Assembly (NCBI GenBank): GCA_037140715.1
Contig: JBAXDX010000001.1
Span: 8,000 to 71,999 of the forward strand
Source: Ignavibacteria bacterium
GTDB lineage: Bacteria > Bacteroidota > Ignavibacteria > Ignavibacteriales > SURF-24
Direction: 5' to 3'
Length of the DNA: 64,000 nt
The notes beneath the pieces are model-generated. The model searched no databases. It saw only the letters and a list, made by a program, of their open reading frames with translations, and had not been told where the DNA came from. How positions within the stretch are numbered: the first letter of the stretch is position 1; each line of letters opens with the position of its first letter. Shown here piece by piece: positions 1 to 64,000 of the stretch. Position numbers and translations under genes: made by a program.

Positions 1-1
1 G

Positions 2-148
2 CATGCGGGATGGTTAATGACCACACAACCGATTGTTTCCGCCATAAAACGCTTTAGTTTTGAGTTAGAACCATTTACGATTTATTGTCTGCCGGAAAGA
101 ACCATTCAGGTACATCATCTGATTTCTTCTGGTAAAGCGCTGAGTTAG
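2..148 (+). CDS. 3' end of an upstream gene (partial, product unknown)
   Basis: Frame 2 is open from the window edge to TAG at 146-148 (48 codons). AGGAG lies just before the next ATG at 154. No family recognised. Confidence 0.3.
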   Translation, partial: HAGWLMTTQPIVSAIKRFSFELEPFTIYCLPERTIQVHHLISSGKALS

Positions 149-153
149 GAGCC

Positions 154-1011
154 ATGGAAAACATAGAATTTAATTGGGAATCAAATGCGGGACTTCGGAT
201 TTTCGGGCAGTTTTGGAAACCGGAAGGAAATAATATTAAAGCTGTCGTATGTCTGGTGCATGGACTTGGCGAACACAGTAGTCGCTACAAGGTTCTTCCT
301 CAGACTCTTACAGATAACGGTTTTGCACTAATCGGTTTCGACCTTGAGGGACATGGGAAGTCAGAGGGCAAAAGGGGTCATACTCCTTCCTATCAGGCTT
401 ACATGGATAATATCAGCATACTTCTTGACAAAGCGCATCAGTTTTTCCCTGGTACTGATATTTTTCTTTACGGGCACAGTCTTGGCGGTAATCTTGTAAT
501 TAATTATATACTTCGGAATAAGCCTAGTGTCAAAGGTGTTATTGCTACCGGACCCTGGTTCAGACTTTCCAATCCCCCAAAAGAATCGGTACAGAAATTT
601 GCTTTCTGGCTTAATAAGTTTTGGCCCAGTTTCAGGGCTTTTAACAGGATCAAGTCGGGGCATCGTGGAGAAGAGCGGGTCTGCAAAATGGTTAAAGACA
701 GACTTATACATCCCTGGATTTCGGTAAGGACATTTCTTTCGGCTCAGGAGGCTGGTTGCTGGGCTATCAGACATGCAGGGGAACTCCATGTTCCGTTGCT
801 TATACTGCATGGTGGTGAGGATCAGGTTACTTCGGTTAATGCCTCGCGTGAATTTGCGGGAGTCGCGGGTGAAAAATGTGATATTAAGATATGGCCGGGG
901 CTGTATCATGAAATTCATAATGAGCCACGTAATACTGAGCTATTTGATGAAGTTATTACATGGCTGAATCTGCGCATTGATTCGGGCAAAAAAAAGCCCC
1001 ATTCTAATTAA
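154..1011 (+). CDS. alpha/beta hydrolase (lysophospholipase / monoacylglycerol-lipase-like)
   Basis: 285-aa ORF with HGLGEHSSRY near the N-terminus, nucleophile elbow GHSLGG, and a C-terminal LYHEIHNE histidine motif. This is the typical serine-hydrolase layout. Confidence 0.85.
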   Translation: MENIEFNWESNAGLRIFGQFWKPEGNNIKAVVCLVHGLGEHSSRYKVLPQTLTDNGFALIGFDLEGHGKSEGKRGHTPSYQAYMDNISILLDKAHQFFPGTDIFLYGHSLGGNLVINYILRNKPSVKGVIATGPWFRLSNPPKESVQKFAFWLNKFWPSFRAFNRIKSGHRGEERVCKMVKDRLIHPWISVRTFLSAQEAGCWAIRHAGELHVPLLILHGGEDQVTSVNASREFAGVAGEKCDIKIWPGLYHEIHNEPRNTELFDEVITWLNLRIDSGKKKPHSN

Positions 1012-1020
1012 AGATGGGGC
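996..1020. terminator. hairpin between convergent genes (possible bidirectional terminator)
   Basis: GCCCCAT (996-1002) pairs with ATGGGGC (1014-1020), preceded by an A-run. It lies between the convergent ORFs 154-1011 and 1027-1722. Confidence 0.35.
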
Positions 1021-1026
1021 AGGTAT

Positions 1027-1722
1027 CTAGGAAATAACCGGAGGAACGGGCGGGTCAGTTGGTTTTTCATGCCTTATTCCGAGGTTTTTAATGGTTTTTA
1101 TTGCCTGATACTCTTTGTACATTGCTTCATTTTCTGTTCTGAAGGGGATCATGCTTTTGTCAAGACTTTTTCTGATAAACATTCCAGTTGTGCTGACTTT
1201 CTCAAAAATTTCTTTTCGCATTGCTTTTTTCTCACCCTGGCTGAGTTCGCGTTTGCCGAGAGCGGATTTATAGAGTCCAAGCAGATCTTCGATTTCTGTA
1301 AGTTTTGGCAGGTCATATTCGTAAACAACAAGGCCGGCAAGGTTATCTTTTGCGGCATCAATAATACTTTTTGAGCTGTTGTAGAGATTCATTTCCGTCA
1401 TTTCCTGGAAAACGGATAAAGATTTATCGCAAAGAGCTTTTAGTTCCTCGCCTGCGATATCAACGCCAACTCCGTAAAGAGCACCGGACAAAGGGAACAT
1501 TACATCAATAAGATTTTTTGCAGCAGCCTTTTTGGCATTAGTTTTGCCTACAACGGCTTCGTCATAATTGCTTATCATATTTTCCACGGCAATGGCTTTT
1601 TCTTTAAAGGTTGTGAAAGCTGTGAGTACGGGAGGTTTGGTGGCAATAGTTGCTGCCCATTTCTCTATAAACTCCTGCATTGCCTGGTACATTACTACTT
1701 TTCTTTGAATTGACATATCCAT
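1027..1722 (-). CDS. hypothetical helical protein
   Basis: 231-aa ORF with AAGGAG-type RBS (aaaaaggagtagtaaaaATG) upstream of the start at 1722. No family recognised. Confidence 0.6.
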   Translation of the reverse strand: MDMSIQRKVVMYQAMQEFIEKWAATIATKPPVLTAFTTFKEKAIAVENMISNYDEAVVGKTNAKKAAAKNLIDVMFPLSGALYGVGVDIAGEELKALCDKSLSVFQEMTEMNLYNSSKSIIDAAKDNLAGLVVYEYDLPKLTEIEDLLGLYKSALGKRELSQGEKKAMRKEIFEKVSTTGMFIRKSLDKSMIPFRTENEAMYKEYQAIKTIKNLGIRHEKPTDPPVPPVIS

Positions 1723-1931
1723 TTTTACTACTCCTTTTTGAAATCAGGTATTTAAATGAGTCACTATTGTTTAGTACAGAACAATTTTTGCCTGTCCGAA
1801 ACAGGCGGAAGAACAGTTATTACGGGTTTGGACTAACATACTAGGTTCGGGGCGTTTTCAGGAAGACAAGAATCGAATATTAATGGCGGGGAAGATGCTG
1901 AAGGCGGATAAAAGCGGGTTCAGGATTGTTT

Positions 1932-2369
1932 TCCGGAGACTTCAGGTAGTCATCCGGAGAGTCAAGATTGTTTTCCAGGAACCCAGGATGGTCGTCCAGG
2001 AGCTTCGGATGGTCATCCAGGAGCTTCGGATGGTTTCCAGGAACCTCAGATAGTCATCCGGAGAGTCAGGATGATTTCCAGGAACATCAGATGGTCATCC
2101 GGAGAGTCAGGATGGTCATCCAGGAACTTCGGACAGTCATCCAGGAACTTAGGATGACTTCCAGGAACCTCGTACAGACAAAAGTGAGTTAATTTTTTCC
2201 TTCCAGAGACTTCGGATAAGCTTCCAGAGACTTCGGATAAACATCCAGAGACTTCAGATAAGCTTCCAGAGACTTCAGATAAGCTTCCAGGAACTTCGGA
2301 TAAGCTTCCAGGAACTTCGGATAAGCGTCCAGGAACTTCTGACAGACATCCGGAGGCCCAGGATGGCGT
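1932..2369. repeat. tandem array, about 21 units of 21 bp (consensus TCCAGGAACTTCGGATAAGCT)
   Basis: The TCC(A/G)G unit start recurs at 1932, 1953, 1974, 1995, 2016, 2036, 2057, 2077, 2098, 2119, 2140, 2160, 2202, 2223, 2244, 2265, 2286, 2307, 2328 and 2349. There are two sub-families (..GGATGGTCA vs ..GGATAAGCT) separated by one non-repeat 21-mer at 2181-2201. Confidence 0.9.
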
Positions 2370-2805
2370 TGGAATACCTGAAATAGAGCATAATTTCGCA
2401 ATATCAGGTATTTTGACACGAATTTCTCTTCTCAAGCTTACGATCTCATGTGGGATGAAGGGGGAATTTACACAAAAAGGGACAGAATCGGGGGAAGGGG
2501 AGTGTGAATGCCGTGTTAGTCCAAAATTTCAAAGAACTGCAGGGTGCCGGTCATTGTAACAGAGGTTCCTGCCATGAAACTATAGTTATAGATTCTGGTC
2601 CCAAGATATTACTTTGAATTTTCAGACGCAAGAGGGGAGAGTAATTTTTTTGAAAAAAAAAATGGCTGAGCTGTAATTTTTATGATTAAATGAGGGAGCT
2701 GTTATCTTTTGGATAACTTATTCTAAAGATTTACTGCCTGACATCAGCGGGAATGACTTCATTTTGTTCTGAAAAATAGCGGGACTATTGGAAATGAACA
2801 ATGCC

Positions 2806-5556
2806 CTAATAATAATATCCTATCGTAAAATAGAAAAACACAGGTCCTCTGGCGATGCGATTCCCATGTGATTTGTCCTGTCTGAATAAGAAACTGCGTC
2901 CAACGGAAAATTCCGCTGGGCCTAAAGGAGTGTCGAGTGAAAGCGTTGCACCGGCACCGTGCCTTAGGTCGGAGAAACGAATTAGTTCGCGGTTTACCCA
3001 ACTGGAGCCTAAGTCATAACGAAGTTTTAGGTAAGCGTCAAAAAATACTTTTAAAGGGATTCTGACACGGTACTCAAGCGAGGATAAGAATATTTGTCGT
3101 CCGCGGAATTCATAGTCGCGGAGTCCAAAAAATGAATTTTGCCCGCCAAATGAAAACTGTTGGCTTAACGGCAATGTGTTATCCGCAAAACCGATGGCTA
3201 CTCTGGGGCTGAATGAATGGACTTCATTTGAAGTAGTGATATGGCTTGTATAATCAAAATATATTTTTGTATAGCCAATGTCACTGACAAAGAGATTCTG
3301 CGCTGTTTCATAATATGCCTTAACCAGAAAACCCTTGTTCGGGAATGGGTATTTGTCCTGATTATCAATGGCAGATTGAACAGCCAGAGTAAAAATGTTA
3401 TTATTTTCGATAAAATTAAAATCGCGGATATTTGTGATTTTGCTATTCTGGTATTTTCCTTCAACTATCAGGTTGCCAAATTTTTCTGCCTGCATTCCAA
3501 ATCCCAATGAAAAACCTTTGTTTATCTGCTGGTATTCGGCGACCGAAAGACGATCGAATTTACCGCCTATTACAAGCGGGTTGTCCTCGTAGGAATATAT
3601 ATTATTAATATCATAGAAAGCGCGCAGTTTATAAGTCAGGTATGTCTGAAAAATTCTATTTGCTTTATGTTCAAGAATATAAGAACCATTGCGCTCGCCT
3701 CCTGAAATAATAAGTCCAAGCTCGGTGCCAGTGCCGACTAAGTTTTCATCACGGATATCGATGTTGCCCTGGACACGGTTTTCATTGTCAATCCTGAGTC
3801 CGAAACGTACAAGGCTCGACAGTTTTTCGGATACTTTAAGCTTCAGCGTATTTACTCCACCTGAATCGGACGATGTAAGTGAAATATCATTAAACAGATT
3901 TGTGCCCCGCAGGCTAGCGAGGCAGCCGTCAACTTTTTTATACTGAAAATAGTCGCCTGAATCAATAGGAAATTCTCTTTGTATAATACTGCGCTTTGTC
4001 TTCTGATTTCCATCAATCTCAATATTTAAGATTTTGCCTTCGGAGAATTTAAGGCTAAGGAGTCCCTGCCGGTTGTCGAAGTTTAGATTTTCAATTTCAG
4101 CCAGCGAATAACCGAGTCCGCGGTAGAGTTTAAGGATATTAAGGACAGTTAGATATATTTTTTCAATATTAAAAGGATTATTGAACAGCGGGGATAGCAA
4201 TGAATCAACCTTTGCCTGTTCAAGGAAAGTTATGCCTTCAACTGAGATTGCTTTGACGTATGGATTTTTCTTAGCGATAAATCTTATATGCGTCTGCCCG
4301 CTGTTTTCAGTTGCCGTCACATAAAGGCTGTCATAATCACCTGATTTATAAATATCGTTAAGGTCGTTAAGAATTTCGTGGTTGCTTACAGAATCCTTTT
4401 GTGAGTATTTATTAATAAGCTTTTTTTCAAACAGTTCGGTGTCATATCTGGAAGTAATGTTTTTGAGGAAAAATTCTTTCTCCTTAAGCTTGTTTATCGT
4501 TGTTTCTGCAATTTTTTTTTCAATTTTAGCAAGTAAAGGCAAAGTAGTTGTATAGCCTGCTTCTATGAGAGAATCGATATTTGAGAAGTCGGTATTTTTT
4601 CTTTTCCCCAGTTTGGGACTGATAACTACGTCTGCCATGCGCAGTTGCTGTTCGCTTAAGAGTCTCATTGGTATTGAAACAATCTGGCTGGCTACATTCC
4701 ATGGAGTTGCAAGTTCCAGTTGCGAATTAAGCGGGCTTGTGGTATTGAAAGCAATAACTATATCGTTGCCCGATTCGCGCGCAAGCTGGACGGGCACATT
4801 GGCTACAAGTCCGCCGTCAACGAGAAGCAGGCTGTCAATTCTTACAGGAGAAATAAATAATGTAACGCTTGAGCTTGCTCTCATTGCCTGACTGAGCGAG
4901 CCTCTGTCAAGAACGACTGCTTCGCCTGTAACGAGATTGGTGCAGACGGCTTTAAAATCAAAACGAAGTTCGTCAAAACCCGACTTAACGTGCAATGGCG
5001 CGTTAAGCGTTAACATGTTCAAATTGTTTGAAAATCTCTGCCCGTTATTTATAGATGTAGGTAGCACGACATGAAATCCTTCAAGGCGTAGCGTAACGAG
5101 CGCTTTATCTTCTGTTATTTTTTGCTCTACGAATAATTCATTTCTGCTTGTTTCGTCTGTCGATGTAAGAAATTCATTCCACGGCATAGCGCGAACAATT
5201 GAGTCAATTTCGTTTATGCTGTATCCTGCCGAGTATAATCCGCCAATAATGCTTCCCATGCTCGTCCCCGCAATTGAGCTGATCTGAATATTCTTTTCAT
5301 CTAATGCTCTGAGCACTCCAATTTGCGCCAGACTACGGGAACCGCCGCCGCTTAGAACGAGGGCAATCGAAGGTTCTATGGTTGAAATTTTTGCAGTAAG
5401 ACCAAAGGGAAGTTTTTTCTCTTTATACTGAAGACTGATAATTTTATTCGACTGGCAACAGACTCGGGACGGGCAGGCAAACAACAGGAAAAACAAAGGT
5501 GCTATTTTTAATAGCTTAAATATATTTGCCTGAAAGACTTTGTAAATATTTTTCAT
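2806..5556 (-). CDS. patatin-like phospholipase fused to POTRA/Omp85 beta-barrel (type Vd autotransporter, PlpD-like)
   Basis: 916 aa with a signal-like N-terminus. Patatin motifs are present: GGGSRS (oxyanion), GTSMGS (GxSxG) and VDGG (catalytic Asp). The C-terminal half is beta-rich and ends in aromatic residues (FTIGYYY), like Omp85/BamA barrels. Confidence 0.85.
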   Translation of the reverse strand: MKNIYKVFQANIFKLLKIAPLFFLLFACPSRVCCQSNKIISLQYKEKKLPFGLTAKISTIEPSIALVLSGGGSRSLAQIGVLRALDEKNIQISSIAGTSMGSIIGGLYSAGYSINEIDSIVRAMPWNEFLTSTDETSRNELFVEQKITEDKALVTLRLEGFHVVLPTSINNGQRFSNNLNMLTLNAPLHVKSGFDELRFDFKAVCTNLVTGEAVVLDRGSLSQAMRASSSVTLFISPVRIDSLLLVDGGLVANVPVQLARESGNDIVIAFNTTSPLNSQLELATPWNVASQIVSIPMRLLSEQQLRMADVVISPKLGKRKNTDFSNIDSLIEAGYTTTLPLLAKIEKKIAETTINKLKEKEFFLKNITSRYDTELFEKKLINKYSQKDSVSNHEILNDLNDIYKSGDYDSLYVTATENSGQTHIRFIAKKNPYVKAISVEGITFLEQAKVDSLLSPLFNNPFNIEKIYLTVLNILKLYRGLGYSLAEIENLNFDNRQGLLSLKFSEGKILNIEIDGNQKTKRSIIQREFPIDSGDYFQYKKVDGCLASLRGTNLFNDISLTSSDSGGVNTLKLKVSEKLSSLVRFGLRIDNENRVQGNIDIRDENLVGTGTELGLIISGGERNGSYILEHKANRIFQTYLTYKLRAFYDINNIYSYEDNPLVIGGKFDRLSVAEYQQINKGFSLGFGMQAEKFGNLIVEGKYQNSKITNIRDFNFIENNNIFTLAVQSAIDNQDKYPFPNKGFLVKAYYETAQNLFVSDIGYTKIYFDYTSHITTSNEVHSFSPRVAIGFADNTLPLSQQFSFGGQNSFFGLRDYEFRGRQIFLSSLEYRVRIPLKVFFDAYLKLRYDLGSSWVNRELIRFSDLRHGAGATLSLDTPLGPAEFSVGRSFLFRQDKSHGNRIARGPVFFYFTIGYYY

Positions 5557-5642
5557 GCCGTGTTGTAAACGATAAAAAAAGCCGGGCAGATATCATTGTT
5601 CAGAAAGCGAACCTGATAAACCATACGGCTTAAAAATATTAA

Positions 5643-7514
5643 TTATTTTCTTTTATTATTCTTCTGCTGATCTAGCTTCTGCGTGTGCGCGTTTTTTTCG
5701 GCGGCTTCCATCATGCGATGCATAAATCCGCCCGATTTCTTCGGATTTGCAACCGGTACAAGTTCCATGTCATTTTTCGAATTATTAACATAGTACTGCT
5801 GAATGATCGAGAACAAATTGAACATGAAATAATAAAGATTAAGTCCGGATGGAAATCCCATAAACATAAGCGTAAACATAACAGGCATAATATAAACAAG
5901 AGCCGCCTGACTTGGATCCTTAACGCTCATCTTCTGCTGGAAGTACATTGTAATGCCAAGCAACAAGGCAAGTCCGCTCACCTGTTGAATGCCAAAAATT
6001 GGAATAGCGAATGGCAGAGTAAAAATAACATCGGGAGAAGACAGGTTAGTTATCCAAAGCGTAAAGGGTTGTTGCCTGAGTTCGATTGCAACGTTAAACA
6101 ATCCCCACAAAGCTACAAGTATCGGCATCTGGAGCAACATTGGCAAACATCCGCCCGCCGGATTAATTCCGTAGGTGGAGTAAAGCTTCATTGTTTCTTT
6201 GTTTACTTTCTGCGGATCGTCTTTGAATTTTTCCTTTAACTCTGTAATCTTCGGCTGAAGCTGTTGCATTTTCTTCATCGACTTAAAGCTACTTTTTGTA
6301 AAAGGATAAAGAGCAAACTTAATTATAAGCGAGAATACAATGATTACAATGCCATAGTTAGAGATAAACAAGTGCAGGAACCCGAATAACGGCAGAAGCA
6401 CATATTCTGATATTGGTCTGATAATTATCTTTAAGCCGAAGAGACTCCCAAAATCGACAATCTTTTCAAAGTTCTTACCGTAAGCTTTAAGTACGCTATA
6501 ATCAACGGGACCGATATAAATTAAAAATGAATTAGTTTGAATGCTTGTATTGTTAAAAGGAACCTTAAGCCCTGCGCTGTAATACTTTCTGACACCAAGA
6601 TCGTTGCCTGCATGCTTTTCAGTTCCTTCGATGTATGCGCCGCCTTCGTTGCCAGGGTTTTGGGGAGCGATAATTACTGCAAAATATTTATTTCTGATAC
6701 CGATCCAATCTACTTTGCCGTTAATTTCTTTTTTTGCCGGTTCATTGACCTTAACATTAACAATTACCTGTTCATCGCCCGAATAAGCGCTGGAGTTTGA
6801 GTAAGTTGCTTCATCTACTGAGTTCTTCTCAACGAAATTAATTCCATTAGCCCAGACAAGGTTGTAGTTATCATTGCTTATGATCTTTTCCATATTATTC
6901 ATCTGAACATCGCAGCGAACGGCGTAGTCGTTGCCTTTGAATACAAAGTTCTTTGTAATCGAGCTATTCTCATATACGCCAACGCTATATTTAAGAACGA
7001 GTGAATCAGCGTTGTTTAGCTTATAATAGTTTTTATCAAGATTTGAATTAAAGGAGGCATCAGCCGTATTAAGAAGCTTTCCATCCTTTGTAACAAAGGC
7101 CAGGTTCAAATCGCCTTCATCTGAGTTAATGAGATCGATATGCTGAGTGTAAAAATTATCTTTATTCTTTGGAAGATATGCGTACCATGTCTGATATTTC
7201 TTAAGAAACCATCTTCTTATTTTAGCTCCCTTGCTTGTCATTTCAAGCTTAACAAGATTATTTTCAATAGTAATAACCTGTTCCTTTTCCTGAGATGAAG
7301 AGAAAGCGCTACCTATGGATGAAGAATCAGAAGAAATATTATTCTGAGCGGGAACGTTGCCGGTATTCGGTTTTGAAGTCTGGTTGTTTGTTCTGACCAG
7401 AGTAGAATCGGCCATTTTTTTTATAGCTGGTTGTGGTTCGGGCGAGTTAAAATAAAGCCATATAATAAGTATAGCTCCAATTAAGACGAAAGCAATAGTT
7501 GTCTGTTTATCCAT
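5643..7514 (-). CDS. yidC: membrane protein insertase YidC
   Basis: 623 aa with an N-terminal TM helix, a large periplasmic domain and the conserved C-terminal 5-TM core (..PMLLQMPILVALW..). It sits in the rnpA-yidD-yidC context. Confidence 0.95.
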   Translation of the reverse strand: MDKQTTIAFVLIGAILIIWLYFNSPEPQPAIKKMADSTLVRTNNQTSKPNTGNVPAQNNISSDSSSIGSAFSSSQEKEQVITIENNLVKLEMTSKGAKIRRWFLKKYQTWYAYLPKNKDNFYTQHIDLINSDEGDLNLAFVTKDGKLLNTADASFNSNLDKNYYKLNNADSLVLKYSVGVYENSSITKNFVFKGNDYAVRCDVQMNNMEKIISNDNYNLVWANGINFVEKNSVDEATYSNSSAYSGDEQVIVNVKVNEPAKKEINGKVDWIGIRNKYFAVIIAPQNPGNEGGAYIEGTEKHAGNDLGVRKYYSAGLKVPFNNTSIQTNSFLIYIGPVDYSVLKAYGKNFEKIVDFGSLFGLKIIIRPISEYVLLPLFGFLHLFISNYGIVIIVFSLIIKFALYPFTKSSFKSMKKMQQLQPKITELKEKFKDDPQKVNKETMKLYSTYGINPAGGCLPMLLQMPILVALWGLFNVAIELRQQPFTLWITNLSSPDVIFTLPFAIPIFGIQQVSGLALLLGITMYFQQKMSVKDPSQAALVYIMPVMFTLMFMGFPSGLNLYYFMFNLFSIIQQYYVNNSKNDMELVPVANPKKSGGFMHRMMEAAEKNAHTQKLDQQKNNKRK

Positions 7515-7528
7515 TTAAATTCCTGAGA

Positions 7529-7738
7529 TTAGTCTAATGGGTCAAATCCCCCCTTATTGAAGGGATTACATCTTAAAATCCGCCAAATTGATTTTATACT
7601 GCCTTTGAGAACTCCGTATTTGGTAAATGCCAGAAGACTGTATTGTGAACAGGAGGGATAAAACCTGCAAGAGGGCGGAAAAAGCGGAGAAATAAATTTT
7701 TGATATAGCCTGATAATGAAAACAAAAACATGTCGCAT
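7529..7738 (-). CDS. yidD: membrane protein insertion efficiency factor YidD
   Basis: 69 aa carrying the [10 protein letters not shown] ... RCNPF..GG.DP signature. It lies between rnpA and yidC. Confidence 0.9.
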
Positions 7739-8136
7739 TATAAACTGCCATTTATTTTCTTTAGAAGATCAGTAAGTGCAGGCATAATATCAACAAGCTT
7801 AATAAGCTTATTTTTTATCTGGCTTAAATTGCCGGGAGAAAATACAATACGCACAAAAAACTTTTCCTCCTTATTATTTAAGTCAATTAAATGCTTGTTT
7901 AACCGGAAAGATTCCCTGATCAGGCGCTTAACTCTGTTTCTCCAAACAGCATTGCCTGCCCTTTTAGAAACTGCCGCGGCAATTTTAATCTTTCCTTCTC
8001 CGGCATTTCCCTCAATAATATAGACAGCTTTAAGTTTCTGATTGCCAGAGTAAGCTGTCTTTCCTGCTGAGTAAATTAACTTAAAGTCCTTTTCACTTTT
8101 GATTCTTTCATCTTTAGAAAGACCAAATTTTTTCAA
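7738..8136 (-). CDS. rnpA: ribonuclease P protein component
   Basis: 132-aa basic protein with the AV.RNR.KR..RE motif ([16 protein letters not shown]), directly downstream of rpmH. Apparent TTG start. Confidence 0.9.
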
Positions 8137-8141
8137 AGCTT

Positions 8142-8288
8142 CTATTTCTCATCGCTGACTGATAATTTTTTTCTACCTCTTGCGCGTCTGCGGGCCAAAA
8201 CCCTGCGTCCGTTTTTTGTGCTCATGCGTTCTCTGAAGCCGTGTTTGTTTACTCTTTTTCTCTTACTTGGCTGAAATGTTCTTTTCAT
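8142..8288 (-). CDS. rpmH: 50S ribosomal protein L34
   Basis: Hand translation of the minus strand gives [48 protein letters not shown] (48 aa). It is below the ORF-track length cutoff. Canonical L34 sequence and position upstream of rnpA. Confidence 0.92.
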
Positions 8289-8326
8289 TGTGCATCCCCT
8301 TTAAAAATAAAGAGTTCAAAGTTAAT

Positions 8327-8348
8327 AAAACAACTCATAATAAACAAG
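8327..8348 (-). promoter_or_regulatory. promoter-like motif upstream of rpmH (degenerate copy)
   Basis: The sense strand reads TTGTTTATTATGAGTTGTTTT about 40 nt upstream of the rpmH ATG. It shares the ..TAT/AAT-ATGAGTT core with the motifs at 41547, 53039 and 61992. Confidence 0.3.
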
Positions 8349-8696
8349 AATTAAAGAAGCCCAAATTATTCTTTGTATCAGACATCAATGAGCCGGGGCA
8401 CCGCGGAGTTAACCGGTCCCTGATTGTGGACACATTGGATTCTGCCAATATGTAACTTCAGGCGAGCTATGTCCTGTTACTCAGAGTTCACTCAGAGTTC
8501 ACTCCGGCTTCAATAGAAATCAACTGATAATTCTTAAATTTATCCTTGCGATGTTAAAATGACAGAGATTTATCCACCATATTTTTTGTCTGGGGAAACC
8601 TGACTTTTCGAAAAGGCAATAATTAACCATCCTAATAATAAACTTATTTCCCATTAGTCCGAAAATATTTTTATATTACCTTGTAAATACCGGAAA

Positions 8697-10925
8697 TTGT
8701 GCGAAACCAGGAACCCAATGGCCAGGAAGTTTTCATTTTATTTTTTGTTTATTGGTATTTGTATCACAACGGTGTGGTATGTCCTGAATACAGGGAATAA
8801 GCCTGAGAATAAACCGTTCTCCAGTAGAGCAGATATTCAGACAGAAAAAACAATTGCAAATGTTCCTGCCGCCACTAAAGAAAATAATTGGTTCATTAAT
8901 TCATTTCATGAACTCACTAAAAGTGTCCGGCATCCTTTAAGTATATTAATTTTACAAATTCTTGTAATAATGGTATTTGCAAGGATTATGGGTCTGCTTT
9001 GTCTTTTTATAAATCAGCCTGCTGTGGTTGGTGAAATATTTGCCGGTATCATTTTGGGACCATCTCTCTTTGGGATATTTTTCCCTGGACTTTCGACCTT
9101 CTTATTCCCGCCTGCATCTTTGAATAACTTACAGTTCCTAAGCCAGCTCGGCTTGTTGCTTTTCATGTTCATCATCGGGATGGAGCTTGATGTAAAAAAG
9201 ATTAAGAGCAGAGCCAGCGATGCTCTGATAGTAAGTCATACAGCGATTGCTTTTTCCTATTTGCTTGGGGTGCTGGTTTCCCTCTATCTGTATCATGAAT
9301 TTGCCGCCGGCGATATACCCTTCTTTTCTTTTGCTCTATTTATGGGAATTGCAATGAGTATTACCGCTTTTCCTGTACTTGCGAGGATAATTCAGGAAAA
9401 GGGACATTCAAAGACTCCGCTTGGTGTTTTTGTGCTTACATGCGCTGCTGTGGACGATGTTACGGCCTGGTGTATTCTGGCTGTTGTAATAGCAATTATC
9501 AAGGCGGGTACTATATTAAATTCTCTGTTTACAATCGCGCTTGTCCTTGTCTATGTTTTTTTTATGCTCAGGGTGGTTCATTCGTTGTTGCAGAAAATCG
9601 GGAAAGTTTATATTTCCAAGGAAAATATGAACAGAACCGTAGTAGCTCTGGTTTTTCTCATACTTCTCTTATCATCCTATACTACCGAGGTTCTGGGCAT
9701 TCACGCTTTATTCGGAGCTTTCCTTGCCGGGGTCGTAATGCCGGATGATTTTGAATTTAAGTCGATAATATCTGAGAAGATTGAGGATATCAGTCTCGTT
9801 ATGCTTCTTCCATTGTTCTTTGTATTTACCGGGTTGAGAACTCAGATCGGGCTTATTAACAGTCCTCGTCATCTGCTCATCTGTCTGTTTATAATAGTAG
9901 TAGCAATTTTTGGGAAATTAGGCGGAGCCACACTCGCGGCAAGGTTTGTAGGACAGTCCTGGAAGAATTCCGTTTCAATTGGTGTACTAATGAATACGCG
10001 GGGACTTATGGAGCTTGTTGTTTTGAATATAGGGTATGACCTTGGCGTTCTTCGTCCTGAGATATTTACAATGATGGTGATTATGGCTGTAGTTACAACG
10101 GTCATCTCCGGTCCGTTGCTTGGAGTTGTAAATAAAATATTTGGAGAAGATAATAAAAGTATCTCCCCGCTTAATGATGGCAAAAAGATACTGATTTCCT
10201 TCGGCAATCCTAAAATGGGAAGCGTGTTGCTCCGGCTTGCAAATTATCTGACATCAAACCATAACGGCATATCCGGCATTACAGCCCTTCATATTACTCC
10301 CCGCTCCGAAATTAGTATACAGGATGCACAGGTTTATGAAATCGAGAGTTTTAGACCGATACAGCAGGCAGCGCGGGAGCTGGGCATCCGTATCGACACT
10401 CTTTACCGCCCGGCGGGTAAAATCGAAAAAGAAATAGCACTTGAAAGCAGAAAAGACAATTACAAAATTATTCTTGCGGGTAGTGCGCGTTCAGTCTTTA
10501 ATAACAGCATTACCGGCGGTAAAATAAAATATATACTCGATGAGAGTGTGTGCAACGTTGGTATTCTCGTAAATAATAACTTCAGGGAAGTTAATAATTT
10601 GCTGGTAATTCTTCATCAGAAATCCGACCTGAATCTTGTAAAGTACGTTAACGATTTTATTGAAAACAGCGTGGCTAAAGTGCTGATTTTCGATCCTGGC
10701 CGTCTTGCTGAAGAATCCCGGGAACTAATAAATATGTTGCAAAAGAATCAGGCGGGAACGAATATAATAAATGACTTCCTGATAAATAAAGTAAACCTTG
10801 CACCTTTTGATTTAATCATCGTAAGTATTGACTACTGGCAGAAAGCCAGTGAGTTCGGCGGACAGATACTGCACAGCAATTCTTCTGTTCTAATTATAAA
10901 GACGGTACAAAAGAAACAGATATAA
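8697..10925 (+). CDS. cation:proton antiporter (CPA2/Kef-type) with long cytoplasmic C-terminal domain
   Basis: 742 aa with about 12 TM segments and Na+/H+ exchanger family motifs (..GEIFAGIILGPS.., ..NTRGLMELVVL..). The ~250-aa soluble tail looks like a USP-like regulatory domain. The true start may be the internal Met at 8718. Confidence 0.85.
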   Translation: MCETRNPMARKFSFYFLFIGICITTVWYVLNTGNKPENKPFSSRADIQTEKTIANVPAATKENNWFINSFHELTKSVRHPLSILILQILVIMVFARIMGLLCLFINQPAVVGEIFAGIILGPSLFGIFFPGLSTFLFPPASLNNLQFLSQLGLLLFMFIIGMELDVKKIKSRASDALIVSHTAIAFSYLLGVLVSLYLYHEFAAGDIPFFSFALFMGIAMSITAFPVLARIIQEKGHSKTPLGVFVLTCAAVDDVTAWCILAVVIAIIKAGTILNSLFTIALVLVYVFFMLRVVHSLLQKIGKVYISKENMNRTVVALVFLILLLSSYTTEVLGIHALFGAFLAGVVMPDDFEFKSIISEKIEDISLVMLLPLFFVFTGLRTQIGLINSPRHLLICLFIIVVAIFGKLGGATLAARFVGQSWKNSVSIGVLMNTRGLMELVVLNIGYDLGVLRPEIFTMMVIMAVVTTVISGPLLGVVNKIFGEDNKSISPLNDGKKILISFGNPKMGSVLLRLANYLTSNHNGISGITALHITPRSEISIQDAQVYEIESFRPIQQAARELGIRIDTLYRPAGKIEKEIALESRKDNYKIILAGSARSVFNNSITGGKIKYILDESVCNVGILVNNNFREVNNLLVILHQKSDLNLVKYVNDFIENSVAKVLIFDPGRLAEESRELINMLQKNQAGTNIINDFLINKVNLAPFDLIIVSIDYWQKASEFGGQILHSNSSVLIIKTVQKKQI

Positions 10926-11049
10926 CAGTTTCGGTAATGTTAGAACAGATTATTTTCATCCGGCTTTTATTAATTCTTAATTTGATAATCAATAACTGAT
11001 GCTAAAATAAATCTAATTCCTCTTTTATTATTCAACAAACAGGTCAGCA

Positions 11050-11739
11050 ATGAAACAAACAAATTCCTCTGGCAAAGGAAAAAAACAGCCGGACTCTGGC
11101 AACGAAAGCGCGGTTCCTCTTAATGAGGATAATGACGTGGCAGAGTATCACAAACCGAAGACTCTTGAATTGCTTTATGAAATTTCAGAGGCTTTGTCAA
11201 ATGTTAAAAATGATTTTAAGGACGCACTTAATCATGTTACAAAACAAATAGCTACTGTGATTGGTGATCTGTGTGTAGTCCGGCTTATCTCCGATGACAA
11301 AAAGCGCCTTGACGAGGTCGCCTTCTTCCATCCGAATAAAATGATTCTGCGCTATGTCAGTGATTTGTACAGAGATGAAACTTATTATCTTAAAGACGGA
11401 CTTGCAGGCGAGGTTTTCAAGACCGGAAAGGGACGGCTGATAGCTGAGATAAGTCCGTCAGAAGAGGCACCGCCTTATAAAAAAGAATATGCAAGGTTTG
11501 CAAATAACTTCGGTATATCAAGCCTGGTTGTCGTTCCGCTAAAAGCACAGACCGAAGTAATCGGCGTTATTAGCCTGATTCGTAATAATTCAGGAAATCC
11601 ATATACGGAGACAGATCAGAAAATTCTTCAGGTCATTGCTGATAATATCGCTCTTGTAATATCTAATTCAAACCAGTATGAAGAGAAGCTAAAGGAAACA
11701 GAGGCAAAAAAGATTGCCGAAGATGCCCTGAAGGTGTAG
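11050..11739 (+). CDS. GAF-domain sensor protein, N-terminal part of a GAF-PAS gene interrupted by in-frame TAG
   Basis: 229 aa with a GAF-like core (..VVVPLKAQTEVIGVISL..). The ORF stops at TAG 11737-11739 and the same frame continues open into the PAS ORF. Confidence 0.7.
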   Translation: MKQTNSSGKGKKQPDSGNESAVPLNEDNDVAEYHKPKTLELLYEISEALSNVKNDFKDALNHVTKQIATVIGDLCVVRLISDDKKRLDEVAFFHPNKMILRYVSDLYRDETYYLKDGLAGEVFKTGKGRLIAEISPSEEAPPYKKEYARFANNFGISSLVVVPLKAQTEVIGVISLIRNNSGNPYTETDQKILQVIADNIALVISNSNQYEEKLKETEAKKIAEDALKV

Positions 11740-11775
11740 CAGGATCTGCTTCAGGCAATACTGGAGGCCGTTCCG

Positions 11776-12168
11776 GTGGGAATATGGGTTTTGGATCAGG
11801 AAGGCAATAAACTGATTTCCAATAAAATGACGGATGAAATCTGGGGCGGTTTAATATATGAAAATCCCGCGGATCTCGGAAACTTTAAGGCGCGCTGGAA
11901 TGATTCAGGCGAGGTCATAAGCGCAAATCAATGGGCGGCTATAAAAGCCCTCAGGGGCGAAACGCACTTAAATCAGACTCTCGATATTGTGAACTTTGAC
12001 GGAACCCATAAGACTATTTTGGACTCTGGTATGCCGATTATCAAAAATAAGGACGATATCGCGGGCGCAATAATTATTAATGTGGATGTTACTCAGCAGA
12101 AAGAATGTGAGAAAAAGCTGAAGCAGGTTCAGTCCGAACTGGAAAAATATAAGCAAAAAAGCAAATAA
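11776..12168 (+). CDS. PAS-domain protein, C-terminal part of the interrupted GAF-PAS gene
   Basis: It is in the same reading frame as 11050-11739. The sequence right after the TAG reads QDLLQAILEAVPVGIWVLDQEGN, a typical PAS N-cap. Confidence 0.65.
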   Translation: MGIWVLDQEGNKLISNKMTDEIWGGLIYENPADLGNFKARWNDSGEVISANQWAAIKALRGETHLNQTLDIVNFDGTHKTILDSGMPIIKNKDDIAGAIIINVDVTQQKECEKKLKQVQSELEKYKQKSK

Positions 12169-12454
12169 CTGCGCAACGGCGAAATGTCTGTACTCGGCAT
12201 CCTGATGGATTTTTTTTATATACCTATTAATCGGACAGTCCGCAAAAGCCCGGATATCCGCAGAGGAAGCATTCTTTATTTTAGTTACAGATATTTGAAA
12301 AACAGCTTTATCTGTTCAGATGTAAAATATTAAATTCTATCGCGGATTTTAATAAATATATCTGTATTTTATGTACGGGAGTAACAAAAAAGAAGAAGGT
12401 AATTGTATTTTATCATAAAAGATTATAATTTCGGGGAAATTACAACAGGAATTA

Positions 12455-14380
12455 ATGCAAAGTTCTGTCATAAATATTTTAATGGAGAGAATCTTCTCGG
12501 AAGCTGATATGGGTATTATGATTCATAATACTAATGGAAATATTCTTTTTATCAACAAAAGAGGGATTGCGCTCTTAGGCATCTCCATTCAGGATATAAA
12601 GTCTTATAGAGAAGGTAATCTTAATCTTAATTTTTACGATGAAGAGGGGGAATTAATTCCAATTGAGGAATTGCCACCGCTTCAAGCCCTTAAGTTAAAG
12701 CAAAATATTGCTGATCGGGATATCAAATATGTGGACAGTAAAAAAAATATCTGCTGGTTTCGTATAAATTCAACGCTGATAAAAGATGATGAGTGTAATA
12801 TTACAGAAGTGATGAGTACTTTTATCGATATTACCATCGCAAGAAATATTGAGGGGTATCTAAAGGATACGGTAAAATCAATTGAGCCGGTACTTTATTC
12901 ATCTGATATAAAGGGTGATTATTACCTTTTTATTACCGATTCTGTAAAAAAACTATTGGGTTACAGTTCCGGGGAGATAATAAGCAATCATAAAACTTTT
13001 CTGCGGCTAATCCCGAAAGAAGACTTCCCGCGTTTTAAGAATTTTGCCCGTCAGCTTCAGCATGGTAAACCTGCGGTAGTCGAATATCGGATAAAAGATA
13101 AGTGGGGATCTGAGCATTATCTGCGTAATTCAGGGTTTCCTGTTTTTCATGGTACTGAGCTGACAAGAATCGATGGTGCGATAGTGGACGTAACGGTTGA
13201 AAAGAAAATTCAGTTGGAACTGGAAAAATCCGAAGAAAAATTCCGCCTGCTGATAGAAACTGCCAACGATTTGATTTTTAATCTTGATAACTCAGGATAT
13301 TTTGTAACCGTCAACAGCTACGGTGCTCTTGCGCTTGGCTATAAACCTGATGATATGGCAGGGAAGCATTTTCTTGAATTCATCGGAGATGAGAACAAGG
13401 CGGACATAGCTATTGCATTCCGGCAGATACTGAAAGTTGACAAGGTAATATCGTTCGAGGTTGCCTTTATTGATAAGTTTGGAAAGAATATATTTTTCGA
13501 GATACAGGGGCGGCCCACAAAAATGGGCAACCGGATTTCCGGGATGCTTGGCATAGGACGCAACATTACTCAGCGCAGAATTGATGACGAAAAGCTAAAA
13601 GAGCTTAATTCAAAGCTGATTGAAGCAAACCGCCTTGTATCAATTGAGCGGGACAGGGCAAAGCAACAGGTCTCGGTGCTGGAAGAACTCAACAGGCTTA
13701 AGAACGATTTTATATCAAATATATCTCATGAACTGCGCACTCCTCTGGCCTCGATCGTTGGATTTTCTGAAACCATAACATCGGACCCGGAAATGCCAAA
13801 AGAGATGGTTATGGAATTCAGTAACATAATTTTAAGCGAAGGCAAGCGGTTAGCCAAGCTGATAAATGATGTGCTTGATTTTGCAAAGATGGAGGCTGGT
13901 GAGGTATCGATATTTAAGTCGGAATTCGATATTGCACTTCTGCTAAATCAGTTGATAGATATTGCTGTTCCGTCTGCTAACCAGAAGGGTATAATACTGA
14001 CGGCTGATATTCCGGGTTCTGGTGTCATAATGAGTGCCGATAAGGAAAAAATCACACAAGTATATCAGCATCTGATAAATAACGCTATTAAATTTACAAA
14101 CCGCGGTGGCAGGATCACTCTTATAGCCCAGGACTTCATGAAGGAATTAGAAGTAATCGTAAGCGATACGGGAATGGGGATTCCGGCTATGGATTTGCCT
14201 AATGTATTTCAAAAATTCTTCAAAGCCGGCAGACCGGGCATACAGATACCGGGTACGGGTATCGGGCTTGGTCTTGTAAAGCAAATTGTAGATATGCACC
14301 GTGGACTGATAACTGTTCAAAGCGAAATAAATAAGGGCACTACATTTATTGTTAAGCTCCCTAAAAGTAGTATAAATTAA
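12455..14380 (+). CDS. multi-PAS sensor histidine kinase
   Basis: 641 aa with PAS repeats, an H-box SHELRTPL, and HATPase_c N/G boxes (..NNAIKFT.., ..DTGMGI.., ..GTGIGLGL..). Confidence 0.9.
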   Translation: MQSSVINILMERIFSEADMGIMIHNTNGNILFINKRGIALLGISIQDIKSYREGNLNLNFYDEEGELIPIEELPPLQALKLKQNIADRDIKYVDSKKNICWFRINSTLIKDDECNITEVMSTFIDITIARNIEGYLKDTVKSIEPVLYSSDIKGDYYLFITDSVKKLLGYSSGEIISNHKTFLRLIPKEDFPRFKNFARQLQHGKPAVVEYRIKDKWGSEHYLRNSGFPVFHGTELTRIDGAIVDVTVEKKIQLELEKSEEKFRLLIETANDLIFNLDNSGYFVTVNSYGALALGYKPDDMAGKHFLEFIGDENKADIAIAFRQILKVDKVISFEVAFIDKFGKNIFFEIQGRPTKMGNRISGMLGIGRNITQRRIDDEKLKELNSKLIEANRLVSIERDRAKQQVSVLEELNRLKNDFISNISHELRTPLASIVGFSETITSDPEMPKEMVMEFSNIILSEGKRLAKLINDVLDFAKMEAGEVSIFKSEFDIALLLNQLIDIAVPSANQKGIILTADIPGSGVIMSADKEKITQVYQHLINNAIKFTNRGGRITLIAQDFMKELEVIVSDTGMGIPAMDLPNVFQKFFKAGRPGIQIPGTGIGLGLVKQIVDMHRGLITVQSEINKGTTFIVKLPKSSIN

Positions 14381-14395
14381 ATACGGAGGCTAAAA

Positions 14396-15769
14396 TTGGA
14401 AAAACTTGTTTTTATTGTTGATGACGAAAAGGCAATTTCGAAACTGCTTACTTATTGGGTCAAAGATAAATGGAAGTACAAAGTAGAAACCTTTGAGAAA
14501 GGCGAAGATGTATTAAATCGTATGCCGGCAGGCCCTGACCTGATACTGCTTGATATTATGTTGCCGGACCTTAATGGTGTGGAAGTTCTTAAAAGAATAA
14601 AGCAATATGACGAACATATTCCGGTCATTATGCTTTCGGCTCAGGGGAGTATTGAAGTGGCTGTCGAAGCTTTAAGACAGGGAGCCTTTGATTATTTTCC
14701 GAAGCCTATTGATACTCAGAGACTGGATCCTGCAATAAAGAATGCCATTAAGAGTTATGATCTGCAGAAGGAGTTAAAACTTCTGAAAGAAAATGCGCAG
14801 AAGGAATATAACTTCGATCATATTATTTCAACCGATAAGAAGATGCAGGACGTCTTCAGGATGGTAAGCAAAGTTTTAGATAACAATATTACCGTTCTTA
14901 TTCATGGCGAAAGTGGTACGGGCAAGGAGTTAATTGCGCGCGCTATCCATTATAATGGAAACAGAAAAGACAAGCCTTTCGTAGTTGTAAACTGTGCCTC
15001 TATTCCAAGAGAACTGCTGGAAAGTGAATTATTCGGACATGAAAAAGGGTCTTTTACCGGAGCTTATCAGAAGAAGATAGGTAAGTTTGAACAGGCAAAA
15101 GACGGGACAATATTTCTTGATGAGATTGGAGACATGCAGATTTCACTTCAGGCTAAGATTTTGAGAGTAATCCAGGAGCGTGAGTTTGACCGCGTGGGCG
15201 GAACGGATATAATTAAAACTGATGTAAGAATTATTTCAGCTACAAATGTAGAACTAAAGTCCGCGGTGGAAAAGAAAGAGTTCAGAGAAGATCTTTTCTA
15301 TAGACTTAACTCATTCCCAATAACAATTCCACCGTTAAGGGACAGGCGTTCTGATATACTTGTGCTTATGGATCATTTTATCTCAACATTCAGCCATAAG
15401 CTGAACAAAAATATCAGAGGTTTTTCGAAGAGAGCATTGAAATATATGTATGAATATAACTGGCCGGGTAATGTCAGGGAGCTTGAGAATACGGTTGAGC
15501 GCTGTATGATTATTTCTGATACTGATATTATAGATGTAAATGATTTGCCACTACATATTCGGACATCGGAAGGAACTCCTGTTTCTCTGAACGGTCCGTT
15601 GTTTGGCGATGGTTCAGTAATAATTCCGTTTGACAGATTAAGGGAAGAATCTATAAAGCATGCGTTGAAAGTTACTAATGGAAATATTGTAGAAGCTTCA
15701 AGGAAGCTGCATATCGGGCGGGCTACTTTTTATAGATTTATGGAAAAATATAATATTTCGCCCGAATGA
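14396..15769 (+). CDS. sigma-54-dependent response regulator (NtrC family)
   Basis: 457 aa with a REC domain (DDE...D..LPD), an AAA+ domain with GESGTGKE and the GSFTGA sigma-54 contact loop, and a C-terminal Fis-type HTH. Confidence 0.92.
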   Translation: MEKLVFIVDDEKAISKLLTYWVKDKWKYKVETFEKGEDVLNRMPAGPDLILLDIMLPDLNGVEVLKRIKQYDEHIPVIMLSAQGSIEVAVEALRQGAFDYFPKPIDTQRLDPAIKNAIKSYDLQKELKLLKENAQKEYNFDHIISTDKKMQDVFRMVSKVLDNNITVLIHGESGTGKELIARAIHYNGNRKDKPFVVVNCASIPRELLESELFGHEKGSFTGAYQKKIGKFEQAKDGTIFLDEIGDMQISLQAKILRVIQEREFDRVGGTDIIKTDVRIISATNVELKSAVEKKEFREDLFYRLNSFPITIPPLRDRRSDILVLMDHFISTFSHKLNKNIRGFSKRALKYMYEYNWPGNVRELENTVERCMIISDTDIIDVNDLPLHIRTSEGTPVSLNGPLFGDGSVIIPFDRLREESIKHALKVTNGNIVEASRKLHIGRATFYRFMEKYNISPE

Positions 15770-15838
15770 AAGTCCATGCCCTGAATATTTTTTATATGAG
15801 ACCTCCCCAAGTGGAGCTTTCTATTGAAACATCTTATG

Positions 15839-16849
15839 CTATGTGTTTTCGATAAGACTTTTCTTAATGTATTCCAAATGTTCATTTGTCAGCATAATCT
15901 GTTGAAAGATGTCAATTATATTATCTTTAGTAATCCTGCAAAAATCTTTCTCAAGGGGAGTAATAAGGACTCCGCCCATATCGACAGAAGCCGGACTTAA
16001 GAGAATATTTTCATCCCCTTTGGCAAAATAATATGACGGACGATGTTTTCCTCTCGGGAATACTATGACACGCCACCTGTTTTCCTCATAAGAACTGATA
16101 AGGTTCATCATCGGCTCTTCGCCGGGAGTTGAAAGTTCTGAAAAAGCTTTAAGAAATATTCTAAATGTTTTTTGCAGTATTTCTATGTCTGAAGACTCGA
16201 ATGAGAAGAACCGGGCAGGATACTTATCTACAAAATAAATCTTAAGTTTTCCGGTTTCCTTAATCAGGGTACCCTGTGAAATTTTTACCTGATCATAATC
16301 AGTATCAATCGGCATGAAATATTTATTACCTGCCTGGAAGTGAAGATGGTCAGGAGCCGAAGCGCCGCAACCGGGTCCGTTGTAAAAAATGGTATAGTAT
16401 CTGCCAAGGTCCTTTGCAAACATGAGGAATTGATAAAATGAGGTCTCAATGTTTTGAGACACATGTTTAACATTTGGCAAAGTGAAGTGTTCGTTAAAAA
16501 TAGGAAAAGGGTTGCATAATATCAGGTAGTCATTTGGATAAAGAATACTCTTTTGACCAGATGGCAGATGTTTATAGCAAAGAAAGCATTTCCTTTCATT
16601 AATTGACTTTGCATCCACCTTTGCCGAAGAGGAAACTATACGACCTGGGTTAAACTGGACTTTTATCTTATAATCGTCAAATTCAAAAGTTCTTATCTTA
16701 ACATTGTCGAGTCCAGAATAACCATTCTGAAGTAATAGCCAGGTATCTTTCTGCTGAGCAAGCAAAGCCCTGGTTTTATCTGCACAGTCATAATTATCGT
16801 TTAAATATGCGGTCAGTTCATTATCTGTGAGCAATACATTTTTAATCAT
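15839..16849 (-). CDS. GalT/HIT-like nucleotidyltransferase-phosphorylase fold protein (DUF4922-like)
   Basis: 336 aa with CFLC near position 90 and the HxHxQ motif ([10 protein letters not shown]) characteristic of the GalT branch of the HIT superfamily. Overlaps the upstream GT2 gene by 4 nt. Confidence 0.55.
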
Positions 16850-18342
16850 AGCGAATTTTTTCTCTGTCTTGCCATAATTTCAAATGTTCTTATCCTGTCT
16901 TTATATACATTATAGATGTTCTGCTTTGCAATATCAAGAGCCGCGTCTGAGTTACCCTCCCAGCGGCGGCAGAGATAAACAGGCTCGTATATTCTGCCAA
17001 TCTTGTAATTCCTTGAAATCGCAAGTCCGAGCGCATAATCTTCGCCATAGCTTACATCAGGTACTTTAATTTTACGGAGAACCGGAGTATAGAAAGCTCT
17101 CGGGGCGCCGAGTCCGTTAATTCTCAAGGCATTGTTACGTCCGTTATCAGGAGTCCATTCCCTGTGGTCAATTAATCCCGGGGGGATTAATTCAAGATTA
17201 AAGTTAGTCATCTGGTAACTGCCGACAACCATCGCGCATTTTTCTTTCCTGAATGTATCGACAACAGTCTGAATTGTGGTGCCATCTTTATAAAGGTCAT
17301 CGCTGTCAAGCTGAATAGCAAAGCGCCCGCACTTTTCATGCTGGATACCGGCAGTCCAGCAGCCGCCAATGCCAAGGTCATCCCTTTGGGGAATATAATG
17401 AATTAAAGGAGGGTTATTTGAAGCCATTTCTTTAAGTATTTCGGTTGTGCCATCTGTTGAATAGTTATCAATTACGATCAGGTTAAACGGAAAGGTTGTT
17501 TTCTGTATTAAAACTGATTCAACGGCATCTATAATTGTTCCTGCACGGTTTTTAACCGGGATAATAACTGAAGCCTCTATCTCAAAAAATTCTTCATCAA
17601 GGTTAATTTCCTGAAATTCCGGCTTGAGATAAGCTCCGATTTCTTTTAGATGTTCGGTTGCCGCTTCTTCCATTTCGATTTGAACCGCGCGGTTTTTCGG
17701 ATCAACATAGTCAAACTGCTTCTCGCCTGACTCACGTGTATCAGTTTCGATTGTGGTATAAAGAAATTCCGGGACTCTCGTTACCGGGTATCGTGCTGAT
17801 ATCTTAAGTCTCAAGTCATAAAGACCCGCAAACAGGTAATTGCTTTTATTTCCGCTTAACTGAGCTTTCTTCAACGCCAGCGTGCTAATAAAGTAAACAT
17901 ATCCAAAGTTAAAATCATCCCTGATACTGCCGGACTGGTAATCAGTTATCGGATGAGGAATTCTGAGGTTTTTCTTTGTTTCATAATAATCAGAATAAAC
18001 AATACCTGAACCGGTATCTTCGGCCACCTGAAGAAATCGCTCGATGCCAAAATAGCCAAATTCGATAAGATTATCATGAATAATAAAGAGATTATGCTCA
18101 GTATCTGATTTCTTAGCCATAAGTTCTATTGTCCGGCTTCCGAAGAGAGCCTCGACTCTCAGGCTTTTGCAATCATCAATTATTTCTTCAGCATTACTGC
18201 TTACAAGAAGGTAAACCTCATCAACCAGCGGAGACTTTCTTAGTTCTTCCACGTTTTTTTTTGCAATCTCCCGCCCGCTAAATGGCATAAATACCGTTAT
18301 CCCTTTTTTCATAGCATCTCCAAATTTTTGAAAGTTAAACAT
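16846..18342 (-). CDS. two-domain family 2 glycosyltransferase
   Basis: 498 aa. The C-terminal GT-A domain has [12 protein letters not shown]...[10 protein letters not shown] and a DxD (QLDSDDLY). The N-terminal ~250 aa look like a second degenerate GT-A. The start may be the Met at 18312. Confidence 0.8.
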
Positions 18343-18557
18343 AAAAATAAATAATCAGATTAATAATAACTAAAAAGGAAAGCCTGCCAAGAAAAAAATA
18401 TCTTTTGACGAAAAATACGAATATAAACTGGATAAGTTCGTATAATTGTGTAATCGCCAGGCTCGGACTTAAAAGTCATAAAAAATTGAAACTATTAGTA
18501 GAAAGGGGTTAATTACAAATGGATAAAATATTTATACATTAAATAAGTGAGGTAAAT

Positions 18558-19073
18558 TTGAAATCTATAGCAAAAGGACTAATATTGTTTACCATGCTAT
18601 TTTTGGTAGGGTTTACAATTTTTCAGGAAGAAATGAAGTCTGACAGAATAGTTGATCAAAAGATTGAATTAAGTGGATCAGGCGGCAGTATCGAGACGAA
18701 AAATTCAATTACCGCTAATGAAAAGAAATCGTTCATTCAGTTTATCAACAAAGTAAAAATGCGTGCCTCCTGGTACGGGCCAAGGTTCCATGGAAGGCAG
18801 ACAGCCAATGGCGAAATTTATAACCAGATGGCTTTTACCGCGGCACATAAATCAATTAAATTTGGCACTTTGCTTAAACTTACAAATATAAAGAACGGAA
18901 TGACCGTTATAGTAAGGATTAACGACAGAGGCCCATATATTAATGGCAGACAACTGGATTTATCCAAAGGTGCTGCCACTTCACTCGGAATCGTAAAGCC
19001 TGGCGTGGTAGATCTTATTGTTGAGGAGGTAGCGCTTGCTGATGAAAACAGACCATTGCTGGCTTTGAATTGA
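18558..19073 (+). CDS. rlpA: septal ring lytic transglycosylase RlpA-family protein (DPBB domain)
   Basis: 171 aa with a signal peptide and the ASWYGPRFHGRQTANGEIYN...INDRGP motif. Confidence 0.85.
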   Translation: MKSIAKGLILFTMLFLVGFTIFQEEMKSDRIVDQKIELSGSGGSIETKNSITANEKKSFIQFINKVKMRASWYGPRFHGRQTANGEIYNQMAFTAAHKSIKFGTLLKLTNIKNGMTVIVRINDRGPYINGRQLDLSKGAATSLGIVKPGVVDLIVEEVALADENRPLLALN

Positions 19074-19097
19074 AGTTCGATGGGTACTGACATATCC

Positions 19098-19179
19098 TGC
19101 TCCTTCAGGGCGAATATATTATTGGATATCAATTAATTTGCAACACCTGCAATTTCATAAATTTTGCCCTGAAGGAGCA
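19098..19179. repeat. 14-bp inverted repeat with 54-nt loop
   Basis: TGCTCCTTCAGGGC (19098-19111) pairs with GCCCTGAAGGAGCA (19166-19179). It lies between the convergent rlpA and clpB genes. Confidence 0.6.
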
Positions 19180-19190
19180 AATATAAAAGC

Positions 19191-19210
19191 ACAGGGTTGC
19201 AATGCCCTGT
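19191..19210 (-). terminator. probable clpB terminator hairpin
   Basis: On the minus strand, ACAGGGCATTGCAACCCTGT is followed by GCTTTTAT, 17 nt after the clpB stop. Confidence 0.45.
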
Positions 19211-19226
19211 AAAAATGATATCCCCC

Positions 19227-21863
19227 TCATAATCCAAAGCCCTGCATGGAAGGAATAAAAATAAATTCCAGTTTCCCTTTATCTCCGAGCGTTACCTTTA
19301 TTACAGTTCCATCAGTCTGGTTATCTCTAAGGAGAATCTGCGAGAGAGGATTTATCAGATAACTCTGTATAGTGCGCTTTAACGGTCTGGCTCCATAGGT
19401 TATGTTATAGCCTATTTCCGCCAGCCAGTCTTTAGCTTCGTTATCTATTTCAATCTTCAGATTTTTTGACTTAAGCAATCCGGTTACATGTTCGAGCTGA
19501 ATGTCCACAATCTCTCTAATCTCCGACTTGAGTAATGGCTTAAATAGTACTATCTCATCAACCCTGTTCAGGAATTCAGGGCGTATAGTTTTCCTCAGCA
19601 ATTCCGCAAGCTGTACCCGGAGGTTATCAAGAACGAATGGAAGCTCCTCTTCTGTTGTATTCTCCAGCTTATCCTGTATAATGTGCGAACCAAGGTTGGA
19701 TGTCATTATAATTATAGTATTTTTGAAATTTACAGTTCTGCCCTGATTGTCTGTAAGGCGGCCATCATCAAGCACCTGAAGCAAAATATTAAAGATGTCC
19801 GAATGAGCCTTTTCGATTTCATCCAGCAATACCACAGAATAGGGACGGCGTCTTACGGCTTCGGTCAACTGTCCGCCCTCTTCATAGCCCACATAACCCG
19901 GAGGCGCTCCGATAAGACGTGAGACGGAGAACTTTTCCATATACTCGCTCATGTCAATTCTGACCATTGCATGCTCATCATCGAAAAGAAAGTCGGCGAG
20001 GGCGCGTGCAAGTTCCGTTTTACCTACGCCCGTTGTACCGAGAAAGATAAAAGAACCGACAGGCTTATTAACGTCCTGAAGTCCGGTACGGCTTCTGCGG
20101 ATTGCATTTGACACGGCTGAGACAGCCTCATTCTGTCCGATTATTCTACGGTGAAGTTCCTCTTCCATTCTAAGAAGTTTGCTTCGTTCGCTCTCAAGCA
20201 TTCTGCTGACCGGAATGCCTGTCCATTTGCCCACTACTTCAGCGATATCCTCGGCATCGACTTCCTCTTTGAGCATTCTGTGCTGTTTCTGAATTTCTGC
20301 AAGTCCGAGTGATTCCTGCTTAAGTTTTTTCTCCAGCGAAGCTATTGTACCATAACGCAGTTCAGCGACCCTGCCAAGATCACCAGTACGCTCATACTGT
20401 TCCGACTGAAGTCTGGCAGTTTCGATATCGCTTTTCATTTTCCGAATGATCTGGATTTTATTTTTCTCGAGATGCCAGTGAATTTTAAGTTCCTTACGCT
20501 CATCGCTAAGACCGCGCAACTCACGGCTGAGGTCTTCAAGTCTTTTAGAATTATCATGGTCACGTTCGAGGGCAACCTTCTCAATTTCGAGCTGTTTAAT
20601 TTTTCTTTCCACCGCATCAAGTTCCTCGGGCATCGAGTCAATTTCAATTCTGAGTTTTGAAGCCGCTTCATCGATCAGGTCAATTGCCTTATCAGGCAGG
20701 AACCTGTCGGCGATATATCTGGCAGAAAGCTGAACAGCAGCAACAATAGCGGAGTCAGTAATACGCACGCCGTGGTGGACTTCATATCTTTCCTTGAGAC
20801 CGCGCAATATTGAGACAGCGTCTTCTTCGCCTGGTTCACCAACGAGCACAGGCTGGAAGCGGCGTTCAAGGGCGGCATCTTTCTCGATATACTTTTTATA
20901 TTCGTTTAATGTTGTCGCACCGATTGCATGCAGTTCGCCCCTTGCGAGGGCAGGCTTTAAGATATTTGCCGCATCCATTGAGCCTTGCGCGGCTCCGGCC
21001 CCAACCAGAGTGTGAAGTTCATCGATAAACAATATTATTTCGCCATTTGAATCCTGCACCTCTTTTATAACAGCTTTTAGTCTTTCCTCAAACTGTCCAC
21101 GGAACTGCGCACCGGCAACGAGTGCGCCTAAATCAAGGGCTATAATTTTCTTTGTCTTTAAGTTTTCGGGCACATCTCCGCTTATTATTCTGTGGGCAAT
21201 GCCTTCGGCAATGGCTGTTTTGCCAACTCCGGGTTCGCCTATTAATACAGGATTATTTTTCGTGCGGCGGGAGAGTACCTGGAGGACACGCCTGATTTCC
21301 TCATCACGACCAATGACGGGATCAAGCTTTCCTGTACGGGTAAGTTCATTTAAGTCACGCCCGTATTTTTTTAGTGACTGGTAAGTATCCTCCTGGTTCT
21401 GTGAAGTTACGCGCTGACTGCCACGAATATCCTTAAGGGCTGTAAGGATGGAATCTCTTGTAACACCATTATCGCGTATTAACTGCCCTGCCCTGCCGTC
21501 ATTAGCCACCATTGCAAGAAGCAGGTGCTCAGTTGATACAAATTCGTCCTTAAGCTTCTGTGCCTCATCGGTTGCCGCATCCAGTAAGCGGCCGGTTGTC
21601 TGCGACAGCTGCTGATTGCCGGCTCCGGCACCTGAGACCTTTGGCAGACGCTCGAGAAGTTCGTTTACTTTAAGTTTTATATGGTTAAGGTTTACCTCTG
21701 TTTTCCTCAGGAAGGAAACAGCAATACTATTATCATCCTGAATCATCGCGGCAAACAAATGTTCCGGTTCGACAATCTGGTTATTATAGTTTTGCGCAAT
21801 ATCCATTGCATTTTGAATAATTTCCTGCGCTTTTACTGTAAGTTTGTTTAAATTAAAAGCCAT
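19227..21863 (-). CDS. clpB: ATP-dependent chaperone ClpB
   Basis: Two AAA+ modules ([13 protein letters not shown]; [13 protein letters not shown]) separated by a long coiled-coil M-domain. ATG at 21863 is preceded by AGGTGAG; the ORF track extends to GTG at 21872. Confidence 0.96.
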
Positions 21864-21893
21864 AATTCTCACCTGTTAATCAAAGATTATTAC

Positions 21894-22214
21894 TTAAAAA
21901 TCTAGAATAAAATAACGGAAGGTACCTAAAAGTGCATATAGTGCATTTAAAATTCTTTTTCTTCCTCGCCCGAAACAGAAATCTCGTATATTCTCAAATT
22001 TATCACCTACAGCGGTTTTCCATGCTTCTTTCTCTTTTTGCTGCAATCCGGTTTTTGCATATTTATTAAGCGCACCTCTTAAACTTTTATTTACGGGAAC
22101 TGTTTTCACGCCAACTGCTTTCGGCTCCGGATTTTCCTCGCCTTCAAAAATTATAATTTCAACCATCCGTCCCTTATATTTTTCCAGTTCCTTTATCTTC
22201 ACTACGTTGTTCAT
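21894..22214 (-). CDS. hypothetical small protein upstream of clpB
   Basis: 106-aa ORF in the same orientation as clpB. No family recognised and the C-terminal third looks non-protein-like. Confidence 0.3.
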   Translation of the reverse strand: MNNVVKIKELEKYKGRMVEIIIFEGEENPEPKAVGVKTVPVNKSLRGALNKYAKTGLQQKEKEAWKTAVGDKFENIRDFCFGRGRKRILNALYALLGTFRYFILDF

Positions 22215-22331
22215 ATTGTAAACTTAACCTATACATTGATTATTTGCAAATCTTACAATATATTTTTGTAAGCGACTGAGCATCTGCCATTAAATCAGTT
22301 AATATTCACATTATCAGGCAGAAGAACCCAC

Positions 22332-23021
22332 AAATTTCGACCGCGAAACTGTTTGAATTCACCCCATACGAAAAAATTTCATCCCACAGCTATAATTTCC
22401 AGGCAATTGGACAGGCGCAACGGCCGCACAGCTTTAAATTTCGACCGCATACATATAAAATTTGACCGCATTGATTCTAAAATTCACTGCATTGAAAGAC
22501 GCGGCGGCCGTATGGATATAATTTTCCGCCGTTTGGATATAATTTTTCTTCGTTTTGATTCCGGCGGAGTTCGTTTTGCTCCCGGCTGAGAATGTTTCGT
22601 ATAAAATTTCATCTGCAGTGAGTGCGTCCGGCTTTGTTTCGATATAAAATTCAGCTGCTGCGACAGTAAATTGAAATGCTGTGCTGTAAAACAAAACCGT
22701 TTTACTTATAAATTTATTTTTTATGCTGTAAATTGAAAATGTTTCATGCCTGTTTAAAAATGTTTTAGTTCCGGCAAAGAATGATATGCCGGAAAGCGGA
22801 TTCGTTTTTGTAAAAGCAGACTTCGTTTTTCAAAAAACAGCACTTGTTTTGACAAAAAAAATCTTCGTTTTTAAAGATGCGGCGACTGCGATAGAATAAA
22901 TTTTTCTCGTTTTTGAAAAAAATGGATTCGTTTTTACAAAAGTAAACTCCGTTTTAACAGATGCAGCACGCGTTTTAGTAGAAATTCACTCCGTTTAGAT
23001 GTGAATTCGGATGATGAAAGG
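22332..23021. repeat. degenerate tandem array with strict 21-bp phase (about 33 units)
   Basis: CGTTT(T/G/A) starts at 22530, 22551, 22572, 22698, 22803, 22824, 22866, 22908, 22929, 22950, 22971 and 22992, all equal to 22530 + 21n. Related TGTTT/CGCAT/TGCTG cores fill other phase positions back to 22341. A/T runs alternate with the cores. Confidence 0.8.
22983..23021 (+). repeat. left copy of 39-bp direct repeat bounding the defence islet
   Basis: AATTCACTCCGTTTAGATGTGAATTCGGATGATGAAAGG matches 28318-28356 at 38/39 positions. Confidence 0.9.
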
Positions 23022-23068
23022 CATTTATAAATATATAGATTATAATTATTCCTGCTCTAAAAACCAGT

Positions 23069-23112
23069 AAAAATAATTGTCGTCAAACGATAGTTCTAAA
23101 TGCCGCTAATCA
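23069..23112 (+). repeat. left copy of 44-bp direct repeat (inner pair)
   Basis: AAAAATAATTGTCGTCAAACGATAGTTCTAAATGCCGCTAATCA matches 26923-26966 at 40/44 positions. Confidence 0.85.
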
Positions 23113-23753
23113 GAATCTGAATGCCCTTTTTGTCCTCCGGTCGGATGCCTGCTTTTTTCTTTTGTGTTTTTCGGAAAATGATGATTCATAACATCACCTG
23201 ATGGCGGAAGACTGCTGTTATGGCCGTCTGAATGTAACACCGGCTCTGATTTCTTCAACCGCTCATCAGGTATTTCTATTTTTAATTCCGGCTCAATGAT
23301 ATAACTGATTACGGACTCACGACCCTGATTTATGTCTTTCTGTCAGATTTATCATGGGGTTCTGTATATCAAGTTTTACTTTAATATGCAGGACATGTCT
23401 TATTATTTTATAACATTTTTTTATTTATGCTGAGTAGTTACATTTTTTTGTATATTTAATGAAAGAAAAAGTTCTGCAAAGTTTTATCAGATTAAACGAT
23501 ATAATGAAATTCATAAATTTATTAGTTTATAAGTTCAACTATCTATAAAAGTAAGGATTTACGAAAATATATAAAATTTTATCGCCAGTAGATTACAATA
23601 CGATTACTCATTTTAAGCAATATGGAGCAAAAAACATGAGTATATAATAGAAAAATGATTTTTTAGTTGCTTTTGAATACTACATATTAAAATATAGAAA
23701 GTATGAGCAGAAATCGTACTGGATTTTATTAACTAAAATGATAAGACTAACAA

Positions 23754-24854
23754 ATGAATTATTATGAAAAAATTAGAGAATTGACAAGAAACGTTCCAAC
23801 AACATTAGTGGACTTTAATTTACGTAGAGAACCGGCAAGAACGCCAACTCAGGCGTCTTCAAATTTTATAACAAACAAAGAACAAGGGGACTGGGCAGAA
23901 TATCTTATCTTCCGCGCAATTAATGAAACATCAAAGAATTTTGTAGCTGTAAAATATGGTAAATCAGATAATCTTGTCGCCGGCGAAGAAGGATTTGATA
24001 CTTTTTATCAATCTTTTCAAGAAGAACTTGATTCCATAGGTAAACGACCAGATTTATTAATATTTAAGAAAACTGATTTTGATGATAAGCTGGGAGTCAA
24101 CATTAGCAATATTCCATATCACCAAATTACAGAGTATGTTAAAAAAGCTATTGCCGGAATTGAGGTCAGGTCAAGCTCTTTTTTAATTGACCAGTACGAA
24201 GCTGAAATGCAATCGCGAACAGAACGGTTTACGAGAATTGCTTTAGAGCTCAGAGACAACATATTATCTGAATATCATGATATCCTTAATGTTTCACCAC
24301 GACAGAAATACATTTCCGTTTTAGAAGGTATTTCTAACGAAACTCTTAGTATTACGGATTTTAAAGTCCCTGGGTGGAAATCTTCGGACAGGCTTGTTCA
24401 ACTAAATAATCAGTTTAAGAACCTAAAAAAAGCAATTAAGGAAATTCAAAAGAGGGATTATCTTTCCATAACTCCCAAAGTAGAAGACATCAAAGTTGTT
24501 TATAAATGGATTGAAACTTTCAATGTACCTCATTTTTATTTCCAGGTTTTTTTTGATAAAGTCTATGGCATTTCCTTTGAGCATATTCTTGAAATAATAT
24601 CAGATACTGACAATGACGGCGTAATATTTTCAGTAGAAACAGATACAAAAAATCAAAATAAAACGACCATAAAAATAAATTCAAAAACCGGGGTTCAAAT
24701 AGCTTATAAGGTTGACGAACCAGACCATAAGAGTGTAAGAAAAGAAATAGAGCGGGGCAGATTGCTTTTTTATGTAAGCTTTAATGGAGGAACCGCTTAT
24801 TTAGATGTAGATAACCTAAAAAATATTTTAACACTAAGCGAAGAAGAATTTTAA
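23754..24854 (+). CDS. putative type II restriction endonuclease (PD-(D/E)xK-like)
   Basis: 366 aa. It contains ..KRPDLLIF.. followed about 35 aa later by ..GIEVRSS.., a PD...ExK/R-like nuclease core. Its stop overlaps the ATG of the adjacent methyltransferase by 1 nt (TAATG). Confidence 0.55.
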
Positions 24855-26452
24855 TGGCGTATATAAATGTAAATAATATTTCCGATGAAGTTGAACGAGA
24901 ATATTCGGCTTCCACGCCTGTTGAACATAGAAAAAAATACGCTCAGTTTTTTACCCCGCCGATTATTGCTGATCTGATGGCGACATGGATTATCGGAAAT
25001 AAGAAATTGGAAGTTGTTCTGGAGCCGGCTTTTGGGCTTGGCATTTTTTCGAGAACTCTACTTAATAAAAAGTCCGGTATAATAATTAACGGGTTTGAAG
25101 TTGACAAGAAAATCTATCAAAAATCATTAGACTTATATAAAAATGAAAAGAATATTTCTATTCAGTTCAAAGATTATATGTATAATGATTGGGAAAATAA
25201 ATACGATGGCATTATGTGTAATCCTCCATACTTCAAATTCCACGACTATGATAACAAGAATATTCTTAATGAGATAGAAGAAAAAACATCTTATAAACTC
25301 AACGGGTTTACAAATTTATATGCTCTTTTTCTTCTAAAGTCTATTTACCAGCTAAATGAGAACGGCAGAGCGGCTTATATTATTCCCTCAGAACTTTTGA
25401 ATTCTGACTATGGTAAAAAAGTAAAAAAATATTTAGTAGAAACTAAAACGCTAAGACATGTAATCATAATAGATTTCGAAGAAAACGTTTTTGATGGCGC
25501 ATTAACAACCGCATCTATACTCTTATTCGCAAATGATGATGAAGCTGCCAGCGTTCAATTTCATAATATTAAAAATGTCACCGCTCTTCACCCAATAAAA
25601 AAAATAATAGATGAATATCCGGACAATAAAACAAATTTATGTTCTATAAAAATTGAAGAGCTTAAACCAGCAATTAAGTGGCGGGCTTATTATCAGGAAC
25701 AAAATTATAAAAAATATAAACACTTCGTGCCATTTGGAACTTATGGAAAAGTAGTAAGAGGAATAGCAACCGGCGCAAATGAATATTTTACCTTTAATCC
25801 ATCGAAGGCAAAACAGTTCGGTATAAATCAGAAGTATTTATTGCCCTGTATATGTAAGTCTGTCGATATTAAGGGTTCTTTTTTTACAGAAATAGAATTT
25901 GAACAATTACAGAAAAATAATAAACACGCGTTACTTCTTAATGCTATCAACCCGATAGATGACTCTGTAAGGAAGTATATTTCAATAGGAGAAAAAGACG
26001 GGATAGATAAAAAGTTCCTGACTTCTCATAGAAATCCCTGGTATGCTTTAGAGAATAGACTGCCTGCGCCTATCCTGGTATCTGTTTTTAATAGAAACGG
26101 ATTGCGGTTTATTAGAAATGAAGCAGGTATCTCAAATCTTACAACCTTTCACTGTATGTATATAAACAAATACTTCATTCATAAAACAGACTTGCTCTTT
26201 GCTTATCTGCTTACCGATATTTCAAAAGAAATATTCGGAGATAACCGCAGAGAATATGGCAATGGTCTTCAAAAATATGAGCCGAATGATATAAATGGAG
26301 CAAAAATATTGGACTTAGAATTGATTGACTCCAAAATAGAAAAAGTAATACTGCAACTATTCAATAGTTATAGGGAATCAGTTCTAAACCGGCAGCCAAA
26401 TGATAATTATATCAAAGAAATAGAGACTCATCTTTTGAAAATCTTCTGCTAA
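24854..26452 (+). CDS. gamma-class N6-adenine DNA methyltransferase (TaqI/Eco57I-like)
   Basis: 532 aa with the order QFFTPP (motif X), LEPAFGLG (motif I) and CNPPYF (motif IV NPPY), then a long C-terminal target-recognition region. Confidence 0.9.
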   Translation: MAYINVNNISDEVEREYSASTPVEHRKKYAQFFTPPIIADLMATWIIGNKKLEVVLEPAFGLGIFSRTLLNKKSGIIINGFEVDKKIYQKSLDLYKNEKNISIQFKDYMYNDWENKYDGIMCNPPYFKFHDYDNKNILNEIEEKTSYKLNGFTNLYALFLLKSIYQLNENGRAAYIIPSELLNSDYGKKVKKYLVETKTLRHVIIIDFEENVFDGALTTASILLFANDDEAASVQFHNIKNVTALHPIKKIIDEYPDNKTNLCSIKIEELKPAIKWRAYYQEQNYKKYKHFVPFGTYGKVVRGIATGANEYFTFNPSKAKQFGINQKYLLPCICKSVDIKGSFFTEIEFEQLQKNNKHALLLNAINPIDDSVRKYISIGEKDGIDKKFLTSHRNPWYALENRLPAPILVSVFNRNGLRFIRNEAGISNLTTFHCMYINKYFIHKTDLLFAYLLTDISKEIFGDNRREYGNGLQKYEPNDINGAKILDLELIDSKIEKVILQLFNSYRESVLNRQPNDNYIKEIETHLLKIFC

Positions 26453-26666
26453 GAAACTCATCGTTTCGCTATATCCAAATCATACTCAGGTTTGTAAATA
26501 TTTTTGTATAGCTGAGGAAAACAAACATCAGATGAATATGTTTTTTTTGCTCCAGCAGAGATAAGAGCGCTGCCCTCCTTGCCTATATTAGTGAGACAAA
26601 AAATACAGATAAAATAAGACTGAGGGTAAAGGAGAGAATAAAGTGATAAGTCATAGTGTAAATACC

Positions 26667-26720
26667 GAAACATCTGAAACGGAAGGATCCCGAAGGGCGG
26701 GTGGAGTTTCAGATGTTTCA
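26667..26720. repeat. perfect 14-bp inverted repeat, 26-nt GC-rich loop
   Basis: GAAACATCTGAAAC (26667-26680) pairs with GTTTCAGATGTTTC (26707-26720). Confidence 0.7.
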
Positions 26721-26922
26721 TCGCAAAAAAAAGCAGTCCCGGATTCAGAGGTAAAAGTACCGGTAAGATGCCCCAGGTATATAGAGAACTTTAAGCAGGA
26801 AGTCCTGAAACATGTCTGTGAATTACGAGGGGGTTATAGAAACACAACTAATTTTATTCATATGATTTACTTTGTGGCGGGTAAATTAAAGTATGATTAC
26901 CCACTATAAACAACATAGACCC

Positions 26923-26966
26923 AAAAATAATTGTCGTCAACCGGTAATTCTAAATGTCGCTAATCA
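26923..26966 (+). repeat. right copy of 44-bp direct repeat (inner pair)
   Basis: Matches 23069-23112 at 40/44 positions. It lies 12 nt beyond the stop of the macrodomain gene. Confidence 0.85.
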
Positions 26967-26977
26967 AATTGTAAAAG

Positions 26978-28021
26978 CTAATAATTGTATAAGTAATTTT
27001 GGAATTCTTTTAATCGCGCATAAGTAACCTTAATATATTCAGGCTTCATTATGTTTCTTTTTCTTTCATTCCATTCATATACTTTTGTTACCGCAGCTTC
27101 GTAATTGTCCAATAATGAAGGGTCTTCATTAATTACGAAATCAACTGTTGACAGCAATTCCATGCCAAAAGGAAATTCAAACCCTTCGATTAATGAATAA
27201 ACCTTTTCTAATCTGTCTTTTTGTTCATCAGAGCAATTTTCATTTGTAAATAAATCAACAACAGACAGCATTTCTTTTTTAAGAGTGATACAATCAAAAG
27301 GTTTTGCATCCTTAAATTTCATTCCGTCAAGATAAGTCCCGTCCATATCGCTTAATACATGAACTAATTTACCGGCATAGGGACCATAAAGATTTCTTTG
27401 ATAATCCAGTCGAAGATTTTCGCCAAATCTTTGAAGAAAATAGACTAATTTTTGAGCTTCAAGCAAAGTAAGGTCTGTCCGATAACGGTTTAGAATCATA
27501 AGAACTAATGCTCTGACCTTAGTCAGTTTGGGAGGTCTCGCATTTATCAGAATATTATTATAAGCACTTTCTGAAGGCTCGTATATTATTACATCAAGGT
27601 CTTCAATACCAGACATATTATTTAGAATTATCTGCTTCACTTCGTCCCAGTTTAACCCTCCGTTACCACATCCTAAAGGCGGAATGGCAACAGACTTTAT
27701 TGAGTAATTTTTAATTACTTCTTTAAGATTAACAAGCCCGGTTTCAATATAATCAATTTTAGACGGGTTCCTCCAATGTTTCTTGGTGGGAAAATTGATT
27801 ATATATCGTGGTTTAGTAATCTGTGTGGTTTCTGTTACAAACATTTTACCGATGTCAAGCTTATTGGTTTTAGCGGCATTTTCATAAAGTTTAAAGTTAT
27901 AAGGATACATCTTCTTAAATTGAATAGCTATTCCCTTGCCCATAACCCCCATAGTATTTATGGTATTTACGATTGCATCGGTTTCGGACTCTAATATATT
28001 TCCTTTCACAAATCGTATCAT
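26978..28021 (-). CDS. darG: macrodomain protein, DarG-like antitoxin (ADP-ribosyl-DNA glycohydrolase family)
   Basis: The N-terminal macrodomain (MIRFVKGNILESETDAIVNTINTMGVMGKGIAIQFK...YIINFPTKKHWRNPSK...IPPLGCGNGGLNW) closely follows the DarG macrodomain pattern as I recall it from M. tuberculosis and Thermus. There is a ~190-aa helical C-terminal domain (..EAQKLVYFLQ..YGPY..). The ATG at 28021 overlaps the upstream stub's stop by 1 nt. Confidence 0.75.
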   Translation of the reverse strand: MIRFVKGNILESETDAIVNTINTMGVMGKGIAIQFKKMYPYNFKLYENAAKTNKLDIGKMFVTETTQITKPRYIINFPTKKHWRNPSKIDYIETGLVNLKEVIKNYSIKSVAIPPLGCGNGGLNWDEVKQIILNNMSGIEDLDVIIYEPSESAYNNILINARPPKLTKVRALVLMILNRYRTDLTLLEAQKLVYFLQRFGENLRLDYQRNLYGPYAGKLVHVLSDMDGTYLDGMKFKDAKPFDCITLKKEMLSVVDLFTNENCSDEQKDRLEKVYSLIEGFEFPFGMELLSTVDFVINEDPSLLDNYEAAVTKVYEWNERKRNIMKPEYIKVTYARLKEFQNYLYNY

Positions 28022-28269
28022 TAAAAATACCACCTTTCTTGTTTTTTGACTATTATTTTTAGTCCCGTTTTTCCTGCTTCTTTTTCAATGTAATTTAGCA
28101 TTTTATCATTATAAGAAGCAATGCCCGATATAGAGTTTGCCGGGAAGCAGGAGAATTTAAGAGTTTCCAGTAGCTGCCCGTAAAACCCCGGTACCTGTTT
28201 TTGTCCGGAGAGCCGCACAGAGCAAAGAAACAGGACTGCCATGAACGGCAGAGACGGGCAGTAATTCAC
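28021..28269 (-). pseudogene. darT: 5'-truncated darT-like (DUF4433) toxin remnant
   Basis: The 82-codon ORF ends ..LLETLKFSCFPANSISGIASYND...KKQERWYF*. This resembles the DarT C-terminus (..AEFLV..P...I..I.V...WYY). The frame is closed by a stop at 28321-28323 inside the right direct repeat, so at most about 100 codons exist versus about 200-230 for DarT. The N-terminal NAD-binding half is missing. Confidence 0.5.
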
Positions 28270-28317
28270 TTCAAAGCTGAAAGGCAGGAATAATTTCAGG
28301 GATAAAAGTAATGAAAT

Positions 28318-28356
28318 AATTCACTCCGTTTAGATGTGAATTCGGATGATTAAAGG
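28318..28356 (+). repeat. right copy of 39-bp direct repeat bounding the defence islet
   Basis: AATTCACTCCGTTTAGATGTGAATTCGGATGATTAAAGG matches 22983-23021 at 38/39 positions. Confidence 0.9.
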
Positions 28357-28372
28357 GAATTTGCTACGCACT

Positions 28373-29611
28373 CTAATAATGAGACGAAAACAGTTCGAAA
28401 TATTTCCGGCTCATATCTTTAAGCGAAAAATTCTCCGCGGCATAAGCGCGTGCGCTGCCGGATAATTCCTGCAGACGGGTTTCATCGAACAACAACCGGA
28501 CGGTTTTTTCTGCGAAGTCATTTAAATCAAAAGGCTTAATCAGGCGGCCTGAGATATTATCTTTAATAATTTCACCGCAGCCACCTATATCAAAAGTAAT
28601 AGCCGGAGTTCCGCATGAGACTGCCTCTACAAGAGCGTTCGACAGATTATCCGCCTTCGTTGGAAAGACAAGCATATCGGCAGCCGAAAGACACAGGCGC
28701 ATCTTCACTTCATCCTGAACATAACCTGCGCTGTGAATGCGGAAATTCTTCAGCTCAGATATTTCCTCTATTTCTCCAAGTCCCAGTATCAGCAGGTGAA
28801 TCTCAGTTTTAGCCATTGAGCCGATTAATTTCAGAATCTGAATAAGGTCGCGTCCTCCTTTGTAAATATTCTTGCTGAGCTTTTCGGCGCTAAACATAAG
28901 CGTTTTTGCTTCACGCGGAATATTAAGCTCTTCGCGCGCCCGCGCCTTATCCATAGGAGAAAAAATCTCCAAATCAAGTCCGTTAAAAATATGACGCACC
29001 TCGCGGCCTTCAAGCACGGGGCTTTGTATGGCAAGGTTGTAAAGCCATTTGGAAGGAGCAACGAAACTGACATTGGAAGCTGCGTATATACGCTTTTTCT
29101 GTCTTAAAAGAAAACTCCCCGTGTTAATGCCGAGCGCGGGGAAAGATTTGGCATTCGAACGGCTGTTTTTCATTTCTTTCCATGATTCATCTCCGAAAGT
29201 ATGGGCAGAGTTGCCTGTGAATGTCCACATATCGTGCATTGTCCAGACAATAGGGGCTTGTTTCGAGAGTTCAGCAATCATCGGTGTTTCAAAATATCCG
29301 CCCAATGTGTTATGCAGACTTATGATATCAGGTTTTAGCTCCTTAACTTTTTGCCTGATTATCTTAGGTGATACGGGCAGGTACTGATACTGAAGTCCTA
29401 ATGCATTGGAGAAGACATTAAACCAGCGCTCAAAGGACTGGTCGAAGCCGTTTTGACGCGTGGCAAATACATTGGGTTTGTCGGAACGTTTGGTCCTTAC
29501 TACAAAATAGTTATCAGTATGGCAATATTTTTCCAGTCCGCTGCCCAGCCGGGTAGCTGCAATAGCCGATCCGCCTATTACATCCGATATGTTTATGAAT
29601 AGTATCTTCAA
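28373..29611 (-). CDS. family 4 glycosyltransferase (GT-B)
   Basis: 412 aa with N-terminal MKILFIN..GG and a C-terminal E..G....EA...G.P motif (LVEAVSCGTPAITFDIGGCGEII). Confidence 0.85.
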   Translation of the reverse strand: MKILFINISDVIGGSAIAATRLGSGLEKYCHTDNYFVVRTKRSDKPNVFATRQNGFDQSFERWFNVFSNALGLQYQYLPVSPKIIRQKVKELKPDIISLHNTLGGYFETPMIAELSKQAPIVWTMHDMWTFTGNSAHTFGDESWKEMKNSRSNAKSFPALGINTGSFLLRQKKRIYAASNVSFVAPSKWLYNLAIQSPVLEGREVRHIFNGLDLEIFSPMDKARAREELNIPREAKTLMFSAEKLSKNIYKGGRDLIQILKLIGSMAKTEIHLLILGLGEIEEISELKNFRIHSAGYVQDEVKMRLCLSAADMLVFPTKADNLSNALVEAVSCGTPAITFDIGGCGEIIKDNISGRLIKPFDLNDFAEKTVRLLFDETRLQELSGSARAYAAENFSLKDMSRKYFELFSSHY

Positions 29612-29974
29612 AAGATTTCTTTTCCCGTTGCAAAGTCAAATTATTTAATTCCCCCCCAAGCACCGTACTGATTCTCAGCTTATGTGGTAAGTTAAAATAC
29701 AGTCTAATTATCTTTGAGGTGCTGACGCAACACAAATCTTTGTATATCTACATTATGCAGATCGTCTTCTACTGAAATTTTGATGCTGTCAAGTTTTGTT
29801 GTAGGTATCTCCTCAACTATTCTTTTATACTTATCGAATTTAGCCCACTTGGGAAAATAAAATGCTGTATATTTTACCTGAATGCCAGACTTTGAATAAT
29901 TACAATGCATATTTGTAAGTCTGCCCAATTTTTATGACCGTATCGGGAATGCTTGTAATTGATATTCCCATACC

Positions 29975-30165
29975 GAATGCTACTGACTTTTGAAAAATAT
30001 AAAATTTAGCGAAATTTTCAGGTTATCTGTATTCTGAAATTAGCAGTCACCTGCAAAGCGAATAAGAAAAAACCGAGAATAGAGACTATAACTACAATTG
30101 CGATTAAATCTATAATTGCCAAAATTGAATAAATCTCAAAGTTCTATCAAAAGTCAGTAGCATTC
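29975..30165. mobile_element. 191-bp element with perfect 19-bp terminal inverted repeats and 11-bp flanking direct repeat (MITE-like; alternative: inverton)
   Basis: GAATGCTACTGACTTTTGA (29975-29993) pairs with TCAAAAGTCAGTAGCATTC (30147-30165). ATTCCCATACC flanks both ends (29964-29974 and 30166-30176). No ORF inside. Confidence 0.65.
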
Positions 30166-31967
30166 ATTCCCATACCTGCAATTGAGTTGATATTCCAGCT
30201 GACTGAAACAGTATCCATATCATTATAGACCAGAGCTGTTACTTTGTTCTGTCCGAGGTCATACTTTAGCGAATTATATGTAAAGGATTTAGATTTTGCC
30301 TCTGAAACAATACTGCCATTTACAGCCCACGCGAAGTTCACGTCTTCATCATAATAGCCTTTGGCGTCAATCCTAAATGTCTGGCTCTTTCCATACTGCA
30401 GGTCGAGGTCACGGCTATTAAACGACATCCGCGCGCCAAGACGGGTATCATTTATAACTGTAAAAGGCGCCCACTGCGTTATTTCAGGAGGATAATTGTT
30501 CTTAAGAAAATGGTCGAGCACATTCTTAGTAATGATTGATACTTTTGAATCATTTTCATAAAGTCCCCAGACCCACCTGATAGTAGCAGCATTAAAAACA
30601 AATCCCGCACCTGTTTTTTTATATTTAAATATTCCCATCGTTGCCCAATCCTTGACTAAGTCTTTAGATTCATGATTAGCAGGGCTGATACCGAGTATAG
30701 AATAATTCAGCGGAGATTGATCTGTCCCAGTCGGAACTGGTCTGCCATCAGTATATTTAAATAGAGTGGCATCACATTCATAACCTACGATTGATGAATC
30801 CTGCCTGTAGCCGAGTGTGTCTCCGTCTTTCAGTCCAGAGTTCTTGAATACCCAGTTCTGCGTGTTATGCAGTATATAGCCGCCATAACCCTTTTTCCAT
30901 ATCAGGCATCCTATGTCTTGATTTTGTCCATGATAATTTATCTGTCCGCCGTGTTCATAACTAACACCAATAAACGGATTTTCCCGCTGGGTTCTATACC
31001 ATTCGATAGTATTCAGACTTGGATTGGGAAAACCGAAGAGATCTTCCCAGTCGCGATGTTTATAGCAGACAAAAGTTCTATAGTTATTCTCAAACCGTAT
31101 CTGCCACCAGCAGGTATTGCCGCTCATGCACATCCAGTTACCGCCAGCATTTACAAAGTTTGTTACATTCTCTCTCATACCATGGCTCCAGTATTCATCA
31201 TGACCACAGGTAAGCAACACTTTATGAGTATTCAGGTAAGCGGAATCATTGTCCAGTTCGAGACTGCCTATTACGTCCACATCATCGCCATAACCGTATT
31301 TCTCCAGCCAGCGTATCAGTTTCGCATCATAAGCATAGAAACTTCCTCGGTTAACACCAGTATGCACGTTCAGATTCATCGGTCTGTTGAATGAGAGCTT
31401 TACCGAATAATTAACTCCGTTATTTCCACCACTGCTATAGGCTGGATAAGAGCTTTTGCCGCCAAACATGTTATACGCCTGGTAGGTGGCAGTCGCACAA
31501 GCCACAAGCACTTTGCTTCTTTTAGTAACATCCTTTTCCTTGACAAAGAAAAGAACAGGATTGATAGTGTCACTTAAGGTAGGAAATTCGGCTATGTAGG
31601 CTCCGGCTCTCCAGTTGTCGGGAATCTTGAAATTCTCTACCGTAACAGGCCAGTTACAGCCTTTAACATAAACCTCATCGTTTTCCTTTACCTCCATTAT
31701 TCCCCCCTTAAGATTTGGTATATCCTGAACCCATTCTTTGGTCTTTCCATATCTGTATATCTTAAGAGTAAAAGGGTTCTGAAATGTAGAGATGTAAAAA
31801 CTTATGGTTTCTCCCTGATACGCGCTGTGTACAGACGAATAGCCGCCTTCCTGAAGCCCAACGCCAAAATTCGTTATTTTTAACGGCTGAGCACAGGATT
31901 TGATTAAGATAATCAGGATAACCAGCAAAAAACAAATTAACAAAATATTCCTGTAGTGACTATTCAT
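30147..31967 (-). CDS. lipoprotein, N,N-dimethylformamidase-large-subunit-like (DUF6605-like) domain
   Basis: 606 aa with a lipobox (LIKSC). It carries motifs ..ACATATYQAYNMFGG.. and ..CGHDEYWSHGMR...AGGNWMCMSGNTCWWQIRF.., recalled from that family. The last 6 codons and the stop lie inside the element's right inverted repeat. Confidence 0.55.
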   Translation of the reverse strand: MNSHYRNILLICFLLVILIILIKSCAQPLKITNFGVGLQEGGYSSVHSAYQGETISFYISTFQNPFTLKIYRYGKTKEWVQDIPNLKGGIMEVKENDEVYVKGCNWPVTVENFKIPDNWRAGAYIAEFPTLSDTINPVLFFVKEKDVTKRSKVLVACATATYQAYNMFGGKSSYPAYSSGGNNGVNYSVKLSFNRPMNLNVHTGVNRGSFYAYDAKLIRWLEKYGYGDDVDVIGSLELDNDSAYLNTHKVLLTCGHDEYWSHGMRENVTNFVNAGGNWMCMSGNTCWWQIRFENNYRTFVCYKHRDWEDLFGFPNPSLNTIEWYRTQRENPFIGVSYEHGGQINYHGQNQDIGCLIWKKGYGGYILHNTQNWVFKNSGLKDGDTLGYRQDSSIVGYECDATLFKYTDGRPVPTGTDQSPLNYSILGISPANHESKDLVKDWATMGIFKYKKTGAGFVFNAATIRWVWGLYENDSKVSIITKNVLDHFLKNNYPPEITQWAPFTVINDTRLGARMSFNSRDLDLQYGKSQTFRIDAKGYYDEDVNFAWAVNGSIVSEAKSKSFTYNSLKYDLGQNKVTALVYNDMDTVSVSWNINSIAGMGMNATDF

Positions 31968-31994
31968 ATTAACCTCTTGACATAGCTTTTAATA

Positions 31995-32018
31995 ATTTTA
32001 ACTATCTGATTTTACAAA
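31995..32018 (-). promoter_or_regulatory. promoter-like motif upstream of the 606-aa lipoprotein gene
   Basis: The sense strand reads TTTGTAAAATCAGATAGTTAAAAT, 28-51 nt upstream of the ATG at 31967. It is related to TTTGTATAATATGAGTTAATAA. Confidence 0.3.
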
Positions 32019-32174
32019 GATTTAGAACGCCTAAATATTTGTAAAATATGTATATAGACAACGCCAATTGTAAGATGAAAACCAGGCTTTTAGTTTCCGG
32101 ATTCAAAAGTTAATCTATTAAAGACGCTGTTTTTTAAAGAGTTACTGAAATATTTTGGTAATGCCAAATTGAGC

Positions 32175-32213
32175 GTACGACCAATTTCTATTTAAGAGGG
32201 AAATTGGTCATAC
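32175..32213. repeat. REP-like hairpin (GTACGACCAATTTC family)
   Basis: GTACGACCAATTTC (32175-32188) pairs with GAAATTGGTCATAC (32200-32213) at 13/14 positions. It lies just downstream of the stop of 32241-33005, and its arms resemble those of the 53100-53234 palindrome. Confidence 0.6.
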
Positions 32214-32240
32214 ACCCAGTAAACTAAACTATGATTTCAT

Positions 32241-33005
32241 TTATTTCACAGAGGCAATAAGAGCAAGTTCTGAAAACATTTTAGGCCACTTAGCCGCGAG
32301 GTAATGAGTAATCACCTTGCCAAATATATTCTTTGTACTGTAACCGGCCGTTTTAACAATATCAAACCCGCATCTTTCAAACAACATCTTCGACAAAGCG
32401 CTGTATGTAAAATAGTGGAGGTGCCCTTCATCGTATAAATCCACCGGTTCATTATCGTATGTTGTAAGTCCTTCATTTTTTGAAGCGGTAGACGGAAATA
32501 TTCCGCGCAGAAGTTTCAGTCGCCTGTGATAGATAGCCATGTTCGGAGTATCTATATAAACAAAGCCTCCGGGTTTTAACATCCGGCGTATCTTCTGCAT
32601 TGCGCCCAAAGGATCAGTAAGATGCTCGATGAGCGCAACCATTATAACCGCGTCATACTTTGGAAGAGTTTCAACAGGAATGTTTTCGCAATTAATTTGT
32701 ATCACGTTAATTTTTGTATTTGTGATACTTTTCTTCATACCTTCAACGCGACTGTCGGAGAAGTCGCTGATTGTGTAAGAGTCAAAATTAATGTTGACCC
32801 CGGCAAAACTGCGCGCAAGGGTTCCATCACCCGCACCAAGTTCAAGTATATCACCGCCCTTAAACGTATTGACAAAATATTTTAAGCACGATTCAATTCT
32901 TGTTTGCGGAAATTTTTTCAGTTCGCATATTCCATCTGCTTTCTTGCTGATTTCGCTTTTATATTTATCGTTGTAATGTTTTATTAATCTCTGTTGCGTC
33001 TGCAT
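32241..33005 (-). CDS. class I SAM-dependent methyltransferase
   Basis: 254 aa with motif I ILELGAGDG and post-I/II motifs (..AVIMVALIEHL.., ..LKPGGFVYI..). Confidence 0.85.
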   Translation of the reverse strand: MQTQQRLIKHYNDKYKSEISKKADGICELKKFPQTRIESCLKYFVNTFKGGDILELGAGDGTLARSFAGVNINFDSYTISDFSDSRVEGMKKSITNTKINVIQINCENIPVETLPKYDAVIMVALIEHLTDPLGAMQKIRRMLKPGGFVYIDTPNMAIYHRRLKLLRGIFPSTASKNEGLTTYDNEPVDLYDEGHLHYFTYSALSKMLFERCGFDIVKTAGYSTKNIFGKVITHYLAAKWPKMFSELALIASVK

Positions 33006-33025
33006 GATTTTACCTGTATAATTAT

Positions 33026-34174
33026 TTATTTCATAACTTCTTCAAGATAACAGAGGAACTGACTGAAGACGTTATCATAAGAATGTTCTGTTAAAGTTCT
33101 TTGCTGACCAGCTGCTGCAATGGCTTTGCGTTCGTCTTCGTGAGAAAGAAGATATTTAATCTTTTCAAGGCATTCATCAAATGATTTATATGTTACGATT
33201 TCCTTTTCTGGCTCGAAGAAGTCTGAGATATTTTCTTTCCAGTCGGTAAGCAAACATGTGCCTGTGCCAGTAGCCTCGAAGAGCCTCATGTTGCCCCCCT
33301 TCTTAAGCTGAAGATCTCCGTGTGTATTAATGGTTATCTTGGAATCTGCCAATACTTGATACATATCGAGACCGTAGATAGAGTTATTACTGATATTATC
33401 AATGTAGCTGGAATAATAAATATCCTTCCACTGCCCATTACGCACCAGTTTGGAGAGTGACCAGAGACTATTCACCAGTCCTTTACGCAGTATCGAAGGG
33501 GACCAGATGTCTATGTGGACTTTCTTCGTAAGATCTGTTATCAGCTTAAGACGCTGGCTGTGCAGGCCTTTGAACGGATAGAACGAACCCACAAAGGAAA
33601 CGTCATATTTTAGTTCTCGCTGTTTTATCTTATTTAGTATCTTTTTCTCGAACGCGTATGGAAGAAAATAAACTTTATAGCCGTGCTCTTTGTAATAATC
33701 TAAGGTATGATGGAAACATGAGAGCATAATATCACAACCCAAAAAGAATTCGGACTGATGTTTTCCAGTGCCGTCATAGCCTAGTACATATTTAAGACTT
33801 GGTGTATTTTTGCGCAGACGCAGACGTGATTGGGAACTTATATCTCCGTGCGAAAACCAGATATCGGGCTTATACTCGGCAAGCTGAGCTTCAAGTATAA
33901 CTTCCTGCCAGTTGCTTTTGTTATAACTAATGTTGTGTTCTTTTGCCCACTGCTTTTGCATTATCTCGTTGTTAAATATTATTTCTCTGACCTCAAAATT
34001 GTCCGTTGCTTCAAGATGGCTCTTCCAAAAGTCAGACCAGCCGTAGCAGTCCGACATGATACGCTTGTACTGCTCATCATAGGATGCATCCTTTAATTTT
34101 TTCTCCGCCTGATAAAGGTTTACTATATAATATTTATAGTACGATGATGTCTTAATGAGTTTTATCTTATTCAT
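33026..34174 (-). CDS. CgeB-like glycosyltransferase (Glyco_trans_1_2-type C-terminus)
   Basis: 382 aa. The C-terminal region ..NMRLFEATGTGTCLLTD...TYKSFDECLEKIKYLLSHEDERKAIAAAGQQRTL.. is typical of the CgeB/DUF3880 family. Confidence 0.65.
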   Translation of the reverse strand: MNKIKLIKTSSYYKYYIVNLYQAEKKLKDASYDEQYKRIMSDCYGWSDFWKSHLEATDNFEVREIIFNNEIMQKQWAKEHNISYNKSNWQEVILEAQLAEYKPDIWFSHGDISSQSRLRLRKNTPSLKYVLGYDGTGKHQSEFFLGCDIMLSCFHHTLDYYKEHGYKVYFLPYAFEKKILNKIKQRELKYDVSFVGSFYPFKGLHSQRLKLITDLTKKVHIDIWSPSILRKGLVNSLWSLSKLVRNGQWKDIYYSSYIDNISNNSIYGLDMYQVLADSKITINTHGDLQLKKGGNMRLFEATGTGTCLLTDWKENISDFFEPEKEIVTYKSFDECLEKIKYLLSHEDERKAIAAAGQQRTLTEHSYDNVFSQFLCYLEEVMK

Positions 34175-34200
34175 CTATAGCTCCTGTATTAATTCAAAAA

Positions 34201-35358
34201 TCATTTCAGCTTTTTGTAAATATTCCCGGGCGAGAATAGCAACGAGTTTTTCTTTGCTTCTTCCTTCAGATGGCGAAGCTTTTCTTTGTTTGTAATAATC
34301 TCGTTCAGTATATTTCTTAATTCTCTGGCACCCGTGTATGCGACAGTTGAACTCTTAAGCTCTTCGAATATATCATAGCCGGACACAACCAACCCTGGCT
34401 TCGCGTAATGAATAAGCGTAAATGTAAAGCCGGTTTCTTTTGTCTTGCCGTATATGCTCAGTTTATCAATTACTACTTTCATATTGCCAAGTACAATATC
34501 CGTTGAGGCAAAGTGTTCGTCATATTCTTCAAAGGGAATAAACTTTTCAGAGAAATATTTTATCTTTATCCCTTTAGATATAAGCCTGTCGGCTTCAGCC
34601 TTAATGGACAGTCCGCCTTCATATTCGGCTATGCTGCCTAAGAGTAAAAGTTCAATTTTATCTTTAAAGAAATCTATATCGCTCTCAAGCGCCGTAAAGA
34701 CGGTAGTATAATCGCGCCTCATAGTTGAAAGCTTGCCGGGAATGCTTACTTTAAGAATTGTGTTGGCTCCGGACTTATCTGCAAGGTTCTTATTATAAAC
34801 AGAAAATGGAATTACCTCTGTCTTCCCGGCTGGAACGATGTAGCTTAACTTCGGTCTGAGGTTTTCGCTCAGTACTACGAACTTTCCATTTGACTGAAGC
34901 TGTTTGTTAAGTATTTTTTTTCGCCAGTAAGGATAGATTAAATATTTTTTTAAATTATATATGAGGCTTAAGTTTGAAAAGCTGAACAAAAAGCAGTTAA
35001 TATTATAGCCAAAACTGAAATTAGACCATTCATCAATATTGTGAATGAGCAACACTACCTGAGAATTAAATTTGGCAGAGTAAAACTCTTTGAAATATTT
35101 TTCAAGCGTAATGATGTAAAGTTTATCTATCTGAAAACTCCCAATCCTTTTGAAGAAATGACTAAGAGACTCAACTTCATCTTTCGTTACCACATGAACA
35201 TTTTTCTTATCCTTTACAACAGGAGTAATTATTCCAGAACCATAGCGGTGGGTAAAAATAAATATTTCATTTTTACAGTCTGAGGCAAAGACTTCCATTA
35301 CCGATTCAACAAGAGTAAAGTGTCCAAGGGGCATAACTTCAATTATTCCGACTTTCAT
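34201..35358 (-). CDS. hypothetical protein of the glycan locus (possible GT-B-like)
   Basis: The ATG at 35358 (MKVGIIEV...) overlaps the upstream gene's stop by 1 nt. The ORF track extends to 35466, which would overlap that gene by 109 nt. No family recognised. Confidence 0.55.
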   Translation of the reverse strand: MKVGIIEVMPLGHFTLVESVMEVFASDCKNEIFIFTHRYGSGIITPVVKDKKNVHVVTKDEVESLSHFFKRIGSFQIDKLYIITLEKYFKEFYSAKFNSQVVLLIHNIDEWSNFSFGYNINCFLFSFSNLSLIYNLKKYLIYPYWRKKILNKQLQSNGKFVVLSENLRPKLSYIVPAGKTEVIPFSVYNKNLADKSGANTILKVSIPGKLSTMRRDYTTVFTALESDIDFFKDKIELLLLGSIAEYEGGLSIKAEADRLISKGIKIKYFSEKFIPFEEYDEHFASTDIVLGNMKVVIDKLSIYGKTKETGFTFTLIHYAKPGLVVSGYDIFEELKSSTVAYTGARELRNILNEIITNKEKLRHLKEEAKKNSLLFSPGNIYKKLK

Positions 35359-36158
35359 TATGCGAGATCTTTCCTGAGGTATATCGTATCCCATTCCTTC
35401 AAGCGACCTTTGTCCTTGAGCGAAGGAAATATATCGTAAAGGATAAAGCCATTCTGCCTCATGCACTCATCAAGCTGATAATACTTTGGAGAGCCTTCAT
35501 AGTTTTCATGGTTATTAAGTTCAAGCACTACAACGGCTGTGCGCCTAAGGGTATCAGCAGCTCCTTTTAATACTTCAAGCTCGTAGCCCTGCACGTCTAT
35601 TTTAAGTATGCTTATTTTTTTATCGTGCGGAATTTCCGAGTCAAGCGTTGTTATTTCAATTTCTTCTTCCCCTTGCTTTATCAGCGTATCGGAGAAAGCC
35701 TTACTGTTTTGCTCGGTCTTAAGCGAAAGTATCGAAGAAGACGTAATACGGTTAGCCATATTAATAACTGTCCTGCCTATACTATTACCGACAGCTTTTG
35801 GAACAATGGTAATATTATTATAGGTTGATACTGCGTTTGTTAATTTACTGCGGGTTTCCAAAATAGGTTCAAATACCCAGATATGACTATTTGGATTTTT
35901 TTTTGCAAATAATATCGCAGTGTTGCCTATTGCTCCCCCGACATCGAGTATGCCGGAATCATTCAAGCCCAAGGACTTTGCAAGCACGATTGCCTTTTCA
36001 ACGTGAACATAGCACTGGAAATATTCACTCTCGATATAATCAATTACTTCATCATTAAGCGAATGGGCAAAGAGATACTTAAGCACATCTTTATTTTTCC
36101 TCGCCATTGAAGAGAGTATATTGATAAATAATTTTATTACTGTGTTTGTTAGTTTCAT
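35358..36158 (-). CDS. FkbM-family methyltransferase
   Basis: 266 aa with LDVGGAIGNT (motif I) and the ILKIDVQGYELEVLKGA signature. Confidence 0.8.
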   Translation of the reverse strand: MKLTNTVIKLFINILSSMARKNKDVLKYLFAHSLNDEVIDYIESEYFQCYVHVEKAIVLAKSLGLNDSGILDVGGAIGNTAILFAKKNPNSHIWVFEPILETRSKLTNAVSTYNNITIVPKAVGNSIGRTVINMANRITSSSILSLKTEQNSKAFSDTLIKQGEEEIEITTLDSEIPHDKKISILKIDVQGYELEVLKGAADTLRRTAVVVLELNNHENYEGSPKYYQLDECMRQNGFILYDIFPSLKDKGRLKEWDTIYLRKDLA

Positions 36159-36753
36159 AGTTTATTCAAATTATGTTTTTCAAAAAAGGGGCATATCTCC
36201 GGCACTTGCGCGTGGAAAAAGGTTCTATTATTTATGAGACAATCTGGTAAAAAAACTGAGAAATAGTGTTACAAATATTGTATATTTGTAAGTAGTAATA
36301 TGTTTGCGTTTTGTCTCGTAATTTCAGCATGGAACTGCAGACCTTATTTCTATCATCTCCATGATTTTAATATAGATAAACTCAGTTCTAAAAATAAGCA
36401 AATATTTCTTCAGATTTCGGAATATCCAATTATTTTTATGAAATTATTGTTATCCCTCCATGTGAAATAACAAATTAATCGACTGAGTTGATATCTAAAT
36501 GTTAGAATATCCGCCATAAGTAGAAAAACAAAGAATTTTATACTTATCTATGAAAAAGGGGAATAAAAACCAATGGTCATAACTTTTCTTAAATCGATTA
36601 ATACGGTAATTTGTGCGGAATGAAACAATATCATTTCATAGCAAATACCGAAAAAATATATTATAATGAGGAAAAGAGTAGTTAATAAAAGTCTTTTAAA
36701 GCGATTTTTAAGTTTTACGATTTATTGAAACTGAACAGTTAAGAAGGTAGAAA

Positions 36754-37584
36754 ATGAGATTTAAACTATTAGTGCGTAAATTCCTTTATATAATATTAAG
36801 GAATCGTTTATTTTATTTTATAGAAAAAAGGGAAATGAACATAACAGAAAATATTGGAAAACTCAGTATTACCTATAGTCCGTGGACCGATATTGGGCTA
36901 TCCCTATATTTAAAAAACAAGTTCGAACAAGATGAAATGAGTATGATGGAAAGTTTGCTTAAGGATGGCTCCGTTGTATTAGATGTTGGGGCAAATATTG
37001 GTTATCTTAGCCTGTTATTTAGCCAAAACAACAAAGTCAAAACGGTGCTTTCAATAGAACCTTCGCCACAGACTTTTAGAACGCTTTTAAAAAATATTCA
37101 TGGTCATAATAATATCTTAGCTCTTAATGTTGGCTTTTCTGAAACAAATGGATTGGTTGATTTTTTTATTGCCGTAGATAATGCATACTCAGGTCTAAAA
37201 GATACTAAAAGGAAAGAAATTATTGATATTGTCAAAGTCCCTGTTTTTAAGGGAGATGATTATCTAAAATTGTTAAATATTGAAAAAATAGATTTTATTA
37301 AAATGGATGTAGAAGGTTTTGAGCATTCCGCCCTCAAAGGGTTAGAGGAAACAATAATTCGAAATAAACCAGCTATGCATATTGAAATTTATTCGGGGAA
37401 AAATTCAAACTTAAATCCTGAAGAAACTATCAAATATGTCGTTCAGTTGGGATATGATGCATATATATTGAAAGATGGAAAACTACAGCCTTATTCTTGT
37501 CACGATGATAAATATTATAGCTATTTTTTTACACCAAAGGCTATATTATTTATCTGTTCCATATTCCTCTGGCTCTTCCATTAA
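36754..37584 (+). CDS. FkbM-family methyltransferase
   Basis: 276 aa with LDVGANIGYLS and FIKMDVEGFEHSALKG. It is divergent from the other FkbM gene across a 595-bp AT-rich spacer. Confidence 0.8.
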   Translation: MRFKLLVRKFLYIILRNRLFYFIEKREMNITENIGKLSITYSPWTDIGLSLYLKNKFEQDEMSMMESLLKDGSVVLDVGANIGYLSLLFSQNNKVKTVLSIEPSPQTFRTLLKNIHGHNNILALNVGFSETNGLVDFFIAVDNAYSGLKDTKRKEIIDIVKVPVFKGDDYLKLLNIEKIDFIKMDVEGFEHSALKGLEETIIRNKPAMHIEIYSGKNSNLNPEETIKYVVQLGYDAYILKDGKLQPYSCHDDKYYSYFFTPKAILFICSIFLWLFH

Positions 37585-38968
37585 TTAGTTTCAGATACTG
37601 GAGAGGTGCCAGAATAAAGCCAGGCAAAAGTGAAACACATGTACCCAATATGACTCCAGAACTTCCCATGTTGAGATATTTGGCAAATAATACTGATAAC
37701 GGTATGTTAATGAGCATTGCAACAATATGATAGTATATTTCCACCTGAACCTTTCCCGAACCATTTATAAAAGTGATAAAAATGCTGTTCCATGTAGCTA
37801 TTATTACATACAAACCCATAAAGGCTGATAAGAGAAACGGAATATTCACGGTCTCGCCTACCCAGAATCTGTAAACATATTTGGAAATTATCAATAAAAA
37901 AACTACTCCGAGTATTACAGCCAGCCAGATCATAATCAATTTTTTAATCGATGATTTAATCCATGGGATTTCATTCTGTGTAAATGCATCAGTAAAAGCC
38001 GACCAAAAAGGCGCAAGGATAATAGAAAAGATAGTCAGGGGAATATTGAAGTATTTAAAAGCGATGTTGTATGGAGTTACATCTGCAGGCCCAAGTACCT
38101 GCGCAATAATAACGTTATCAGTTGCATTAATTATAACAAATGCAATTTGTAAAATAAAAAATTTAATCCCGAGGCTTGCCAGTGGTTTAAAAAACTTAAA
38201 ATCCACATACCTGATATCAGGTCTTATTAATTTATATCTTTGTTTAAAGAAATATAGCGTTGCTATAAATAAAACAAATACTGGTGCCACGCTGTATATC
38301 AGGCTGATATTCAGCAGATTTCCATACGAAAGTCGCGTTACAATAAAAATTGCAGTCAATGAGAGAGTATTTGCAATCAGAGATAGACCGCTACTTATGG
38401 CTGGAGACTGATAAGACGAAAGGATTACTCCGATTAGATTTAATATTAATTGAATAGAAAAGAATGTAAATACTAACAGAACAACTGTGTTTATTTCTCC
38501 TGCCATGCTTGGTTGTGTATTAAAAAACTTTATCCAATTAAAAAATGGATTAACAGTTACAAACAACAAGTAAAAAAAAACGGTTACGATTATAAGAGAA
38601 ATATAAGTAGTACTTACATATTTTTTAGCCAGGTTATAATCTTCTACAGCCAATGCTTCAGAGAGTTTATTCCTTAATCCGTTTCCGAGTCCGATATCAA
38701 AAAAACTAAACCATCCAATAAAGGAGCTTATTGTAAGCCATAGACCATATCTTGTAGCACCCAGAGAATGCAGAGTAAGGGGCACAAGCAGAAAACCAAT
38801 GCTTATGCTTAAGCCTCTAACAACAAGCGATGCCACAATATTTTTTCTGGTCTTCAGACTTCGCGTATGACCAATTGTAAAATAATCTTTGACTTTATCT
38901 ATCATTTGGTGAAAAGTACATATTTGGTAATTTTTGGGAAATACTTTTTCAGACTTTGACGTCATCAA
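37550..38968 (-). CDS. oligosaccharide flippase (Wzx / MOP superfamily)
   Basis: 472 aa with about 12-14 TM helices. It has the typical polysaccharide-biosynthesis-protein topology and locus context. Confidence 0.75.
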   Translation of the reverse strand: MMTSKSEKVFPKNYQICTFHQMIDKVKDYFTIGHTRSLKTRKNIVASLVVRGLSISIGFLLVPLTLHSLGATRYGLWLTISSFIGWFSFFDIGLGNGLRNKLSEALAVEDYNLAKKYVSTTYISLIIVTVFFYLLFVTVNPFFNWIKFFNTQPSMAGEINTVVLLVFTFFSIQLILNLIGVILSSYQSPAISSGLSLIANTLSLTAIFIVTRLSYGNLLNISLIYSVAPVFVLFIATLYFFKQRYKLIRPDIRYVDFKFFKPLASLGIKFFILQIAFVIINATDNVIIAQVLGPADVTPYNIAFKYFNIPLTIFSIILAPFWSAFTDAFTQNEIPWIKSSIKKLIMIWLAVILGVVFLLIISKYVYRFWVGETVNIPFLLSAFMGLYVIIATWNSIFITFINGSGKVQVEIYYHIVAMLINIPLSVLFAKYLNMGSSGVILGTCVSLLPGFILAPLQYLKLINGRARGIWNR

Positions 38969-41514
38969 TCTGTTTTCTTTTCCTTAAACGTCATAACCAA
39001 CGAAACAGCAAAAATAATAATTACTCCGGCGCTTAAAATCAATGCAAGATACTTGCTTACAGTAAAGCTTATGGGAGCATAAATGAATTCGACTTTATGC
39101 TGTCCCTTGGGAACTACAATGCCTCTGAAGTTATGATTGGTTCTGTATATCGTTGTCTCGCTGCCGTCAACCAAAGCTTTCCAGCCTTTCGGAAAGTATG
39201 TATCGCCTAGGAAAAGAAAGTTATTTCCTGTTGCCTTTGCATCTATAGTTATATGTTCATCTTTATAGCTTACCATTTTAACATAAGCAATATTGCTGTC
39301 AGGCTTATCAACAGCAGGCTCGGCATCTTCAAGAAAGGCAATATTCTTCGGATCGAAAGAATTATTCTTAATCAGGTTTAATATCTGAATTGCCGGTTTC
39401 TTCTGTACCGTGTTGACAAAATATGCCCTCGGCAACGCTGTATCAAATTGGTAAACTGTGCTTTGCTGCGACTTATATATTTCAGTTAACGATGTAAAGT
39501 TAACCGCCTTATCAAAAACAACATACCTAACATTAAGCATTCTCCAGAGAGTCGGATTGACCACAGTACCGAGAACATCGATTATATCCTGATAAGCCCG
39601 CGGCTTAATACCCGAATAACCATATATATCCTGTATCAGAAAATAAGCGTGATAGTTCGCGTTATTGCCAATACTGCCCGGCGAGCCATCCTGCTTCAGG
39701 CTTATGATTCTGTAAGGGTCATTATCTTTCCGCTCTTTAATTGCTTTTACATAATCAGGCTCATTAAATTCCTGACCAATAGTTGTCTCCTGAACATACT
39801 CTGCTCCGCGGCTGTCAATTCTCCAGAGGTCGAACAATGTAAATATAATTACTGCAAGCGCAAGCAGTTCTTTATTTATCTTCGAATTAATGTATGCATA
39901 AGCAAGACCGAAGACCGCGCCCATTATTGCAAATGCAATCAGCGCATCGTTATAAAACATTGTAGAGATATAAGGAGCAAGCTGTTTAAACCCCTCGATT
40001 TGCGGCTGAATCTTTTCAGCGTTAAGCAAACGCGATGTAAACCAGTCCTTTACCACTCCGCCCATTACGACTGTCAAAATAAATAACGTGCCGAAGGCTA
40101 TCGCGGAAACCCCGACTATCTTCTCTGCCTTCTTATCCCTTTCATGCCTCATCAAAATTATTTTATTCAGCCCGAGTCCGGCAAGAAACGGGAAGCTCAG
40201 TTGCACAACCACAAGCATCATCGAAGGCACTCTGAACTTATCAAAATAAGGGAAATAGTAAAACATCAGATCAAAAACCGGCGAGAAATTTTTCCCGAAT
40301 GAAACAAGCAGTCCTGTCGCCGAAATAATCGTAAGAAACTGAACAAACGGGTCATTCCAGCTTGTAAATATTGCGAACAATCCGAGGAAGAAAACTATAA
40401 CCCCCATATACATCGCTACGTCAACCATTTCCATCTGACCAAAATAAGTGTTTATCTTCGTATCCTGATTGTTTGAGAGAGTTCCGTTGTAAACACTACT
40501 TCCAAAGCCATAATACGACGGGAAAATAAATGTCATTACTTCGCCCGGAGAAAATGACCACTGTGTATGATAATCATAATACTCCGAACCGGAAGAAGGT
40601 TCACCCTTTGAATCAGCAGCCTTGCTTTCAACTACACTCTTGGCTCCTCTGGTTGAATATGGAGCGTAGTTATAAGTCTGAGTAAGGTCAGCCGACTGAA
40701 TAAGCAAAGCTATAATTGCAGCGACTATAAATACCCCCGCCGATTTAAACAACTGTTTTACCGCGGCATTGTCCCTGACAATCAGATAGTGGATAAAGTA
40801 ATAAATAAAATATACCATAACAGAAAACAGCGTATAGAAAATTATCTGAACATGCCATCCCTGAACAAAAAGCTGGAGAGCCATCGTAAGCAGTACAGCA
40901 TCAAGCAGTTTTATTCTTTTTTTGAATTTCAAAAGGATTAGAAATATCAGCGGATACATACATATCGAGGTAAGCTTTGTAACATGACCAATGAAGAGAA
41001 AGACTATCAGTCCCGTACTAAAAGAAGCTGCTATTGCGGCAAAGAGACTGACAAGTGTATTCCTCGTTTTATATTTCATCAGGAAAAAACTTGTAAAGGC
41101 AAGCAGAATAAGATAAAGAGTCCACGTTACATACTGTACGCTGAATATATCGGCAAAGCCCCACTTTATTACTGTAATACCAACATAGATCAGGTTGAAC
41201 CACGTAAACCCAACAGACATAGCATAAGCCGGTATCCCGCAGAATACATAGGGATTCCATAGCGTGAAACCTTCTTTATGCGTGGTAATATAAGTGGTCA
41301 GGCTCTTACTTGTTACAATATCGCCCGACTGAAATGTCTTGCCGCCGAAATACATCGGAGCAAAAAATATCAGAAATAAAAGGAAAAGAATTACGAGCGA
41401 AACGGCTGTCTGATATTTTTCAGGAACAATATTATTCAGTTCAAACTCTTTTTTATCTGATATTTTTTTCGTTTTAGCGGATGTTCCAATTACTCTTTTT
41501 GTTTTGGTCGCCAT
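38965..41514 (-). CDS. YfhO-family polytopic membrane protein (extracytoplasmic glycosyltransferase-like)
   Basis: 849 aa with an N-terminal multi-TM region (..LWNPYVFCGIPAYAM..), a large C-terminal extracytoplasmic domain and a final TM helix. Overlaps the flippase gene by 4 nt. Confidence 0.75.
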   Translation of the reverse strand: MATKTKRVIGTSAKTKKISDKKEFELNNIVPEKYQTAVSLVILFLLFLIFFAPMYFGGKTFQSGDIVTSKSLTTYITTHKEGFTLWNPYVFCGIPAYAMSVGFTWFNLIYVGITVIKWGFADIFSVQYVTWTLYLILLAFTSFFLMKYKTRNTLVSLFAAIAASFSTGLIVFLFIGHVTKLTSICMYPLIFLILLKFKKRIKLLDAVLLTMALQLFVQGWHVQIIFYTLFSVMVYFIYYFIHYLIVRDNAAVKQLFKSAGVFIVAAIIALLIQSADLTQTYNYAPYSTRGAKSVVESKAADSKGEPSSGSEYYDYHTQWSFSPGEVMTFIFPSYYGFGSSVYNGTLSNNQDTKINTYFGQMEMVDVAMYMGVIVFFLGLFAIFTSWNDPFVQFLTIISATGLLVSFGKNFSPVFDLMFYYFPYFDKFRVPSMMLVVVQLSFPFLAGLGLNKIILMRHERDKKAEKIVGVSAIAFGTLFILTVVMGGVVKDWFTSRLLNAEKIQPQIEGFKQLAPYISTMFYNDALIAFAIMGAVFGLAYAYINSKINKELLALAVIIFTLFDLWRIDSRGAEYVQETTIGQEFNEPDYVKAIKERKDNDPYRIISLKQDGSPGSIGNNANYHAYFLIQDIYGYSGIKPRAYQDIIDVLGTVVNPTLWRMLNVRYVVFDKAVNFTSLTEIYKSQQSTVYQFDTALPRAYFVNTVQKKPAIQILNLIKNNSFDPKNIAFLEDAEPAVDKPDSNIAYVKMVSYKDEHITIDAKATGNNFLFLGDTYFPKGWKALVDGSETTIYRTNHNFRGIVVPKGQHKVEFIYAPISFTVSKYLALILSAGVIIIFAVSLVMTFKEKKTD

Positions 41515-41546
41515 TTTTCCTTTCTCCTGGTCGGTCTGCTGATTTT

Positions 41547-41568
41547 TTATTAACTCATATTATACAAA
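41547..41568 (-). promoter_or_regulatory. promoter-like motif upstream of the yfhO-like gene
   Basis: The sense strand reads TTTGTATAATATGAGTTAATAA, 33-54 nt upstream of the ATG at 41514. It is 20/22 identical to the motif at 53039-53060. Confidence 0.4.
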
Positions 41569-41594
41569 ATATCCGAACTATAAACACATTGTCT

Positions 41595-41768
41595 CTAATC
41601 GCCGACTCTCAACCGCCACACGTCCATAGTTTTTAGCTTTTTAATATCGCATGAATTAAAATCTTCTTTTAATTTTTTAAGCGCATGGGTTACCCTGGAC
41701 TGAGTCTTACCGTCAAGTTTGAGATAAGCTTTTTCAAACGATATGGAAAATTCAATTTCACTTATCAT
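41595..41768 (-). pseudogene. RelE/ParE-superfamily toxin gene with premature TAG
   Basis: Hand translation gives MISEIEFSISFEKAYLKLDGKTQSRVTHALKKLKEDFNSCDIKKLKTMDVWRLRVGD*RQCVY... The TAG replaces the Tyr of the conserved R(I/L)RVGDYR motif. The ORF starts 2 nt after the stop of the upstream small ORF. Confidence 0.5.
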
Positions 41769-41770
41769 AT

Positions 41771-42022
41771 TTAGCCATAAATTTCTCGTATGGAATAGTT
41801 TTTTTTTGAACGTCTGGCTTTTCCGATCAGCTCAGTCTCTTCCTTTGTCGGTTCCTCTTCAGGAACGTTCTCCAGGAAATCAAGGAACGGGTCATTCTCT
41901 TTTGCTTCCCGTTTCCCCGCCAGGGATTCAATAATTGTCGTTACAGCTTTAATCTCGCTTTTTGAAAGCATGGGAAGCAGAGACTGTATTCTGCTTATTC
42001 CATTGTTTTCGCGCGTTCCCAT
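41771..42022 (-). CDS. putative antitoxin-like small protein
   Basis: 83-aa acidic ORF immediately upstream of the RelE/ParE remnant, in the usual antitoxin-then-toxin order. No family recognised. Confidence 0.4.
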   Translation of the reverse strand: MGTRENNGISRIQSLLPMLSKSEIKAVTTIIESLAGKREAKENDPFLDFLENVPEEEPTKEETELIGKARRSKKNYSIREIYG

Positions 42023-42108
42023 TTATTTTCTCTCTTTAATAATAATTTTAATGCAAAATAAATCAATCCTGTGTCCGTTGTATTAGATCTTTTTAGAGTG
42101 AATTCATT

Positions 42109-42200
42109 CATGTTATGCAAAAATGTCAGAACTATGATTTATTTCATATTGATTTGCGTTATCATATAAATCACAGTTCAGATGGATTTTGTATAACGTG
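42109..42200. repeat. ~92-bp inverted-repeat element (copy 1)
   Basis: CATGTTATGCAAAA (42109-42122) pairs with TTTTGTATAACGTG (42187-42200). The loop shares ATGATTTATTTCATA, TTGCGTTATCATA and CAGATGGA blocks with 61838-61919. Confidence 0.65.
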
Positions 42201-42215
42201 CGTTATTAATCCATA

Positions 42216-43121
42216 CTATTTTTTCTTTGCGATAAAATTTATTCCCGCTCCGACTTTATTCTCCGACTGATAATCCGCATACATCATTATCAGCGTGAAT
42301 GGAAATGTTATCAGATAATAAAAAGGAAGAAGAGCTGACAGTACTTTCGAAATATTAAGCATCCGCATCGGGTACTTAACACCGAGCCGCCAGGATTTAT
42401 CTCCCCAGTAACCATAAGTATATTTTGACTGATATACCTCAAAACCAATCGGCTCAAGTTTATTTTTAAGATCTTCAAACGAATAGCCGGCTCTTGCATG
42501 CTCGCCTATAAAGCTCTCTTCATGTTCGTCATGAACATCGCTGCCGCCATATATCGAAGGAGTATTGATCATCAGAAACCCGCCTGGCTTCAAAGCCCTG
42601 TAAAAATTTTCAAACACCTTTACATCGTCAACAATATGTTCCATTACGTCAACTGAAAGTATTAAATTAAATTTATCCCGATGTTTAATCTTCGTAAGGT
42701 CTTCAACGCCAAATGAAACGCTGGTTAACCCGCTCTCTCTGAAAAACTCTTTACAGTCCTCAATCCATTCCTTCTTTATATCAATTGCGTGGATATTATT
42801 TGGGAGCAGTTTCTTTGCCATAAAATAGGCATATTGCCCGTAGCCTGTTCCTGCGTCATAAATATTTATTTTATCATGGCCGAAAAGTTTTCTAAGTTTT
42901 TTCAGCTCTCTTCTTACATACCATGAGCGGAGAAACATTATATCCAGGACTTTATAGAATAAAATTCTGAGAACAGGAAATTTCTTTATCCAGCCCGCGA
43001 ATATATTTTTTATCGGATCGTAGTGCATAGTAATTATAATTGTTATTGTAAAAACTTCTGCCAGAACTATGATTCTGTGATTTATATGATGAAACACCCC
43101 ACGGGTTGAAACCCGTGGCAA
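42216..43121 (-). CDS. membrane-anchored class I SAM-dependent methyltransferase
   Basis: Motif I IYDAGTGYG, ..LKPGGFLMINTP.., and C-terminal TM segments. The TTG at 43121 is questionable; the ATG at 43028 (MHYDPIKN) is more likely, because a hairpin (43098-43117) follows the upstream gene. Confidence 0.8.
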   Translation of the reverse strand: MPRVSTRGVFHHINHRIIVLAEVFTITIIITMHYDPIKNIFAGWIKKFPVLRILFYKVLDIMFLRSWYVRRELKKLRKLFGHDKINIYDAGTGYGQYAYFMAKKLLPNNIHAIDIKKEWIEDCKEFFRESGLTSVSFGVEDLTKIKHRDKFNLILSVDVMEHIVDDVKVFENFYRALKPGGFLMINTPSIYGGSDVHDEHEESFIGEHARAGYSFEDLKNKLEPIGFEVYQSKYTYGYWGDKSWRLGVKYPMRMLNISKVLSALLPFYYLITFPFTLIMMYADYQSENKVGAGINFIAKKK

Positions 43122-43138
43122 TGAAAATAAATCATAGC

Positions 43139-44263
43139 TCAGACAATTTTCATAAAGTCCAGAATACCCTCGGTAAATTTATTCCAGGAGTATTTATCCA
43201 CTTCCCGCTCTATGTTCTTTTGGAACTCTTCTTCCTTATTTTCAGCATAGAACTTTGCTATGGCTTCAGCCATGAGCGCGGGCTTTTCTTTTTCAACTAT
43301 GTAGCCGGTAATGCCATTTAAAACCACTTCCTCAAGTCCGCCTACGCTGGTTGCGATTACCGGCTTCTTAAAATTCATTGCTATCTGTACGATGCCGCTT
43401 TGAGTTGCATCCCTGTAGGGAAGTATTACGGCGTCTGCGGCACAGAAGTAATAGCGTACTTCAGACGTCGGGATAAAGTCATTGAACATGTGAAGCGATT
43501 CCGCTAGATCAAGCTCTTTGATTATTTTTTTATACTTATCTTCATTGGCGTAAAACTCGCCGGCAATTATTACCTTTAGGTTCAGCTTATCCTTTAGCAA
43601 TGCCGCCGCTTCTAAAAGAACATCAAGTCCTTTATAGTCCCTGATAAATCCAAAGAAAAGAATTAGCTTCTCATCCTTTAATTTCAAATGTTCTCTTGCT
43701 TCGGACTTTGAAACCGGCGCTCCGAAATTAGAATAGACCGGATGAGGCAATACCTTGTTTACCGCTCCCGGTTTAATTGTAAGCAGGTCAGCCTGAACTT
43801 TTTGAGAAAGCAGTACAAAATAATCAACTGCCCTGAAAAAATATTTAGTAAAGCTTTTATCGCCCGGTTTTCTTTCATGCGGAATTACATTATCGCATAT
43901 AGCAATCACTTTAGTCTTTCCGTTAAGCTTTGCCAGTATGGATATTGTCCCGAAACATGGGCCGAAAAAAGGCATCCAGTATTTATATATGATAAGGTCA
44001 GGTGCATCCTTCTTAAGTCTTAATCCAACTTTAACCCAGTTTAGCGGGTTAACTGAATCCACAAGCACTTCAGTCGGAATTGGTTCAACCGTATCTCCCG
44101 ATTCAAACTGCGATTTACCCGGGAAGAATATCGAAGGATACTGCCTCTTAAAAGTAATTACATTGACATCGTGCTCTTTGGATAACTGGTTATATAACAA
44201 ACCAATAAAATGCGCTATGCCTCCCCTAAGAGGGAAAGCGGTAGAAAGAATAGTTATTTTCAT
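43139..44263 (-). CDS. family 4 glycosyltransferase (GT-B)
   Basis: 374 aa with the motif ..QSGIVQIAMNFKKPVIATSVGGLEEVV.. Confidence 0.85.
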   Translation of the reverse strand: MKITILSTAFPLRGGIAHFIGLLYNQLSKEHDVNVITFKRQYPSIFFPGKSQFESGDTVEPIPTEVLVDSVNPLNWVKVGLRLKKDAPDLIIYKYWMPFFGPCFGTISILAKLNGKTKVIAICDNVIPHERKPGDKSFTKYFFRAVDYFVLLSQKVQADLLTIKPGAVNKVLPHPVYSNFGAPVSKSEAREHLKLKDEKLILFFGFIRDYKGLDVLLEAAALLKDKLNLKVIIAGEFYANEDKYKKIIKELDLAESLHMFNDFIPTSEVRYYFCAADAVILPYRDATQSGIVQIAMNFKKPVIATSVGGLEEVVLNGITGYIVEKEKPALMAEAIAKFYAENKEEEFQKNIEREVDKYSWNKFTEGILDFMKIV

Positions 44264-45360
44264 CCGTGAAGAATTGCTGTAATTGTTTTAAGAACCCTGT
44301 CAGCCTTAATGAAGTTCATACACTGGTATTCTGTATTTACACAGACCGGACTATAAAAACATTTGCATTCCTTATCAGGCTGAATAATTTCACCAAGTCC
44401 GAAGAGTTCAAACTCACGCGGGTTGAAAATATTATTGAACAGGACGATTTTCTTATTTAAGCCGAGCGTGATGTGCATAGCCATTGTAACGCCGGTAACG
44501 ACAAGGTCGCACTGGTCAACGAGATTAATAAACTTTTCAAGCGTAAAATAGCCGGGATATTTACCGCCCGTCTCAGACGCGAATCTCCTGTTCTTTTCAT
44601 CTTCCTGTTCGCCGCCAAGGAATACTACTTCGCAGCCAGCCAGTATAAGGCATTTGGCAAGCTCGCTCCAGCTTTCATCGGGCCATAAACGCGAAGTCCA
44701 TCTTCCGCCGCAGCCGGTGTTCAGTCCAATTATTTTTTTTGATCTATCAAGCGTCCATTCGCCGGCATACCGGCTGAATGATGAGAGAATATATTTTTCA
44801 CCGTTATAATTAAAACCGGAGACTTCAAATATCTCTTCAAGGTAATGCTTTTCATTGGACTTATTAATATCATCAAAAATACCGGTCAGGTATTTTGCCT
44901 CAGCATCTTTGTCTGCCGGATATGGAGAACCATCTTTAAGGATGTAACCTTTCTTTACTTTTGCGTTGAGGCTGTTTATAAGAGCGCACGCCTCTTTATC
45001 TTTATCAAGATTTACGACATAGTCATAACTTAACGACTTTAAATATGAGACTCCCTCAGGATTATATTTTATAACCGAGTCAACATCCTTAGGAACAACT
45101 GACGGTGTCTGTGTAAGCCAGAATATTTTAGCATTTGGATATTTAGCCCTAAGCGGAAAAAGTATCGGAGTAGTTCTGATAACATCGCCGACCGCGCCAA
45201 GCTTTATTATTAATACTTTCTGTGTGGTGGCGTCATAATACTGGCAGCCTGACCCGTCTTTGCTATTGCAATGCACGCCATGTGTTTTATGCGGTCTGCA
45301 TGGAATATCTCCGCGAAAATGACGGCAGTCAAATTTTATGTCCGATAGCTTCATGAACAA
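44260..45360 (-). CDS. family 9 glycosyltransferase (heptosyltransferase-like) with Cys-rich N-terminus
   Basis: 366 aa with the ..KVLIIKLGAVGDVIRTTPIL.. signature of GT9. It has an extra N-terminal CxHxxxxxPCxxH...C......C segment. Confidence 0.8.
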   Translation of the reverse strand: MFMKLSDIKFDCRHFRGDIPCRPHKTHGVHCNSKDGSGCQYYDATTQKVLIIKLGAVGDVIRTTPILFPLRAKYPNAKIFWLTQTPSVVPKDVDSVIKYNPEGVSYLKSLSYDYVVNLDKDKEACALINSLNAKVKKGYILKDGSPYPADKDAEAKYLTGIFDDINKSNEKHYLEEIFEVSGFNYNGEKYILSSFSRYAGEWTLDRSKKIIGLNTGCGGRWTSRLWPDESWSELAKCLILAGCEVVFLGGEQEDEKNRRFASETGGKYPGYFTLEKFINLVDQCDLVVTGVTMAMHITLGLNKKIVLFNNIFNPREFELFGLGEIIQPDKECKCFYSPVCVNTEYQCMNFIKADRVLKTITAILHG

Positions 45361-45409
45361 AATACCTTAACTTACTGTGTTATATATTTAACCGGATTAC
45401 CGCACGAAA

Positions 45410-45478
45410 GCATGGTTGAGTTTACTATAAAAAGAATATTTTTGGTAAAAAATCCTTTTCGTAGCAAACTCAGCCATG
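45410..45478. repeat. 17-bp imperfect inverted repeat between GT2 and GT9 genes
   Basis: GCATGGTTGAGTTTACT (45410-45426) pairs with AGCAAACTCAGCCATGC (45462-45478) at 15/17 positions. Confidence 0.5.
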
Positions 45479-45484
45479 CTCTAC

Positions 45485-46837
45485 TCAGCTTTTCTCTTTT
45501 ATCGAATACTCTTTATCGTTCTGTGAGTTATGCACCATCAGCTCGCCTAATAATCCTACCGAGAAGAATTGAACGCCAACAATAATAAGCAGCATTCCAA
45601 GGAATAAAAGCGGACGGCTGCTTAGGGACTTTCCTGTTATCCATTCAACCGAGAGGTAACCATTTACTACAATGCCTATCAGGAATGAAACAGCTCCGAG
45701 GAATCCAAACAGATGCATCGGACGCCTGATATAACGTGTAGTAAACATTACTGTAATAAGATCAATAAAGCCCTTGAAAAATCTCGAAATGCCAAACTTG
45801 GTTTGTCCGAACCTGCGGGCGTGATGTTTTACCGGTATCTCTGAAATCCTGTAACCCTGCCAGTCGGCAAGCACGGGCATATAGCGGTGAAGCTCGCCAT
45901 ATACGTTAATATCTTTCAGAACTTCTTTTCTGTAAGCTTTAAGTCCGCAATTGAAGTCGTGTATCTTAACACCGCTCATCAGTCCGGTAATAAAATTAAA
46001 GAACCTTGATGAATGTCTTTTTACGAAAGGATCGTGGCGCTGCTGCTTCCATCCGGAAACAAGATCATTCCCTTCTTCAAGTTTTTGAATCAGATTAGGA
46101 ATTTCATTCGGATCGTCCTGAAGGTCAGCATCCATAGTAATAACTACATCACCGTTAACATGCTGAAACCCCACATGAAGAGCAGCAGACTTTCCATAGT
46201 TCTTGCGGAAACTGATATATTTAAACCGGTTATCGCTCTTTGAAATTTCTTTTAGTACTGAGAGCGATTTATCCGTACTGCCATCGTCAATGAACATGAC
46301 TTCAAATTCCGCGATAATTCCGCGCATTACTTTTTTTATTTCCATTGCCAGAGGACGCAATGATTCTTCCTCATTCAGCAGAGGAATAACCATAGAGATT
46401 TTCTTAAATATCGTTTTTTTTCGTTCATATACAGGAATGCTGCTGTCTCTGGTATCGCTATAAGATCTGCCTCTGTAGCGGTTATAAGGAGCTTTCTTAG
46501 ATCCTTTGGAAGATACCGTATCGTTTACAGCATCATTCCCCGATTTTTCCTGGATACGCACCGGAGGTTCCTCCGGTCTCGCAGTATCCTGTGCTTTTGC
46601 CTGTTGTTCCCCTGACTCCTGAGGCTTGTCTGGTTCTATTGCCTTATTTGAATCCTGAAGTTTATCTGTTTTTTGTTCTCTATGTGGAAACTGCCTCTTA
46701 TTATGCCTTCCATATTGCGGAACCGGACCCCTGCCCAGGCCTTCAGACGAAGTATTCTGAGCCTTTGCTTCTTTAGCTGGCTGATTACCCTGCGGGGTAT
46801 TTGAATCCCCTGTATCAGCGTTCTGTTTTTCTTCCAA
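45485..46837 (-). CDS. polyprenol-phosphate glycosyltransferase (GT2, GtrB/CsbB/ArnC-like) with ~150-aa low-complexity N-terminal extension
   Basis: The GT-A core has ISMVIPLLNEEESL, FIDDGSTDKS and DADLQDDP. Two C-terminal TM helices are present. The N-terminus is rich in Q/K/E/P and has no recognisable fold. Confidence 0.85.
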   Translation of the reverse strand: MEEKQNADTGDSNTPQGNQPAKEAKAQNTSSEGLGRGPVPQYGRHNKRQFPHREQKTDKLQDSNKAIEPDKPQESGEQQAKAQDTARPEEPPVRIQEKSGNDAVNDTVSSKGSKKAPYNRYRGRSYSDTRDSSIPVYERKKTIFKKISMVIPLLNEEESLRPLAMEIKKVMRGIIAEFEVMFIDDGSTDKSLSVLKEISKSDNRFKYISFRKNYGKSAALHVGFQHVNGDVVITMDADLQDDPNEIPNLIQKLEEGNDLVSGWKQQRHDPFVKRHSSRFFNFITGLMSGVKIHDFNCGLKAYRKEVLKDINVYGELHRYMPVLADWQGYRISEIPVKHHARRFGQTKFGISRFFKGFIDLITVMFTTRYIRRPMHLFGFLGAVSFLIGIVVNGYLSVEWITGKSLSSRPLLFLGMLLIIVGVQFFSVGLLGELMVHNSQNDKEYSIKEKS

Positions 46838-46973
46838 TTACATTATCCCGTTTATTTTTTAAATACCCATAAAATTAAGTTAATAAATAACTAAAATCAA
46901 TTTAACTTTTATACTAATCAATTAATTTAGCAGCCTTACGCGAAATGCTCCGGTCGGAGCTGTGTCAGTCCTG

Positions 46974-47216
46974 CAATGCTGTCAGGTTAAGGTTCAAAAC
47001 TTTTATTGCGCCCTTTCAGGGCTTTTTGGGTTGTCGGGGAATTTATTTTTCACAGGGCGATTGCCCTGTGCTATTATATTTCGCCCTTTCAGGGCTGAAT
47101 CAGCCCTGAAAGGGCGAAATATATCAGCGATGGGCAACCAACCGCCCATCGAACAAAACAAAATAAAATCCATAAGCCCTACAGGGGCGCAATATGGTGT
47201 TAACCTGACAGCATTG
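46974..47216. mobile_element. 243-bp MITE-like palindromic element at the metH stop codon
   Basis: The 17-bp inverted repeats CAATGCTGTCAGGTTAA (46974-46990) and TTAACCTGACAGCATTG (47200-47216) are perfect. TCAGTCCTG flanks both sides (46965-46973 and 47218-47226). The interior is a nest of hairpins, e.g. TCGCCCTTTCAGGGCTGAATCAGCCCTGAAAGGGCGA. Confidence 0.7.
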
Positions 47217-47217
47217 A

Positions 47218-50200
47218 TCAGTCCTGTGCCTCTGAATCATAGTTCAGTACAGGGGAGAGCCATTTTTCTGTTTCTTTCAGACTCATACCCTTGCGCCTGT
47301 GGTAATCTGTTACCTGGTCTTTGCCAATCCCGCCGAGACCAAAATACTTCGATTCAGGGTGCGCGAAGTATAGTCCGCTTACAGAAGCCGCCGGATACAT
47401 CGCAAGATTCTCCGTCAGCCGGATTGATGTATTCTTCTCTGCCTGCAGCAGTTCAAACAGCGCTCTTTTCTCTGTATGGTCTGGCTGCGCCGGATAACCC
47501 GGAGCGGGACGGATACCGGCATACTTTTCTTTAACCAGCCCGGCACCGGTGAAGCTTTCTTCAGGAGCGTATGCCCAGTATTTCTTACGCACAAGTTCGT
47601 GCAGACGCTCGGCAAAGGCTTCGGCAAGGCGGTCGGCCGCTGCCTTTATCATTATGATGTTATAATCGTCATGTTCTTTTTCGAACTTTTCGATTAAGGA
47701 TTCAATGCCAATACCGGCAGTAACGGCAAAGCCTCCGATATAATCGCGGCGTCCCGATTCCTTTGGCGCAATGAAATCTGACAGGGCAATATTCGGCACG
47801 CCCCTGCTCTTAAGGCTCTGCTGACGCAGCGTATGGAATGTGGTTAATATCCCGTTGGCGGATTCATCGGAATAGACTTCTATATCATCCCCAGCGCTGT
47901 TTGCAGGGAAAAGCCCTATTACGCCGCTGGCTTTAAGAAGACGCTCTTCAATTACTTTATCGAGAAGTCTGCGGGCATCATCAAATAATTTCTTTGCTTC
48001 CTTTCCATATTCCGCATGTTCGAATACTTCAGGATAATGCCCTTTTATTTCCCAGGTTGTGAAGAAGGGAGTCCAGTCGATATATTTTCTTAACTCTTCC
48101 AGCGGATAATCGTTTAAGACTGTAATCCCCAACGTTTCAGGTTTTACTATGCATGCCTTATCCCAGTCAAAACTAAGCTTGTTGGCGCGGGCTTCTTTAA
48201 TAGGGATGAAATTCTTCGCAGCCTGCTTTTTCTTATGGTCTTCCCTTAGCTTTTCATATTCGGTTTTAATTTTACCGGTAAATTCATCATAGTTATTAGA
48301 ATTAATAAGATTATTAACAACCGGCACACTCCTGGAAGCATCAATCACGTGAATAACCGGTCCGCTGTAGTTAGGCGCAATCTTAACCGCCGTATGAACG
48401 CGTGAGGTAGTCGCCCCGCCGATAAGCAACGGCAGTTTAAGTCCGAGCCGCTCCATTTCTTTTGCCACATCCACCATTTCATCAAGCGACGGGGTGATAA
48501 GTCCGCTGAGACCAATTACATCAACATTCAGGTCTGTGGCGGACTGAAGTATCTTTGCCGCCGAAACCATTACGCCAAGGTCAATTACCTCATAATTATT
48601 ACAGCCAAGCACTACGCTTACAATATTTTTACCGATATCATGAACATCCCCCTTAACGGTTGCCATAAGTATTTTACCGACAGCACGGTGTTCGGATGAT
48701 TTTGCTTTTTCTTCCTCAATGTACGGAATAAGATACGCAACTGACTTCTTCATTACGCGCGCACTTTTTACAACCTGAGGCAGAAACATCTTGCCGGAGC
48801 CAAACAAATCGCCCACAACGTTCATTCCGCCCATCAGAGGACCTTCGATTACATCAAGCGGACTTGAAGATTTTGCACGGGCTTCTTCGGTGTCTTCTTC
48901 GATATAGTCAGCAATGCCTTTTATCAGCGCGTGTTTCAGACGCTCTTCTACCGGAGCTTCGCGCCAGGCGTCTTCTTTTACCAGGGACTTATCCCTTTGT
49001 TTTACGTTTTCCGCAAACTCAACCAGACGCTCTGTGGCATCGGGACTTCGGTTAAAAAGCACATCTTCAACAAGCGCAAGCAGGTCTTTCGGAACTTCTT
49101 CATAAACATCAAGCTGTCCTGCATTAACTATGCCCATATCAAGCCCTGCCTGAACTGCATGGTAAAGGAAAGCTGTGTGTATAGCTTCGCGGACACGGTC
49201 ATTGCCTCTGAATGAAAATGATATATTGCTTATACCTCCGCTGACTTTTGCCAGAGGAAGATGCATCTTAATCCATTTTGTGGCTTCAAAGAAATTAACA
49301 GCATAATTATTATGCTCTTCTATTCCTGTCGCAACGGTAAGAATATTCGGGTCAAAGATAATATCCTGCGGCGGGAAACCAACTTCCTCTGTAAGTATTT
49401 TATAAGCGCGTTCGCATACTTCAATCTTTCTTTCAAAGGTATCAGCCTGCCCCCGTTCGTCAAAAGCCATTACGACCGCCGCCGCGCCGTACTGCATTAC
49501 CTTCCGCGCACGCTGTTTAAATACTTCCACGCCTTCCTTCATACTGATGGAATTAACTATACATTTGCCCTGGAAGCATTTAAGCCCGGCTTCAATAACC
49601 GTCCACTTTGACGAGTCAATCATAAGCGGGAGTTTTGCAATGTCCGGTTCGCTTCCGATCAGGTAAATAAACTTTGTCATTGCCTTTTCGGAATCAAGCA
49701 GACCTTCATCCATATTTATATCGAGAACCTGAGCACCGCCTTCAACCTGCTGGCGCGCTACGGACAAAGCTTCTTCATAATTTTCAGATAGTATCAGTCT
49801 CGCAAATTTCTTTGAGCCGGTAACATTTGTTCTTTCTCCGATATTTATAAAGTTTGATTCGGGTCTTATTACCAATGGCTCAAGTCCGCTTAGCCTCAGG
49901 TATGGTTCTGTCTGATGAAGTTTTCTTGGGGTCAGCCCTGAAACGATATCGGCAATCTCGCCTATATGATCAGGTGTAGTACCGCAGCATCCTCCGACAA
50001 TATTGATAAAACCACTATCGGCGAAGTCTTTGAGAATAGCTGCCATATCGCGCGCAGTTTCATCGTATCCGCCAAATTCATTTGGCAGACCGGCATTCGG
50101 ATAAAGACTTACATAGCAATTTGCAAGGCGCGAAAGCTCCTGAATATAGGGTCTCATCTGCCTTGAACCCAGTGCACAGTTTAATCCGACACTTAAAAGA

Positions 50201-50928
50201 TTTTTTGTATGTGAAACTGAAATCCAGAATGCCTCGGTAGTCTGTCCGGAAAGTGTACGTCCGCTCTGATCGACAATTGTTCCTGATATCATTACAGGCA
50301 GGTCAGCACCGGTTTCTTCAAAATATTTTTCAATTGCGAATATTGCCGTCCTGGCATTTAGAGTATCGAATATAGTCTCAACAAGCAGAATATCAACACC
50401 GCCTTCGACAAGTCCCTTAACCTGCTCATAATAAGCATCGACAAGCTGGTCAAATGTAATGGCTCGGTAGCCGGGATCGTTTACATCGGGCGAAAGTGAA
50501 GCTGTTTTATTTGTCGGGCCTAACGCACCGGCTACAAATCTGGGCTTATCGGGAGTCTTATTTGTATATTCTATTGCCGCTTCCTTTGCAAGGCGCGCAG
50601 CTTCAAAATTTATTTCATAAACGAGTTCTTCGGTTTTATAATCAGCCTGTGCAAGCGAAGTCCCGTTGAATGTATTTGTCTCGACTATATCTGAACCCGC
50701 CTCATAATAAGCACGGTGAATATTTTTAATTATCTCAGGCCGGGTAAGACATAAGATATCATTATTGCCTTTAAGGTCATGCGGATGATACTTAAAGCGC
50801 TCTCCTCTGAAATCGCTTTCTATAAGTTTATGACGCTGAATCATTGTTCCCATGGCTCCATCGAGAACAAGTATATGCTTTTCTAGTAAACCAGACAAAT
50901 ACTGGAATGTTGTTATCATCGTTGACAC
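47218..50928 (-). CDS. metH: cobalamin-dependent methionine synthase
   Basis: 1236 aa with all modules: Hcy-binding (..GAMGTM..), pterin-binding, B12-binding (..[10 protein letters not shown]..) and the AdoMet activation domain. Confidence 0.97.
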
Positions 50929-51031
50929 CGCTTTATTATATCGTAATTATTTAGATAAAGTTTTTGAAAACTAACAATAATATACTTAAATTAGACCTCA
51001 ATTAAAATTATTAACGTAGTGGGGATGTATC

Positions 51032-52003
51032 ATGATTATTGTAACTGGTGGCGCGGGATTTATTGGTAGCGCTATTATCTGGCGGTTAAATCAGATGGGC
51101 GAGGAAAATATTATTATAGTTGATTCACTCGGTACCGGAGAAAAGTGGAAGAATCTTATTGGATTAAAATATACCGACATTTATCATAAAACTGATTTTT
51201 TAGATAAAATCATGGAAGATAATCTGCCGTTTGCAGTTGAAGCCATCATACACATGGGAGCCTGTTCTTCCACAACGGAGAAAAATGCTGATTATTTAAT
51301 CAGCAATAATTACAGATACACAATCGAGCTTGCAAGGTACTGCCTGCCACGTAAGTCGAGATTTATCTATGCATCTTCTGCCGCCACCTACGGAGATGGC
51401 TCAAACGGCTATATGGATGATGAAAACAGCTTATCATCTCTCCATTCTCTTAATATGTACGGTTACTCAAAGCATTTGTTCGACCTCTGGGCAAAACGCC
51501 TGATGATCATTGATAAAATAGCAGGGCTTAAATTCTTTAATGTCTATGGCCCAAATGAAGCACATAAGGGCGATATGAGAAGCGTTGTGCATAAGGCTTT
51601 TGAACAAATCAGAGATACAGGAAAAGTTAATCTCTTCAGGTCCTATAACGAACAGTACAAGGACGGTGAACAGATGCGCGACTTTATTTACATAAAGGAT
51701 GTAGTTGATATGGTAATATTTTTCCTTGAGAAAAAGGATAAAAACGGACTCTATAATATCGGAACAGGCAAAGCGCGCACATGGAATGATCTTACAGGTT
51801 CAATCTTTTCAGCACTTGGTCAGAAGACTAATATTGAGTATATCGATATGCCGGAACATCTTAAGAATAAATACCAGTACTTTACTGAAGCCAGCATAGA
51901 TAAGCTTAGAGCCGCGGGCTACGATAAACCGTTAACTTCGCTTGAAGACGGCGTGACTGATTATGTTAAGAATTATCTGTCAGTAAATAAATTCCTTGAA
52001 TAA
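51032..52003 (+). CDS. hldD: ADP-L-glycero-D-manno-heptose 6-epimerase
   Basis: 323 aa. MIIVTGGAGFIGS..., ..ASSAATYG.. and ..YGYSK.. are collinear with E. coli HldD/RfaD. Confidence 0.92.
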   Translation: MIIVTGGAGFIGSAIIWRLNQMGEENIIIVDSLGTGEKWKNLIGLKYTDIYHKTDFLDKIMEDNLPFAVEAIIHMGACSSTTEKNADYLISNNYRYTIELARYCLPRKSRFIYASSAATYGDGSNGYMDDENSLSSLHSLNMYGYSKHLFDLWAKRLMIIDKIAGLKFFNVYGPNEAHKGDMRSVVHKAFEQIRDTGKVNLFRSYNEQYKDGEQMRDFIYIKDVVDMVIFFLEKKDKNGLYNIGTGKARTWNDLTGSIFSALGQKTNIEYIDMPEHLKNKYQYFTEASIDKLRAAGYDKPLTSLEDGVTDYVKNYLSVNKFLE

Positions 52004-52011
52004 CTCCAGAT

Positions 52012-52470
52012 ATGAAACTCGCAACACTTTGCTATGTAAAAGATAAAGACCGGACTCTGATGCTTCACCGCGTTAAGAAGCAAAACGATATACACGAGGG
52101 TAAATGGAACGGTCTGGGTGGCAAACTTGAACCAGGCGAATCGCCTGAGGAATGTGTTGTCAGGGAAGTAAAGGAAGAATCAGGACTTACTATAACCGCT
52201 CCCAAAATGCACGGTCTTATTACCTTCCCTGCATTCGATGGTTTTGAGGACTGGTATGTTTTCCTCTTTACCGCTGACAAATTTGAAGGTGAGCTTATCG
52301 ATTCGTGCGAGGGAAATCTTAAATGGATTAATAACGATGAACTGTTTAACCTCAGTCTTTGGGAAGGTGACAAAATATTTATTGAATGGCTCTTTCAGGA
52401 TAAATTTTTCAGCGCAAAGTTTAATTATAAAGATGGCCGCCTGGTCGATTATCAGGCGGCATTTCATTAA
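52012..52470 (+). CDS. NUDIX hydrolase (MutT-like)
   Basis: 152 aa with the Nudix box GLGGKLEPGESPEECVVREVKEESGL. Confidence 0.85.
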   Translation: MKLATLCYVKDKDRTLMLHRVKKQNDIHEGKWNGLGGKLEPGESPEECVVREVKEESGLTITAPKMHGLITFPAFDGFEDWYVFLFTADKFEGELIDSCEGNLKWINNDELFNLSLWEGDKIFIEWLFQDKFFSAKFNYKDGRLVDYQAAFH

Positions 52471-53021
52471 TTTTTTCCCTGTATCTTTTTTTCAGCATAA
52501 ACCTTTGCCATTAAAAGTCCGCTCAAAGTCTTGGAATCGGTAAGCTCTCCGGAAAATATCATTTCATTTATCTCATCTTCCGTAAACTCACAGACTTCCA
52601 TTCCGTACTCTCCCTCTTCGCGGTTATGCTCGCCCTGCACGAGATTTTTAGCAAGATAAATGTGAAGTATCTCGGTACAAAATCCCGGAGTGGTGCAGAT
52701 AGAGCCAAGCTTAACTATGTTATTAGAGAAATAACCTGTCTCCTCCTTAAGCTCCCGCGAGGCGCAGACCAGCGGATCCTCGCCAGGCTCAAGCTTACCT
52801 GCGGGAAGCTCCAGCAACGTTCTCTGCAAAGGATAACGGAACTGTTTAACCATTATAATTTTACCATCGTCCGTTACAGGTACAACCACCGCTCCGCCGT
52901 TATGTACTGCAACTTCTCTGATACTGGTATTCCCGCTGTTATACTCAATCTCATCGACCTGAAGATCGAAAACTCTTCCGCGGAAAATAATCCCGCTTTT
53001 CTTTACTCTGAAATTTGTCAT
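52467..53021 (-). CDS. NUDIX hydrolase (ADP-ribose pyrophosphatase-like)
   Basis: 184 aa with the Nudix box PAGKLEPGEDPLVCASRELKEETGY. It has a NudF-like N-terminal strand region. Confidence 0.8.
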   Translation of the reverse strand: MTNFRVKKSGIIFRGRVFDLQVDEIEYNSGNTSIREVAVHNGGAVVVPVTDDGKIIMVKQFRYPLQRTLLELPAGKLEPGEDPLVCASRELKEETGYFSNNIVKLGSICTTPGFCTEILHIYLAKNLVQGEHNREEGEYGMEVCEFTEDEINEMIFSGELTDSKTLSGLLMAKVYAEKKIQGKN

Positions 53022-53038
53022 TAAGCCTCTTGTAATAA

Positions 53039-53060
53039 TTATTAACTCATGTTATGCAAA
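53039..53060 (-). promoter_or_regulatory. promoter-like motif upstream of the NudF-like gene
   Basis: The sense strand reads TTTGCATAACATGAGTTAATAA, 18-39 nt upstream of the ATG at 53021. Confidence 0.4.
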
Positions 53061-53099
53061 CTTCAGAATAAATCTCTATATAGTAAACAATTATAAGTG

Positions 53100-53234
53100 G
53101 GTGTACGACAAATTATCCTCTTAATCATACTCATTTTCCCCTAAAGCGATTATGGGTAAGAGTATGATTAAGAAAATTACAGACCATCCATTGTTGTCGG
53201 GACTAACGGCCAAGAGGAGAATTTGTCGTACACC
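53100..53234. repeat. 135-bp nested palindrome (REP/MITE-like)
   Basis: The outer arms are GGTGTACGACAAATTATCCTCTT (53100-53122) and AAGAGGAGAATTTGTCGTACACC (53212-53234), matching at 22/23. The inner arms are TTAATCATACTC (53121-53132) and GAGTATGATTAA (53160-53171). Confidence 0.7.
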
Positions 53235-53310
53235 TAAATATCTCTGACATTTGATTTCTTCATTTTACACTCCCGGATGCATGTACTGTGCGTGCGGACG
53301 ATGGTTGTAT

Positions 53311-53400
53311 CAATGCTGTCAGGTTTCAGGGTTGTGGCGAAGAGGTGTCCATTTCCATATAGCGCTACCCCTGTGCTGTTATATTTTACCCCTTCATCGC
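53311..53400. repeat. partial (left-half) relative of the 46974-47216 element
   Basis: It shares CAATGCTGTCAGGTT, GGGTTGT.G and CCTGTGCT.TTATATTT blocks in the same order. No right inverted repeat was found. Confidence 0.5.
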
Positions 53401-53692
53401 AAAACTTATGAAGCTACGGGTTCTGCTTTGTCAATAAAAATAAAAAGTAACTATTCAGGTAAAAAAAACAGACTAGTAGATTTGGGAAATAATAATTTTT
53501 GGTATATTTGTTACACATTAAAATGAATTGAATCACTATCCAATGAAAATATTGGATTGAAGAAGCAGACAGGGTTACTTTTTAATGATATTTGTGAGTC
53601 TGTATCATCAGGATACGGAACCGGCGGTACAGTTATCAAAATATGCCGCTGTTTACAATTATAAAAAAGTTATAGAGTCAGACTAAGATACG

Positions 53693-54973
53693 ATGGAGAT
53701 AATGGATAAGAAATTGAATCTCTCAAATATTATGGTGATTGATGATACTGTTGCCAACTTAACTCTGCTGAAGGAGATGCTGTCAAGCCATTATAATAAA
53801 GTAAGACTTTTTAGTGATGGATTTTACGCTCTTGAATCTGCCAGAAGAGATCCCCCTAATTTAATTTTACTTGATGTAATGATGCCCATAATTGATGGGT
53901 ATGAAGTGTGCAGGCGTTTTAAATCGGATGAAAGACTAAAAGATATTCCCGTAATATTTATTAGTGCAAAAACAGAGACGTTCGATAAAGTAAAAGCATT
54001 TCAGCTTGGCGGCGTTGATTATATCACAAAACCATTCCAGATGGAAGAAATATTTGCGCGAATAGAAATACATCTCAAATTACGCAGTTATCAATATGAG
54101 CTGGAAGAAAAAAATAACTCATTAAATAATGCGATTAATGCATTAAAAGAAGCCCAGTTACAACTTATTCAATCAAAAACCATGTCTTCACTCGGAACAT
54201 TAACAGCAGGCATAGCTCACGAGATAAATAATCCGGTTAATGCAATCAACTCCAGCAGTATCTCCCTGAAAAGAATTTTAGGTAAACTTAAAAACCTTGG
54301 GTTATTATACGAACAGATTTCTTTTGCCAATTTTGAATCACAATTTGAAAAAATCAAAAAATATAAAGAAGAGATAAACTTAACGGAGGCTCTGGAAGGG
54401 ATTGATAATCTGTTAAATAATATTGACAGAGGTTCTAAGCGCACAATAGATATTGTCCAAAGTCTGAAGACATTTACTTACATGGATCTGAGTCAGAAAG
54501 AGTATATTAACATCCATGATAATTTAGATTCTACATTAACTCTGCTTAATCAAAGAATTAAAAATGAAATTATAATAAGAAAAAAATATGGAGATGTTCC
54601 GAATATTAGATGTTTCCCCGGGAAAATAAGTCAGGTATTTATGAACATTTTATCAAATTCTATTGATTCCATAAAAGAAAAGAATAATACCGCAGAAACA
54701 GGGGAAATTACTATTGGAACAGCATTGGTTGAAAAGCTGACTGATAAATATCTGGAAATATCTATTACCGATACAGGCAATGGAATTGCTGATGAAATAA
54801 AAGGACATATATTCGAGCCGTTTTTTACAACTAAAGAAGTTGGAAAAGGAACCGGTCTGGGATTATCAATATCACATGGAATAATTCGAAGTCATTCGGG
54901 TGAGATCACGGTGGAAGGCAAAATTGGAACCGGCACTACTTTTACAATATTACTGCCTTATCATCAAGAATAA
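53693..54973 (+). CDS. hybrid response-regulator / histidine kinase (REC-HisKA-HATPase)
   Basis: 426 aa with an N-terminal REC (..LLDVMMPIIDG..), an H-box GIAHEINNPVN, and G-boxes (..DTGNGI.., ..GTGLGLS..). Confidence 0.85.
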   Translation: MEIMDKKLNLSNIMVIDDTVANLTLLKEMLSSHYNKVRLFSDGFYALESARRDPPNLILLDVMMPIIDGYEVCRRFKSDERLKDIPVIFISAKTETFDKVKAFQLGGVDYITKPFQMEEIFARIEIHLKLRSYQYELEEKNNSLNNAINALKEAQLQLIQSKTMSSLGTLTAGIAHEINNPVNAINSSSISLKRILGKLKNLGLLYEQISFANFESQFEKIKKYKEEINLTEALEGIDNLLNNIDRGSKRTIDIVQSLKTFTYMDLSQKEYINIHDNLDSTLTLLNQRIKNEIIIRKKYGDVPNIRCFPGKISQVFMNILSNSIDSIKEKNNTAETGEITIGTALVEKLTDKYLEISITDTGNGIADEIKGHIFEPFFTTKEVGKGTGLGLSISHGIIRSHSGEITVEGKIGTGTTFTILLPYHQE

Positions 54974-54989
54974 ATATTAGGAAAATAAG

Positions 54990-56588
54990 ATGACAACAAA
55001 AATGGATTCTGAAAACAGTAGAAAACCGAATGTTCTCTACGTAGATGATGATTTGGATAATCTGAGTAGTTTCAGGTACCAGTTCATGGAGTATTATAAT
55101 ATTACTCTTGCAGAAAGTGCCGAAGAGGGTTATGCAAAATTAAAACAAAAAGAATTCCCGATAATAATTGCCGACCAAAGAATGCCTGGTACGACAGGAA
55201 CACAGTTTTTTGAAAAAATACAGTACAGCTATCCCAAATCCAAAAGAATGATACTCACCGGGTTTAGTGATTTCCAATCTATTATTGATGCTATCAATAA
55301 AGGGCATATATATTACTACCTCCAAAAACCATGGGATGAGCAGGAGGTTAGACTGGTAATAAAAAATGCCTTGGATTCAGTTGAATTCGAAAATAAGAAT
55401 GAAGAATTGATAAGAATACTGAAAGATGCAAATGAACGTTTGGAAATAAGTCAGGAAGAACTTCGCCTGCGAATTGAAGAAAGTGTAAAAACAGAAGCAC
55501 GTTATAGAGATCTTTTTGAAAATAATCCAATATCAATATGGGAGGAAGATTATTCCGAAGTAAAAAAATATCTTGATACCATAAAAAGTAAAGATATCAT
55601 CGATTACAACCGGCATCTTGATGAACACCCTGAGATAATTCACAATTGTATAAATCTCATTAGAGTAATTGATATCAACCAGGCAACTCTAAGAACACAC
55701 AAAGTAAAAGAAAAAAAAGAACTTCTGAATAATCTTCCTGCTTTATTTAAGCCAAAATCCCTGAATGTATTTAAGAAAGAATTTATGGCAATTCTACATA
55801 ATGAGTTGAAACTGGAGGAAGAGACCTCAATTGTAACATTAAGCGGAGAAACACTATATGTTACTATTATCTGGTCCGTTTCTCCAGGATTTGAAAATAG
55901 TTATGCAAGGGTACTGATTTCTATGTTTGATATTATCGGGCGTAAACTTGCTGAAGAGAAAATCAGAACAACGCTAAAAGAAAAAGAGATATTACTAAAG
56001 GAAGTTCATCACAGGGTTAAAAATAACATGCAGATAATATATAGTTTATTAGACCTGCAGGCTAATTTCTTAACTGATGACAGAATGACAGAAGTATTGC
56101 AAACCAGCCAGAACAGGATTCAGGCAATGGCGCTGGTACACGAGTTATTATACAAAAGTCCAGATTTTACATCTATTGATATTAAAAAATATTTCACTCA
56201 TTTGGCTGAGTATTTAGTATGTTCGTATATAACAGACAAAGAACGAATTGAAATTGTGATTGATATTGATAATCTCACTATGAGTATTGATAAAATAATT
56301 CCCATAGGGTTGATAGTTAATGAAATAATCTCAAACTCATTAAAACATGCCTTTCCAGAAAGAAGGCAAGGCAGGATATTATTTTCTATGAAGAAAGATT
56401 CCAATAAAAATTGTGTGATTTTACTTTCAGACAATGGAATTGGAACTCCTGATGAGATAAATACAAAAGATCAAAAAACTCTTGGTCTGTTCTTAATTTC
56501 AAGTCTGACCGAACAAATAGATGGAACACTACAAATATCCGGTTCTAATAGCGGGACAGAATATACTATCACATTTAAGGCAGAATAA
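54990..56588 (+). CDS. REC-PAS-HisKA_2 histidine kinase
   Basis: 532 aa with REC (..IIADQRMPGTTG..), PAS, and the HisKA_2/HWE-type H-box EVHHRVKNNMQII, then HATPase_c. Confidence 0.85.
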   Translation: MTTKMDSENSRKPNVLYVDDDLDNLSSFRYQFMEYYNITLAESAEEGYAKLKQKEFPIIIADQRMPGTTGTQFFEKIQYSYPKSKRMILTGFSDFQSIIDAINKGHIYYYLQKPWDEQEVRLVIKNALDSVEFENKNEELIRILKDANERLEISQEELRLRIEESVKTEARYRDLFENNPISIWEEDYSEVKKYLDTIKSKDIIDYNRHLDEHPEIIHNCINLIRVIDINQATLRTHKVKEKKELLNNLPALFKPKSLNVFKKEFMAILHNELKLEEETSIVTLSGETLYVTIIWSVSPGFENSYARVLISMFDIIGRKLAEEKIRTTLKEKEILLKEVHHRVKNNMQIIYSLLDLQANFLTDDRMTEVLQTSQNRIQAMALVHELLYKSPDFTSIDIKKYFTHLAEYLVCSYITDKERIEIVIDIDNLTMSIDKIIPIGLIVNEIISNSLKHAFPERRQGRILFSMKKDSNKNCVILLSDNGIGTPDEINTKDQKTLGLFLISSLTEQIDGTLQISGSNSGTEYTITFKAE

Positions 56589-57244
56589 TGTTAGATATAG
56601 AAAATCAGCAAGGAATTAAAAACGAGACTGTAAATATTTTTGTGTAAAAAATAAAGATTAGAATTTGTCGATAACCTCTTCGCTAAAATTAACCATTTAG
56701 ATTACTCCTGTCTGTATTCCTGTTCTTTTTCAGAATTCTTTCCATCCTTCCATATCGCCTAATCTTAGCCTGACAGAAAGATTATAGAATTTTTACAAAA
56801 GAAAGTTATAAATAATGAGCATTATGAAACTTTTGAAAAATTCTATCGGGAATAAACTTCATTTACTTCGAATCTGATTTTCGAAAACCATTTTCTATTG
56901 CGTATATTTGCGAAAATAAATATCGGTATTCTGTTTGCTTTGAATGCCATTGCTCAATATTACCCATCAGAAATAGTTTCCTCAGCTGAGTAGTTACGGA
57001 TTTAAAACTCAACATTTTAGTTTTTGGACAGATTCTCCTGCTTTTAATGAATCTGTAAACGGATACCTGTACTGGTAATCCTGCATAACCAATAAAATAT
57101 TTACACATACATATTTTTTCGAAAGATTTATTTTAGATTGTCAGGTAATATTTTATTTTGTTAACAAATAACAACTTATAGAATCCTGAAAGATTTAACT
57201 TGTTCCATCCTCAAAATGTTTCTATTTTTCAAGAAGCATTGAAA

Positions 57245-57480
57245 TGTTGATAAAGTGTTGATAATTATTAATTGTGAAACTATTTCACAATTCAGGCAAC
57301 ATGTTATCTACATGGCAAATATAATCTTATTTGTTTACATGGAATAGAAAAACTCAATAAGTCACTATTTTACAATAAGTTAACATATAAACATTAATGT
57401 TATCAATATGTTGATAACTATTTACTGACAGATGTTGCCTCTATAAATTATTTATTTTAAAATTTAAAATTCTTTTTTTT
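57245..57480. promoter_or_regulatory. oriC part 1: DnaA-box-like cluster plus AT-rich stretch upstream of dnaA
   Basis: TGTTGATAA at 57245-57253, 57256-57264 and 57409-57417. TTATCTACA at 57304-57312. TTATCAATA at 57400-57408. Each has 1-2 mismatches to TTATCCACA. An AT-rich tract spans 57440-57480. Confidence 0.6.
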
Positions 57481-57481
57481 A

Positions 57482-58900
57482 ATGTTAATAACTATGAATA
57501 TTACTGAAATTTCAAGCAACAATTCCAAAATGATTTGGAAAGAATGCTTAAAAATCATAAAAGAAAATGTCCCTTACATGACCTATAACACATGGTTTCT
57601 TCCTATAAAGCCAATCCTTCTGAACGGACAGTCGCTTAAAATACAGGTTCCGAACAATTTCTTTATCGAGTGGATTGACGGACACTATAATACTTTAATA
57701 AACAAGACTATCCACCAGGTTATTGGACTGGAAGCTGAACTTGTCTATATAATATCAGATGAAAATGATATACCTGAAATTGAACTTAGACGTGAAGAAC
57801 CCAGCCGCCATGAACCTGTTCAGACTGCAGTCATCGAAAAAGAGATTAAAAACGATAAACCTGAATTTGAAACATATCTTAATCAAAAATATACATTTGA
57901 TAACTTCATTAAAGGTGATGGCAACCAGCTTGCAAGAGCCGCCGCATTTGCTATTAGTGAAAATCCAGGTGAAACTTCTTTTAATCCCCTTTTTATTTAT
58001 GGTGGCGTAGGACTTGGCAAGACTCATCTTATTCAGGCAATCGGTAATAAAATTTTGAGTAATTATCCTCATAAAAGAGTTATCTATCTGTCGAGTGATA
58101 TATTTACTGTTGAATTTGTTGAAGCTGTACAAGCTAACAAGGTAAATGAGTTTTCAAATTTTTACAAAAAAATGGACGCGCTTATAATAGATGATATTCA
58201 ATTCCTTATAAATAAGGAAAAAACTCAGGACTTGTTCTTTAATATTTTTAATATACTTCACCAGTCCGGCAAACAAATCATTCTTTCAAGCGACAAACCC
58301 CCAAAAGACTTAAAAGGTCTAAATGAACGCCTTATATCCAGATTTCAATGGGGACTGTCAGCGGATATTCAGCCACCTGATTATGAAACGCGTTTTGCCA
58401 TATTAAAGAAAAAGAGCGAAAACTATGGAATTTATTTATCTCCTGATATATTGGAATATATAGCTATAAATATTACATCCAACATCAGGGAACTGGAAGG
58501 CTGTCTGATAAAGCTTCTGGCGAATACATCGCTTAGTTCCAAGGAAATTAATCTGGAAATGGCTAAAAAGACAGTTAAAGAGATAGCCACAGACAGAAAG
58601 GTAAATATTTCAATAGAATATATTACTAAAGTTGTCTGTGAGTGCATGAATGTAGAAGAAAACAAGGTCCGCGAAAAAAACAGAAAACAGGAAGTAGTAC
58701 TTGCACGGCAAATAGCAATGTACTTATCTAAAAAACTAACCAAGTCTTCGCTGAAAACCATTGGTCTTCACTTTGGCGGAAGGGATCATTCTACCGTTAT
58801 ACATGCATGTAATAATATTGAAGTTCTGTCAAATGAAGATATTGCGCTAAAAGACGTACTCGAATCTATCAGAAATAAGATTGAACTTAGCGTTGCTTAG
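57482..58900 (+). CDS. dnaA: chromosomal replication initiator DnaA
   Basis: 472 aa with the AAA+ Walker A GGVGLGKTHL, ..IDDIQF.., and the C-terminal DNA-binding domain ..GGRDHSTVIHA.. The start may be the Met at 57494. Confidence 0.97.
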   Translation: MLITMNITEISSNNSKMIWKECLKIIKENVPYMTYNTWFLPIKPILLNGQSLKIQVPNNFFIEWIDGHYNTLINKTIHQVIGLEAELVYIISDENDIPEIELRREEPSRHEPVQTAVIEKEIKNDKPEFETYLNQKYTFDNFIKGDGNQLARAAAFAISENPGETSFNPLFIYGGVGLGKTHLIQAIGNKILSNYPHKRVIYLSSDIFTVEFVEAVQANKVNEFSNFYKKMDALIIDDIQFLINKEKTQDLFFNIFNILHQSGKQIILSSDKPPKDLKGLNERLISRFQWGLSADIQPPDYETRFAILKKKSENYGIYLSPDILEYIAINITSNIRELEGCLIKLLANTSLSSKEINLEMAKKTVKEIATDRKVNISIEYITKVVCECMNVEENKVREKNRKQEVVLARQIAMYLSKKLTKSSLKTIGLHFGGRDHSTVIHACNNIEVLSNEDIALKDVLESIRNKIELSVA

Positions 58901-58901
58901 A

Positions 58902-59141
58902 TGTGGATAACGTACATGGTAAGTGTTGGCTAATTGTTGTGTATGTACGTTTTCAGCTGACTATGTTGATATCATACTATATGGAAAGACTTATCCACAT
59001 TTAATAAAATCCAAAAGTTTGCAATACAGTTTATATTTGTGGCATTTTAAGTTATCAACATATTCACATCTTTATTAGATTTATTAAAAATTTTTAAAAA
59101 TAAATTAATATAATATAAATGAGTGTGTGGATTGTTGATAT
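58902..59141. promoter_or_regulatory. oriC part 2: DnaA boxes and AT-rich unwinding candidate between dnaA and dnaN
   Basis: Perfect boxes TGTGGATAA (58902-58910) and TTATCCACA (58991-58999). Near-boxes lie at 58964-58972, 59052-59060, 59126-59134 and 59133-59141. About 50 nt of almost pure A/T spans 59066-59120. Confidence 0.75.
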
Positions 59142-59220
59142 TCATAAGCGACGGAACATAATTCGCGTTGTATCTATATATAATTTTTGATATTTTGGCA
59201 TATCAATTTGGAAAATTAGA

Positions 59221-60354
59221 ATGGAATTTAAGGTAAATAGCAAATTACTCGAAAAGCTACTGACAAAGATAATCCCGGCAGTCCCTTCGCGTACTACGAT
59301 GCCAATATTGGAAAATTTCCTCTTCGAACTTAATGATGGTTTACTTACCATTTATGCCACAGACTTGGAAATTGCTCTCAAATCATCAATAAATGTTGTA
59401 GCTGAAGAAAATACAAAACTTGTGGTTCCCGCACGCCTTCTTTATGAAATAGTTCGCTCGCTTCAGGAAACTACTATTCTCTTTCAGGTCTCACCAAATG
59501 GCAAGACTAATCTTAAAACAGATAATGGTGTTTATACAATAAGTTATCTTTTGCCGGAAGGATTCCCTGATATCCCATCATTTCCTGAAAACAGCGAGGA
59601 TAGAGATAATATAGGCAAAATGCTAATCGGCGGACCGGAGCTAAAAAAAGCTATCGAGCAGACATCATTTGCAATGAGTAAAGAGGATATGCGTCCTGCT
59701 ATGATGGGCCTGTTACTGGAGTTTACAGACGAGGGTCTCCGTTTTGTCTCAACCGATGGGCACAGACTTGTAAACCTGCTTAAGAAAACAGTAAACATCG
59801 GCTTTAATGACCAGTATATTCTTCCGGATCGTGCTATATCTGTACTTATGAAAATATTGGAGGAGAAGGATGTTAAAATTCTTCTCAGCAATACTTATGT
59901 TTCGTTCAGGGCGGGAGATATTGAATTTATTACAAGGCTTATTGCTCAGAAATATCCTGACTACAGAAGCGTTATTCCATTTGAAAATGAAAATAGACTT
60001 AAAATAAAACCTGCTGATTTATTTTCTACAATTAAAAGAATGCTCCTTTTTTCTCCGGCTAATTCCAGAAAAGTAAAATTTTCCATTACTCAGAATAACC
60101 TGGAAGTATCATCCGAAGATATCGATATGGGATCTTTTGCCAGGGAAAATATTTACTGTGAATATTCAGGTGAACCTATGGATATAGGGTTTAATTCAAC
60201 TTATGTTAACGATGTGATAAGCCATCTGCAGAATGAAGATGAGATTGTCTTTAAACTTCATTCGCCTACTAAGGCTGTTATTATTGAACCGGTAATAAAT
60301 AAAGACAATGAAGAACTAATGATGTTGCTCATGCCTGTGCGCTTAAATAATTGA
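59221..60354 (+). CDS. dnaN: DNA polymerase III beta sliding clamp
   Basis: 377 aa with three-domain clamp length and motifs (..ATDLEIAL.., ..STDGHRL.., ..MPVRL at the C-terminus). In dnaA-dnaN-recF order. Confidence 0.97.
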   Translation: MEFKVNSKLLEKLLTKIIPAVPSRTTMPILENFLFELNDGLLTIYATDLEIALKSSINVVAEENTKLVVPARLLYEIVRSLQETTILFQVSPNGKTNLKTDNGVYTISYLLPEGFPDIPSFPENSEDRDNIGKMLIGGPELKKAIEQTSFAMSKEDMRPAMMGLLLEFTDEGLRFVSTDGHRLVNLLKKTVNIGFNDQYILPDRAISVLMKILEEKDVKILLSNTYVSFRAGDIEFITRLIAQKYPDYRSVIPFENENRLKIKPADLFSTIKRMLLFSPANSRKVKFSITQNNLEVSSEDIDMGSFARENIYCEYSGEPMDIGFNSTYVNDVISHLQNEDEIVFKLHSPTKAVIIEPVINKDNEELMMLLMPVRLNN

Positions 60355-60355
60355 A

Positions 60356-61474
60356 ATGGTATTAAAATCTTTACTGCTTAGAAATTTCAGAGTTTATCTA
60401 AATGCAAATATTGAATTTTCTGAAGGTATAAATTACATAGTAGGAGGAAACGGACAGGGCAAGACTACTATCCTGGAAGCCATCTATTTTTTGTGCACTA
60501 CAAAAGGGTATAATTCATTAACCGAAAGCGAAGTGGTGAACTTTAATAGTTCTTTTTTTGAAATCTCTGGCATTTTTAAGGATATTACTGAAAATTTTTT
60601 AAGAATTTATTATACCACTCAGGATAATAAGAAGTATTTTTTTGCAGATGGAAAACAAATCTATCGTGCCTCGAATATTATTGGTAAGTTTCCGGTTGTA
60701 ATCCTTACCCCTGAGGATCACAGTATTACACAGGGATCGCCGGCAGACAGACGGAAATTTGTCGATTCGGTAATTTCTCAGTCAAGTGAAACTTACCTGC
60801 AAATTCTCTTGGATTACAACCGTGTACTGCGCCAAAGAGCGTCACTCTTAACACAGTTTAAAGATTCCCGCGAAAAAAGTTTATTTGACCAGCTTGAAGC
60901 ATGGTCGCAAAGACTTGTTCAGACAGGTACTGAGATTATCAGGCACAGGATAAATTTCGTAAGAGAATTTAATGAATATGTTAAGAATTCGTATGACGTA
61001 ATTATGGAATCAAAGGAATATCCCTCGATTTCCTACGATTATCTTGATGGTCGCGATAAAAATAGTGGCGATATAGAAAATGAATTTCAGGCATTGCTGG
61101 AAAGAAAACGGGATGATGAAATAAGACGCGGTTCTAACTTAGTCGGTCCGCACAGGGACCAGTTTATGTTTTACATAAATTTGTATGATCTTAAAAAATA
61201 TGGTTCTCAGGGGCAGAACAAAACTTTTCAGATAAGTTTGAGGTTTGCTCAGTTCTTTTATTTGAAGGACTGTCTTGGGAAGACTCCAATTTTTCTTATG
61301 GATGATGTTTTTGGCGAACTTGATATGTTTCGCGCATCTAAAATCAGCCTGTATCTTAAAGACATTGGACAGGCTTTTGTAACGCTTACTGATTTTTCAA
61401 ATTTTTCATATTTAAACAGAACGGAAAGGGATTTCTTAATAAAAATAGATAATGGACGGGCGGAGTATGTTTGA
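60356..61474 (+). CDS. recF: DNA replication/repair protein RecF
   Basis: 372 aa with Walker A GGNGQGKTTILEA, the signature ..GSQGQNKT.. and Walker B ..IFLMDDV.. Confidence 0.95.
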   Translation: MVLKSLLLRNFRVYLNANIEFSEGINYIVGGNGQGKTTILEAIYFLCTTKGYNSLTESEVVNFNSSFFEISGIFKDITENFLRIYYTTQDNKKYFFADGKQIYRASNIIGKFPVVILTPEDHSITQGSPADRRKFVDSVISQSSETYLQILLDYNRVLRQRASLLTQFKDSREKSLFDQLEAWSQRLVQTGTEIIRHRINFVREFNEYVKNSYDVIMESKEYPSISYDYLDGRDKNSGDIENEFQALLERKRDDEIRRGSNLVGPHRDQFMFYINLYDLKKYGSQGQNKTFQISLRFAQFFYLKDCLGKTPIFLMDDVFGELDMFRASKISLYLKDIGQAFVTLTDFSNFSYLNRTERDFLIKIDNGRAEYV

Positions 61475-61751
61475 TATTAAAAGTTTTTCCGATGTTTTTA
61501 ATAATGATGAATCCCTCTCAAAGCTTAGAATATTTGTTCAGCAGACTGACGTAGTTCAAAAATTTACGGAGCTGTTTCCGGATTTAAGAAAAATAGCAAA
61601 GGCTGTGAAGCTTGAAAAAAAAGTTTTATACCTTTCAATTGAAAATTCGGTCTGGAGAAGCGAATTAAAGTTCAAACAGAAAATAATAATCGATAGAATT
61701 AACGAGCACTTTAAGAGTGAACTCGTAAAGTATATCAAGTTCATCGCATAA
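61452..61751 (+). CDS. DUF721 / DciA-like protein
   Basis: About 95-99 aa. The pattern ..KLEKKVLYLSIENSVWRSELKFKQKIIIDRINEHF...VKYIKF fits DUF721. It is at the conserved position after recF. The ATG at 61467 (8-nt overlap with recF) is an alternative start. Confidence 0.7.
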   Translation: MDGRSMFDIKSFSDVFNNDESLSKLRIFVQQTDVVQKFTELFPDLRKIAKAVKLEKKVLYLSIENSVWRSELKFKQKIIIDRINEHFKSELVKYIKFIA

Positions 61752-61837
61752 AGAGATATTTCAAGGAAAAAATAATGGAATTAAACAGTTATGCAACTAT
61801 GGCAACTAACTAAAAGTAATATTTTACTTACAATTTT

Positions 61838-61919
61838 ATGTTACGAAAAAATGTATGATTCATTTCATACTTATTGCGTTATCATAGGAACAATAGTCAG
61901 GATGGATTTTTCGTAACAT
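61838..61919. repeat. ~82-bp inverted-repeat element (copy 2)
   Basis: ATGTTACGAAAAA (61838-61850) pairs perfectly with TTTTTCGTAACAT (61907-61919). The loop is homologous to 42123-42186. Confidence 0.7.
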
Positions 61920-62012
61920 GAGTTACAAATATCAGTTCAGAACCGATAAATATCGGTTCCGAGCTGATAAATATGGGTTCCGAGCCGATAATTTTTCGTA
62001 ACATGAGTTACA
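61907..62012 (+). repeat. 21-nt-phased composite: direct repeat - 3 tandem units - direct repeat
   Basis: TTTTTCGTAACATGAGTTACA occurs at 61907-61927 and 61992-62012. Between the copies are ATATCAGTTCAGAACCGATAA (61929-61949), ATATCGGTTCCGAGCTGATAA (61950-61970) and ATATGGGTTCCGAGCCGATAA (61971-61991). Confidence 0.85.
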
Positions 62013-62015
62013 TTT
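61992..62015 (+). promoter_or_regulatory. promoter-like motif upstream of gyrB
   Basis: TTTTTCGTAACATGAGTTACATTT lies 44-67 nt upstream of the TTG start at 62059. It shares the TAAC-ATGAGTTA core with the yfhO-like and nudF-like upstream motifs. Confidence 0.35.
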
Positions 62016-62037
62016 ATGACCACTCCTCAAATAATAA

Positions 62038-64000
<1,963 letters not shown>

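Follow-up and report, generated by a model that had tools for sequence, protein, structure and literature searches.

What a 21-bp tandem array is doing in the 1083-bp gap between the stop codon of a patatin-POTRA-Omp85 gene and the start codon of a 231-aa ORFan, in an Ignavibacteria MAG, is the question raised by the locus described here. The array could be a gene or the remains of one, a set of sites bound by DnaA or by another protein, the template of an RNA, or non-coding repetitive DNA. We refer to the whole stretch of 64,000 nt that was analysed as the window, and coordinates are those of the window unless another contig is named.

Architecture of the array and its setting

Using TCC[AG]G as an anchor pattern, 20 unit starts were located from 1932 to 2349 at a spacing of 20-21 bp; unit anchoring and Tandem Repeats Finder together confirmed the 21-bp tandem array in two sub-families (1932-2349) described in an earlier note on this DNA. 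Tandem Repeats Finder called a left block at 1974-2168 (period 21, 9.4 copies, 73% matches, with a period of 41 also called) and a right block at 2200-2339 (period 21, 6.7 copies, 92% matches), the left array being degenerate and the right one more homogeneous. Units are spaced by 21 bp except for three 20-mers (at 2016, 2057 and 2140) and one 42-bp step. This step consists of a degenerate unit (2160-2180) followed by an unrelated 21-mer, AAAGTGAGTTAATTTTTTCCT, at 2181-2201, so that the 21-bp register is preserved across the spacer; the single unrelated 21-mer that had been said to split the two sub-arrays is thus real. Unit positions T1, C2, C3 and G5 are invariant, partly by construction since the same positions anchored the units, and C12, G14, T16 and C20 are nearly invariant, the others being variable. 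When up to 3 mismatches were allowed, the unit consensus found 13 matches in the 64-kb window (0.01 expected), all of them within the array. An independent Logan assembly of SRR7053541 was identical, base for base, to 1604-2203 and ended at 2203, the onset of the more perfect right array. The parts of the element and its neighbours are as follows, L021 and L022 being the two homologous loci described in the next section.

1889-1931, plus strand: leader of ~45 bp, made of about two degenerate units (GGGGAAGATGCTGAAGGCGGATAAAAGCGGGTTCAGGATTGTTT) and conserved, by alignment, in the left flanks of L021 and L022
1932-2180, plus strand: left sub-array of 12 units, consensus TCCAGGAACTTCGGATGGTCA, in which three 20-mers give rise to a 41-bp higher-order period and the last unit (2160-2180) is degenerate
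2181-2201, plus strand: internal spacer 21-mer AAAGTGAGTTAATTTTTTCCT, which keeps the register and, with the end of the preceding unit, matches L022 at 29/31 positions
2202-2348, plus strand: right sub-array of 7 units, consensus TCCAGAGACTTCGGATAAGCT, with 92% matches
2349-2369, plus strand: terminal degenerate unit TCCGGAGGCCCAGGATGGCGT, placed by unit anchoring and alignment with the homologues
2370-2440, plus strand: tail, GGATGG.ATGG.AATAC.T.AAA.AGAG ... TTTCGCA.T.TCAG..ATTTT, conserved in L021 and L022; the tail profile matches window 2361-2425
1027-1722, minus strand: ORFan of 231 aa, a neighbour outside the element, with its start codon 210 bp from the first unit
2806-5556, minus strand: patatin-POTRA-Omp85 gene, a neighbour outside the element and the last gene of a conserved rpmH-rnpA-yidD-yidC-patatin block
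5643-7514: YidC, beyond the patatin gene

An alpha/beta hydrolase is also among the neighbours in the window, and the ENA copy of the contig has no annotated gene in the gap. A database search with the ORFan returned the ORFan alone, and it falls in no Pfam or NCBIfam family. Its AlphaFold model, computed from the single sequence, is all-helical and unreliable (pLDDT 47). It has no homology to the protein encoded next to the L022 element. A CRISPR array was considered and rejected: the units abut, one 21-mer is the sole non-unit sequence, and no unique spacers lie between the repeats.

A conserved module in two genomic contexts

Scanning JGI metagenomes for two adjacent units yielded two contigs of one sample, L021 and L022, both of which carry the parts of the window element in the same order (leader, left array, spacer 21-mer, right array, tail), the order of unit subtypes being common to all three loci as well. 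In both contigs, the leader is ~45 bp long (AAAG.CGGACAAAAGT.GTTTCAGGATTATTT), the left array includes three 41-bp (21+20) super-units, the right array is short and the tail measures ~90 bp. A leader/spacer profile (six copies) matched window 1901-1940 and 2170-2210 and the equivalent sites of L021 and L022, and nothing else in the sequence searched; matches to the leader and tail profiles were likewise confined to the three loci in all sequence searched. The window tail carries a 12-nt inverted repeat (2373-2384 / 2401-2412) that its homologues lack.

The architecture is conserved and the number of units varies, from 20 in the window to 24 in L022 and 25 in L021, with sub-array numbers that differ per locus. 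Copy-number variation between strains, which the earlier note had proposed to look for, was found in the comparison of L021 with L022, both in the 42-bp super-unit (~6.5 vs ~3.5 copies) and in the right-array units (3 vs 5). These two contigs probably represent one locus in two strains, because L021 ends in 30 nt with homology to the 3' end of the L022 lysS gene. The L022 element is flanked by lysS and a 3'-5' exonuclease gene; the L021 element has a BNR/T9SS gene on its left. All three loci are intergenic. The window neighbours (patatin, ORFan) are unrelated to those of L021 and L022, and no remnant of lysS was found in the window gap. The copies seen amount to one in 72 kb of this genome and two contigs in the metagenome scan, in two independent genomic contexts.

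Relatives lack the array at this site. The nearest homologues of the patatin protein are 52-66% identical to it, and in five relatives (L024, L026, L028, L030 and L033) the rpmH-rnpA-yidD-yidC-patatin block is followed directly by a convergent gene of 177-181 aa. No 21-bp array was detected by Tandem Repeats Finder in L024, L026, L028 and L033, or by eye in L030, the search spanning 10 kb on each side for L024, L026 and L033. Conversely, tblastn found no trace of the convergent gene in the window gap. The window therefore has the array and the ORFan in the place of the relatives' convergent gene, which puts the element at a synteny break and marks it as lineage-specific.

Bracketing the array is a perfect 12-bp inverted pair, for which we estimate a chance of occurrence of ~0.002:

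1827-1838, plus strand: TTTGGACTAACA, left copy of the inverted pair and candidate terminal inverted repeat
2514-2525, minus strand: TTTGGACTAACA, right copy of the inverted pair and candidate terminal inverted repeat

A third exact copy of TTTGGACTAACA is found at 187-198 of L031, ~8 kb to the left of the window, within a ~190-bp element that has terminal inverted repeats of its own. A second copy of this ~190-bp element is present at window 53099-53237, and the element adjoins the end of an ISL3 transposase fragment. The copies of the 12-mer hint at a mobile-element origin. Neither L021 nor L022 contains the 12-mer, which also has no match to the ISL3 fragment end on the contig; comparison of leader with tail in L021 and L022 revealed no terminal inverted repeats, and no target-site duplication adjoins the window pair, the bases outside the 12-mers reading ..TTACGGG on one side and ATTTCAA.. 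on the other. Because the 12-mer is missing from L021 and L022, no target-site duplication is present and the 72 kb of this genome contain a single copy, we call the element modular and relocated, not a proven MITE. Neither 'dispersed' nor 'mobile' is a proven description of it, since the contexts number two and few copies have been seen.

Coding, RNA and protein-binding readings

Repeat-derived ORFs occur on both strands of the array, and the earlier note had regarded them as by-products of the repeat. Our results agree with this view. Ten array ORFs, four from the window and six from L021 and L022, are absent, by exact sequence, from a collection of 15 billion proteins, and array ORFs belong to no Pfam family. 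A six-frame chimeric protein query against 5.8 billion proteins returned none at E <= 0.01, in a search where low-complexity scoring may hide matches. Each locus has three to four 20-mers, which shift the reading frame. At every locus, five of the six frames contain 2-12 stops; the sixth has none in L021 but 4 each in the window and L022. Position entropy (0.78 / 0.64 / 0.82) gives no clear 3-periodicity, and across the three loci no ORF is intact and conserved over the whole element. It is because of the frame-shifting 20-mers, the stops, the absence of the ORFs from the protein collection, the empty gap in the annotation and the lack of any Pfam family that we read the element as non-coding.

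Against this reading stand weak signals in two frames, according to which the element would be, or once have been, coding. The first of them comes from frame +2 and the following ORF:

1883-2053, plus strand: candidate small ORF of 56 aa, MAGKMLKADKSGFRIVF RRLQVVI ... QELRMVSRNLR-stop, which starts in the leader and ends just past the first 20-mer

Its candidate peptide, MAGKMLKADKSGFRIVFRRLQVVIRRVKIVFQEPRMVVQELRMVIQELRMVSRNLR, has counterparts in L022 (7354-7629, minus strand, GTG start in the leader, 91 aa) and L021 (358-654, minus strand, internal ATG, 98 aa), and all three end with R-M-[VI]-S-R-[ND]-[LF]-[RG]-stop just after the first 20-mer. The unit reads as a coiled-coil-like heptad in this frame, [IV][QR][ER]L[RQ][MV][VI], and none of the ten leader substitutions among the three loci falls at codon position 2 (0/10), features that would suit a leader-started small heptad protein whose length is set by slippage. 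The second signal comes from frame +1, where the unit reads x-P-E-T-S-D-x, 55 21-mer units are without a stop, and the synonymous fraction (0.41) is the highest of all frames (0.12-0.37 in the others), as might be left by a decayed gene for a linker of such heptads. PETSD-like heptads are found in 334 library proteins (e.g. GPGTTDK x ~30 in P0124), and in L014, one of the Bacteroidales arrays described below, the same unit reads IRKLRMT x 11 and is fused to an HTH_38 fragment.

These signals are in conflict with one another, since nearly all variation among units is non-synonymous in frame +2 (synonymous fraction 0.12). Furthermore, the small ORF leaves out the spacer, the tail and over half of each array, which are conserved nonetheless; the L021 leader has a stop in place of the start, and inspection by eye of the sequence preceding the ORF starts revealed no Shine-Dalgarno sequence. 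The PETSD frame, for its part, lacks a start codon up to the right array, and it is broken by the 20-mers and by leader stops in two of the three loci (TAA in the window, TAG in L021); moreover, PETSD-like heptads are frequent both in genuine low-complexity linkers and in spurious array ORFs. The evidence for the ORF at 1883-2053 is weak, and it is probably a by-product of the repeat. Overall, ancestry from a coding repeat is possible and present-day coding unlikely, and we hold it improbable that either form of the coding explanation is the correct one.

We next consider an RNA. A sponge RNA of the CsrB/RsmZ type would present GGA in a unit hairpin, CAUCC-AGGAACUUC-GGAUG, and sequester an RNA-binding protein. 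The plus strand of the array carries 28 GGA and folds better than shuffled sequence (z = -3.8) and than the minus strand (z = -2.0), and some units contain CAGGAUG, the CsrB repeat. However, tandem units with short palindromes in them can be expected to fold better than shuffled sequence, and the minus strand, on which TCC is read as GGA, has nearly as many GGA (21). Counts of A(N)GGA across the three loci (16, 7 and 14) are not conserved, at least 4 of the 5 hairpin pairs can form in 6 of 18 window units only, and the would-be loops of the right array read AGAGA instead of AGGA. Pairing in the unit hairpin is 73% on the plus strand vs 78% on the minus strand, such that G-U pairs give no strand bias. 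Rfam yielded nothing at gathering scores (one chance-level match, E=3.8), neither tRNA nor tmRNA was found, the tail has no conserved fold (-2.85 kcal/mol), and no conserved promoter or terminator was found. A CsrB-like sponge is thus not supported, and we consider it less probable still than a coding origin.

Binding by DnaA had been put forward in the earlier note on the grounds that TTCGGATAA is repeated in phase in the right sub-family and matches the complement of the DnaA box at 7/9 positions. The repetition and the match are both real, but the string is present in four copies and not in about six, two units reading TTCAGATAA. GGATAA is found in 4 right-array units, whereas the left array and L021/L022 mostly have GGATGG, GGATAG or GGATGA; the DnaA-like motif is therefore absent from the left array and from most L021/L022 units. 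The array lies ~55 kb from dnaA (57482-58900, in a dnaA-dnaN-recF span at 57.5-61.5 kb), and in having repeated short motifs near the origin region it resembles the DnaA-box clusters of oriC and datA. Yet, with no more than 1 mismatch allowed, matches to TTATCCACA are concentrated beside dnaA (57245-57417 and 58902-59060) and read TTATC[CA]ACA or TTATCTACA. Within 1932-2369, no unit matches the DnaA box (TTATCCACA / TTATNCACA) at this threshold, and the array string TTATCCGAA departs from the box by two mismatches that both fall in the ACA end kept by all real boxes. Since the real boxes of this genome lie elsewhere and the array motif fails their consensus, we reject titration of DnaA; a datA-type array is, in our judgement, almost certainly not what the locus is.

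A phased array for another protein is easier to entertain. Such a protein would read TYCRG half-sites and polymerise along them, in a parC centromere, an iteron set or a titration array, and the spacer would part two blocks of sites; in parC of plasmid R1, a spacer separates two binding blocks. Consistent with this proposal, TYCRG half-sites occur twice per 21-bp unit, the unit has the invariant and nearly invariant positions given above, the 21-bp period corresponds to two helical turns with a register kept across the spacer, and the spacer is conserved (29/31). An array of a Thermoanaerobaculia MAG (L005) and the 22.3-kb region of the window also keep strictly to a 21-bp register, in which a small core is conserved and the remainder varies. 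The latter region had been linked to the array by the earlier note: TTCGGATG, near 23006, and the 21-bp period are indeed there, but homology is not demonstrable, the likeness being limited to a short CTTCG-like core and the register. On the other side, the neighbours of the three loci include no partition or replication gene and no recognisable DNA-binding gene, half-sites are spaced by 9 and 12 bp and not by 10.5, the 20-mers make the phase drift, no binding partner can be named, and part of the invariance of T1, C2, C3 and G5 comes from the anchoring. Binding of this kind is therefore, to our mind, an unlikely explanation. Plasmid iterons and a parC centromere in the strict sense were rejected, as there are no adjacent rep or par genes and none of 72,556 plasmids had an array match.

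Our preferred reading, to which we give a probability of about 55%, is that a modular minisatellite element, non-coding and specific to the lineage, extends over ~1889-2440 with the array as its core. Leader, array A, fixed 21-nt spacer, array B and tail would be inherited and relocated as a single unit, while replication slippage or unequal recombination would change the number of units, the 41-bp (21+20) and 42-bp super-unit blocks being amplified together. The element probably has no dedicated cellular function; by analogy with the BrickBuilt element discussed below, it may happen to provide the adjacent ORFan with transcription signals or to displace them. Further observations weigh against this reading. 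The spacer 21-mer and the leader are better conserved than a neutral relic might be, and the arrays of other phyla, some of which keep a strict register and core (L005), hint at constraint. The binding-array, heptad-ORF and RNA readings jointly account for roughly a third of the probability. Seen from another side, it is unlikely that the element is a functional locus of which each genome has one or a few copies, be it a slippage-tunable gene for a small heptad protein or one of a class of 21-bp-phased arrays read by a conserved DNA- or RNA-binding factor, a class whose other members could be the arrays at window 22.3-23.0 kb and those of Thermoanaerobaculia, Bacteroidales and Treponema.

Under the modular minisatellite reading, the value of the element lies mainly in annotation and genome dynamics. 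It marks a synteny break beside an ORFan, breaks short-read assemblies and yields spurious ORFs, and it offers a ready-made VNTR marker for strains of an uncultured Ignavibacteria lineage. Its import would be larger if the 21-bp register across sites and phyla reflected a shared binding factor, or if the leader-started small ORF were expressed.

Similar arrays and known systems

A scan of 185,579 species genomes identified 21-bp arrays with the core TCCGGAAACTTCGGAT in two Bacteroidales MAGs (Dysgonamonadaceae and Prevotellaceae) from one termite-gut study (L009, L012 and L014) and in the Thermoanaerobaculia MAG (L005), where the core is conserved in a strict 21-bp register; a related unit was found in a Treponema MAG of the termite study (L013). 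These arrays resemble that of the window in their 21-bp period, intergenic position, 16-17/21 unit positions and x-P-E-T-S-D-x frame. In contrast, their flanks have no homology to the window leader or tail. Much of the likeness across phyla was enforced by the search pattern, so that the free positions alone count as independent evidence. The arrays may be convergent or may descend from coding heptads, and the cross-phylum link is to be taken as a lead only.

Viral contigs gave no match to either pattern. The sole phage match, a 77-nt likeness between the terminal repeat of Citrobacter phage CR8 and the 21-bp units, was judged to be due to chance, as were single matches inside genes of Rhizobium, Sphingopyxis, Streptomyces and others and a match in Clostridiales (L002), which falls in the disordered linker of a real 322-aa protein. 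A literature search with the unit sequence and with '21-bp tandem repeat' returned nothing relevant.

Among known systems, the pneumococcal BOX element is built as boxA-boxB(n)-boxC. Its boxB units are 45 bp long, each genome has over 100 copies, and the RNA folds predicted for it are stable. The window element resembles it in having conserved end modules around a tandem middle module of variable number; 45-bp units, copies in excess of 100 and stable folds are features of BOX, and none of them was shown for the window element. PgRS / MITE464 of P. gingivalis, a dispersed element with 41-nt tandem repeats, recalls, by its description, the 41-bp higher-order period seen here. Unlike in PgRS, however, whose flanks are themselves repetitive, the 41 bp of the window element are a 21+20 dimer of one unit.

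The closest parallel in organisation that we can draw is with BrickBuilt of Porphyromonas gingivalis, a 23-nt minisatellite without spacers that is framed by leader and tail sequences which are not repetitive (Klein et al. 2015, PMC4596501). BrickBuilt is always intergenic, varies in copy number, has imperfect units with conserved and variable positions, and breaks assemblies (PMC4596501). The hypothetical ORFs that it overlaps are not expressed, and its promoter activity faces out of the leader (PMC4596501). Nineteen copies are present per genome, and their terminal inverted repeats are IS5-like (PMC4596501).

The window element resembles BrickBuilt in its short tandem units (21 nt here, 23 there), leader and tail, intergenic position, variable unit number, spurious ORFs and assembly breaks. 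Comparison by eye with the published consensus revealed no sequence homology between the BrickBuilt unit AGAYCATARTATCCTCTCRTRTG and the window unit TCCAGGAACTTCGGATGGTCA, or between the GAGACCTTTGCA terminal inverted repeats and the window flanks. Unlike BrickBuilt, the window element has two arrays, a fixed spacer and 20/21 super-units, and its terminal inverted repeats are candidates only. The phyla of Porphyromonas and of the Ignavibacteria both belong to the FCB group. If the element is indeed a modular minisatellite, it would extend the BrickBuilt/BOX type to a second phylum of this group.

Gene order around dnaA and rpmH

Clusters of DnaA boxes (TTATCAACA, TTATCTACA and TTATCCACA) were found at two places in the window:

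57245-57417, DnaA-box cluster on one side of dnaA
58902-59060, DnaA-box cluster on the other side of dnaA

Because these clusters flank dnaA on both sides, they suggest that oriC is located at this gene. In L033, a relative that carries rpmH-rnpA-yidD-yidC-patatin without the 21-bp tandem array of window 1932-2369, dnaA and rpmH are divergent neighbours with 430 bp between them; in the present genome the two genes are separated by ~49 kb (8.7-57.4 kb), a stretch that includes restriction-modification genes, clpB and sensor kinases. Between recF and gyrB, at 61909-62013, lie three 21-bp units, each of which contains the palindrome ATCGGTTCCGAGCCGAT, and a direct repeat of TTTTTCGTAACATGAGTTACA is present on both sides of these units.

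A 21-bp-phased region at 22.3-23.0 kb

Another stretch organized with a 21-bp period lies in a 1.9-kb gap between two loci:

19227..21872, minus strand, clpB
22321-23013, 21-bp-phased region
23754..26452, AccI restriction-modification pair

It comprises ~33 successive 21-bp units which, despite wide divergence in sequence, keep an exact register with zero indels, and whose conserved core reads Y|G(T/C)TT (e.g. CTTC|GTTTT). Column information at period 21 amounted to 0.37 bits; shuffled sequence gave 0.065 +/- 0.012, and the other periods from 15 to 29 all fell within 0.03-0.14. Many stops are found throughout this region, which is thus non-coding.

Insertion-sequence remnants, a MITE-like element and an Acido-Lenti-1 RNA

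Several traces of small or mobile elements were observed in the window and in L031, the stretch lying ~8 kb to its left on the same contig:

26830-26922, 93-nt fragment of an ISL3-family IS, covering the transposase gene's 3' end and the IS end (..CATAGAGCC)
47051-47096, Acido-Lenti-1 RNA (45.3 bits)
53099-53237, MITE-like small element

The 93-nt fragment is 99% identical to this ISL3-family sequence, which is also represented at L031 1-137; the full contig terminates within another copy of the IS. The MITE-like element (140-190 bp) is present in two copies, the second at L031 160-346, that are 86-88% identical to one another and bear the terminal inverted repeats GGGTGTACGACAAATT.TCCT.. / ..AGGAGAATTTGTCGTACACC. 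The L031 copy also contains the 12-mer TGTTAGTCCAAA which, as an inverted pair, brackets the array.

The Acido-Lenti-1 RNA was the sole Rfam match at gathering score within the window. The ~240 nt around it (46973-47216) are 84% identical to positions 10670-10897 of L022, a metagenome contig that also carries a homologous array and whose positions 10589-10614 are similar to the terminal inverted repeat of the MITE-like element.

21-bp units in a phage and in other phyla

The annotated terminal repeat of Citrobacter phage CR8 (HG818824.1) contains, at 178-254, 21-bp units, AGACTTCTAGATAACCTCTAG, that share 81% identity with the right sub-array (2202-2348) across 77 nt (E = 3e-5); this likeness was judged to be due to chance, amplified by repetition.

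Arrays with a 21-bp period were also observed in metagenome-assembled genomes from other phyla:

L005 (Thermoanaerobaculia), 6344-6727, ~20 units
L014 (Dysgonamonadaceae), region 4386-5634, containing an array of 11 units of the TCCGGAAACTTCGGATGACAA type
L013 (Treponema), 7-979 and 7757-7990, several neighbouring arrays
L009 (Prevotellaceae), 5-634, several neighbouring arrays

The Thermoanaerobaculia units follow a strict 21-bp register that conserves TG|TCCG(G/A) and ..AACTTC and leaves the remaining 9 nt free; in one frame the array forms an ORF of 154 aa made up of C-P-x-x-S-x-x heptads. This array adjoins the 3' end of a gene (6728..7327, minus strand) whose product, judged by eye only, looks like an XRE-type HTH protein. 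The neighbouring arrays in Treponema and Prevotellaceae differ from one another in unit sequence, and both groups also include 35- or 42-bp arrays. The Dysgonamonadaceae array stands directly 3' of an HTH_38 (IS30-like) reading frame that is truncated; read in that frame, the array translates as IRKLRMT x 11. A fragment of a reverse-transcriptase gene lies ~450 bp upstream of the array, and its best match was to Drt3a (E = 6e-14, under the family cut-off).

Follow-up and report, generated by a model that had tools for sequence, protein, structure and literature searches.

In the 64,000-nt stretch of DNA that we analysed (the window), from an uncultured member of the Ignavibacteria, an intact AccI-type restriction-modification (R-M) pair, a transposase remnant and a predicted orphan DarG lie between two long direct repeats. 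We give about an even chance to the explanation that this DNA was imported in one insertion and that a target or attachment (att) sequence of 39–44 bp was duplicated on either side. By its operational features, the islet falls into the published class "R-M insertion with long target duplication", so it is of a known kind and not new. The original prediction had called it non-standard; that label is too strong, given the published class (PMC2853133) and the similar arrangement of other AccI-family R-M loci.

We propose that positions 23022–28317 are imported DNA, which would have entered the Ignavibacteria chromosome in one event at the junction between the last unit of a 21-bp phased array and the unique sequence downstream of a GT4 gene. 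The result would be a mosaic that cannot move by itself, with a working AccI-type R-M system, an orphan DarG and an IS66 stub.

The flanking repeats

22983–23021, + strand: left copy of the 39-nt direct repeat; the similarity runs to 23026
28318–28356, + strand: right copy of the 39-nt direct repeat; the similarity runs to 28361
28266–28289, + strand: partial third copy, AATTCACT-TCAAAGC-TGAAAGGCA, from direct reading of the sequence

The two full copies are where the original prediction placed them, 5,296 bp apart and in the same orientation. They are identical at 38 of 39 positions (the single mismatch is G/T at position 34), or at 41 of 44 with ungapped extension. Their borders are sharp, and the sequences that flank them are unrelated to each other. 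Also as predicted, the right copy is 16 nt from the stop of GT4, the first gene of a glycan locus (its ORF ends at 28373). The 39-mer contains a 7-bp inverted repeat, AATTCAC-N11-GTGAATT. Its abundance had been left to be checked, and it is not abundant: with up to three mismatches, it matches the window twice (versus 0 matches in 100 dinucleotide shuffles), and exact searches with its 25-mer core had no matches in our genome collection or in our metagenome contig collection.

The partial third copy consists of the first 8 nt and the last 9 nt of the 39-mer around 7 unrelated nt. It also carries the CA that is found directly after the left copy. A single insertion leaves this partial copy without explanation.

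The window has no tRNA or tmRNA genes, so the target was not of that type, and no Rfam family matches the insertion site. Rather than a tRNA, a tmRNA, or the 3' end of a conserved gene, the target is a junction between an array and intergenic sequence.

The end of the phased array

22332–23003, no strand: 21-bp phased array with 32 units in perfect register (register print-out)

The left copy had been described as the terminal unit of this array. This is correct for its first 21 nt (22983–23003), which are the last array unit, but not for its last 18 nt (23004–23021), which do not fit the array profile: in a leave-one-out comparison, the last unit scores 7.3 and the following 21 nt score -12.7. 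Because the repeat comprises one array unit and 18 nt of non-array flank, it is not merely two array units. We also considered whether the 47 nt past the left copy might be more array units, but we rejected this, as they score -8.7 and -3.2.

The islet might instead have been built in place, if the array once reached GT4 or if the end of the array was duplicated locally, and genes then accumulated or were swapped by homologous recombination. This would explain why the left copy starts on a genuine array unit that is in register and why a partial third copy lies beside the right one. Also, the islet is clearly a patchwork that was put together in several steps, the literature recognises a class called "chance insertion between repeated sequences" (PMC2853133), and another AccI R-M locus (L223) is in a repeat-rich region. 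However, array units are just ~50–90% similar to each other, versus 97% for the two copies of the 39-mer, and the 18 nt beyond the unit that both copies share are not array-like. By profile, no array-like units surround the right copy. (For finding related units elsewhere, the profile is too uninformative: background reaches 13.4, versus 0–12 for true units.) We found no duplicates of other array units, and the window's other 21-bp array, also intergenic (1944–2376), has no repeat-flanked cargo. Building in place also requires two rare events instead of the one for insertion with duplication, and we consider it improbable.

The original prediction had raised the exchange of cargo by recombination at array units. 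This is not supported: a single unit is involved, the repeat runs 18 nt past the array, other units are not duplicated, and the second array lacks cargo. A more elaborate version is that the end of the array is a dedicated landing pad, where a host recombinase, or one acting in trans, reads the terminal unit and its flank and captures or exchanges defence cassettes, much as an integron does. The short inverted repeats described below would then be signals at the cassette ends, and the partial third copy would be a scar of an earlier exchange. We consider this a long shot.

Separately, we searched viral contigs for three phased TTCGTTTT cores. There were 56 matches, many of them in contigs of giant-virus MAGs, and we judged this pattern to be too unspecific.

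A nested insertion with the R-M genes

23069–23124, + strand: nested 56-nt direct repeat, copy A; 47/56 identical to copy B
23121–23327, − strand: 5' remnant of an IS66-family transposase gene, ~residues 12–72 (Pfam DUF6444, E = 2.7e-8; tblastn, E = 2e-6)
23331–23753, no strand: AT-rich non-coding stretch upstream of the restriction gene, 23% GC
23754–24854, + strand: AccI-family type II restriction endonuclease, intact, 366 aa (PF09545 1–366/366, E = 2e-204; PADLOC REase_II)
24854–26452, + strand: Eco57I-type N6-adenine DNA methylase, intact, 532 aa (PADLOC MTase_II, 5–529 of a 541-position model, E = 2.5e-221)
26453–26922, no strand: 470-nt spacer with two ORFs of 87 and 88 aa, without domain matches
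26923–26978, + strand: nested 56-nt direct repeat, copy B; abuts the darG stop codon

The start of the methylase gene overlaps the stop of the restriction gene. The AT-rich stretch upstream probably holds the promoter region of the R-M system; it is not homologous to the sequences that flank other AccI R-M loci. Neither ORF of the spacer had matches in Pfam, NCBIfam, PHROGs, or PADLOC.

The R-M genes are bracketed by the 56-nt repeats (84% identity), and the R-M pair and the IS66 stub seem to have arrived in an insertion of their own, nested just downstream of darG; this event would have left the 56-nt repeat. Similarity to the transposase stops at GGQKGH, at most 3 nt from the edge of copy A, so the 56-nt repeat is probably not IS sequence, and we rejected as unproven the idea that it is part of the IS66 gene. 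Plasmid matches of the remnant are annotated as IS66 family transposase. The original prediction that the islet lacks a recombinase thus needs qualifying: there is no intact one, but there is this 5' stub. We found no integrase or relaxase domains in the ORFs of the islet or in the called genes of the window between 9.2 and 39.6 kb.

The R-M genes have spread horizontally. Homologues of the restriction enzyme are 73–80% identical across Bacteroidota, Kapabacteria and Ignavibacteria, while ClpB is 65–67% identical to Bacteroidota proteins at best among the matches listed (GTDB genome scan). At the DNA level, homology to the nearest R-M system is limited to the two R-M genes.

Did the inserted DNA have defined ends?

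23044–23055, no strand: left arm of an exact 12-nt inverted repeat, AATTATTCCTGC, 22 nt inward of the left 39-mer copy
28284–28295, no strand: right arm of the same inverted repeat, GCAGGAATAATT, 22 nt inward of the right 39-mer copy

Because these 12-nt inverted repeats are exactly 22 nt inside each copy of the 39-mer, the inserted DNA probably had defined ends. A 12-nt inverted repeat at equal offset was seen in 0 of 2,000 shuffles, and at any offset within 120 nt the shuffle frequency was 0.0005. We spotted the inverted repeat after the fact, and 12-mers from these flanks, which are AT-rich, frequently have a match within the 64 kb, so its significance comes from its position alone.

If the inserted DNA had been circular, the 12-nt inverted repeats would have flanked the 39-mer symmetrically, which is the layout of an attP site. 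On that view, the islet would be a CIME, whose recombinase either was lost or acted in trans. The islet resembles a CIME in that direct repeats like attL and attR surround an accessory block without integrase or transfer genes, and the partial extra copy at its right end resembles the internal att remnants of tandem accretion. Unlike a CIME, it has no detected traces of integrase, relaxase or transfer genes, its target is not a tRNA, a tmRNA, or a conserved gene end, and it is not known to have a cognate element that carries an integrase. Similarly, for descent from an ICE or IME, we found just the IS66 stub and, in the collections searched, no related element. The original suggestion of a decayed integrative element is compatible with the anatomy (a bounded islet, no working recombinase, and the 12-nt inverted repeat); the only mobility remnant is the IS66 stub.

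Overall, we infer that the outer 39-mer repeats arose at insertion. The IS66 remnant and the truncated darT (described below) support an insertion, as scars of mobility and decay, and so does the near absence of the predicted restriction site GTMKAC (observed/expected = 0.04), which ties the R-M system to this genome. Against it, we count the lack of an integrase or relaxase remnant, a target that is not a tRNA or tmRNA, and the weak contrast in composition.

Other mobile elements fit less well. An IS66 or composite transposon would account for the IS66 fragment at one end of the islet and for the adjoining short sequence that is repeated across the R-M genes. But the transposase is not intact (~residues 12–72 are left), the inverted repeat lies 22 nt inside instead of abutting the duplication, and the duplication is 39 or 56 nt rather than 8 bp. 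(The target duplication of IS66 is typically 8 bp.) We also rejected classical transposon ends, since there is no terminal inverted repeat besides the internal 12-mer and no 8-bp duplication beside the 12-mer. As for Xer-dependent elements (IMEX or pdif), a dif site has 28 bp, with 11-nt XerC and XerD arms around a 6-nt spacer, and the conserved XerD arm has the consensus TTATG...AA. By inspection, the 39-mer lacks this arm and has 7-nt arms that are 11 nt apart, so we rejected this possibility as well.

R-M insertions with long target duplications

Nobusato and colleagues reportedly described, in 2000, the insertion of R-M genes with a long target duplication. R-M systems that are bracketed by direct repeats of over 30 bp, without a mobility gene, are now a published class (Furuta, Abe and Kobayashi 2010, PMC2853133), with examples whose repeats are 46–47 bp and match at 44/46 to 47/47 positions. 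We compared the islet to those parts of the definition of this class that a single genome can show, which are R and M inside an insert of under 20 kb and a low-copy repeat of over 30 bp. The islet has full-length RE_AccI and N6_Mtase/Eco57I genes in an insert of 5,296 bp, and its 39-nt repeat is low-copy and otherwise unique. It also shares the lack of a functional mobility gene and a composition slightly off its host's. It differs in that IS66 and toxin-antitoxin remnants travel along, in its symmetric internal 12-nt inverted repeat, and in its target, the end of a phased array. Also, the published members were recognised by comparison to an empty site in a second genome, while the islet is known from one genome.

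We also considered an insertion of the kind that Kobayashi and colleagues describe, without any dedicated recombinase. An R-M fragment, linear or circular, would have been joined into a chromosome break with a long stagger, possibly caused by restriction attack; repair synthesis would have duplicated 39–44 nt, the inner 56-nt repeat would have arisen likewise, and the 12-nt inverted repeats would be incidental. The islet has the operational features of the class, and no integrase was found nearby. Nested repeats that differ in length and sequence (39 and 56 nt) suit a variable duplication better than a single att specificity, and the inner insert's end cuts the IS66 gene arbitrarily, as a random fragment would. 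Other members of the AccI R-M family are flanked by repeats too: two loci (L154 and L210) have direct repeats of 34–244 nt and no internal recombinase. However, in this small sample, 3–5 of ~40 R-M loci and 2 of 55 control loci are repeat-flanked, and the difference is not significant. Furthermore, the exactly symmetric 12-nt inverted repeat is left unaccounted for, the class bars loci with genes from other mobile elements (the islet has no intact mobility gene, yet it contains the IS66 5' remnant), and the mechanism of the class is itself unknown. We view this explanation as possible but doubtful, and we favor a single insertion of DNA with defined ends.

The islet is a clean case, from a little-studied phylum, of an R-M system between long direct repeats without a recombinase. 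The class was described 25 years ago and still lacks a mechanism, and the islet has features that could help to test mechanisms: two nested pairs of repeats, a symmetric sub-terminal inverted repeat, and a host that is nearly purged of the predicted site. It does not change the thinking on how such islets work.

Age of the insertion and reliability of the assembly

Across the window, the predicted AccI site GTMKAC is ~25-fold depleted, so the R-M system has probably been active in this lineage for a long time. Such strong avoidance implies long residence and hence an old insertion, and the 97% identity of the repeats is not a sign of recency.

The islet could be an assembly artefact, if the assembler inserted a separate circular element or foreign DNA with the 39-mer into the chromosome. 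The connectivity does come from one MEGAHIT contig (ERZ27300037 k141_1822543), and independent Logan contigs (k=31) do not confirm the joins because all of them break within the 39-mer. But the prefix k141_ suggests that the last k-mer length was 141, which is far longer than the repeat, so a 39-nt repeat should not mislead the assembler. Also, both flanks of the right copy are present in Logan contigs with the expected sequence, and the predicted site is 25-fold depleted in the chromosome beyond the islet as well, which a native R-M system would lead one to expect. An artefact seems scarcely credible.

In exact look-ups of five proteins (GT4, ClpB, DarG, the restriction enzyme, and orf106, whose predicted structure is poor, with a pLDDT of 58), the only hits were the source contig and, from a single run, short Logan contigs. 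The collections searched contained no strain-level relatives of the R-M system or DarG. The nearest relatives by ClpB (83–85% identical) are useless as comparators because they have mnmE-gidA upstream, with different synteny, and no array.

Composition

The islet was predicted to be AT-richer than its surroundings. There is a shift, but it is modest and not unique to the islet: the GC content is 33.1%, versus 38.4% for the window, 40.5% for the 10 kb to the left, and 37.5% for the 10 kb to the right, which places the islet in the lowest 7% of 5.3-kb windows. The region at 53–58 kb, beside dnaA, is AT-richer and more deviant in its tetranucleotides. We rejected that region as a second islet, as it contains two response-regulator/histidine-kinase genes and the region upstream of dnaA. 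GC3 is just as low in core genes, for example dnaA, so we also rejected composition, as too weak, for proving foreign origin.

The remains of a DarTG system

26978–28033, − strand: DarG, intact macrodomain DNA ADP-ribosyl glycohydrolase antitoxin (PADLOC DarG, E = 4e-121; NCBIfam NF048014)
28024–28176, − strand: 3' stub of darT, ~residues 162–212 of 212 (tblastn with DarT from L093; PADLOC 152–196/196, E = 3e-3)
28177–28265, no strand: GC-rich block (55%), with a terminator-like hairpin on the − strand at 28251–28236

The R-M pair, the DarG gene and the darT stub of the original prediction are all present, by Pfam, PADLOC, NCBIfam or tblastn. DarG scores 411 bits against the NCBIfam equivalog NF048014 (the cutoff is 250); its nearest homologues are only 57% identical. 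A DarTG system has an intact DarT directly upstream of DarG, as in the intact darT-darG operons of two relatives (L092 and L093). In the islet, just the last 51 codons of darT survive. A toxin-antitoxin pair has here decayed in place to an orphan antitoxin.

As in defence islands, the R-M system and a DarTG-derived gene are clustered with transposase debris. This DarG is not a phage counter-defence gene: compared to the orphan DarG-like enzymes of PMC11825919, it is chromosomal and was orphaned by truncation of its own toxin gene. Going by the work on DarTG (PMC5179494) and on orphan DarG-like enzymes (PMC11825919), the predicted orphan DarG, with its toxin gone, could still remove the DNA ADP-ribosylation caused by an incoming DarT.

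Direct repeats around the islet

A 39-nt sequence, AATTCACTCCGTTTAGATGTGAATTCGGATGAT(G/T)AAAGG, occurs twice and brackets an islet of accessory DNA (23022-28317). As originally predicted, both copies lie on the same strand and differ by one mismatch, and the right copy lies 16 nt from the end of a glycosyltransferase-type (GT4) ORF. These are the only matches in the 64 kb with up to 3 mismatches, and 100 dinucleotide-preserving shuffles gave none. The ungapped similarity runs to 44 nt (41/44 identical), and both copies are sharp-edged: past the 44 nt, the flanks are unrelated on either side.

Features of the islet and its edges (window coordinates)
22983-23021, + strand: left copy of the 39-mer
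23044-23055: left arm of a 12-nt inverted repeat, AATTATTCCTGC, exactly 22 nt inside the left 39-mer
23069-23124: nested direct repeat, copy A (47/56 identical to copy B)
23121-23327, - strand: IS66-family transposase, N-terminal stub (DUF6444, E 2.7e-8)
23754-24854, + strand: AccI-family restriction endonuclease, full-length (PF09545 1-366/366, E 2e-204)
24854-26452, + strand: N6-adenine methylase of the Eco57I type, full-length; its start and the restriction gene's stop overlap
26923-26978: nested direct repeat, copy B
26978-28033, - strand: DarG, full-length (PADLOC E 4e-121; NCBIfam equivalog 411 bits, cutoff 250)
28177-28265: 89-nt block, 55% GC, separating the darT stub from the right repeat
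28266-28289: partial third copy of the 39-mer, with its first 8 nt and last 9 nt (plus the left copy's trailing CA) around 7 unrelated nt
28284-28295: right arm of the 12-nt inverted repeat, GCAGGAATAATT, exactly 22 nt inside the right 39-mer
28318-28356, + strand: right copy of the 39-mer
28373-29611, - strand: GT4 ORF, adjoining the right 39-mer

Furuta, Abe and Kobayashi (PMC2853133) described a class of "insertion of R-M with long target duplication," in which the insert contains both R and M, is under 20 kb, is bounded by a duplication of over 30 bp, and involves no other mobile element. In their examples, the repeats are 46-47 bp long, 44/46 to 47/47 identical, and unique in the genome. 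Except for the IS66 stub, the islet agrees with this description on every point that can be judged without a second genome. (We found no strain- or genus-level relative with conserved synteny in the collections searched.) We conclude that the islet is genuine, has clear bounds, and belongs to this class as a good specimen; a more exotic reading found no support.

The contents of the islet

The original prediction held that there was no integrase, transposase or relaxase inside. We did not find an intact recombinase in the islet or among the called genes at 9.2-39.6 kb, but the stub at 23121-23327 is from a transposase. By tblastn, it matches residues 12-72 of an annotated IS66 transposase from Acaryochloris (E 2e-6), and its matches on plasmids are annotated as "IS66 family transposase."

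Upstream of darG is an 82-aa ORF whose match to DarT is confined to the C-terminal end. When we compared the 212-aa DarT of a relative by tblastn, residues 162-212 aligned to 28176-28024 and there was no match further upstream. The toxin gene is therefore missing some 160 codons, leaving DarG an orphan.

The nested 56-nt repeat encloses the IS66 stub and the R-M pair. Copy B adjoins the darG stop, and copy A lies within 3 nt of the end of the transposase similarity. The simplest reading is that a fragment with the R-M genes and a cut IS66 gene inserted directly downstream of darG and produced a long duplication of its own. Divergence is greater between the inner repeat copies than between the outer ones (9/56 versus 1/39 mismatches, Fisher p = 0.04), which hints that the R-M genes joined darG before the islet arrived at this site, although the order is not secure.

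The 89-nt block contains a terminator-like hairpin, CTGCCGTTCATGGCAG, with a T-rich tail, on the - strand (the strand of GT4). It may be GT4's own terminator, or else belong to the element's end.

Origin and residence of the R-M genes

The islet was predicted to be AT-richer than its neighbors. It is (33.1% GC versus 38.4% for the window), but the shift is weak and does not prove a foreign origin: the islet is in the lowest 7% of 5.3-kb windows by GC and in the top 8% by tetranucleotide distance, and the region at 53-58 kb, with two response-regulator/histidine-kinase genes and the intergenic stretch that precedes dnaA, is more extreme. Similarly, GC3 is 0.26-0.30 for the islet's genes and 0.38-0.46 for their neighbors, but dnaA, dnaN, and the histidine kinases resemble the islet.

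Protein and DNA similarity point more strongly to a horizontal origin. The restriction enzyme shares 73-80% identity with homologs named from Flavobacterium, Chitinophagaceae, Parabacteroides, Kapabacteria, and Ignavibacteria, whereas ClpB from the same organism is 65-67% identical to Bacteroidota proteins (among the matches listed) and 83-85% identical to its nearest relatives. Also, DNA homology to the nearest R-M loci (75.6%) spans 23722-26448, which is just the two R-M genes. For DarG, we found no homologs above 57% identity.

Family membership suggests that the islet's enzyme would recognize GTMKAC. This site occurs just twice in the 64 kb, at 10315 and 32488, while about 56 occurrences are expected from base composition (~25-fold under-representation); a maximal-order Markov model predicts about 18. 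Ranked from the rarest, its four words are 17th to 41st among the 4096 hexamers.

Observed/expected ratio of GTMKAC
This window: 0.04
L154 (a comparator locus with AccI-family R-M): 0.00
L159 (another comparator locus with AccI-family R-M): 0.11
Ignavibacteria relatives without AccI-family R-M: 0.28-0.72
80 diverse clpB loci, pooled: 0.79

If the predicted specificity is right, then the R-M system would have been active in this lineage for long enough to purge its own sites. We also noticed that GGGCCC and GAGCCC/GGGCTC are absent from the window and that many CTAG-containing hexamers occur once or never, which hints at further restriction pressures.

We also considered mis-assembly. The source contig (ENA ERZ27300037, k141_1822543) is from a metagenome-assembled Ignavibacteria genome. 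The same sequences are present in short Logan contigs of SRR7053541, all of which break within the 39-mer. Such breaks are expected if the k-mer, which we take to be about 31, is shorter than the 33-nt exact repeat. Furthermore, the depletion of GTMKAC argues that the islet belongs to the chromosome and is not an assembly chimera, so we think that mis-assembly is very improbable.

The 39-mer and the 21-bp array

The left 39-mer had been described as the terminal unit of the 21-bp phased array. This is correct for 22983-23003, which is the last of 32 units in a 21-nt register with zero indels (22332-23003), but not for the remainder. In a leave-one-out profile, 22983-23003 scores 7.3 and the next 21 nt (23004-23024), with the rest of the 39-mer, score -12.7; the profile is at background to the right of the left 39-mer and all around the right copy. 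Because 23004-23024 does not score as array, the 39-mer runs across the junction where the array gives way to unique sequence.

This bears on the idea that cargo accumulated between pre-existing repeats, or was exchanged at array units as the original prediction suggested. The left 39-mer does include one array unit, but it straddles the junction instead of being merely two units, which weakens this idea, and we consider it improbable.

The array units are only about 50-90% alike, and good conservation is confined to a Y-G core (yyCGTTTT; unit positions 10-11). A perfect register despite this divergence argues that the array is under selection for spacing (two helical turns), rather than being a dead satellite. 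There is no such array upstream of clpB in L086, L088, or L090, three loci whose ClpB is 83-85% identical. Within the window, a second intergenic array with a 21-bp period lies at 1944-2376, between a patatin/Omp85 gene and an unannotated gene (~20 units of CTTCCAGGAACTTCGGATAAG, up to 92% matches), and a third, with 3 units, follows recF (61927-61991). Phased 21-bp arrays thus occur more than once in this genome, with differing unit sequences. Neither of these other arrays has repeat-flanked cargo beside it.

How the islet might have arrived

We give about even chances to a single insertion that duplicated a 39-44-bp sequence. The empty site would have been array-39mer-GAATTTGCTACGC-GT4. The 12-nt inverted repeats, placed symmetrically near the ends, suggest defined ends known to a recombinase, which would since have been lost or would act in trans; an element in this state, which keeps its att repeats but lacks integration or transfer genes, is defined as a CIME (PMC5704250). 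In a circular form, which is hypothetical, the 39-mer would lie midway between the two 12-mers (12+22+39+22+12 nt). It could also be seen as a pair of 9-nt inverted half-sites separated by a 7-nt spacer.

We picked out the inverted repeat post hoc, and 12-mers taken from these AT-rich flanks frequently find a match within the 64 kb; the significance of the repeat therefore rests on its position. (This 12-mer has no further perfect match in the window.) Among 2000 shuffles of the 120-nt inner flanks, none had a 12-nt inverted match at equal offsets (the longest was 9 nt), and 0.05% had one of 12 nt or longer at any offset.

Alternatively, the islet might have inserted at a staggered break, without a recombinase. 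Furuta, Abe and Kobayashi considered the mechanism for their class to be unknown and suggested that double-strand breakage is involved (PMC2853133). We view a staggered break as possible but rather unlikely.

Other AccI-family loci

Repeats flank 3-5 of ~40 evaluable AccI-family R-M loci and 2 of 55 control clpB loci, and in those two controls the repeats are large gene-sized duplications (426 and 1,462 bp). This is supportive but statistically not compelling. In L154, a 6.9-kb cassette (HTH, R, M, and helicase) lies between 244-nt direct repeats (5264-5505 and 12139-12380; the first 106 nt are 99% identical), with no tRNA. In L210, a hairpin-forming repeat of ~56 nt tightly flanks the R-M pair (7625-7685 and 10730-10790). 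In L223, the R-M genes are in a repeat-rich region.

L154 is a Chitinophagaceae-type contig; its helicase is AEP-TOTE/DEAD, its repeats contain a terminator hairpin, and an IS91-type transposase and a short integrase lie directly outside them. The repeat copies in L210 keep their hairpin via a compensatory G/C swap.

The neighborhood of the islet

The window includes dnaA (57482-58900), dnaN, and recF (within 56589-61474). The 890-nt AT-rich intergenic region before dnaA is probably oriC, which would put roughly 30 kb between the islet and the origin. The relatives have clpB next to mnmE-gidA-gidB, so the neighborhood of clpB has been rearranged here.

Between the array and clpB is orf106 (21894-22214, - strand), for which Pfam, NCBIfam, and PHROGs gave no family match. 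The N-terminal half of its product resembles a small antitoxin-type protein (strands, then a KYAK...EKEAW helix), and the structure predicted for orf106 is poor (pLDDT 58). This gene may be a further accessory remnant, on the opposite side of the array. Finally, an Rfam match to the Acido-Lenti-1 small RNA (47051-47096, + strand; 45.3 bits versus a gathering score of 37) directly follows the metH stop and is on the strand opposite to metH.

Follow-up and report, generated by a model that had tools for sequence, protein, structure and literature searches.

How can a stretch of bacterial DNA keep an exact 21-bp phase over 670 bp when its units are only ~45% alike, i.e., differ from each other by ~55%? 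The question is raised by a tandem array (array 2, also called copy A below) in a 64-kb genomic fragment of an uncultured Ignavibacteria bacterium, the whole of which is referred to here as the window. An earlier note, made from the letters of this DNA alone, had interpreted the preserved period as a sign of selection on spacing, that is, on two turns of the helix. We consider array 2 as one copy of a lineage-specific family of non-coding 21-bp minisatellites, and attribute to this reading a probability of about 60%. The coordinates of the features discussed are collected in Table 1.

Table 1 Arrays, repeats and genes at the loci discussed; coordinates refer to the window unless another contig is named
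Feature	Position	Strand	Remarks
Array 1	1853-2360		Two sub-arrays
clpB	19227-21863	-	First conserved gene downstream of array 2 on the minus strand
106-aa orphan ORF	21894-22214	-	Start ~128 bp from the left end of array 2
Array 2 (copy A)	22342-23012		32 units of 21 bp, one register
39-bp direct repeat, left copy	22983-23021	+	Covers the last 1.5 units of array 2; hairpin GAATTCAC-N11-GTGAATTC
Inserted islet	23022-28317		5.3-kb restriction-modification islet, outside array 2
IS66-type transposase N-terminal remnant (DUF6444)	23106-23258	-	In islet
AccI-family restriction endonuclease	23754-24854	+	In islet
Eco57I-like N6 methyltransferase	24854-26452	+	In islet
Macro-domain protein	26978-28033	-	In islet
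39-bp direct repeat, right copy	28318-28356	+	17 bp from the glycosyltransferase stop codon
Glycosyltransferase gene	28373-29611	-	Beyond the right 39-bp repeat
Array 3	61927-61990		Three units AAATATCGGTTCCGAGCCGAT, ~70 bp upstream of gyrB
Array 4	8707-9147 of L332 (ERZ27300037 k141_1724073)		21 units, 42-bp higher order CGACTTGATAGAAGCTTCGTT / CGACTCAAATAATGGTTCGTT

Array 2 is a real, non-coding array of 21-bp units in head-to-tail arrangement, and the consensus of its 32 units reads YGTTTTGATAnAAAnnTnnnn. In 21-bp rows anchored at position 22530, all twelve CGTTT cores that had been placed at 22530 + 21n were recovered (12/12), and the remaining rows carry related cores such as CGCAT, TGTTT and TGCTG, which are of the YG type and can be followed back to about 22362. 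Two parts can be distinguished: on the left (22342-22802), AT-rich units (GATATAAAATTT) are intermixed with GC-rich units (TCCGGCGGAG), and the right part (22803-23012) consists mainly of CGTTTTT-N2-A(4-7) units. The period is exact, as claimed before, with autocorrelation peaks only at lags 21, 42, 63 and 84. The identities at these lags (0.451, 0.44, 0.435 and 0.43, respectively) compare with a mean of 0.265 and a maximum of 0.32 in 2000 shuffled controls, which corresponds to z values of 9-11. The phasing of A/T tracts was borne out as well: Fourier power at the period of 21 is 10.6, vs 2.6 at the strongest other site of the window. The weight matrix of the array contains 8.2 bits per unit, with positions 1-2 (YG) being the strongest, followed by TTTT-G and then by the A-rich positions 12-14. 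Using leave-one-out matrices, register 0 was individually preferred by 26 of the 32 units, and the array appeared solid in 22425-23012 and weaker in 22342-22424, with a sharp right edge at 23012. Its true left end is located at ~22342, because the paralogue described below reveals one 1-bp deletion inside the window unit 22362-22382.

The same period recurs elsewhere in this genome. In the 64-kb window, 21 bp is the sole tandem period: at lag 21, identity is above 0.45 in 903 positions of the sliding window, vs 0-55 positions at each of the lags that are not near-multiples of 21 (41 and 42 excepted), and Tandem Repeats Finder agrees. The search for further arrays of this phase, which the earlier note had proposed, identified two in the window (1853-2360 and 61927-61990) and more on another contig. 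Altogether, at least five 21-bp arrays exist in about 92 kb of genome, where otherwise only three-copy micro-repeats of 5 and 11 bp were seen; the other 15 kb of the contig to which the window belongs contain no further array.

In array 1, one sub-array (1916-2170) shows an alternation of 20 and 21 bp, giving a period of 41, and the other (2200-2339) is made of ~92% identical units CTTCCAGAGACTTCGGATAAG. An exact inverted repeat of 12 nt, TTTGGACTAACA / TGTTAGTCCAAA (1827-1838 and 2514-2525), encloses the whole, with ~0.05 such repeats expected by chance. Array 3 is flanked by direct copies of TTTTTCGTAACATGAGTTAC (61906-62011); the likely start of gyrB is a TTG at about 62058. Array 4 is situated between convergent genes and is probably not coding, because its units vary by CpG-to-CpA and T/C exchanges at codon positions 1 and 2. 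Its consensus matches those of arrays 1 and 2 at 13 of 21 positions, a weak likeness (uncorrected P ~0.015), and the block TTCG-N4-GATA is common to arrays 2 and 4 in the same register.

Some further observations concern these arrays. Array 1 is younger than array 2, and a Logan contig of another sample stops inside it. The 231-aa ORF downstream of array 1 (1027-1722, minus strand) lacks Pfam domains and is the sole member of its cluster at 90% identity. Array 4 overlaps a called 147-aa orphan gene, and frames are open there on both strands.

A diverged paralogue of array 2, copy B, was found by scanning metagenomes for CGTTTTT-N2-AAAA occurring twice with 21-bp spacing, a pattern most matches of which were unrelated. 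It is carried by contig L254 (JGI 3300021602), positions 917-1720 of which pair unit by unit with window positions 22331-22955. The two copies are 86.4% identical, with 80 substitutions in 588 bases (28 paired units); 56 of the 80 (70%) are transitions, and the pattern, including changes of CpG to TpG or CpA, is that of ordinary point substitution. Internal length differences amount to one, one and six whole units, and copy B holds a near-identical internal duplication of eight units. The sole small indel is the 1-bp deletion in the window copy mentioned above, which affects the second unit from the left. Flanks and gene contexts of the two copies are unrelated, and homology ends at the array edges: copy B has a 66-aa orphan ORF on one side and a metalloenzyme-comEC operon on the other.

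Copy B and the window belong to the same genome. Contig L332, from the window's own assembly (ERZ27300037), begins inside copy B and is 100% identical to positions 1207-8916 of L254. Proteins encoded at both loci have neighbouring accessions of one NCBI Ignavibacteria MAG, and both loci are present in the assembly of SRR7053541 too. The three assemblies are identical wherever they overlap.

Unrelated short 21-bp arrays, with five to six units CCCACGTTTTTGGAAAAATCT, are widespread and were seen in L215, L259, L307 and about 45 other metagenome loci. They have conserved flanks and reside on contigs of ~50% GC, several of which come from human-gut metagenomes; no plasmid or phage match was obtained for them. 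The one in L259 (680-830) is located upstream of a 652-aa ORF, presumably resembling a glycogen-debranching-type enzyme. A short dispersed intergenic element, TCATGTTAYGCAAAAATGTCAGAA..ATGATTTAT, was detected at 42108-42170 of the window and at 100-146 of L254 (88% identical over 41 nt), in the latter case followed by repeated TGATAACGCATAYCATCAGATGCTT motifs. The window, an Ignavibacteria sequence, also has a match to the Rfam Acido-Lenti-1 sRNA at 47051-47096 on the plus strand (45.3 bits, above the gathering score). It contains rnpA, yidC, dnaN, recF and gyrB and therefore represents the origin region; DnaA-box clusters at 57245-57417 and 58902-59060 flank dnaA (57482-58900), probably constituting a bipartite oriC.

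The surroundings of array 2 bear on its distribution. As previously stated, the array terminates in the 39-bp repeat of an adjacent islet, the two copies of which differ by one mismatch. Insertion of the islet took place at the array edge and duplicated 39 bp of the target; the islet has an internal 56-nt repeat (23069-23124 and 26923-26978, 84% identical). Before this insertion, array 2 directly adjoined the 3' end of the glycosyltransferase gene, and with the islet removed the order on the minus strand is: glycosyltransferase stop codon (28373), 17 bp, array 2, ~128 bp, the 106-aa ORF and clpB. Neither a Pfam domain nor a homologue beyond this genome was found for the 106-aa ORF, which may not be a real gene; as an anchor for related loci it proved an orphan, and there is no record of its 99% variant P0121. 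No gene was called on array 2 in the source contig, and an exact 24-mer of the 39-bp repeat had no match in the metagenome collection.

The sequence of ClpB assigns the organism to the uncultured Ignavibacteria. Anchoring on ClpB, we scanned species genomes and found at best 65-67% identity and no array; the periodicity control at these loci is uninformative for GC-rich genomes, because codon periodicity swamps the signal. In relatives with 83-85% identical ClpB, mnmE stands beside clpB and no 21-bp array was found in about 60 kb. The locus of array 2 is therefore not conserved, but specific to this lineage.

Intrinsic curvature was among the explanations that the earlier note had put forward, and it gained support: in two wedge models, array 2 is predicted to be the most curved stretch of the 64 kb. 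The first model has Bolshoy-Trifonov wedge parameters, checked only on three controls, of which A5N5 and A4T4 came out curved and T4A4 straight, as they should. The modelled end-to-end/contour ratio is 0.39-0.43 per 210 bp (window median 0.93) and 0.12 per 420 bp. The predicted curvature exceeds that of 300 out of 300 base shuffles and of 99% of column-permuted periodic arrays; the internal order of tracts counts, and not periodicity alone. A plain AA-wedge model (10.3-10.7 bp/turn) and a parameter-free tract-phasing spectrum gave array 2 the same top rank, and copy B is the predicted most curved DNA of its contig. As far as these models predict, curvature is a real and inherited property of array 2 and its paralogue.

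Array 1, with a ratio of 0.93 in the wedge model, is not predicted to be curved. Considering also its 20/21 alternation, neither strict phase nor curvature is family-wide, and the position of array 4 between convergent genes means that 'upstream of a gene' is not a family trait either. Moreover, when a quarter of the array 2 units gain or lose one base, the predicted curvature over 210 bp hardly drops, so that curvature alone would not demand a strict phase.

What, then, holds the phase? Selection on spacing itself is suggested at most, and the larger part of the pattern does not call for it. Whole-unit turnover explains that part: the copies differ by gaps of 1, 1 and 6 complete units and by the 8-unit duplication, and changes of this kind keep the 21-bp phase automatically. 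What is left over is a suggestive deficit of small indels. None was found in 27 paired units, against about 75 substitutions, and ~330 inferred in-place substitutions in array 2 were accompanied by one small indel only. At a rate of about one indel per 10-20 substitutions in bacterial non-coding DNA, a figure not calibrated for this genome, 4-8 small indels would be expected between the copies vs 0-1 observed. This difference is suggestive, and there may be some constraint on the phase of array 2 beyond whole-unit turnover. In array 1, a 1-bp unit variant persisted and spread.

A period of 21 bp would also result from a gene encoding a heptad repeat. Stops in all frames, noticed before, are confirmed with at least five per frame in six frames (224 codons), and, together with the lack of codon-position bias and of homologues, they support the earlier view that the array is not a coding heptad repeat at present. 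The intact 7-aa-repeat relative that, according to the earlier note, would have pointed to a dead gene did not turn up: a search of 1.84 billion representative proteins with the 131-codon heptad stretch gave no homologue (E<=0.001), and the 66-aa ORF running into copy B matches itself only. That the array is a decayed remnant of a gene for a protein of 7-residue repeats (x-K-T-x-x-x-F/Y, minus strand), which was duplicated first, we regard as unlikely, even though some observations are in its favour. Stops are rarest in the minus-strand frame that is in phase with 23012, which is open for 131 codons (22437-22829), and the 66-aa ORF of copy B, which runs into the array in this frame, starts with an ATG (L254 810) that has the ribosome-binding site GGAG. 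The paralogues, furthermore, share one stop only, the would-be terminator at 22434, vs 6.5 expected (P 0.002, or ~0.01 once the best of six frames is allowed for), a result with which a coding origin long ago would be compatible. We give this last result little weight, because its null breaks up the sub-families of units and overstates the expected stops, and because the counts of all six frames lie below it. The most conserved positions, however, are the would-be third ones of the codons (3.4 bits, vs 2.9 for the second and 1.9 for the first; 32 units), and the conserved T/A codon invariably has a purine at its wobble position. Between the copies, substitutions are distributed over the codon phases as 25/32/23, without bias, and synonymous and non-synonymous codon changes in the fewest-stop frame number 11:48, close to the random/neutral ratio. 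Both copies have internal stops, four of them in the best frame of copy B. Recoding of TGA as an explanation for the in-frame stops was rejected: TGA serves as an ordinary stop in this genome, closing 12 of the 32 longest stop-to-stop frames (>=250 codons), and a TAA, too, lies inside copy B.

The spacing might alternatively reflect a protein that coats or wraps one face of the DNA, with a site in each unit (a T5-N2-A4-5 palindrome or TTCG-N4-GATA) and a binding geometry that selects 21 bp, after the manner of plasmid iterons, partition centromeres or operator arrays. Such a platform would fit with sites every two helical turns, with the near-palindromes of the right half (TTTTTGCAAAA in copy B), with the presence of TTCG-N4-GATA in array 4 in the same register, with the indel-free drift of the 27 paired units (about 75 substitutions) and with the predicted curvature kept in both copies. 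Substitutions between the paralogues, however, are not significantly concentrated outside the core (chi-square ~21, 20 degrees of freedom), and 8.2 bits are the total information of a unit. No rep, par or LytTR-type regulator gene was found beside either copy among the Pfam-scanned proteins, 32 units far exceed the known operator and iteron sets, and plasmid and phage collections gave no match. We therefore hold a binding platform to be rather unlikely. LytTR-type regulators recognise 9-bp direct repeats placed 21 bp apart; the core of array 2, TTCGTTTTT, matches just the (C/A)GTT centre of their consensus, and no LytTR domain was detected among the 20 window proteins scanned. BLAST of array 2 against plasmids and phages gave no similarity; the pattern CGTTT-N16 repeated four times occurs in at least 120 stretches of the viral collection, mostly coding repeats among the matches listed, and is not specific. 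The array could, lastly, be transcribed and act as RNA, as a sponge or a repeat-hairpin RNA, which appears very improbable. Its right half does fold better than shuffles on the minus strand (z=-3.7), because of T-run/A-run hairpins, a by-product of the T5/A5 symmetry, but z values of the left half are only -1.2 and -1.5 on the two strands, and all Rfam matches remain below the gathering score (best E-value 0.2). The promoter and terminator scan was not enriched either: sigma-70 promoters and terminators in array 2 are at chance level, no convincing sigma-54 match was recognised by eye in or beside it, and the Bacteroidetes-type promoter motif TANNTTTG is not enriched there.

Several established types of repeats were considered and rejected. 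Replication-origin iterons would require an adjacent initiator (rep) gene and origin features, and the neighbours are the orphan ORF, clpB, the restriction-modification islet and the glycosyltransferase. For a partition centromere of the parC/sopC type, no parA/parM or parB/parR operon was seen in the gene lists of either locus. A DnaA-box or datA-like cluster can be dismissed, as no box with <=1 mismatch is present in any array, and boxes cluster only at the two sites around dnaA. CRISPR arrays have repeats of 24-48 bp and unique spacers; the 21-bp units here are contiguous, with no spacers.

The reading we prefer thus remains a lineage-specific family of non-coding minisatellites. Arrays of this family would grow and shrink by replication slippage or by unequal recombination between units, and such unit-wise events would hold the 21-bp register while the sequences of units diverge. 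The common period, along with the weak shared blocks TTCG-N4-GATA and GACTT..GATA..AGCTTC, suggests that one ancestral array may have been dispersed. With a T-tract and an A-tract every 21 bp, i.e., every two helical turns, the bends of single units would add up, and array 2 and its paralogue are for this reason predicted to be strongly curved. If the arrays have a role at all, it is most likely structural: a bent stretch or protein-wrapping platform would occupy the spacer upstream of the clpB operon in the case of copy A, and the spacer upstream of the metalloenzyme-comEC operon in the case of copy B. It is nearly as probable that the array is selfish and purely neutral. The evidence for a recombination substrate, which the earlier note had listed among its candidates, is circumstantial, consisting in the homology of the copies, which stops at the array edges, and in the islet, which sits exactly at one edge.

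A more far-reaching conjecture, to which we attach a low probability, is that the 21-bp arrays are phase-locked elements, genome-wide, selected at two helical turns. As bent platforms that wrap protein, corresponding in bacteria to positioning sequences, they would organise the nucleoid or set the activity of nearby promoters; upstream of the heat-shock gene clpB, copy A might then represent a bend that is sensitive to temperature, and unit turnover would tune array length.

Tandem repeats in bacteria are commonly regarded either as markers for typing or as portions of genes for surface proteins. The diverged paralogue described here offers a direct view of how an array evolves: units are gained and lost and bases drift, without small indels. 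If the phase is selected, the arrays would make up a family of DNA elements defined by geometry and not by sequence, and its two curved members would lend themselves to tests of curvature-dependent regulation. If it is not, array 2 remains a clear example of satellite-like DNA on a bacterial chromosome. The locus also carries a warning, namely that a conserved period in a drifted sequence does not by itself prove selection on spacing.

A literature search for 21-bp intergenic arrays in bacteria returned nothing specific. The closest known systems belong to other classes of repeats. Bacterial minisatellites or VNTRs, such as the mycobacterial MIRU loci and the intergenic repeats employed in MLVA typing, have the same head-to-tail intergenic units of tens of bp, the same length change by whole units at several loci per genome and the same short-read assembly breaks inside arrays, seen here in Logan contigs. 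Array 2, with its 32 head-to-tail 21-bp units and a copy that differs from it by whole units, conforms to this class. It departs from usual minisatellites in that several arrays with very different units are all of exactly 21 bp, that strongly diverged units stay in register and that a diverged paralogue exists elsewhere in the genome.

Well-known curved-DNA systems include the bend of kinetoplast minicircles, bends upstream of bacterial promoters and the thermosensing bend at Shigella virF. Array 2 has in common with phased A-tract DNA the A- and T-tracts phased with the helical repeat and the large planar bend that models predict, and like the promoter bends it lies upstream of a gene start, one of the genes being that of the heat-shock chaperone ClpB. 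Known promoter bends span tens of bp, whereas array 2 extends over 670 bp with tracts at every second turn (21 bp), its bend is a predicted one and no nucleoid protein is implicated.

Iterons and partition centromeres (the 22-bp iterons of R6K, the twelve 43-bp repeats of F sopC and the ten 11-bp repeats of R1 parC) are arrays bent by the protein that binds them. They resemble array 2 in having direct repeats of ~20 bp, by which sites come to lie on the same helical face. In contrast to them, array 2 has no adjacent rep or par gene, ten times more units than iteron sets and far more diverged units; it is chromosomal, exists as two copies in unrelated contexts and lacks similarity to plasmids and phages.

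The repeat units of Borg extrachromosomal elements reportedly vary widely in length, and their copies are said to be near-perfect. Borgs have many fast-evolving tandem-repeat regions, within and between called genes, and to that extent share with the present genome the occurrence of many independent tandem-repeat regions side by side (PMC9879509). The Ignavibacteria genome, unlike Borgs, has repeats with a fixed period of 21 bp that reside on a bacterial chromosome, and array 2 among them is an old array with diverged units.

Follow-up and report, generated by a model that had tools for sequence, protein, structure and literature searches.

The locus studied here raises the question of why an intact darG antitoxin gene should lie beside a darT toxin gene of which only the 3' end is left, and whether such a pair can still act as a defence system. 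We analyzed 64,000 nucleotides (the window) of a 78,958-bp chromosomal contig from an uncultured Ignavibacteria genome, combining profile and structure searches with a census of darG loci. The results suggest that a horizontally acquired DarTG2 (phage-defence) module has lost its toxin and is most likely in a transient, largely neutral stage of decay, a reading that we regard as probable without being assured. Its core, an orphan antitoxin next to a dead toxin, had been put forward in the original prediction from the nucleotide sequence, and now rests on four DarG/DarT profile libraries, matches in the PDB, a structure model of high confidence and inspection of the sequence itself. The features of the pair and of the DNA upstream of it are as follows.

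26978..28021, minus strand: darG, encoding an intact 347-aa DarTG2-type antitoxin (ATG at 28021, stop at 26978-26980), with a macrodomain at residues 1-150 and a DarT-binding C-terminal domain at residues ~165-340
28021..28167, minus strand: darT remnant, the final 48 codons plus TAA, beginning at the catalytic Glu codon (GAA, 28167-28165)
28030..28035, minus strand: Shine-Dalgarno-like AGGTGG, 8 nt 5' of the darG ATG and within the darT remnant (direct reading)
28168..28317, minus strand: non-DarT segment of 150 nt between breakpoint and repeat, including the 5' part of a mechanically called 82-codon open reading frame (GTG at 28269)
28236..28251, minus strand: terminator-like hairpin CTGCCGTTCATGGCAG with a T-rich tail, between the glycosyltransferase gene and the darT remnant

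The darG product matches the NCBIfam model NF048014 (antitoxin_DarG) at 411.4 bits, against a curated equivalog cut-off of 250 bits, with residues 2-337 aligned to profile positions 1-338 of 338. It is likewise recovered by the PADLOC DarG profile (3.8e-121, span 1-327 of 329) and by Pfam Macro (1.4e-23), in agreement with its earlier assignment to DarG and not to another macrodomain family. The motifs on which that assignment had been based, VNTINTMGVMGKGIAIQFK, INFPTKKHWRNPS and PPLGCGNGGLNW, are all found in the 347-aa open reading frame by direct reading. Sequence searches of the PDB matched the macrodomain to 5m3i (2.3e-52) and 5m31 (7.5e-51), and residues 184-336 to 7yk3_B (4.4e-15). The AF2 model (pLDDT 89.5) superposes on known DarG macrodomains with a TM of 0.96-0.97 and an rmsd of 0.8-1.1 A, and on 7yk3 chains B/D with a TMt of 0.80-0.81. 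The C-terminal domain, foreseen as a helical region of ~190 aa, comprises ~185 aa, is mostly helical and resembles the DarG C-terminal domain of 7YK3; by sequence and modelled fold it is a DarT-binding domain, and it should, as predicted from sequence, be able to bind a DarT. Lys80 (FPTKKHW), reportedly shown by Jankevicius and colleagues in 2016 to be the catalytic lysine of the DarG macrodomain, is retained and is invariant across 26 homologues, and 72 of the 75 conserved columns (>=90%) are kept. By homology, DarG should strip ADP-ribose from thymidine in single-stranded DNA, and the orphan enzyme, if expressed as we infer, is probably still active.

Upstream of darG, the TAA of the 82-codon open reading frame (28021-28269, minus strand) shares one nucleotide with the darG ATG (TAATG), as originally described. 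The end of this frame is matched by NCBIfam DarT (NF048013; E 0.0022, 17.7 bits, positions 157-204 of 204; below the cut-off of 150 bits, and hence not a full-length DarT domain), by PADLOC DarT (E 0.0033, positions 152-196 of 196) and by a family-specific DarT profile built here (positions 165-212 of 212, 19.7 bits, E 4.5e-5 in the six-frame window). Its Glu aligns with the Ala of the crystallised DarT mutants 7omv and 7yk3_A, and it has E-T-L at the position of the AEFLV motif, the E and L being invariant in the DarT alignment, and a WYF end corresponding to W-Y-Y in DarT. The remnant also carries the ribosome-binding site and the overlapping stop/start used by darG. The frame had been likened to the C-terminal third of DarT/DUF4433, catalytic Glu included; its tail is indeed DarT-like and starts at the Glu, but the DarT-like part amounts to 48 residues, or 23% of DarT, so that ~77% of the toxin coding sequence is gone. 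The DUF4433 search proposed as a check on this assignment gave a divided answer: Pfam DarT/DUF4433 (PF14487) matched neither the 82-aa open reading frame nor the 99-aa stop-to-stop frame at E <= 10, whereas the two other curated DarT models and the family-specific profile matched at the expected positions. The sole Pfam match to the remnant was a spurious B_solenoid_dext (E 0.07-0.09), and phmmer against the PDB returned chance matches only (enterotoxin B, E ~1).

The rest of the toxin is missing. DarT profile positions 1-164, which cover the NAD-binding and DNA-binding part, gave no signal, whichever frame was read, in the window or the rest of the contig, and the remnant frame is closed upstream by a TGA (28323-28321) within the right copy of a 39-bp repeat. 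Both the closure and its consequence, that the NAD-binding N-terminal part of the toxin cannot be encoded, had been correctly anticipated, and nothing N-terminal of the Glu is left in window or contig. The position of the break is another matter. The truncation had been placed exactly at the boundary of a genomic islet and linked to a repeat-mediated event, but DarT homology ends at ~28167, ~150 nt inside the 39-bp repeat, and the DNA separating breakpoint from repeat is unrelated and GC-richer (47.3% over 28168-28317 versus 32.6-33.2% for the remnant and darG). The DarT profile found no signal in any frame of this segment, and in the source annotation the interval from the glycosyltransferase gene to darG is without a gene call. 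A longer, internally deleted darT remnant was considered, MAFFT having spread the 51 frame residues upstream of the break over VPFYF, YLVS and FYN, and was rejected by a chain alignment with free profile deletions, in which these residues scored no better than shuffles (p = 0.27). The terminator-like hairpin is the single such site in 26400-28500, a count not above that of shuffled sequences. We propose that a deletion or rearrangement removed ~164 promoter-proximal darT codons, so that the catalytic Glu codon now abuts unrelated DNA of higher GC content; the last 48 codons stayed in place and darG was left untouched.

The pair belongs to an islet with the following features.

22983..23021, unstranded: left 39-bp direct repeat (D3L), the last unit of a 21-nt periodic array
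23022..28317, unstranded: AT-rich islet of 5.3 kb with a restriction-modification system and darT'-darG, reaching from the clpB side to the glycosyltransferase gene
23069..23116, unstranded: left copy (D2L) of a second direct repeat of ~47 nt, ~90% identical between copies, 42-47 nt inside D3L
23754..24854, plus strand: AccI-type restriction endonuclease gene (Pfam RE_AccI, 679 bits, full length)
24854..26452, plus strand: N6-adenine DNA methyltransferase gene (Eco57I-type), partner of the endonuclease (Pfam N6_Mtase 1.5e-17, Eco57I 1.5e-15)
26923..26969, unstranded: right copy of the second direct repeat (D2R), just 3' of the darG stop
28318..28356, unstranded: right 39-bp direct repeat (D3R), containing the TGA that closes the remnant frame
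28373-29611, minus strand: glycosyltransferase gene flanking the islet

The two 39-bp copies are identical at 38 of 39 positions, with 0 such pairs expected by chance, and the islet genes have a GC content of 32-33%, versus 44.5-45.5% in clpB and the glycosyltransferase gene. Flanking direct repeats and a GC content unlike that of the neighbouring genes are what identifies an integrated islet. No integrase, recombinase or transposase was found in 23022-28317, where the open reading frames are those of the endonuclease, the methyltransferase, DarG and small products without a family match. Both direct repeats and the 150-nt segment were searched for in metagenome and viral contigs, where they might have revealed an unoccupied site, a mobile element or an intact ancestral form; there were 0 matches, and none of the three has a further copy within the window. 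Rfam found no match in 21800-29000. Exact-protein look-ups for DarG, the glycosyltransferase, the methyltransferase and an 88-aa open reading frame returned matches only in the same sample (ERZ27300037 / SRR7053541).

We judge it very improbable that this arrangement is an artefact, whether an assembly chimera at the repeat or a chance resemblance of 48 residues to DarT. The D3 repeat does break the k=31 assembly, in which contigs L004 and L086 overlap by exactly 30 nt, and the lack of a Pfam DarT match, together with curated-model E-values of just ~0.002-0.003, would allow for coincidence. The breakpoint at ~28167, however, is separated from the repeat by 150 nt and falls within one k=31 contig whose sequence agrees fully with that of the k=141 contig; the independent k=31 assembly (contig L004) is identical over 26900-28350, breakpoint included. 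Three independent DarT profiles match the same residues through the last profile column, which is where darT ends in intact loci, and the remnant keeps the invariant Glu and the W-Y-[YF] terminus, with a score reached by 0 of 200 shuffles. Short-read (Logan) contigs break at D3 because the 33-nt exact repeat is at least as long as k = 31, and contig ends, considered as hints of structural variants, were set aside. Other Logan contig breaks lie at 23195, 26601 and 26900. It also seems improbable, if somewhat less so, that an intact darT, or its missing half, lies elsewhere in the genome under the control of this darG in trans. The sequence examined amounts to 79 kb of the genome and the DarT-binding domain of DarG is intact, both of which leave room for such a partner; yet the DarT profile search found no second DarT in the window or the remainder of the contig, and a split arrangement would be atypical, given that darT lies directly upstream of darG in 73 of 80 loci.

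This figure derives from a census of 80 evaluable species-level darG loci, 73 of which have an intact ~212-aa darT directly upstream of darG, where the locus studied has only the 48-codon remnant with the typical stop/start overlap. In the other seven (~9%) darT is truncated, interrupted or missing, and darG is full-length in all: darT is 5'-truncated in L057, L061 and L072, frameshifted in L026, interrupted by stops in L027 and L029, and absent in L019. Since these seven loci pair a degraded or absent darT with a full-length darG, decay that begins with the toxin is recurrent, and since such loci are fairly common, a plain snapshot of decay is the default reading. The order of loss would be the expected one, as losing the toxin should be harmless and losing the antitoxin first lethal, which makes a transient, largely neutral decay within a defence islet the most likely explanation. 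The locus does not encode both the active toxin and the antitoxin of a functional DarTG2 system; without its cognate toxin, the module has lost the ability to poison the cell or to abort phage infection. That the remnant frame remains open and continues to terminate on the darG ATG fits an event that is not very old. The locus is known from one genome, and the DarT search covered its 79-kb contig.

Counting against neutral decay, the remnant is over-diverged while DarG is not relaxed. It shares 25% identity with its nearest relatives, where ~40% would be expected from DarG divergence, and its mean residual (z = -2.7) is the lowest of 73, a weak signal given that the residual of one intact locus is almost equal; DarG, DarT-binding domain included, has z = +1.1, and the divergence of its C-terminal domain is within the family range. 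This combination would fit an older toxin loss with continuing selection on darG. Such selection, whether for immunity or anti-addiction against DarTG2 systems of mobile elements such as plasmids and phages, or for DNA de-ADP-ribosylating repair, is an unlikely but credible alternative; anti-addiction, immunity and a repurposed hydrolase had been among the possible functions named in the original prediction. Both DarG domains are fully conserved, including the DarT-binding C-terminal domain that would be superfluous in a pure repair enzyme, and darG sits in a defence islet next to a restriction-modification system. Stand-alone DarG-like neutralisers of DarT are documented in phages (AdfM, PMC13309987; AdfN, PMC11825919), and in bacteria the macrodomain protein SCO6735, likewise stand-alone, reverses ADP-ribosylation of thymidine (PMC9411070). 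Against it, the closest DarG homologues are only 56-57% identical, and every one has an intact darT. The excess divergence of the remnant is marginal, its open frame and perfect TAATG overlap suggest a recent event, and simple decay would by itself give 9% of toxin-degraded loci. Nor did a sigma-70 scan, which may not cover the promoter type of this organism, identify a darG promoter, sites being no more frequent than in shuffles and none convincing upstream. The more specific proposal that a chromosomal orphan DarG with its DarT-binding domain was selected after toxin loss as general immunity or anti-addiction against incoming DarT2 toxins is one we advance only tentatively, as rather unlikely; since the enzyme reverses the toxin's product, it might neutralise any DarT2-type toxin entering the cell. 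In that case, the ~9% of darG loci whose darT is dead or missing would represent a functional class and not debris.

With toxin loss followed by largely neutral decay as the preferred reading, the locus is a new example of expected toxin-first DarTG2 decay, of little weight in itself. Descriptions of orphan antitoxins from bacterial genomes are said to be rare (PMC11825919), and our literature search found nothing specific on truncated or pseudogenised DarT. DarG is an enzymatic antitoxin and easily recognised, and the small census (7/80) suggests that an intact darG with a degraded or absent darT is not rare, making a systematic survey feasible; an orphan antitoxin of this enzymatic kind could confer cross-protection against any DarT2. 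We recommend annotating the locus as darG with a darT pseudogene fragment and not as a working defence system.

Compared with the DarTG2 systems of Thermus aquaticus, Mycobacterium tuberculosis and E. coli (PDB 5M31/5M3E, 5M3I, 7OMV, 7YK3), the locus shows the same two-domain DarG architecture and the same order of darT then darG with overlapping stop/start. The macrodomain is 50-53% identical to theirs (TM 0.96-0.97), the C-terminal domain corresponds to the one that binds DarT in 7YK3, and the FPTKKHW context of Lys80 is kept. Unlike in those systems, darT is cut to its last 48 codons, without the NAD-binding part and thus without a toxin, and the module therefore cannot act as a toxin-antitoxin or abortive-infection system. 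The order of loss recalls ccdO157 decay in E. coli as well as the anti-addiction model, reportedly described by Mine and colleagues in 2009 and Saavedra De Bast and colleagues in 2008, in which toxin inactivation comes first and the antitoxin stays, an orphan that could neutralise incoming homologous toxins. Those cases concern type II antitoxins that act by binding, whereas DarG also acts enzymatically on the product of the toxin, and cross-protection would therefore need no specific binding.

Stand-alone relatives of the antitoxin provide the remaining comparisons. SCO6735 of Streptomyces coelicolor and human TARG1 are stand-alone macrodomain hydrolases able to reverse the ADP-ribosylation of DNA at thymidine (PMC9411070, PMC8501950); they belong to the same macrodomain clade as this DarG (TARG1: E 7e-6 by sequence, TMt 0.85-0.89 by fold) and occur without DarT, but lack the DarG C-terminal domain and any adjoining trace of darT, both of which are present here. 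The phage protein AdfM is a stand-alone DarG2-like macrodomain countering DarTG2 (PMC13309987), and AdfN is a NADAR orphan antitoxin against DarTG1 (PMC11825919). Like AdfM, and by analogy AdfN, the DarG described here is an ADP-ribose-removing enzyme of the DarG type, as predicted by homology, without a cognate toxin. Phage proteins are almost all macrodomain-only, and 2 of the 342 phage records matching this DarG cover >=80% of its length. Unlike AdfM and AdfN, it is chromosomal, retains the DarT-binding domain and adjoins a darT remnant, and these differences therefore argue for a decayed toxin-antitoxin pair and not for a dedicated counter-defence gene.

The ORF layout of the toxin-antitoxin region is the one given in the original prediction: a 347-codon ORF (darG), an adjoining 82-codon ORF whose stop has one base in common with the darG ATG (TAATG), and a TGA at 28323-28321 closing the 99-codon stop-to-stop frame that holds the 82-codon ORF.

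28021 (ATG) to 26978-26980 (stop), minus strand: darG, 347-codon ORF
28269 (GTG) to 28023-28021 (TAA), minus strand: 82-codon ORF, adjoining darG on its 5' side
28168-28317: 150-nt segment, with the AT-rich darT remnant on one side and an AT-rich repeat on the other
28251-28236, minus strand: terminator-like hairpin inside the 150-nt segment

The mechanical ORF list starts darG at GTG 28033, whereas MIRFVKGN is the start in homologues and in the source annotation; AGGTGG lies 8 nt 5' of the darG ATG. The 347-aa product has an end-to-end match with PADLOC DarG (3.8e-121) and scores 411 bits with the NCBIfam equivalog antitoxin_DarG (cut-off 250), while MacroD/YmdB-like models score far under their own cut-offs, in agreement with the predicted DarG identity; Pfam also detects the macrodomain. 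PDB sequence searches matched residues 1-151 to the DarG macrodomain structures 5m3i (M. tuberculosis, 2.3e-52) and 5m31/5m3e (T. aquaticus, 7.5e-51), and residues 184-336 to 7yk3 chain B, from the DarT-DarG complex of M. tuberculosis (4.4e-15). In an AlphaFold2 model with 26 homologues as input (mean pLDDT 89.5, disordered linker at 153-161), the macrodomain superposes on known ones with TM 0.96-0.97 and rmsd 0.8-1.1 Å, and the C-terminal domain is mostly helical, with TM 0.80-0.81 to 7yk3 B/D; the helical C-terminal domain noted originally hence corresponds to the DarT-binding domain by both sequence and model. Among homologues, Lys80 in FPTKKHW is invariant, as are the glycine-rich loops. 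In a comparison with 72 homologues from other species, 75 columns show conservation of 90% or more; the protein retains 72 of them and has conservative exchanges (V21I, L33I and A333T) in the other three. Divergence of the macrodomain and of the DarT-binding domain falls inside the family range, and that of the latter is not above what the macrodomain predicts (z = +1.1). Together, the profile, PDB, model and conservation results demonstrate that DarG is intact and of the macrodomain (DarTG2) type, without sign of decay. By homology, it would take ADP-ribose off thymidine in single-stranded DNA.

The 82-codon ORF had been likened to the C-terminal third of DarT, with the absence of a DUF4433 match named beforehand as a ground for refutation. 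The Pfam DarT model (formerly DUF4433) does not match this stub, but its last 48 residues match the C-terminal end of NCBIfam NF048013 (E 0.0022, positions 157-204/204), of PADLOC DarT (E 0.0033, positions 152-196/196) and of our own profile, built from 45 DarT proteins encoded 5' of darG homologues. Run on all stop-to-stop segments in the six frames of the whole window, the latter returned the stub as its sole significant match (E 4.5e-5, 19.7 bits, positions 165-212/212), a score that 200 shuffles of those residues never attained. The alignment runs from the AEFLV-motif Glu to the terminal WY[YF]; this Glu and the next Leu are invariant in the DarT alignment. In the crystallised DarT mutants 7omv and 7yk3_A this Glu column holds the Ala that replaces Glu, which identifies the residue as the catalytic Glu, in the position originally proposed. 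The darT remnant is real, although smaller than a third: it amounts to 23% of DarT (~212 aa) and contains nothing from the part N-terminal to the catalytic Glu. Judged from its sequence, a stub without the NAD-binding part cannot be a transferase, and the module thus cannot work as a toxin-antitoxin or abortive-infection system.

HMMER, run with filters off, searched every frame of 28168-28372 without detecting a DarT signal, and GC content changes at the same place, from 33.2% in darG and 32.6% in the 48 remnant codons to 47.3% in the adjoining 28168-28317 (core 50-58%). The loss of DarT signal 5' of the Glu and the coincident GC shift place the breakpoint at about 28167, at the Glu codon itself and 150 nt inside the 39-bp repeat that flanks the islet. 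The claim that darT is truncated exactly at the islet boundary therefore stands for the mechanical frame only, since darT-derived sequence ends 150 nt short of the repeat; nothing found ties the truncation to it. The original observation was largely right, and its boundary claim wrong. A longer, internally deleted remnant was also considered, MAFFT having spread 51 upstream frame residues over earlier DarT motifs, and was rejected, as a chain alignment with free deletions performed like shuffles (p = 0.27). The 150-nt segment has no relatives in the window, the metagenome contigs or Rfam.

The window comes from an Ignavibacteria metagenome-assembled genome, on a contig of 78,958 bp with rnpA, yidC, dnaA, dnaN, recF, gyrB and gyrA (the last two outside the window). 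The contig thus represents chromosome near the origin, and ~30 kb separate the islet from the replication-origin gene cluster.

57482-61474 and 5643-8136: replication-origin gene cluster and rnpA/yidC
21894-22214, minus strand: small ORF of 106 aa (source annotation), directly 5' of clpB, beside a 21-nt array
22983-23021 and 28318-28356: 39-bp direct repeat at the islet flanks, 38/39 identical
23022-28317: AT-rich islet, with the clpB side on one flank and, on the other, a polysaccharide-locus gene for a glycosyltransferase
23069-23116 and 26923-26969: second direct repeat, ~47 nt, ~90% identical, bracketing the restriction-modification genes only
23754-26452: AccI-type restriction endonuclease (Pfam RE_AccI, 679 bits, full length) and Eco57I-like N6-adenine methyltransferase
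26643-26909, plus strand: small ORF of 88 aa (source annotation)

The islet reads 39-bp repeat, 47 nt, second repeat, restriction-modification genes, second repeat, darG, darT remnant, 150 nt, 39-bp repeat. The second repeat pair is nested inside the first, its right copy directly 3' of the darG stop, and the endonuclease and methyltransferase genes abut, the second ATG lying at the first stop. This layout would be compatible with two nested, successive cassette insertions, but the islet contains no recombinase gene. Neither small ORF belongs to a Pfam family. Short-read k=31 contigs of SRR7053541 (L004, L086 and L093) end at 23195, 26601, 26900 and 28321/28350; the last ends are due to the 33-nt exact repeat, and the remaining breaks, including the gap at 26602-26899, could reflect low coverage or strain variants. 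Between the islet and the 106-aa ORF/clpB side, an array at 22340-23011 comprises ~32 units in strict 21-nt register, each opening with YCGTTTT, CCGCA or CTGC, with self-identity of 0.44, 0.42 and 0.42 at lags 21, 42 and 63 against a background of ~0.28. No ORF runs across it and it has no Rfam match. Because the left 39-bp repeat is the last array unit, the islet looks inserted at the array edge. The two-helical-turn spacing suggests a putative protein-binding array.

Even the nearest DarG homologues share no more than 56-57% identity with this protein; their darT is intact (212 aa). We surveyed one genome per species plus two metagenome loci, yielding 80 evaluable loci that are the best-scoring DarG matches, a choice that leaves out decayed darG copies by design. 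Full-length darT lies directly 5' of darG in 73/80. It is 5'-truncated in three (profile coverage from position 61 in L072, 114 in L061 and 130 in L057), frameshifted just before the AEFLV motif in one (L026, Chitinophagaceae), interrupted by an in-frame stop 5-13 codons past the catalytic Glu in two (L027, Aulosira; L029, Okeania) and wholly absent in one (L019); darG is full-length in all seven. Thus, in ~9% of cases an otherwise intact darG has a dead darT as its neighbour, or none at all, a figure in which assembly errors in metagenome-assembled genomes can mimic single lesions.

We consider it probable that the locus is a plain snapshot of decay, in which a DarTG2 module would have had its toxin deleted first, leaving the antitoxin. 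A selected orphan antitoxin, serving immunity, anti-addiction or repair, is a possible but distinctly less likely reading; in principle it is plausible, since any DarT2 makes a product on which an enzymatic antitoxin acts, and action on the toxin product without a cognate toxin has been shown for phage AdfM (PMC13309987), phage AdfN (PMC11825919) and the stand-alone hydrolase SCO6735 (PMC9411070). An intact darT elsewhere in the genome is improbable, with no DarT signal in the rest of the window or of the contig. Least probable is an artefact: a second, independent assembly (k=31) from the same run gives the identical sequence across 26900-28350, breakpoint included, and is interrupted in this region nowhere but at the repeat's 33-nt exact core, making an assembly chimera at the breakpoint unlikely.

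Comparison of intact loci in 2,556 pairs shows that identity in the last 48 DarT columns correlates with DarG identity (r = 0.64). The stub is 25% identical to its nearest relatives against ~40% expected, and its mean residual (z = -2.7) is the lowest of 73, practically level with one intact locus. Together with undiminished DarG conservation, this divergence would fit an older toxin loss with selection on darG, as a weak hint. The remnant frame is open despite 33%-GC DNA and ends precisely on the darG ATG; the open frame and exact junction may weakly hint at a recent event, or at a translational-coupling constraint. The two hints oppose each other, both weak and from one genome only.

According to Deep et al. 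2023 (7YK3), as relayed in PMC13309987, the C-terminal domain of DarG binds and blocks DarT. Phage DarG-like proteins are mostly macrodomain-only, whereas this DarG keeps that domain; of the 342 phage records with a match, only 2 reach at least 80% coverage of the whole protein. These two, Thermus phage phiMa (MH673674.1) and MT837167.1, also cover the DarT-binding domain, and all other records are macrodomain-only. Retention of the C-terminal domain, unlike in phage proteins, speaks for a past as a toxin-antitoxin partner and against a dedicated counter-defence gene, and the locus is a further case of something already known, a DarTG2 module with a deleted toxin.

Follow-up and report, generated by a model that had tools for sequence, protein, structure and literature searches.

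A probable MITE with IS4-type ends interrupts the gene of a T9SS cargo protein in an Ignavibacteria bacterium

A short repeat-bounded element in a polysaccharide-biosynthesis cluster

The window, i.e. the whole stretch of DNA that was analysed, comprises 64,000 nt of an Ignavibacteria bacterium (assembly GCA_037140715.1, contig JBAXDX010000001.1, positions 8,000 to 71,999 of the forward strand). Within a cluster of polysaccharide-biosynthesis genes it holds an element of 191 bp that consists of two perfect 19-bp inverted repeats and the 153 bp between these arms, and that is flanked on either side by one copy of an 11-bp direct repeat (Table 1). The four repeats had been described in an earlier reading of this DNA (the original prediction), and all of them are indeed present and perfect (direct repeat ATTCCCATACC, inverted repeat GAATGCTACTGACTTTTGA). 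The chance probability that an 11-bp perfect repeat abuts both termini is about 4^-11. Further matches to the 19-mer at up to three mismatches, of which 0.01 would be expected, were not found in the window.

The element has a GC content of 29.8%, as compared to 38.4% for the window, and is predicted to fold into a long hairpin (z = -5.3). It yielded no match in a scan of Rfam at E<=1, and a scan for terminator-like sites found none in it. The resemblance between the start of its repeat and that of the element at 46974 (CAATGCT...), which had also been pointed out, is real. Palindromic repeat modules are abundant in this genome, the family at 46974 being one example.

Table 1. Features of the element and of the gene that it interrupts (positions in the window)
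Feature	Position	Strand	Remarks
Left copy of the target-site duplication	29964..29974	.	ATTCCCATACC; perfect direct repeat of 30166-30176
Left terminal inverted repeat	29975..29993	+	GAATGCTACTGACTTTTGA; fits the IS4-subgroup end signature
Element interior	29994..30146	.	153 bp, AT-rich, without transposase (copy comparison, GC)
34-codon ORF	30018..30122	-	TTG start, one hydrophobic helix (MAIIDLIAIVVIVSILGFFLFALQVTANFRIQIT); probably not a gene
Right terminal inverted repeat	30147..30165	-	gives host codons 601-606 (MNATDF) and the TGA stop
Right copy of the target-site duplication	30166..30176	.	encodes ..GMG of the host protein
Truncated host gene	30147..31967	-	606 aa, DMFA2_C-domain protein; intact up to the insertion
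Ancestral continuation of the host frame	29900..29963	-	ISITSIPDTVIKIGQTYKYAL, then TAA; severed by the element; aligns with homologues
Frameshifted remnant of the Ig-like domain	29704..29928	-	listed as a 74-aa ORF; tblastn with P0002

The interrupted host gene

The 606-aa ORF that runs into the right repeat, described earlier as a lipoprotein gene, encodes a protein of the family PF20254 (DMFA2_C; E 2.4e-71), and its extent bears out the earlier statement that this repeat supplies the final six codons together with the stop. The homologues of the encoded protein are T9SS cargo proteins of 788-823 aa (50-61% identical) whose C-terminal part comprises an Ig domain as well as a T9SS sorting domain. 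When the element and one 11-mer are deleted, the frame reads ..GMGISITSIPDTVIKIGQTYKYAL* and is colinear across the junction with three homologues, which implies that the 11-mer is a true target-site duplication. The homologue P0002, for instance, reads AITSIPDTLIHIGQPYKYAL where it aligns with the severed continuation, and the same continuation is present in an independent Logan unitig. A comparison with relatives had been suggested with respect to the uninterrupted gene end, and it is this colinearity across the reconstructed empty site that such a comparison yields.

The restored C-terminus that had been proposed therefore stands only in part: the deletion does yield the end containing ..GMG, but this is not the ancestral end, as the homologues extend ~190 residues further, through the Ig domain to the T9SS sorting domain. 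Beyond the insertion the host gene is frameshifted after 21 codons and has then lost its sorting domain. At the remnant, residues 655-711 of P0002 are matched in a different frame (tblastn, E 5e-10), the same search gave no match past residue 711, and the last ~110 codons (i.e. the sorting domain) are absent before the start of the glycosyltransferase gene at 29611. Given the frameshift and the missing sorting domain, the 'alternative C-terminus' is no more than a part of what used to be a longer gene. The placement of glycosyltransferase genes from 29928 downwards has to be corrected likewise, since the ORF at 29704-29928, for which no Pfam match was found, is the remnant of the host gene. 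The 606-aa 'protein' annotated in the metagenome-assembled genome (MAG) thus corresponds to a T9SS cargo gene in truncated form, without its former sorting signal.

A second copy between the E2 and E3 genes of pyruvate dehydrogenase

A second full copy of the element (193 bp, 92% identical) is located between the genes for the E2 and E3 components of pyruvate dehydrogenase (Ga0194060_10000086), a locus unrelated to that in the window. Both of its 19-bp repeats are identical to those of the window copy (the one that matches the left window repeat occupies L008 1757-1775), and the likeness of the two copies ends exactly at the outer ends of these repeats. The copies differ by 13 substitutions and one 2-nt indel, every one of them interior; that 15 of the 15 differing alignment columns are interior and none falls in the 38 repeat bases has a probability of ~0.04 by chance, according to our estimate. 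Judged from the two copies, this distribution fits selection on the ends, putatively for recognition by a transposase. With a difference of 8% between them, neither copy arose from the other very recently.

A different contig of the assembly to which the window belongs (ERZ27300037) carries the E2-E3 locus as well, and the Logan run SRR7053541 contains both this locus and that of the window. Together with the NCBI accessions of two neighbouring proteins (MEI7810818.1 and MEI7811345.1), which are consistent with a single MAG, this means that the two copies belong to the same assembly and very probably to the same Ignavibacteria MAG.

No third copy is present on the 79-kb contig that includes the window, and the copies found number two in all. 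An exact 19-mer scan of 185,579 species-representative genomes detected neither the element nor an IS-sized element, and its two single matches, in an Acidobacteriaceae genome and a Novosphingobium MAG, are about the number expected by chance. The same scan of the JGI metagenome collection gave one extra locus only, namely the E2-E3 copy, and no IS-sized element either. In viral contigs neither the exact 19-mer scan (for the element or one of IS size) nor a search with the conserved interior 37-mer gave a match, and the same holds for a blastn comparison of the element with plasmid and phage records. The single hits of the 19-mer scans (L001, L002, L006 and L007) each consist of a lone 19-mer whose context is unrelated, and they were taken as chance matches, of which we estimate that ~4 would be expected in 596 Gb. 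Breaks of Logan unitigs inside the element might have pointed to many copies, but they are explained fully by the 30-bp perfect repeat at the second copy and by 31-mers that the two known copies share (the unitigs are built with k=31, so that the repeat equals k-1). The copy count that the original prediction had proposed as a check thus did reveal one further copy, at a locus unrelated to the first, but not the many copies that were to favour a MITE.

Ends, mobility and competing readings

Members of the IS4 subgroup share the end signature -AATR--------WTW---- and are flanked by direct repeats of 10-13 bp (De Palmenaer et al. 2008, PMC2266710). The inverted repeat of our element has AATG at positions 2-5 and TTT at positions 14-16, a pattern found at 0.23% of window positions, and the 11-bp duplication, about one helical turn, falls within the range of the subgroup. 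Both the ends (NAATR-N8-WTW) and the 11-bp duplication of the element agree with the IS4 subgroup within the IS4 family. Neither the 79-kb contig nor the 21 kb analysed of the second copy's contig yielded a transposase gene, and as neither a transposase nor an autonomous partner was seen, it is the ends and the duplication length that carry the family assignment. The IS elements of the subgroup (PMC2266710) are 1.4-1.65 kb long and encode a DDE/YREK transposase, whereas ours measures 191 bp and lacks one, so that it can be at most a deletion derivative of an IS4-type element or a mimic of its ends.

The usual description of a MITE is that of a small, AT-rich element without coding capacity (PMC4596501), which our element fits in all three respects. 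With 191 and 193 bp, and without transposase, both copies lie within the range of ~50-1000 bp; the terminal inverted repeats are perfect, 19 bp long and identical in the two copies; a target-site duplication flanks the window copy, while the 11-nt flanks of the second copy are inverted; and dispersal is seen at its minimum, i.e. two copies at unrelated loci with identical boundaries. In being small and AT-rich, with inverted repeats, a duplication and no transposase, the element resembles the MITE groups of Porphyromonas gingivalis and the Correia elements of Neisseria, and it shares with bacterial MITEs the dispersed copies and the power to truncate or remodel adjacent genes (PMC4596501). It differs from them in that two copies were seen, as opposed to a typical 10-20 per genome, and in that no parent IS was found. 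We consider it likely, with a probability of roughly 0.85, that the element is a non-autonomous transposable element (MITE) inserted in the host gene. This is one of the two options offered by the original prediction, and it is favoured by the second copy with boundaries exactly at the repeat ends, by the colinear empty site and by the IS4-type ends and duplication length.

Under the MITE reading, a DDE transposase encoded elsewhere would have bound the two 19-bp terminal repeats and excised the element, its ends would have been joined to a target cut with an 11-bp stagger between the strands, and repair of the gaps would have given rise to the 11-bp direct repeat. The insertion would have occurred at about codon 600 of a gene of ~790 codons for a T9SS-secreted DMFA2_C-domain protein, and the empty site would have read from 30177.. 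to ..29963 via a single GGTATGGGAAT. Because translation now ends after six codons of the terminal repeat, at a stop that it also supplies, the product is left without the Ig-like domain and the sorting domain; the orphaned 3' part would have decayed by frameshift and deletion, either before or after the insertion. In this account we infer the family of the transposase, a cut-and-paste mechanism and the relative timing of the three lesions.

The other option offered, an invertible promoter of the type that controls Bacteroides capsule loci, in which a recombinase flips the 153 bp and thereby switches the downstream glycosyltransferase genes, has the geometry in its favour: ~190 bp bounded by ~19-bp inverted repeats (as in the Mpi or tyrosine-recombinase invertons of Bacteroides) next to polysaccharide genes, with a GT4 gene following 350 bp downstream on the same strand. 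Bacteroides is known to have families of invertons in which the repeats are common to several loci. Against this option stand the interruption of an ancestral coding sequence, the 11-bp target duplication and the near-identical copy inside a housekeeping operon, where the copy lies in the opposite orientation relative to transcription. A domain of a site-specific recombinase, which for invertons is usually encoded nearby, was found neither in the window ORFs of at least 200 aa nor in the gene tables for the rest of the 79-kb contig, although a global invertase encoded at a distance may act on such repeats. The two independent consensus assemblies that cover each locus agree on a single orientation (window copy: ENA and Logan; E2-E3 copy: JGI and ENA). 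Matches to a sigma-70-like promoter are at chance level (3 against 3.8 expected), which is weak evidence as the Ignavibacteria consensus may differ. An inverton is extremely unlikely; the insertion would be an event of an ordinary kind rather than a switchable promoter.

A further possibility, that recombination or gene conversion dispersed the element as a palindromic repeat with a structural or regulatory role (REP-like or terminator-like), is very improbable as well. It is true that the genome is rich in such modules, that the second copy sits amid palindromic repeat sequence, where it has a 30-bp perfect palindromic extension, and that the predicted hairpin is long. However, recombination does not give rise to an exact direct duplication of 11 bp of coding sequence such as that at the window copy, the boundaries are identical at two loci, the ends match a transposase-specific signature, and the scan for terminator-like sites was negative.

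MIC231 is an IS231-derived mobile insertion cassette of the Bacillus cereus group. The element is similar to MIC231 and other IS231-derived cassettes in having IS4-family ends around non-transposase DNA, and those cassettes are mobilised in trans and flanked by 10-12-bp duplications; passenger genes between IS231-type ends have been described in the IS4 family (PMC2266710). Unlike the ends of the element, which fit the IS4 subgroup, those of IS231 start with CAT, and IS231 is confined to the B. cereus group. If the element were likewise a mobile insertion cassette, its cargo would be the only ORF of at least 25 codons that lies wholly inside it, as a genuine single-pass membrane peptide (e.g. 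toxin-like). Length, start and stop of this 34-codon ORF are equal in both copies, and the peptide is still strongly hydrophobic after six amino-acid changes. On the other hand, its codons show six non-synonymous changes and one synonymous change between the copies, which indicates that it is not under purifying selection; the ORF is retained in 54% of random variants with eight substitutions, starts with TTG and is missing from the gene tables of these contigs, and on a T-rich strand hydrophobic ORFs are to be expected. Relatives of the peptide were found neither among 5.8e9 clustered proteins (41-aa query) nor among 1.84e9 representative proteins (exhaustive HMMER). The missing Shine-Dalgarno motif is uninformative, because only 9 of the 32 long ORFs have one. 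The cargo ORF is thus doubtful, in which the element differs from MIC231, and we regard such a cassette as very unlikely.

The main value of the MITE reading lies in annotation and in a lesson of method. To predictors based on geometry, ~190 bp with 19-bp inverted repeats beside glycan genes resembles an inverton; it is the combination of flanking duplication, second copy and homologue alignment that identifies a transposon insertion instead. The literature that we searched describes no MITEs in Ignavibacteria, for which the element would thus document one of IS4 type.

A small curiosity with regard to the evolution of palindromic ends is provided by the second copy, as its 11-nt flanks form a perfect inverted instead of a direct repeat (GGGCGATGCCC / GGGCATCGCCC), an oddity that is not predicted by simple duplication. 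Under the MITE reading the E2-E3 spacer would have read ..CCGATGGGCGATGCCCTGTGAAAG.. before insertion. Among the relatives compared (L012-L016, with E3 proteins 85-88% identical) the spacer is short and without the element in L013-L015, which are too diverged to give the exact target. The sequence GGGCGATGCCC made IS231-type targeting a candidate, for which the target consensus is GGG-N5-CCC; we rejected it because the ends are of the IS4 subgroup, not CAT, and the window target is off this consensus. There is a small chance that either the 34-residue membrane-peptide cassette is real or, more modestly, that hairpin-templated template switching turned the duplication at the second site into a perfect inverted extension of the ends, which lengthened these from 19 to 30 bp; the latter, if true, would constitute a route by which the ends of MITEs grow.

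The element and the gene that it interrupts

Two perfect 19-bp terminal inverted repeats enclose an interior of 153 bp and are themselves flanked by a perfect 11-bp direct repeat, which is the layout described in the original prediction (see table). With up to three mismatches allowed, the 19-mer has no further match in the window (0.01 expected), and the element is AT-rich (29.8% GC versus 38.4% for the window) and devoid of transposase coding sequence. We regard it as a real, well-delimited MITE (probability of the MITE assignment about 0.85) that truncated the gene of a T9SS cargo protein and now provides its stop codon.

The right repeat indeed constitutes the 3' end of the 606-aa ORF (30147..31967, minus strand), which stops inside it (..GMGMNATDF, then TGA). 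The product, attributed by NCBI to an Ignavibacteria MAG, is a DMFA2_C-domain protein (PF20254, E 2.4e-71), and its gene belongs to a polysaccharide-biosynthesis cluster that also encodes glycosyltransferases, methyltransferases, one flippase-like and one YfhO-like protein. Beyond the DMFA2_C part, the closest homologues (P0002-P0012; 788-823 aa, 50-61% identity) contain an Ig-like domain and a T9SS sorting domain (PF05345, PF13860, PF18962). Three homologues were compared by tblastn with window DNA from which the element and one 11-mer had been deleted, and the alignment proved unbroken over the rejoined junction (..SWNINSIAGMGISITSIPDTVIKIGQTYKYAL versus ..SWNIISKDG-ALAITSIPDTLIHIGQPYKYAL), which implies that the element is an insertion into a formerly continuous reading frame and that the 11-mer was duplicated on insertion. 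Since a single 11-mer gives a colinear alignment with all three homologues, the proposed target-site duplication is a true one.

The alternative C-terminus that had been expected upon this deletion does emerge (..GMGISITSIPDTVIKIGQTYKYAL followed by a stop), but it is a 21-codon stretch and not the ancestral end of the gene, which formerly ran about 190 codons beyond. Directly past ..YKYAL there is a frameshift, after which homology picks up in another frame; as the frameshift is also carried by an independent Logan unitig, it is no assembly error. The host gene also lacks its last ~110 residues, i.e. the sorting domain. A glycan gene had been placed from 29928 downwards, but it starts only at 29611 (a glycosyltransferase gene), separated by 92 nt (29612-29703) from the host-gene remnant that precedes it.

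Positions of the features (window coordinates unless a retrieved stretch, L009 or L019, is named; L009 is the JGI version of the contig with the second copy)
Feature	Position	Remark
Left direct repeat ATTCCCATACC	29964-29974	perfect match to right copy
Left terminal inverted repeat GAATGCTACTGACTTTTGA	29975-29993	perfect
Interior between repeats		153 bp
Right terminal inverted repeat TCAAAAGTCAGTAGCATTC	30147-30165	perfect
Right direct repeat ATTCCCATACC	30166-30176	perfect
Frameshifted host-gene remnant	29704..29928	74-aa ORF; P0002 residues 655-711, E 5e-10
~240-bp family, full copy	46974-47213	
~240-bp family, partial copies	53311-53395; 19170-19270; L009 5280-5490; L009 16799-16945	
49-nt near-perfect palindrome (TTTCGCCCTTTCAGGGCTGAATCAGCCCTGAAAGGGCGAAA and surroundings)	47075-47123	inside the full ~240-bp copy
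Low-GC stretch	23754-28033	31-36% GC over profiled part 27000-28200
ORF, 421 aa	34201-35466(-)	inside polysaccharide cluster; no Pfam match at E<=0.01
ORF, 231 aa	1027-1722(-)	no Pfam match at E<=0.01
dnaA, dnaN, recF, dciA, gyrB, gyrA	57482-61474; L019 11112-16326	in a row

A second copy between E2 and E3 genes

An exact 19-mer scan of JGI metagenome contigs yielded one contig, Ga0194060_10000086, with two inverted matches 155 nt apart. These delimit a full copy of 193 bp, 92% identical to the element in the window and with the same two 19-bp repeats, in the E2-E3 spacer of a pyruvate-dehydrogenase operon. When both copies were aligned pairwise with their flanks, the outer ends of the repeats proved to be the exact limits of similarity on both sides, so that the element boundaries are defined independently of the window. 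The MITE reading, one of two in the original prediction and the one for which copy number was named as a check, is supported by this copy with the same boundaries, by the duplicated 11-mer and by the insertion into a continuous frame. The differences between the copies (15 alignment columns: 13 substitutions and one 2-nt indel) are all interior, with none in the 38 repeat bases (probability by chance about 0.04 by our estimate), a pattern that would be expected if transposase recognition constrains the ends.

The window lies on contig k141_1822543 (78,958 bp) of ENA assembly ERZ27300037, of which contig k141_1720606 carries the E2-E3 locus; Logan run SRR7053541 contains both loci, and the accessions of neighbouring proteins (MEI7810818.1 and MEI7811345.1) are 527 apart. 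From this we infer that both loci belong to one MAG, and hence that its genome has the element at least twice. In its JGI and ENA versions (L009 and L010) the second contig differs by a single mismatch over the initial 18.1 kb; from position 18124 the two versions diverge within a T9SS cargo gene, of which the C-terminal sorting part is common to both and the N-terminal parts differ (fn3-rich 1420-aa protein versus CelD_N/GH9 1317-aa protein), which suggests strain-level swapping of cargo domains.

The 11-nt flanks of the second copy, GGGCGATGCCC and GGGCATCGCCC, are perfect reverse complements of each other, match at only 8/11 positions when compared as a direct repeat, and lengthen the terminal palindrome to 30 bp. 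They are part of a remnant of another repeat family in the same genome: the module GGGCATCGCCC...CAAAATAAAAATCCATAA is found again at L009 5405-5450 and, in a more diverged form, within the window element at 46974, and the flanking 11-mer is a GGGC-NNN-GCCC mini-hairpin. The explanation we prefer is that a quasi-palindromic target would have undergone an ordinary 11-bp duplication, after which hairpin-templated template switching, the known mechanism of quasipalindrome mutation (PMC7202029), would have inverted the three central bases of one 11-mer. Relatives that lack the element at the E2-E3 spacer are too diverged to reveal the empty site. Two Logan unitigs break at the element, L011 beginning (position 1) precisely with the right repeat's first base and L005 (position 1) at the first 31-mer that tells the copies apart; this pattern is the signature that the 30-bp palindrome and the presence of both copies in SRR7053541 leave in a de Bruijn graph.

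Several findings count against an invertible promoter in front of glycan genes, the alternative that had been drawn from the likeness in geometry to the invertible promoters of Bacteroides. The element is flanked by a target duplication and sits in what was ancestrally coding sequence, its second copy occupies a housekeeping operon and faces the opposite way with respect to transcription, promoter-like matches are at chance level (3 versus 3.8 expected), a scan found no terminator-like site, and no recombinase gene was found nearby, among window ORFs of at least 200 aa or the called genes of the contig ends. Moreover, each copy has one orientation in both assembled sequences (ENA contig and Logan unitig for the window, JGI and ENA contigs for E2-E3). 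The main value of the case, read as a MITE, is as a warning against inverton calls from geometry alone.

Family assignment, distribution and interior

The element fits the usual description of a MITE (PMC4596501). In the IS4 subgroup the ends are conserved as '-AATR--------WTW----' and the direct repeats measure 10-13 bp (PMC2266710); likewise, the repeat in the window has AATG at 2-5 and TTT at 14-16, with a duplication of 11 bp. Of all window positions, 0.23% carry the end signature, and we give IS4-type ends roughly even odds. No parent IS was found, nor any transposase or recombinase domain in the window ORFs of at least 200 aa or the called genes of the contig ends outside the window. The 79-kb contig holds no further copy, a search of 185,579 species-representative genomes for exact 19-mer matches yielded just two isolated ones, in unrelated taxa, and no element, viral contigs, plasmids and phages gave no matches, and the searched literature does not mention MITEs together with Ignavibacteria.

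Both copies keep a 34-codon interior ORF (minus strand, TTG start, one hydrophobic helix), as do 54% of random variants that carry eight substitutions. Its codons show 6 non-synonymous changes and 1 synonymous change between the copies, with no sign of coding selection; the gene tables obtained for these contigs do not list it, its product has no relatives in two large protein libraries, and we treat it as a by-product of the T-rich strand.

Other repeats and regions

The genome also contains several degenerate copies of a separate, unrelated repeat family of about 240 bp, and it is into a remnant of this family that the 191-bp element has inserted at E2-E3. GC-rich mini-hairpins make up the interior of the ~240-bp repeat, whose terminal repeats (CAATGCTGTCAGGTTAA) conform to the end signature of the IS4 subgroup as well. 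On either side of the full copy stands TCAGTCCTG, a 9-bp duplication to which the right flank adds one A, and the palindrome of this copy lies directly downstream of a metH-like gene (gene end 47218). The low-GC stretch, possibly a defence islet acquired by insertion, adjoins the end of the polysaccharide cluster; it encodes a macro-domain protein, a restriction endonuclease of the AccI type and an N6 methyltransferase resembling Eco57I. Finally, the row of genes from dnaA to gyrA makes it likely that the window includes the chromosomal replication-origin region.
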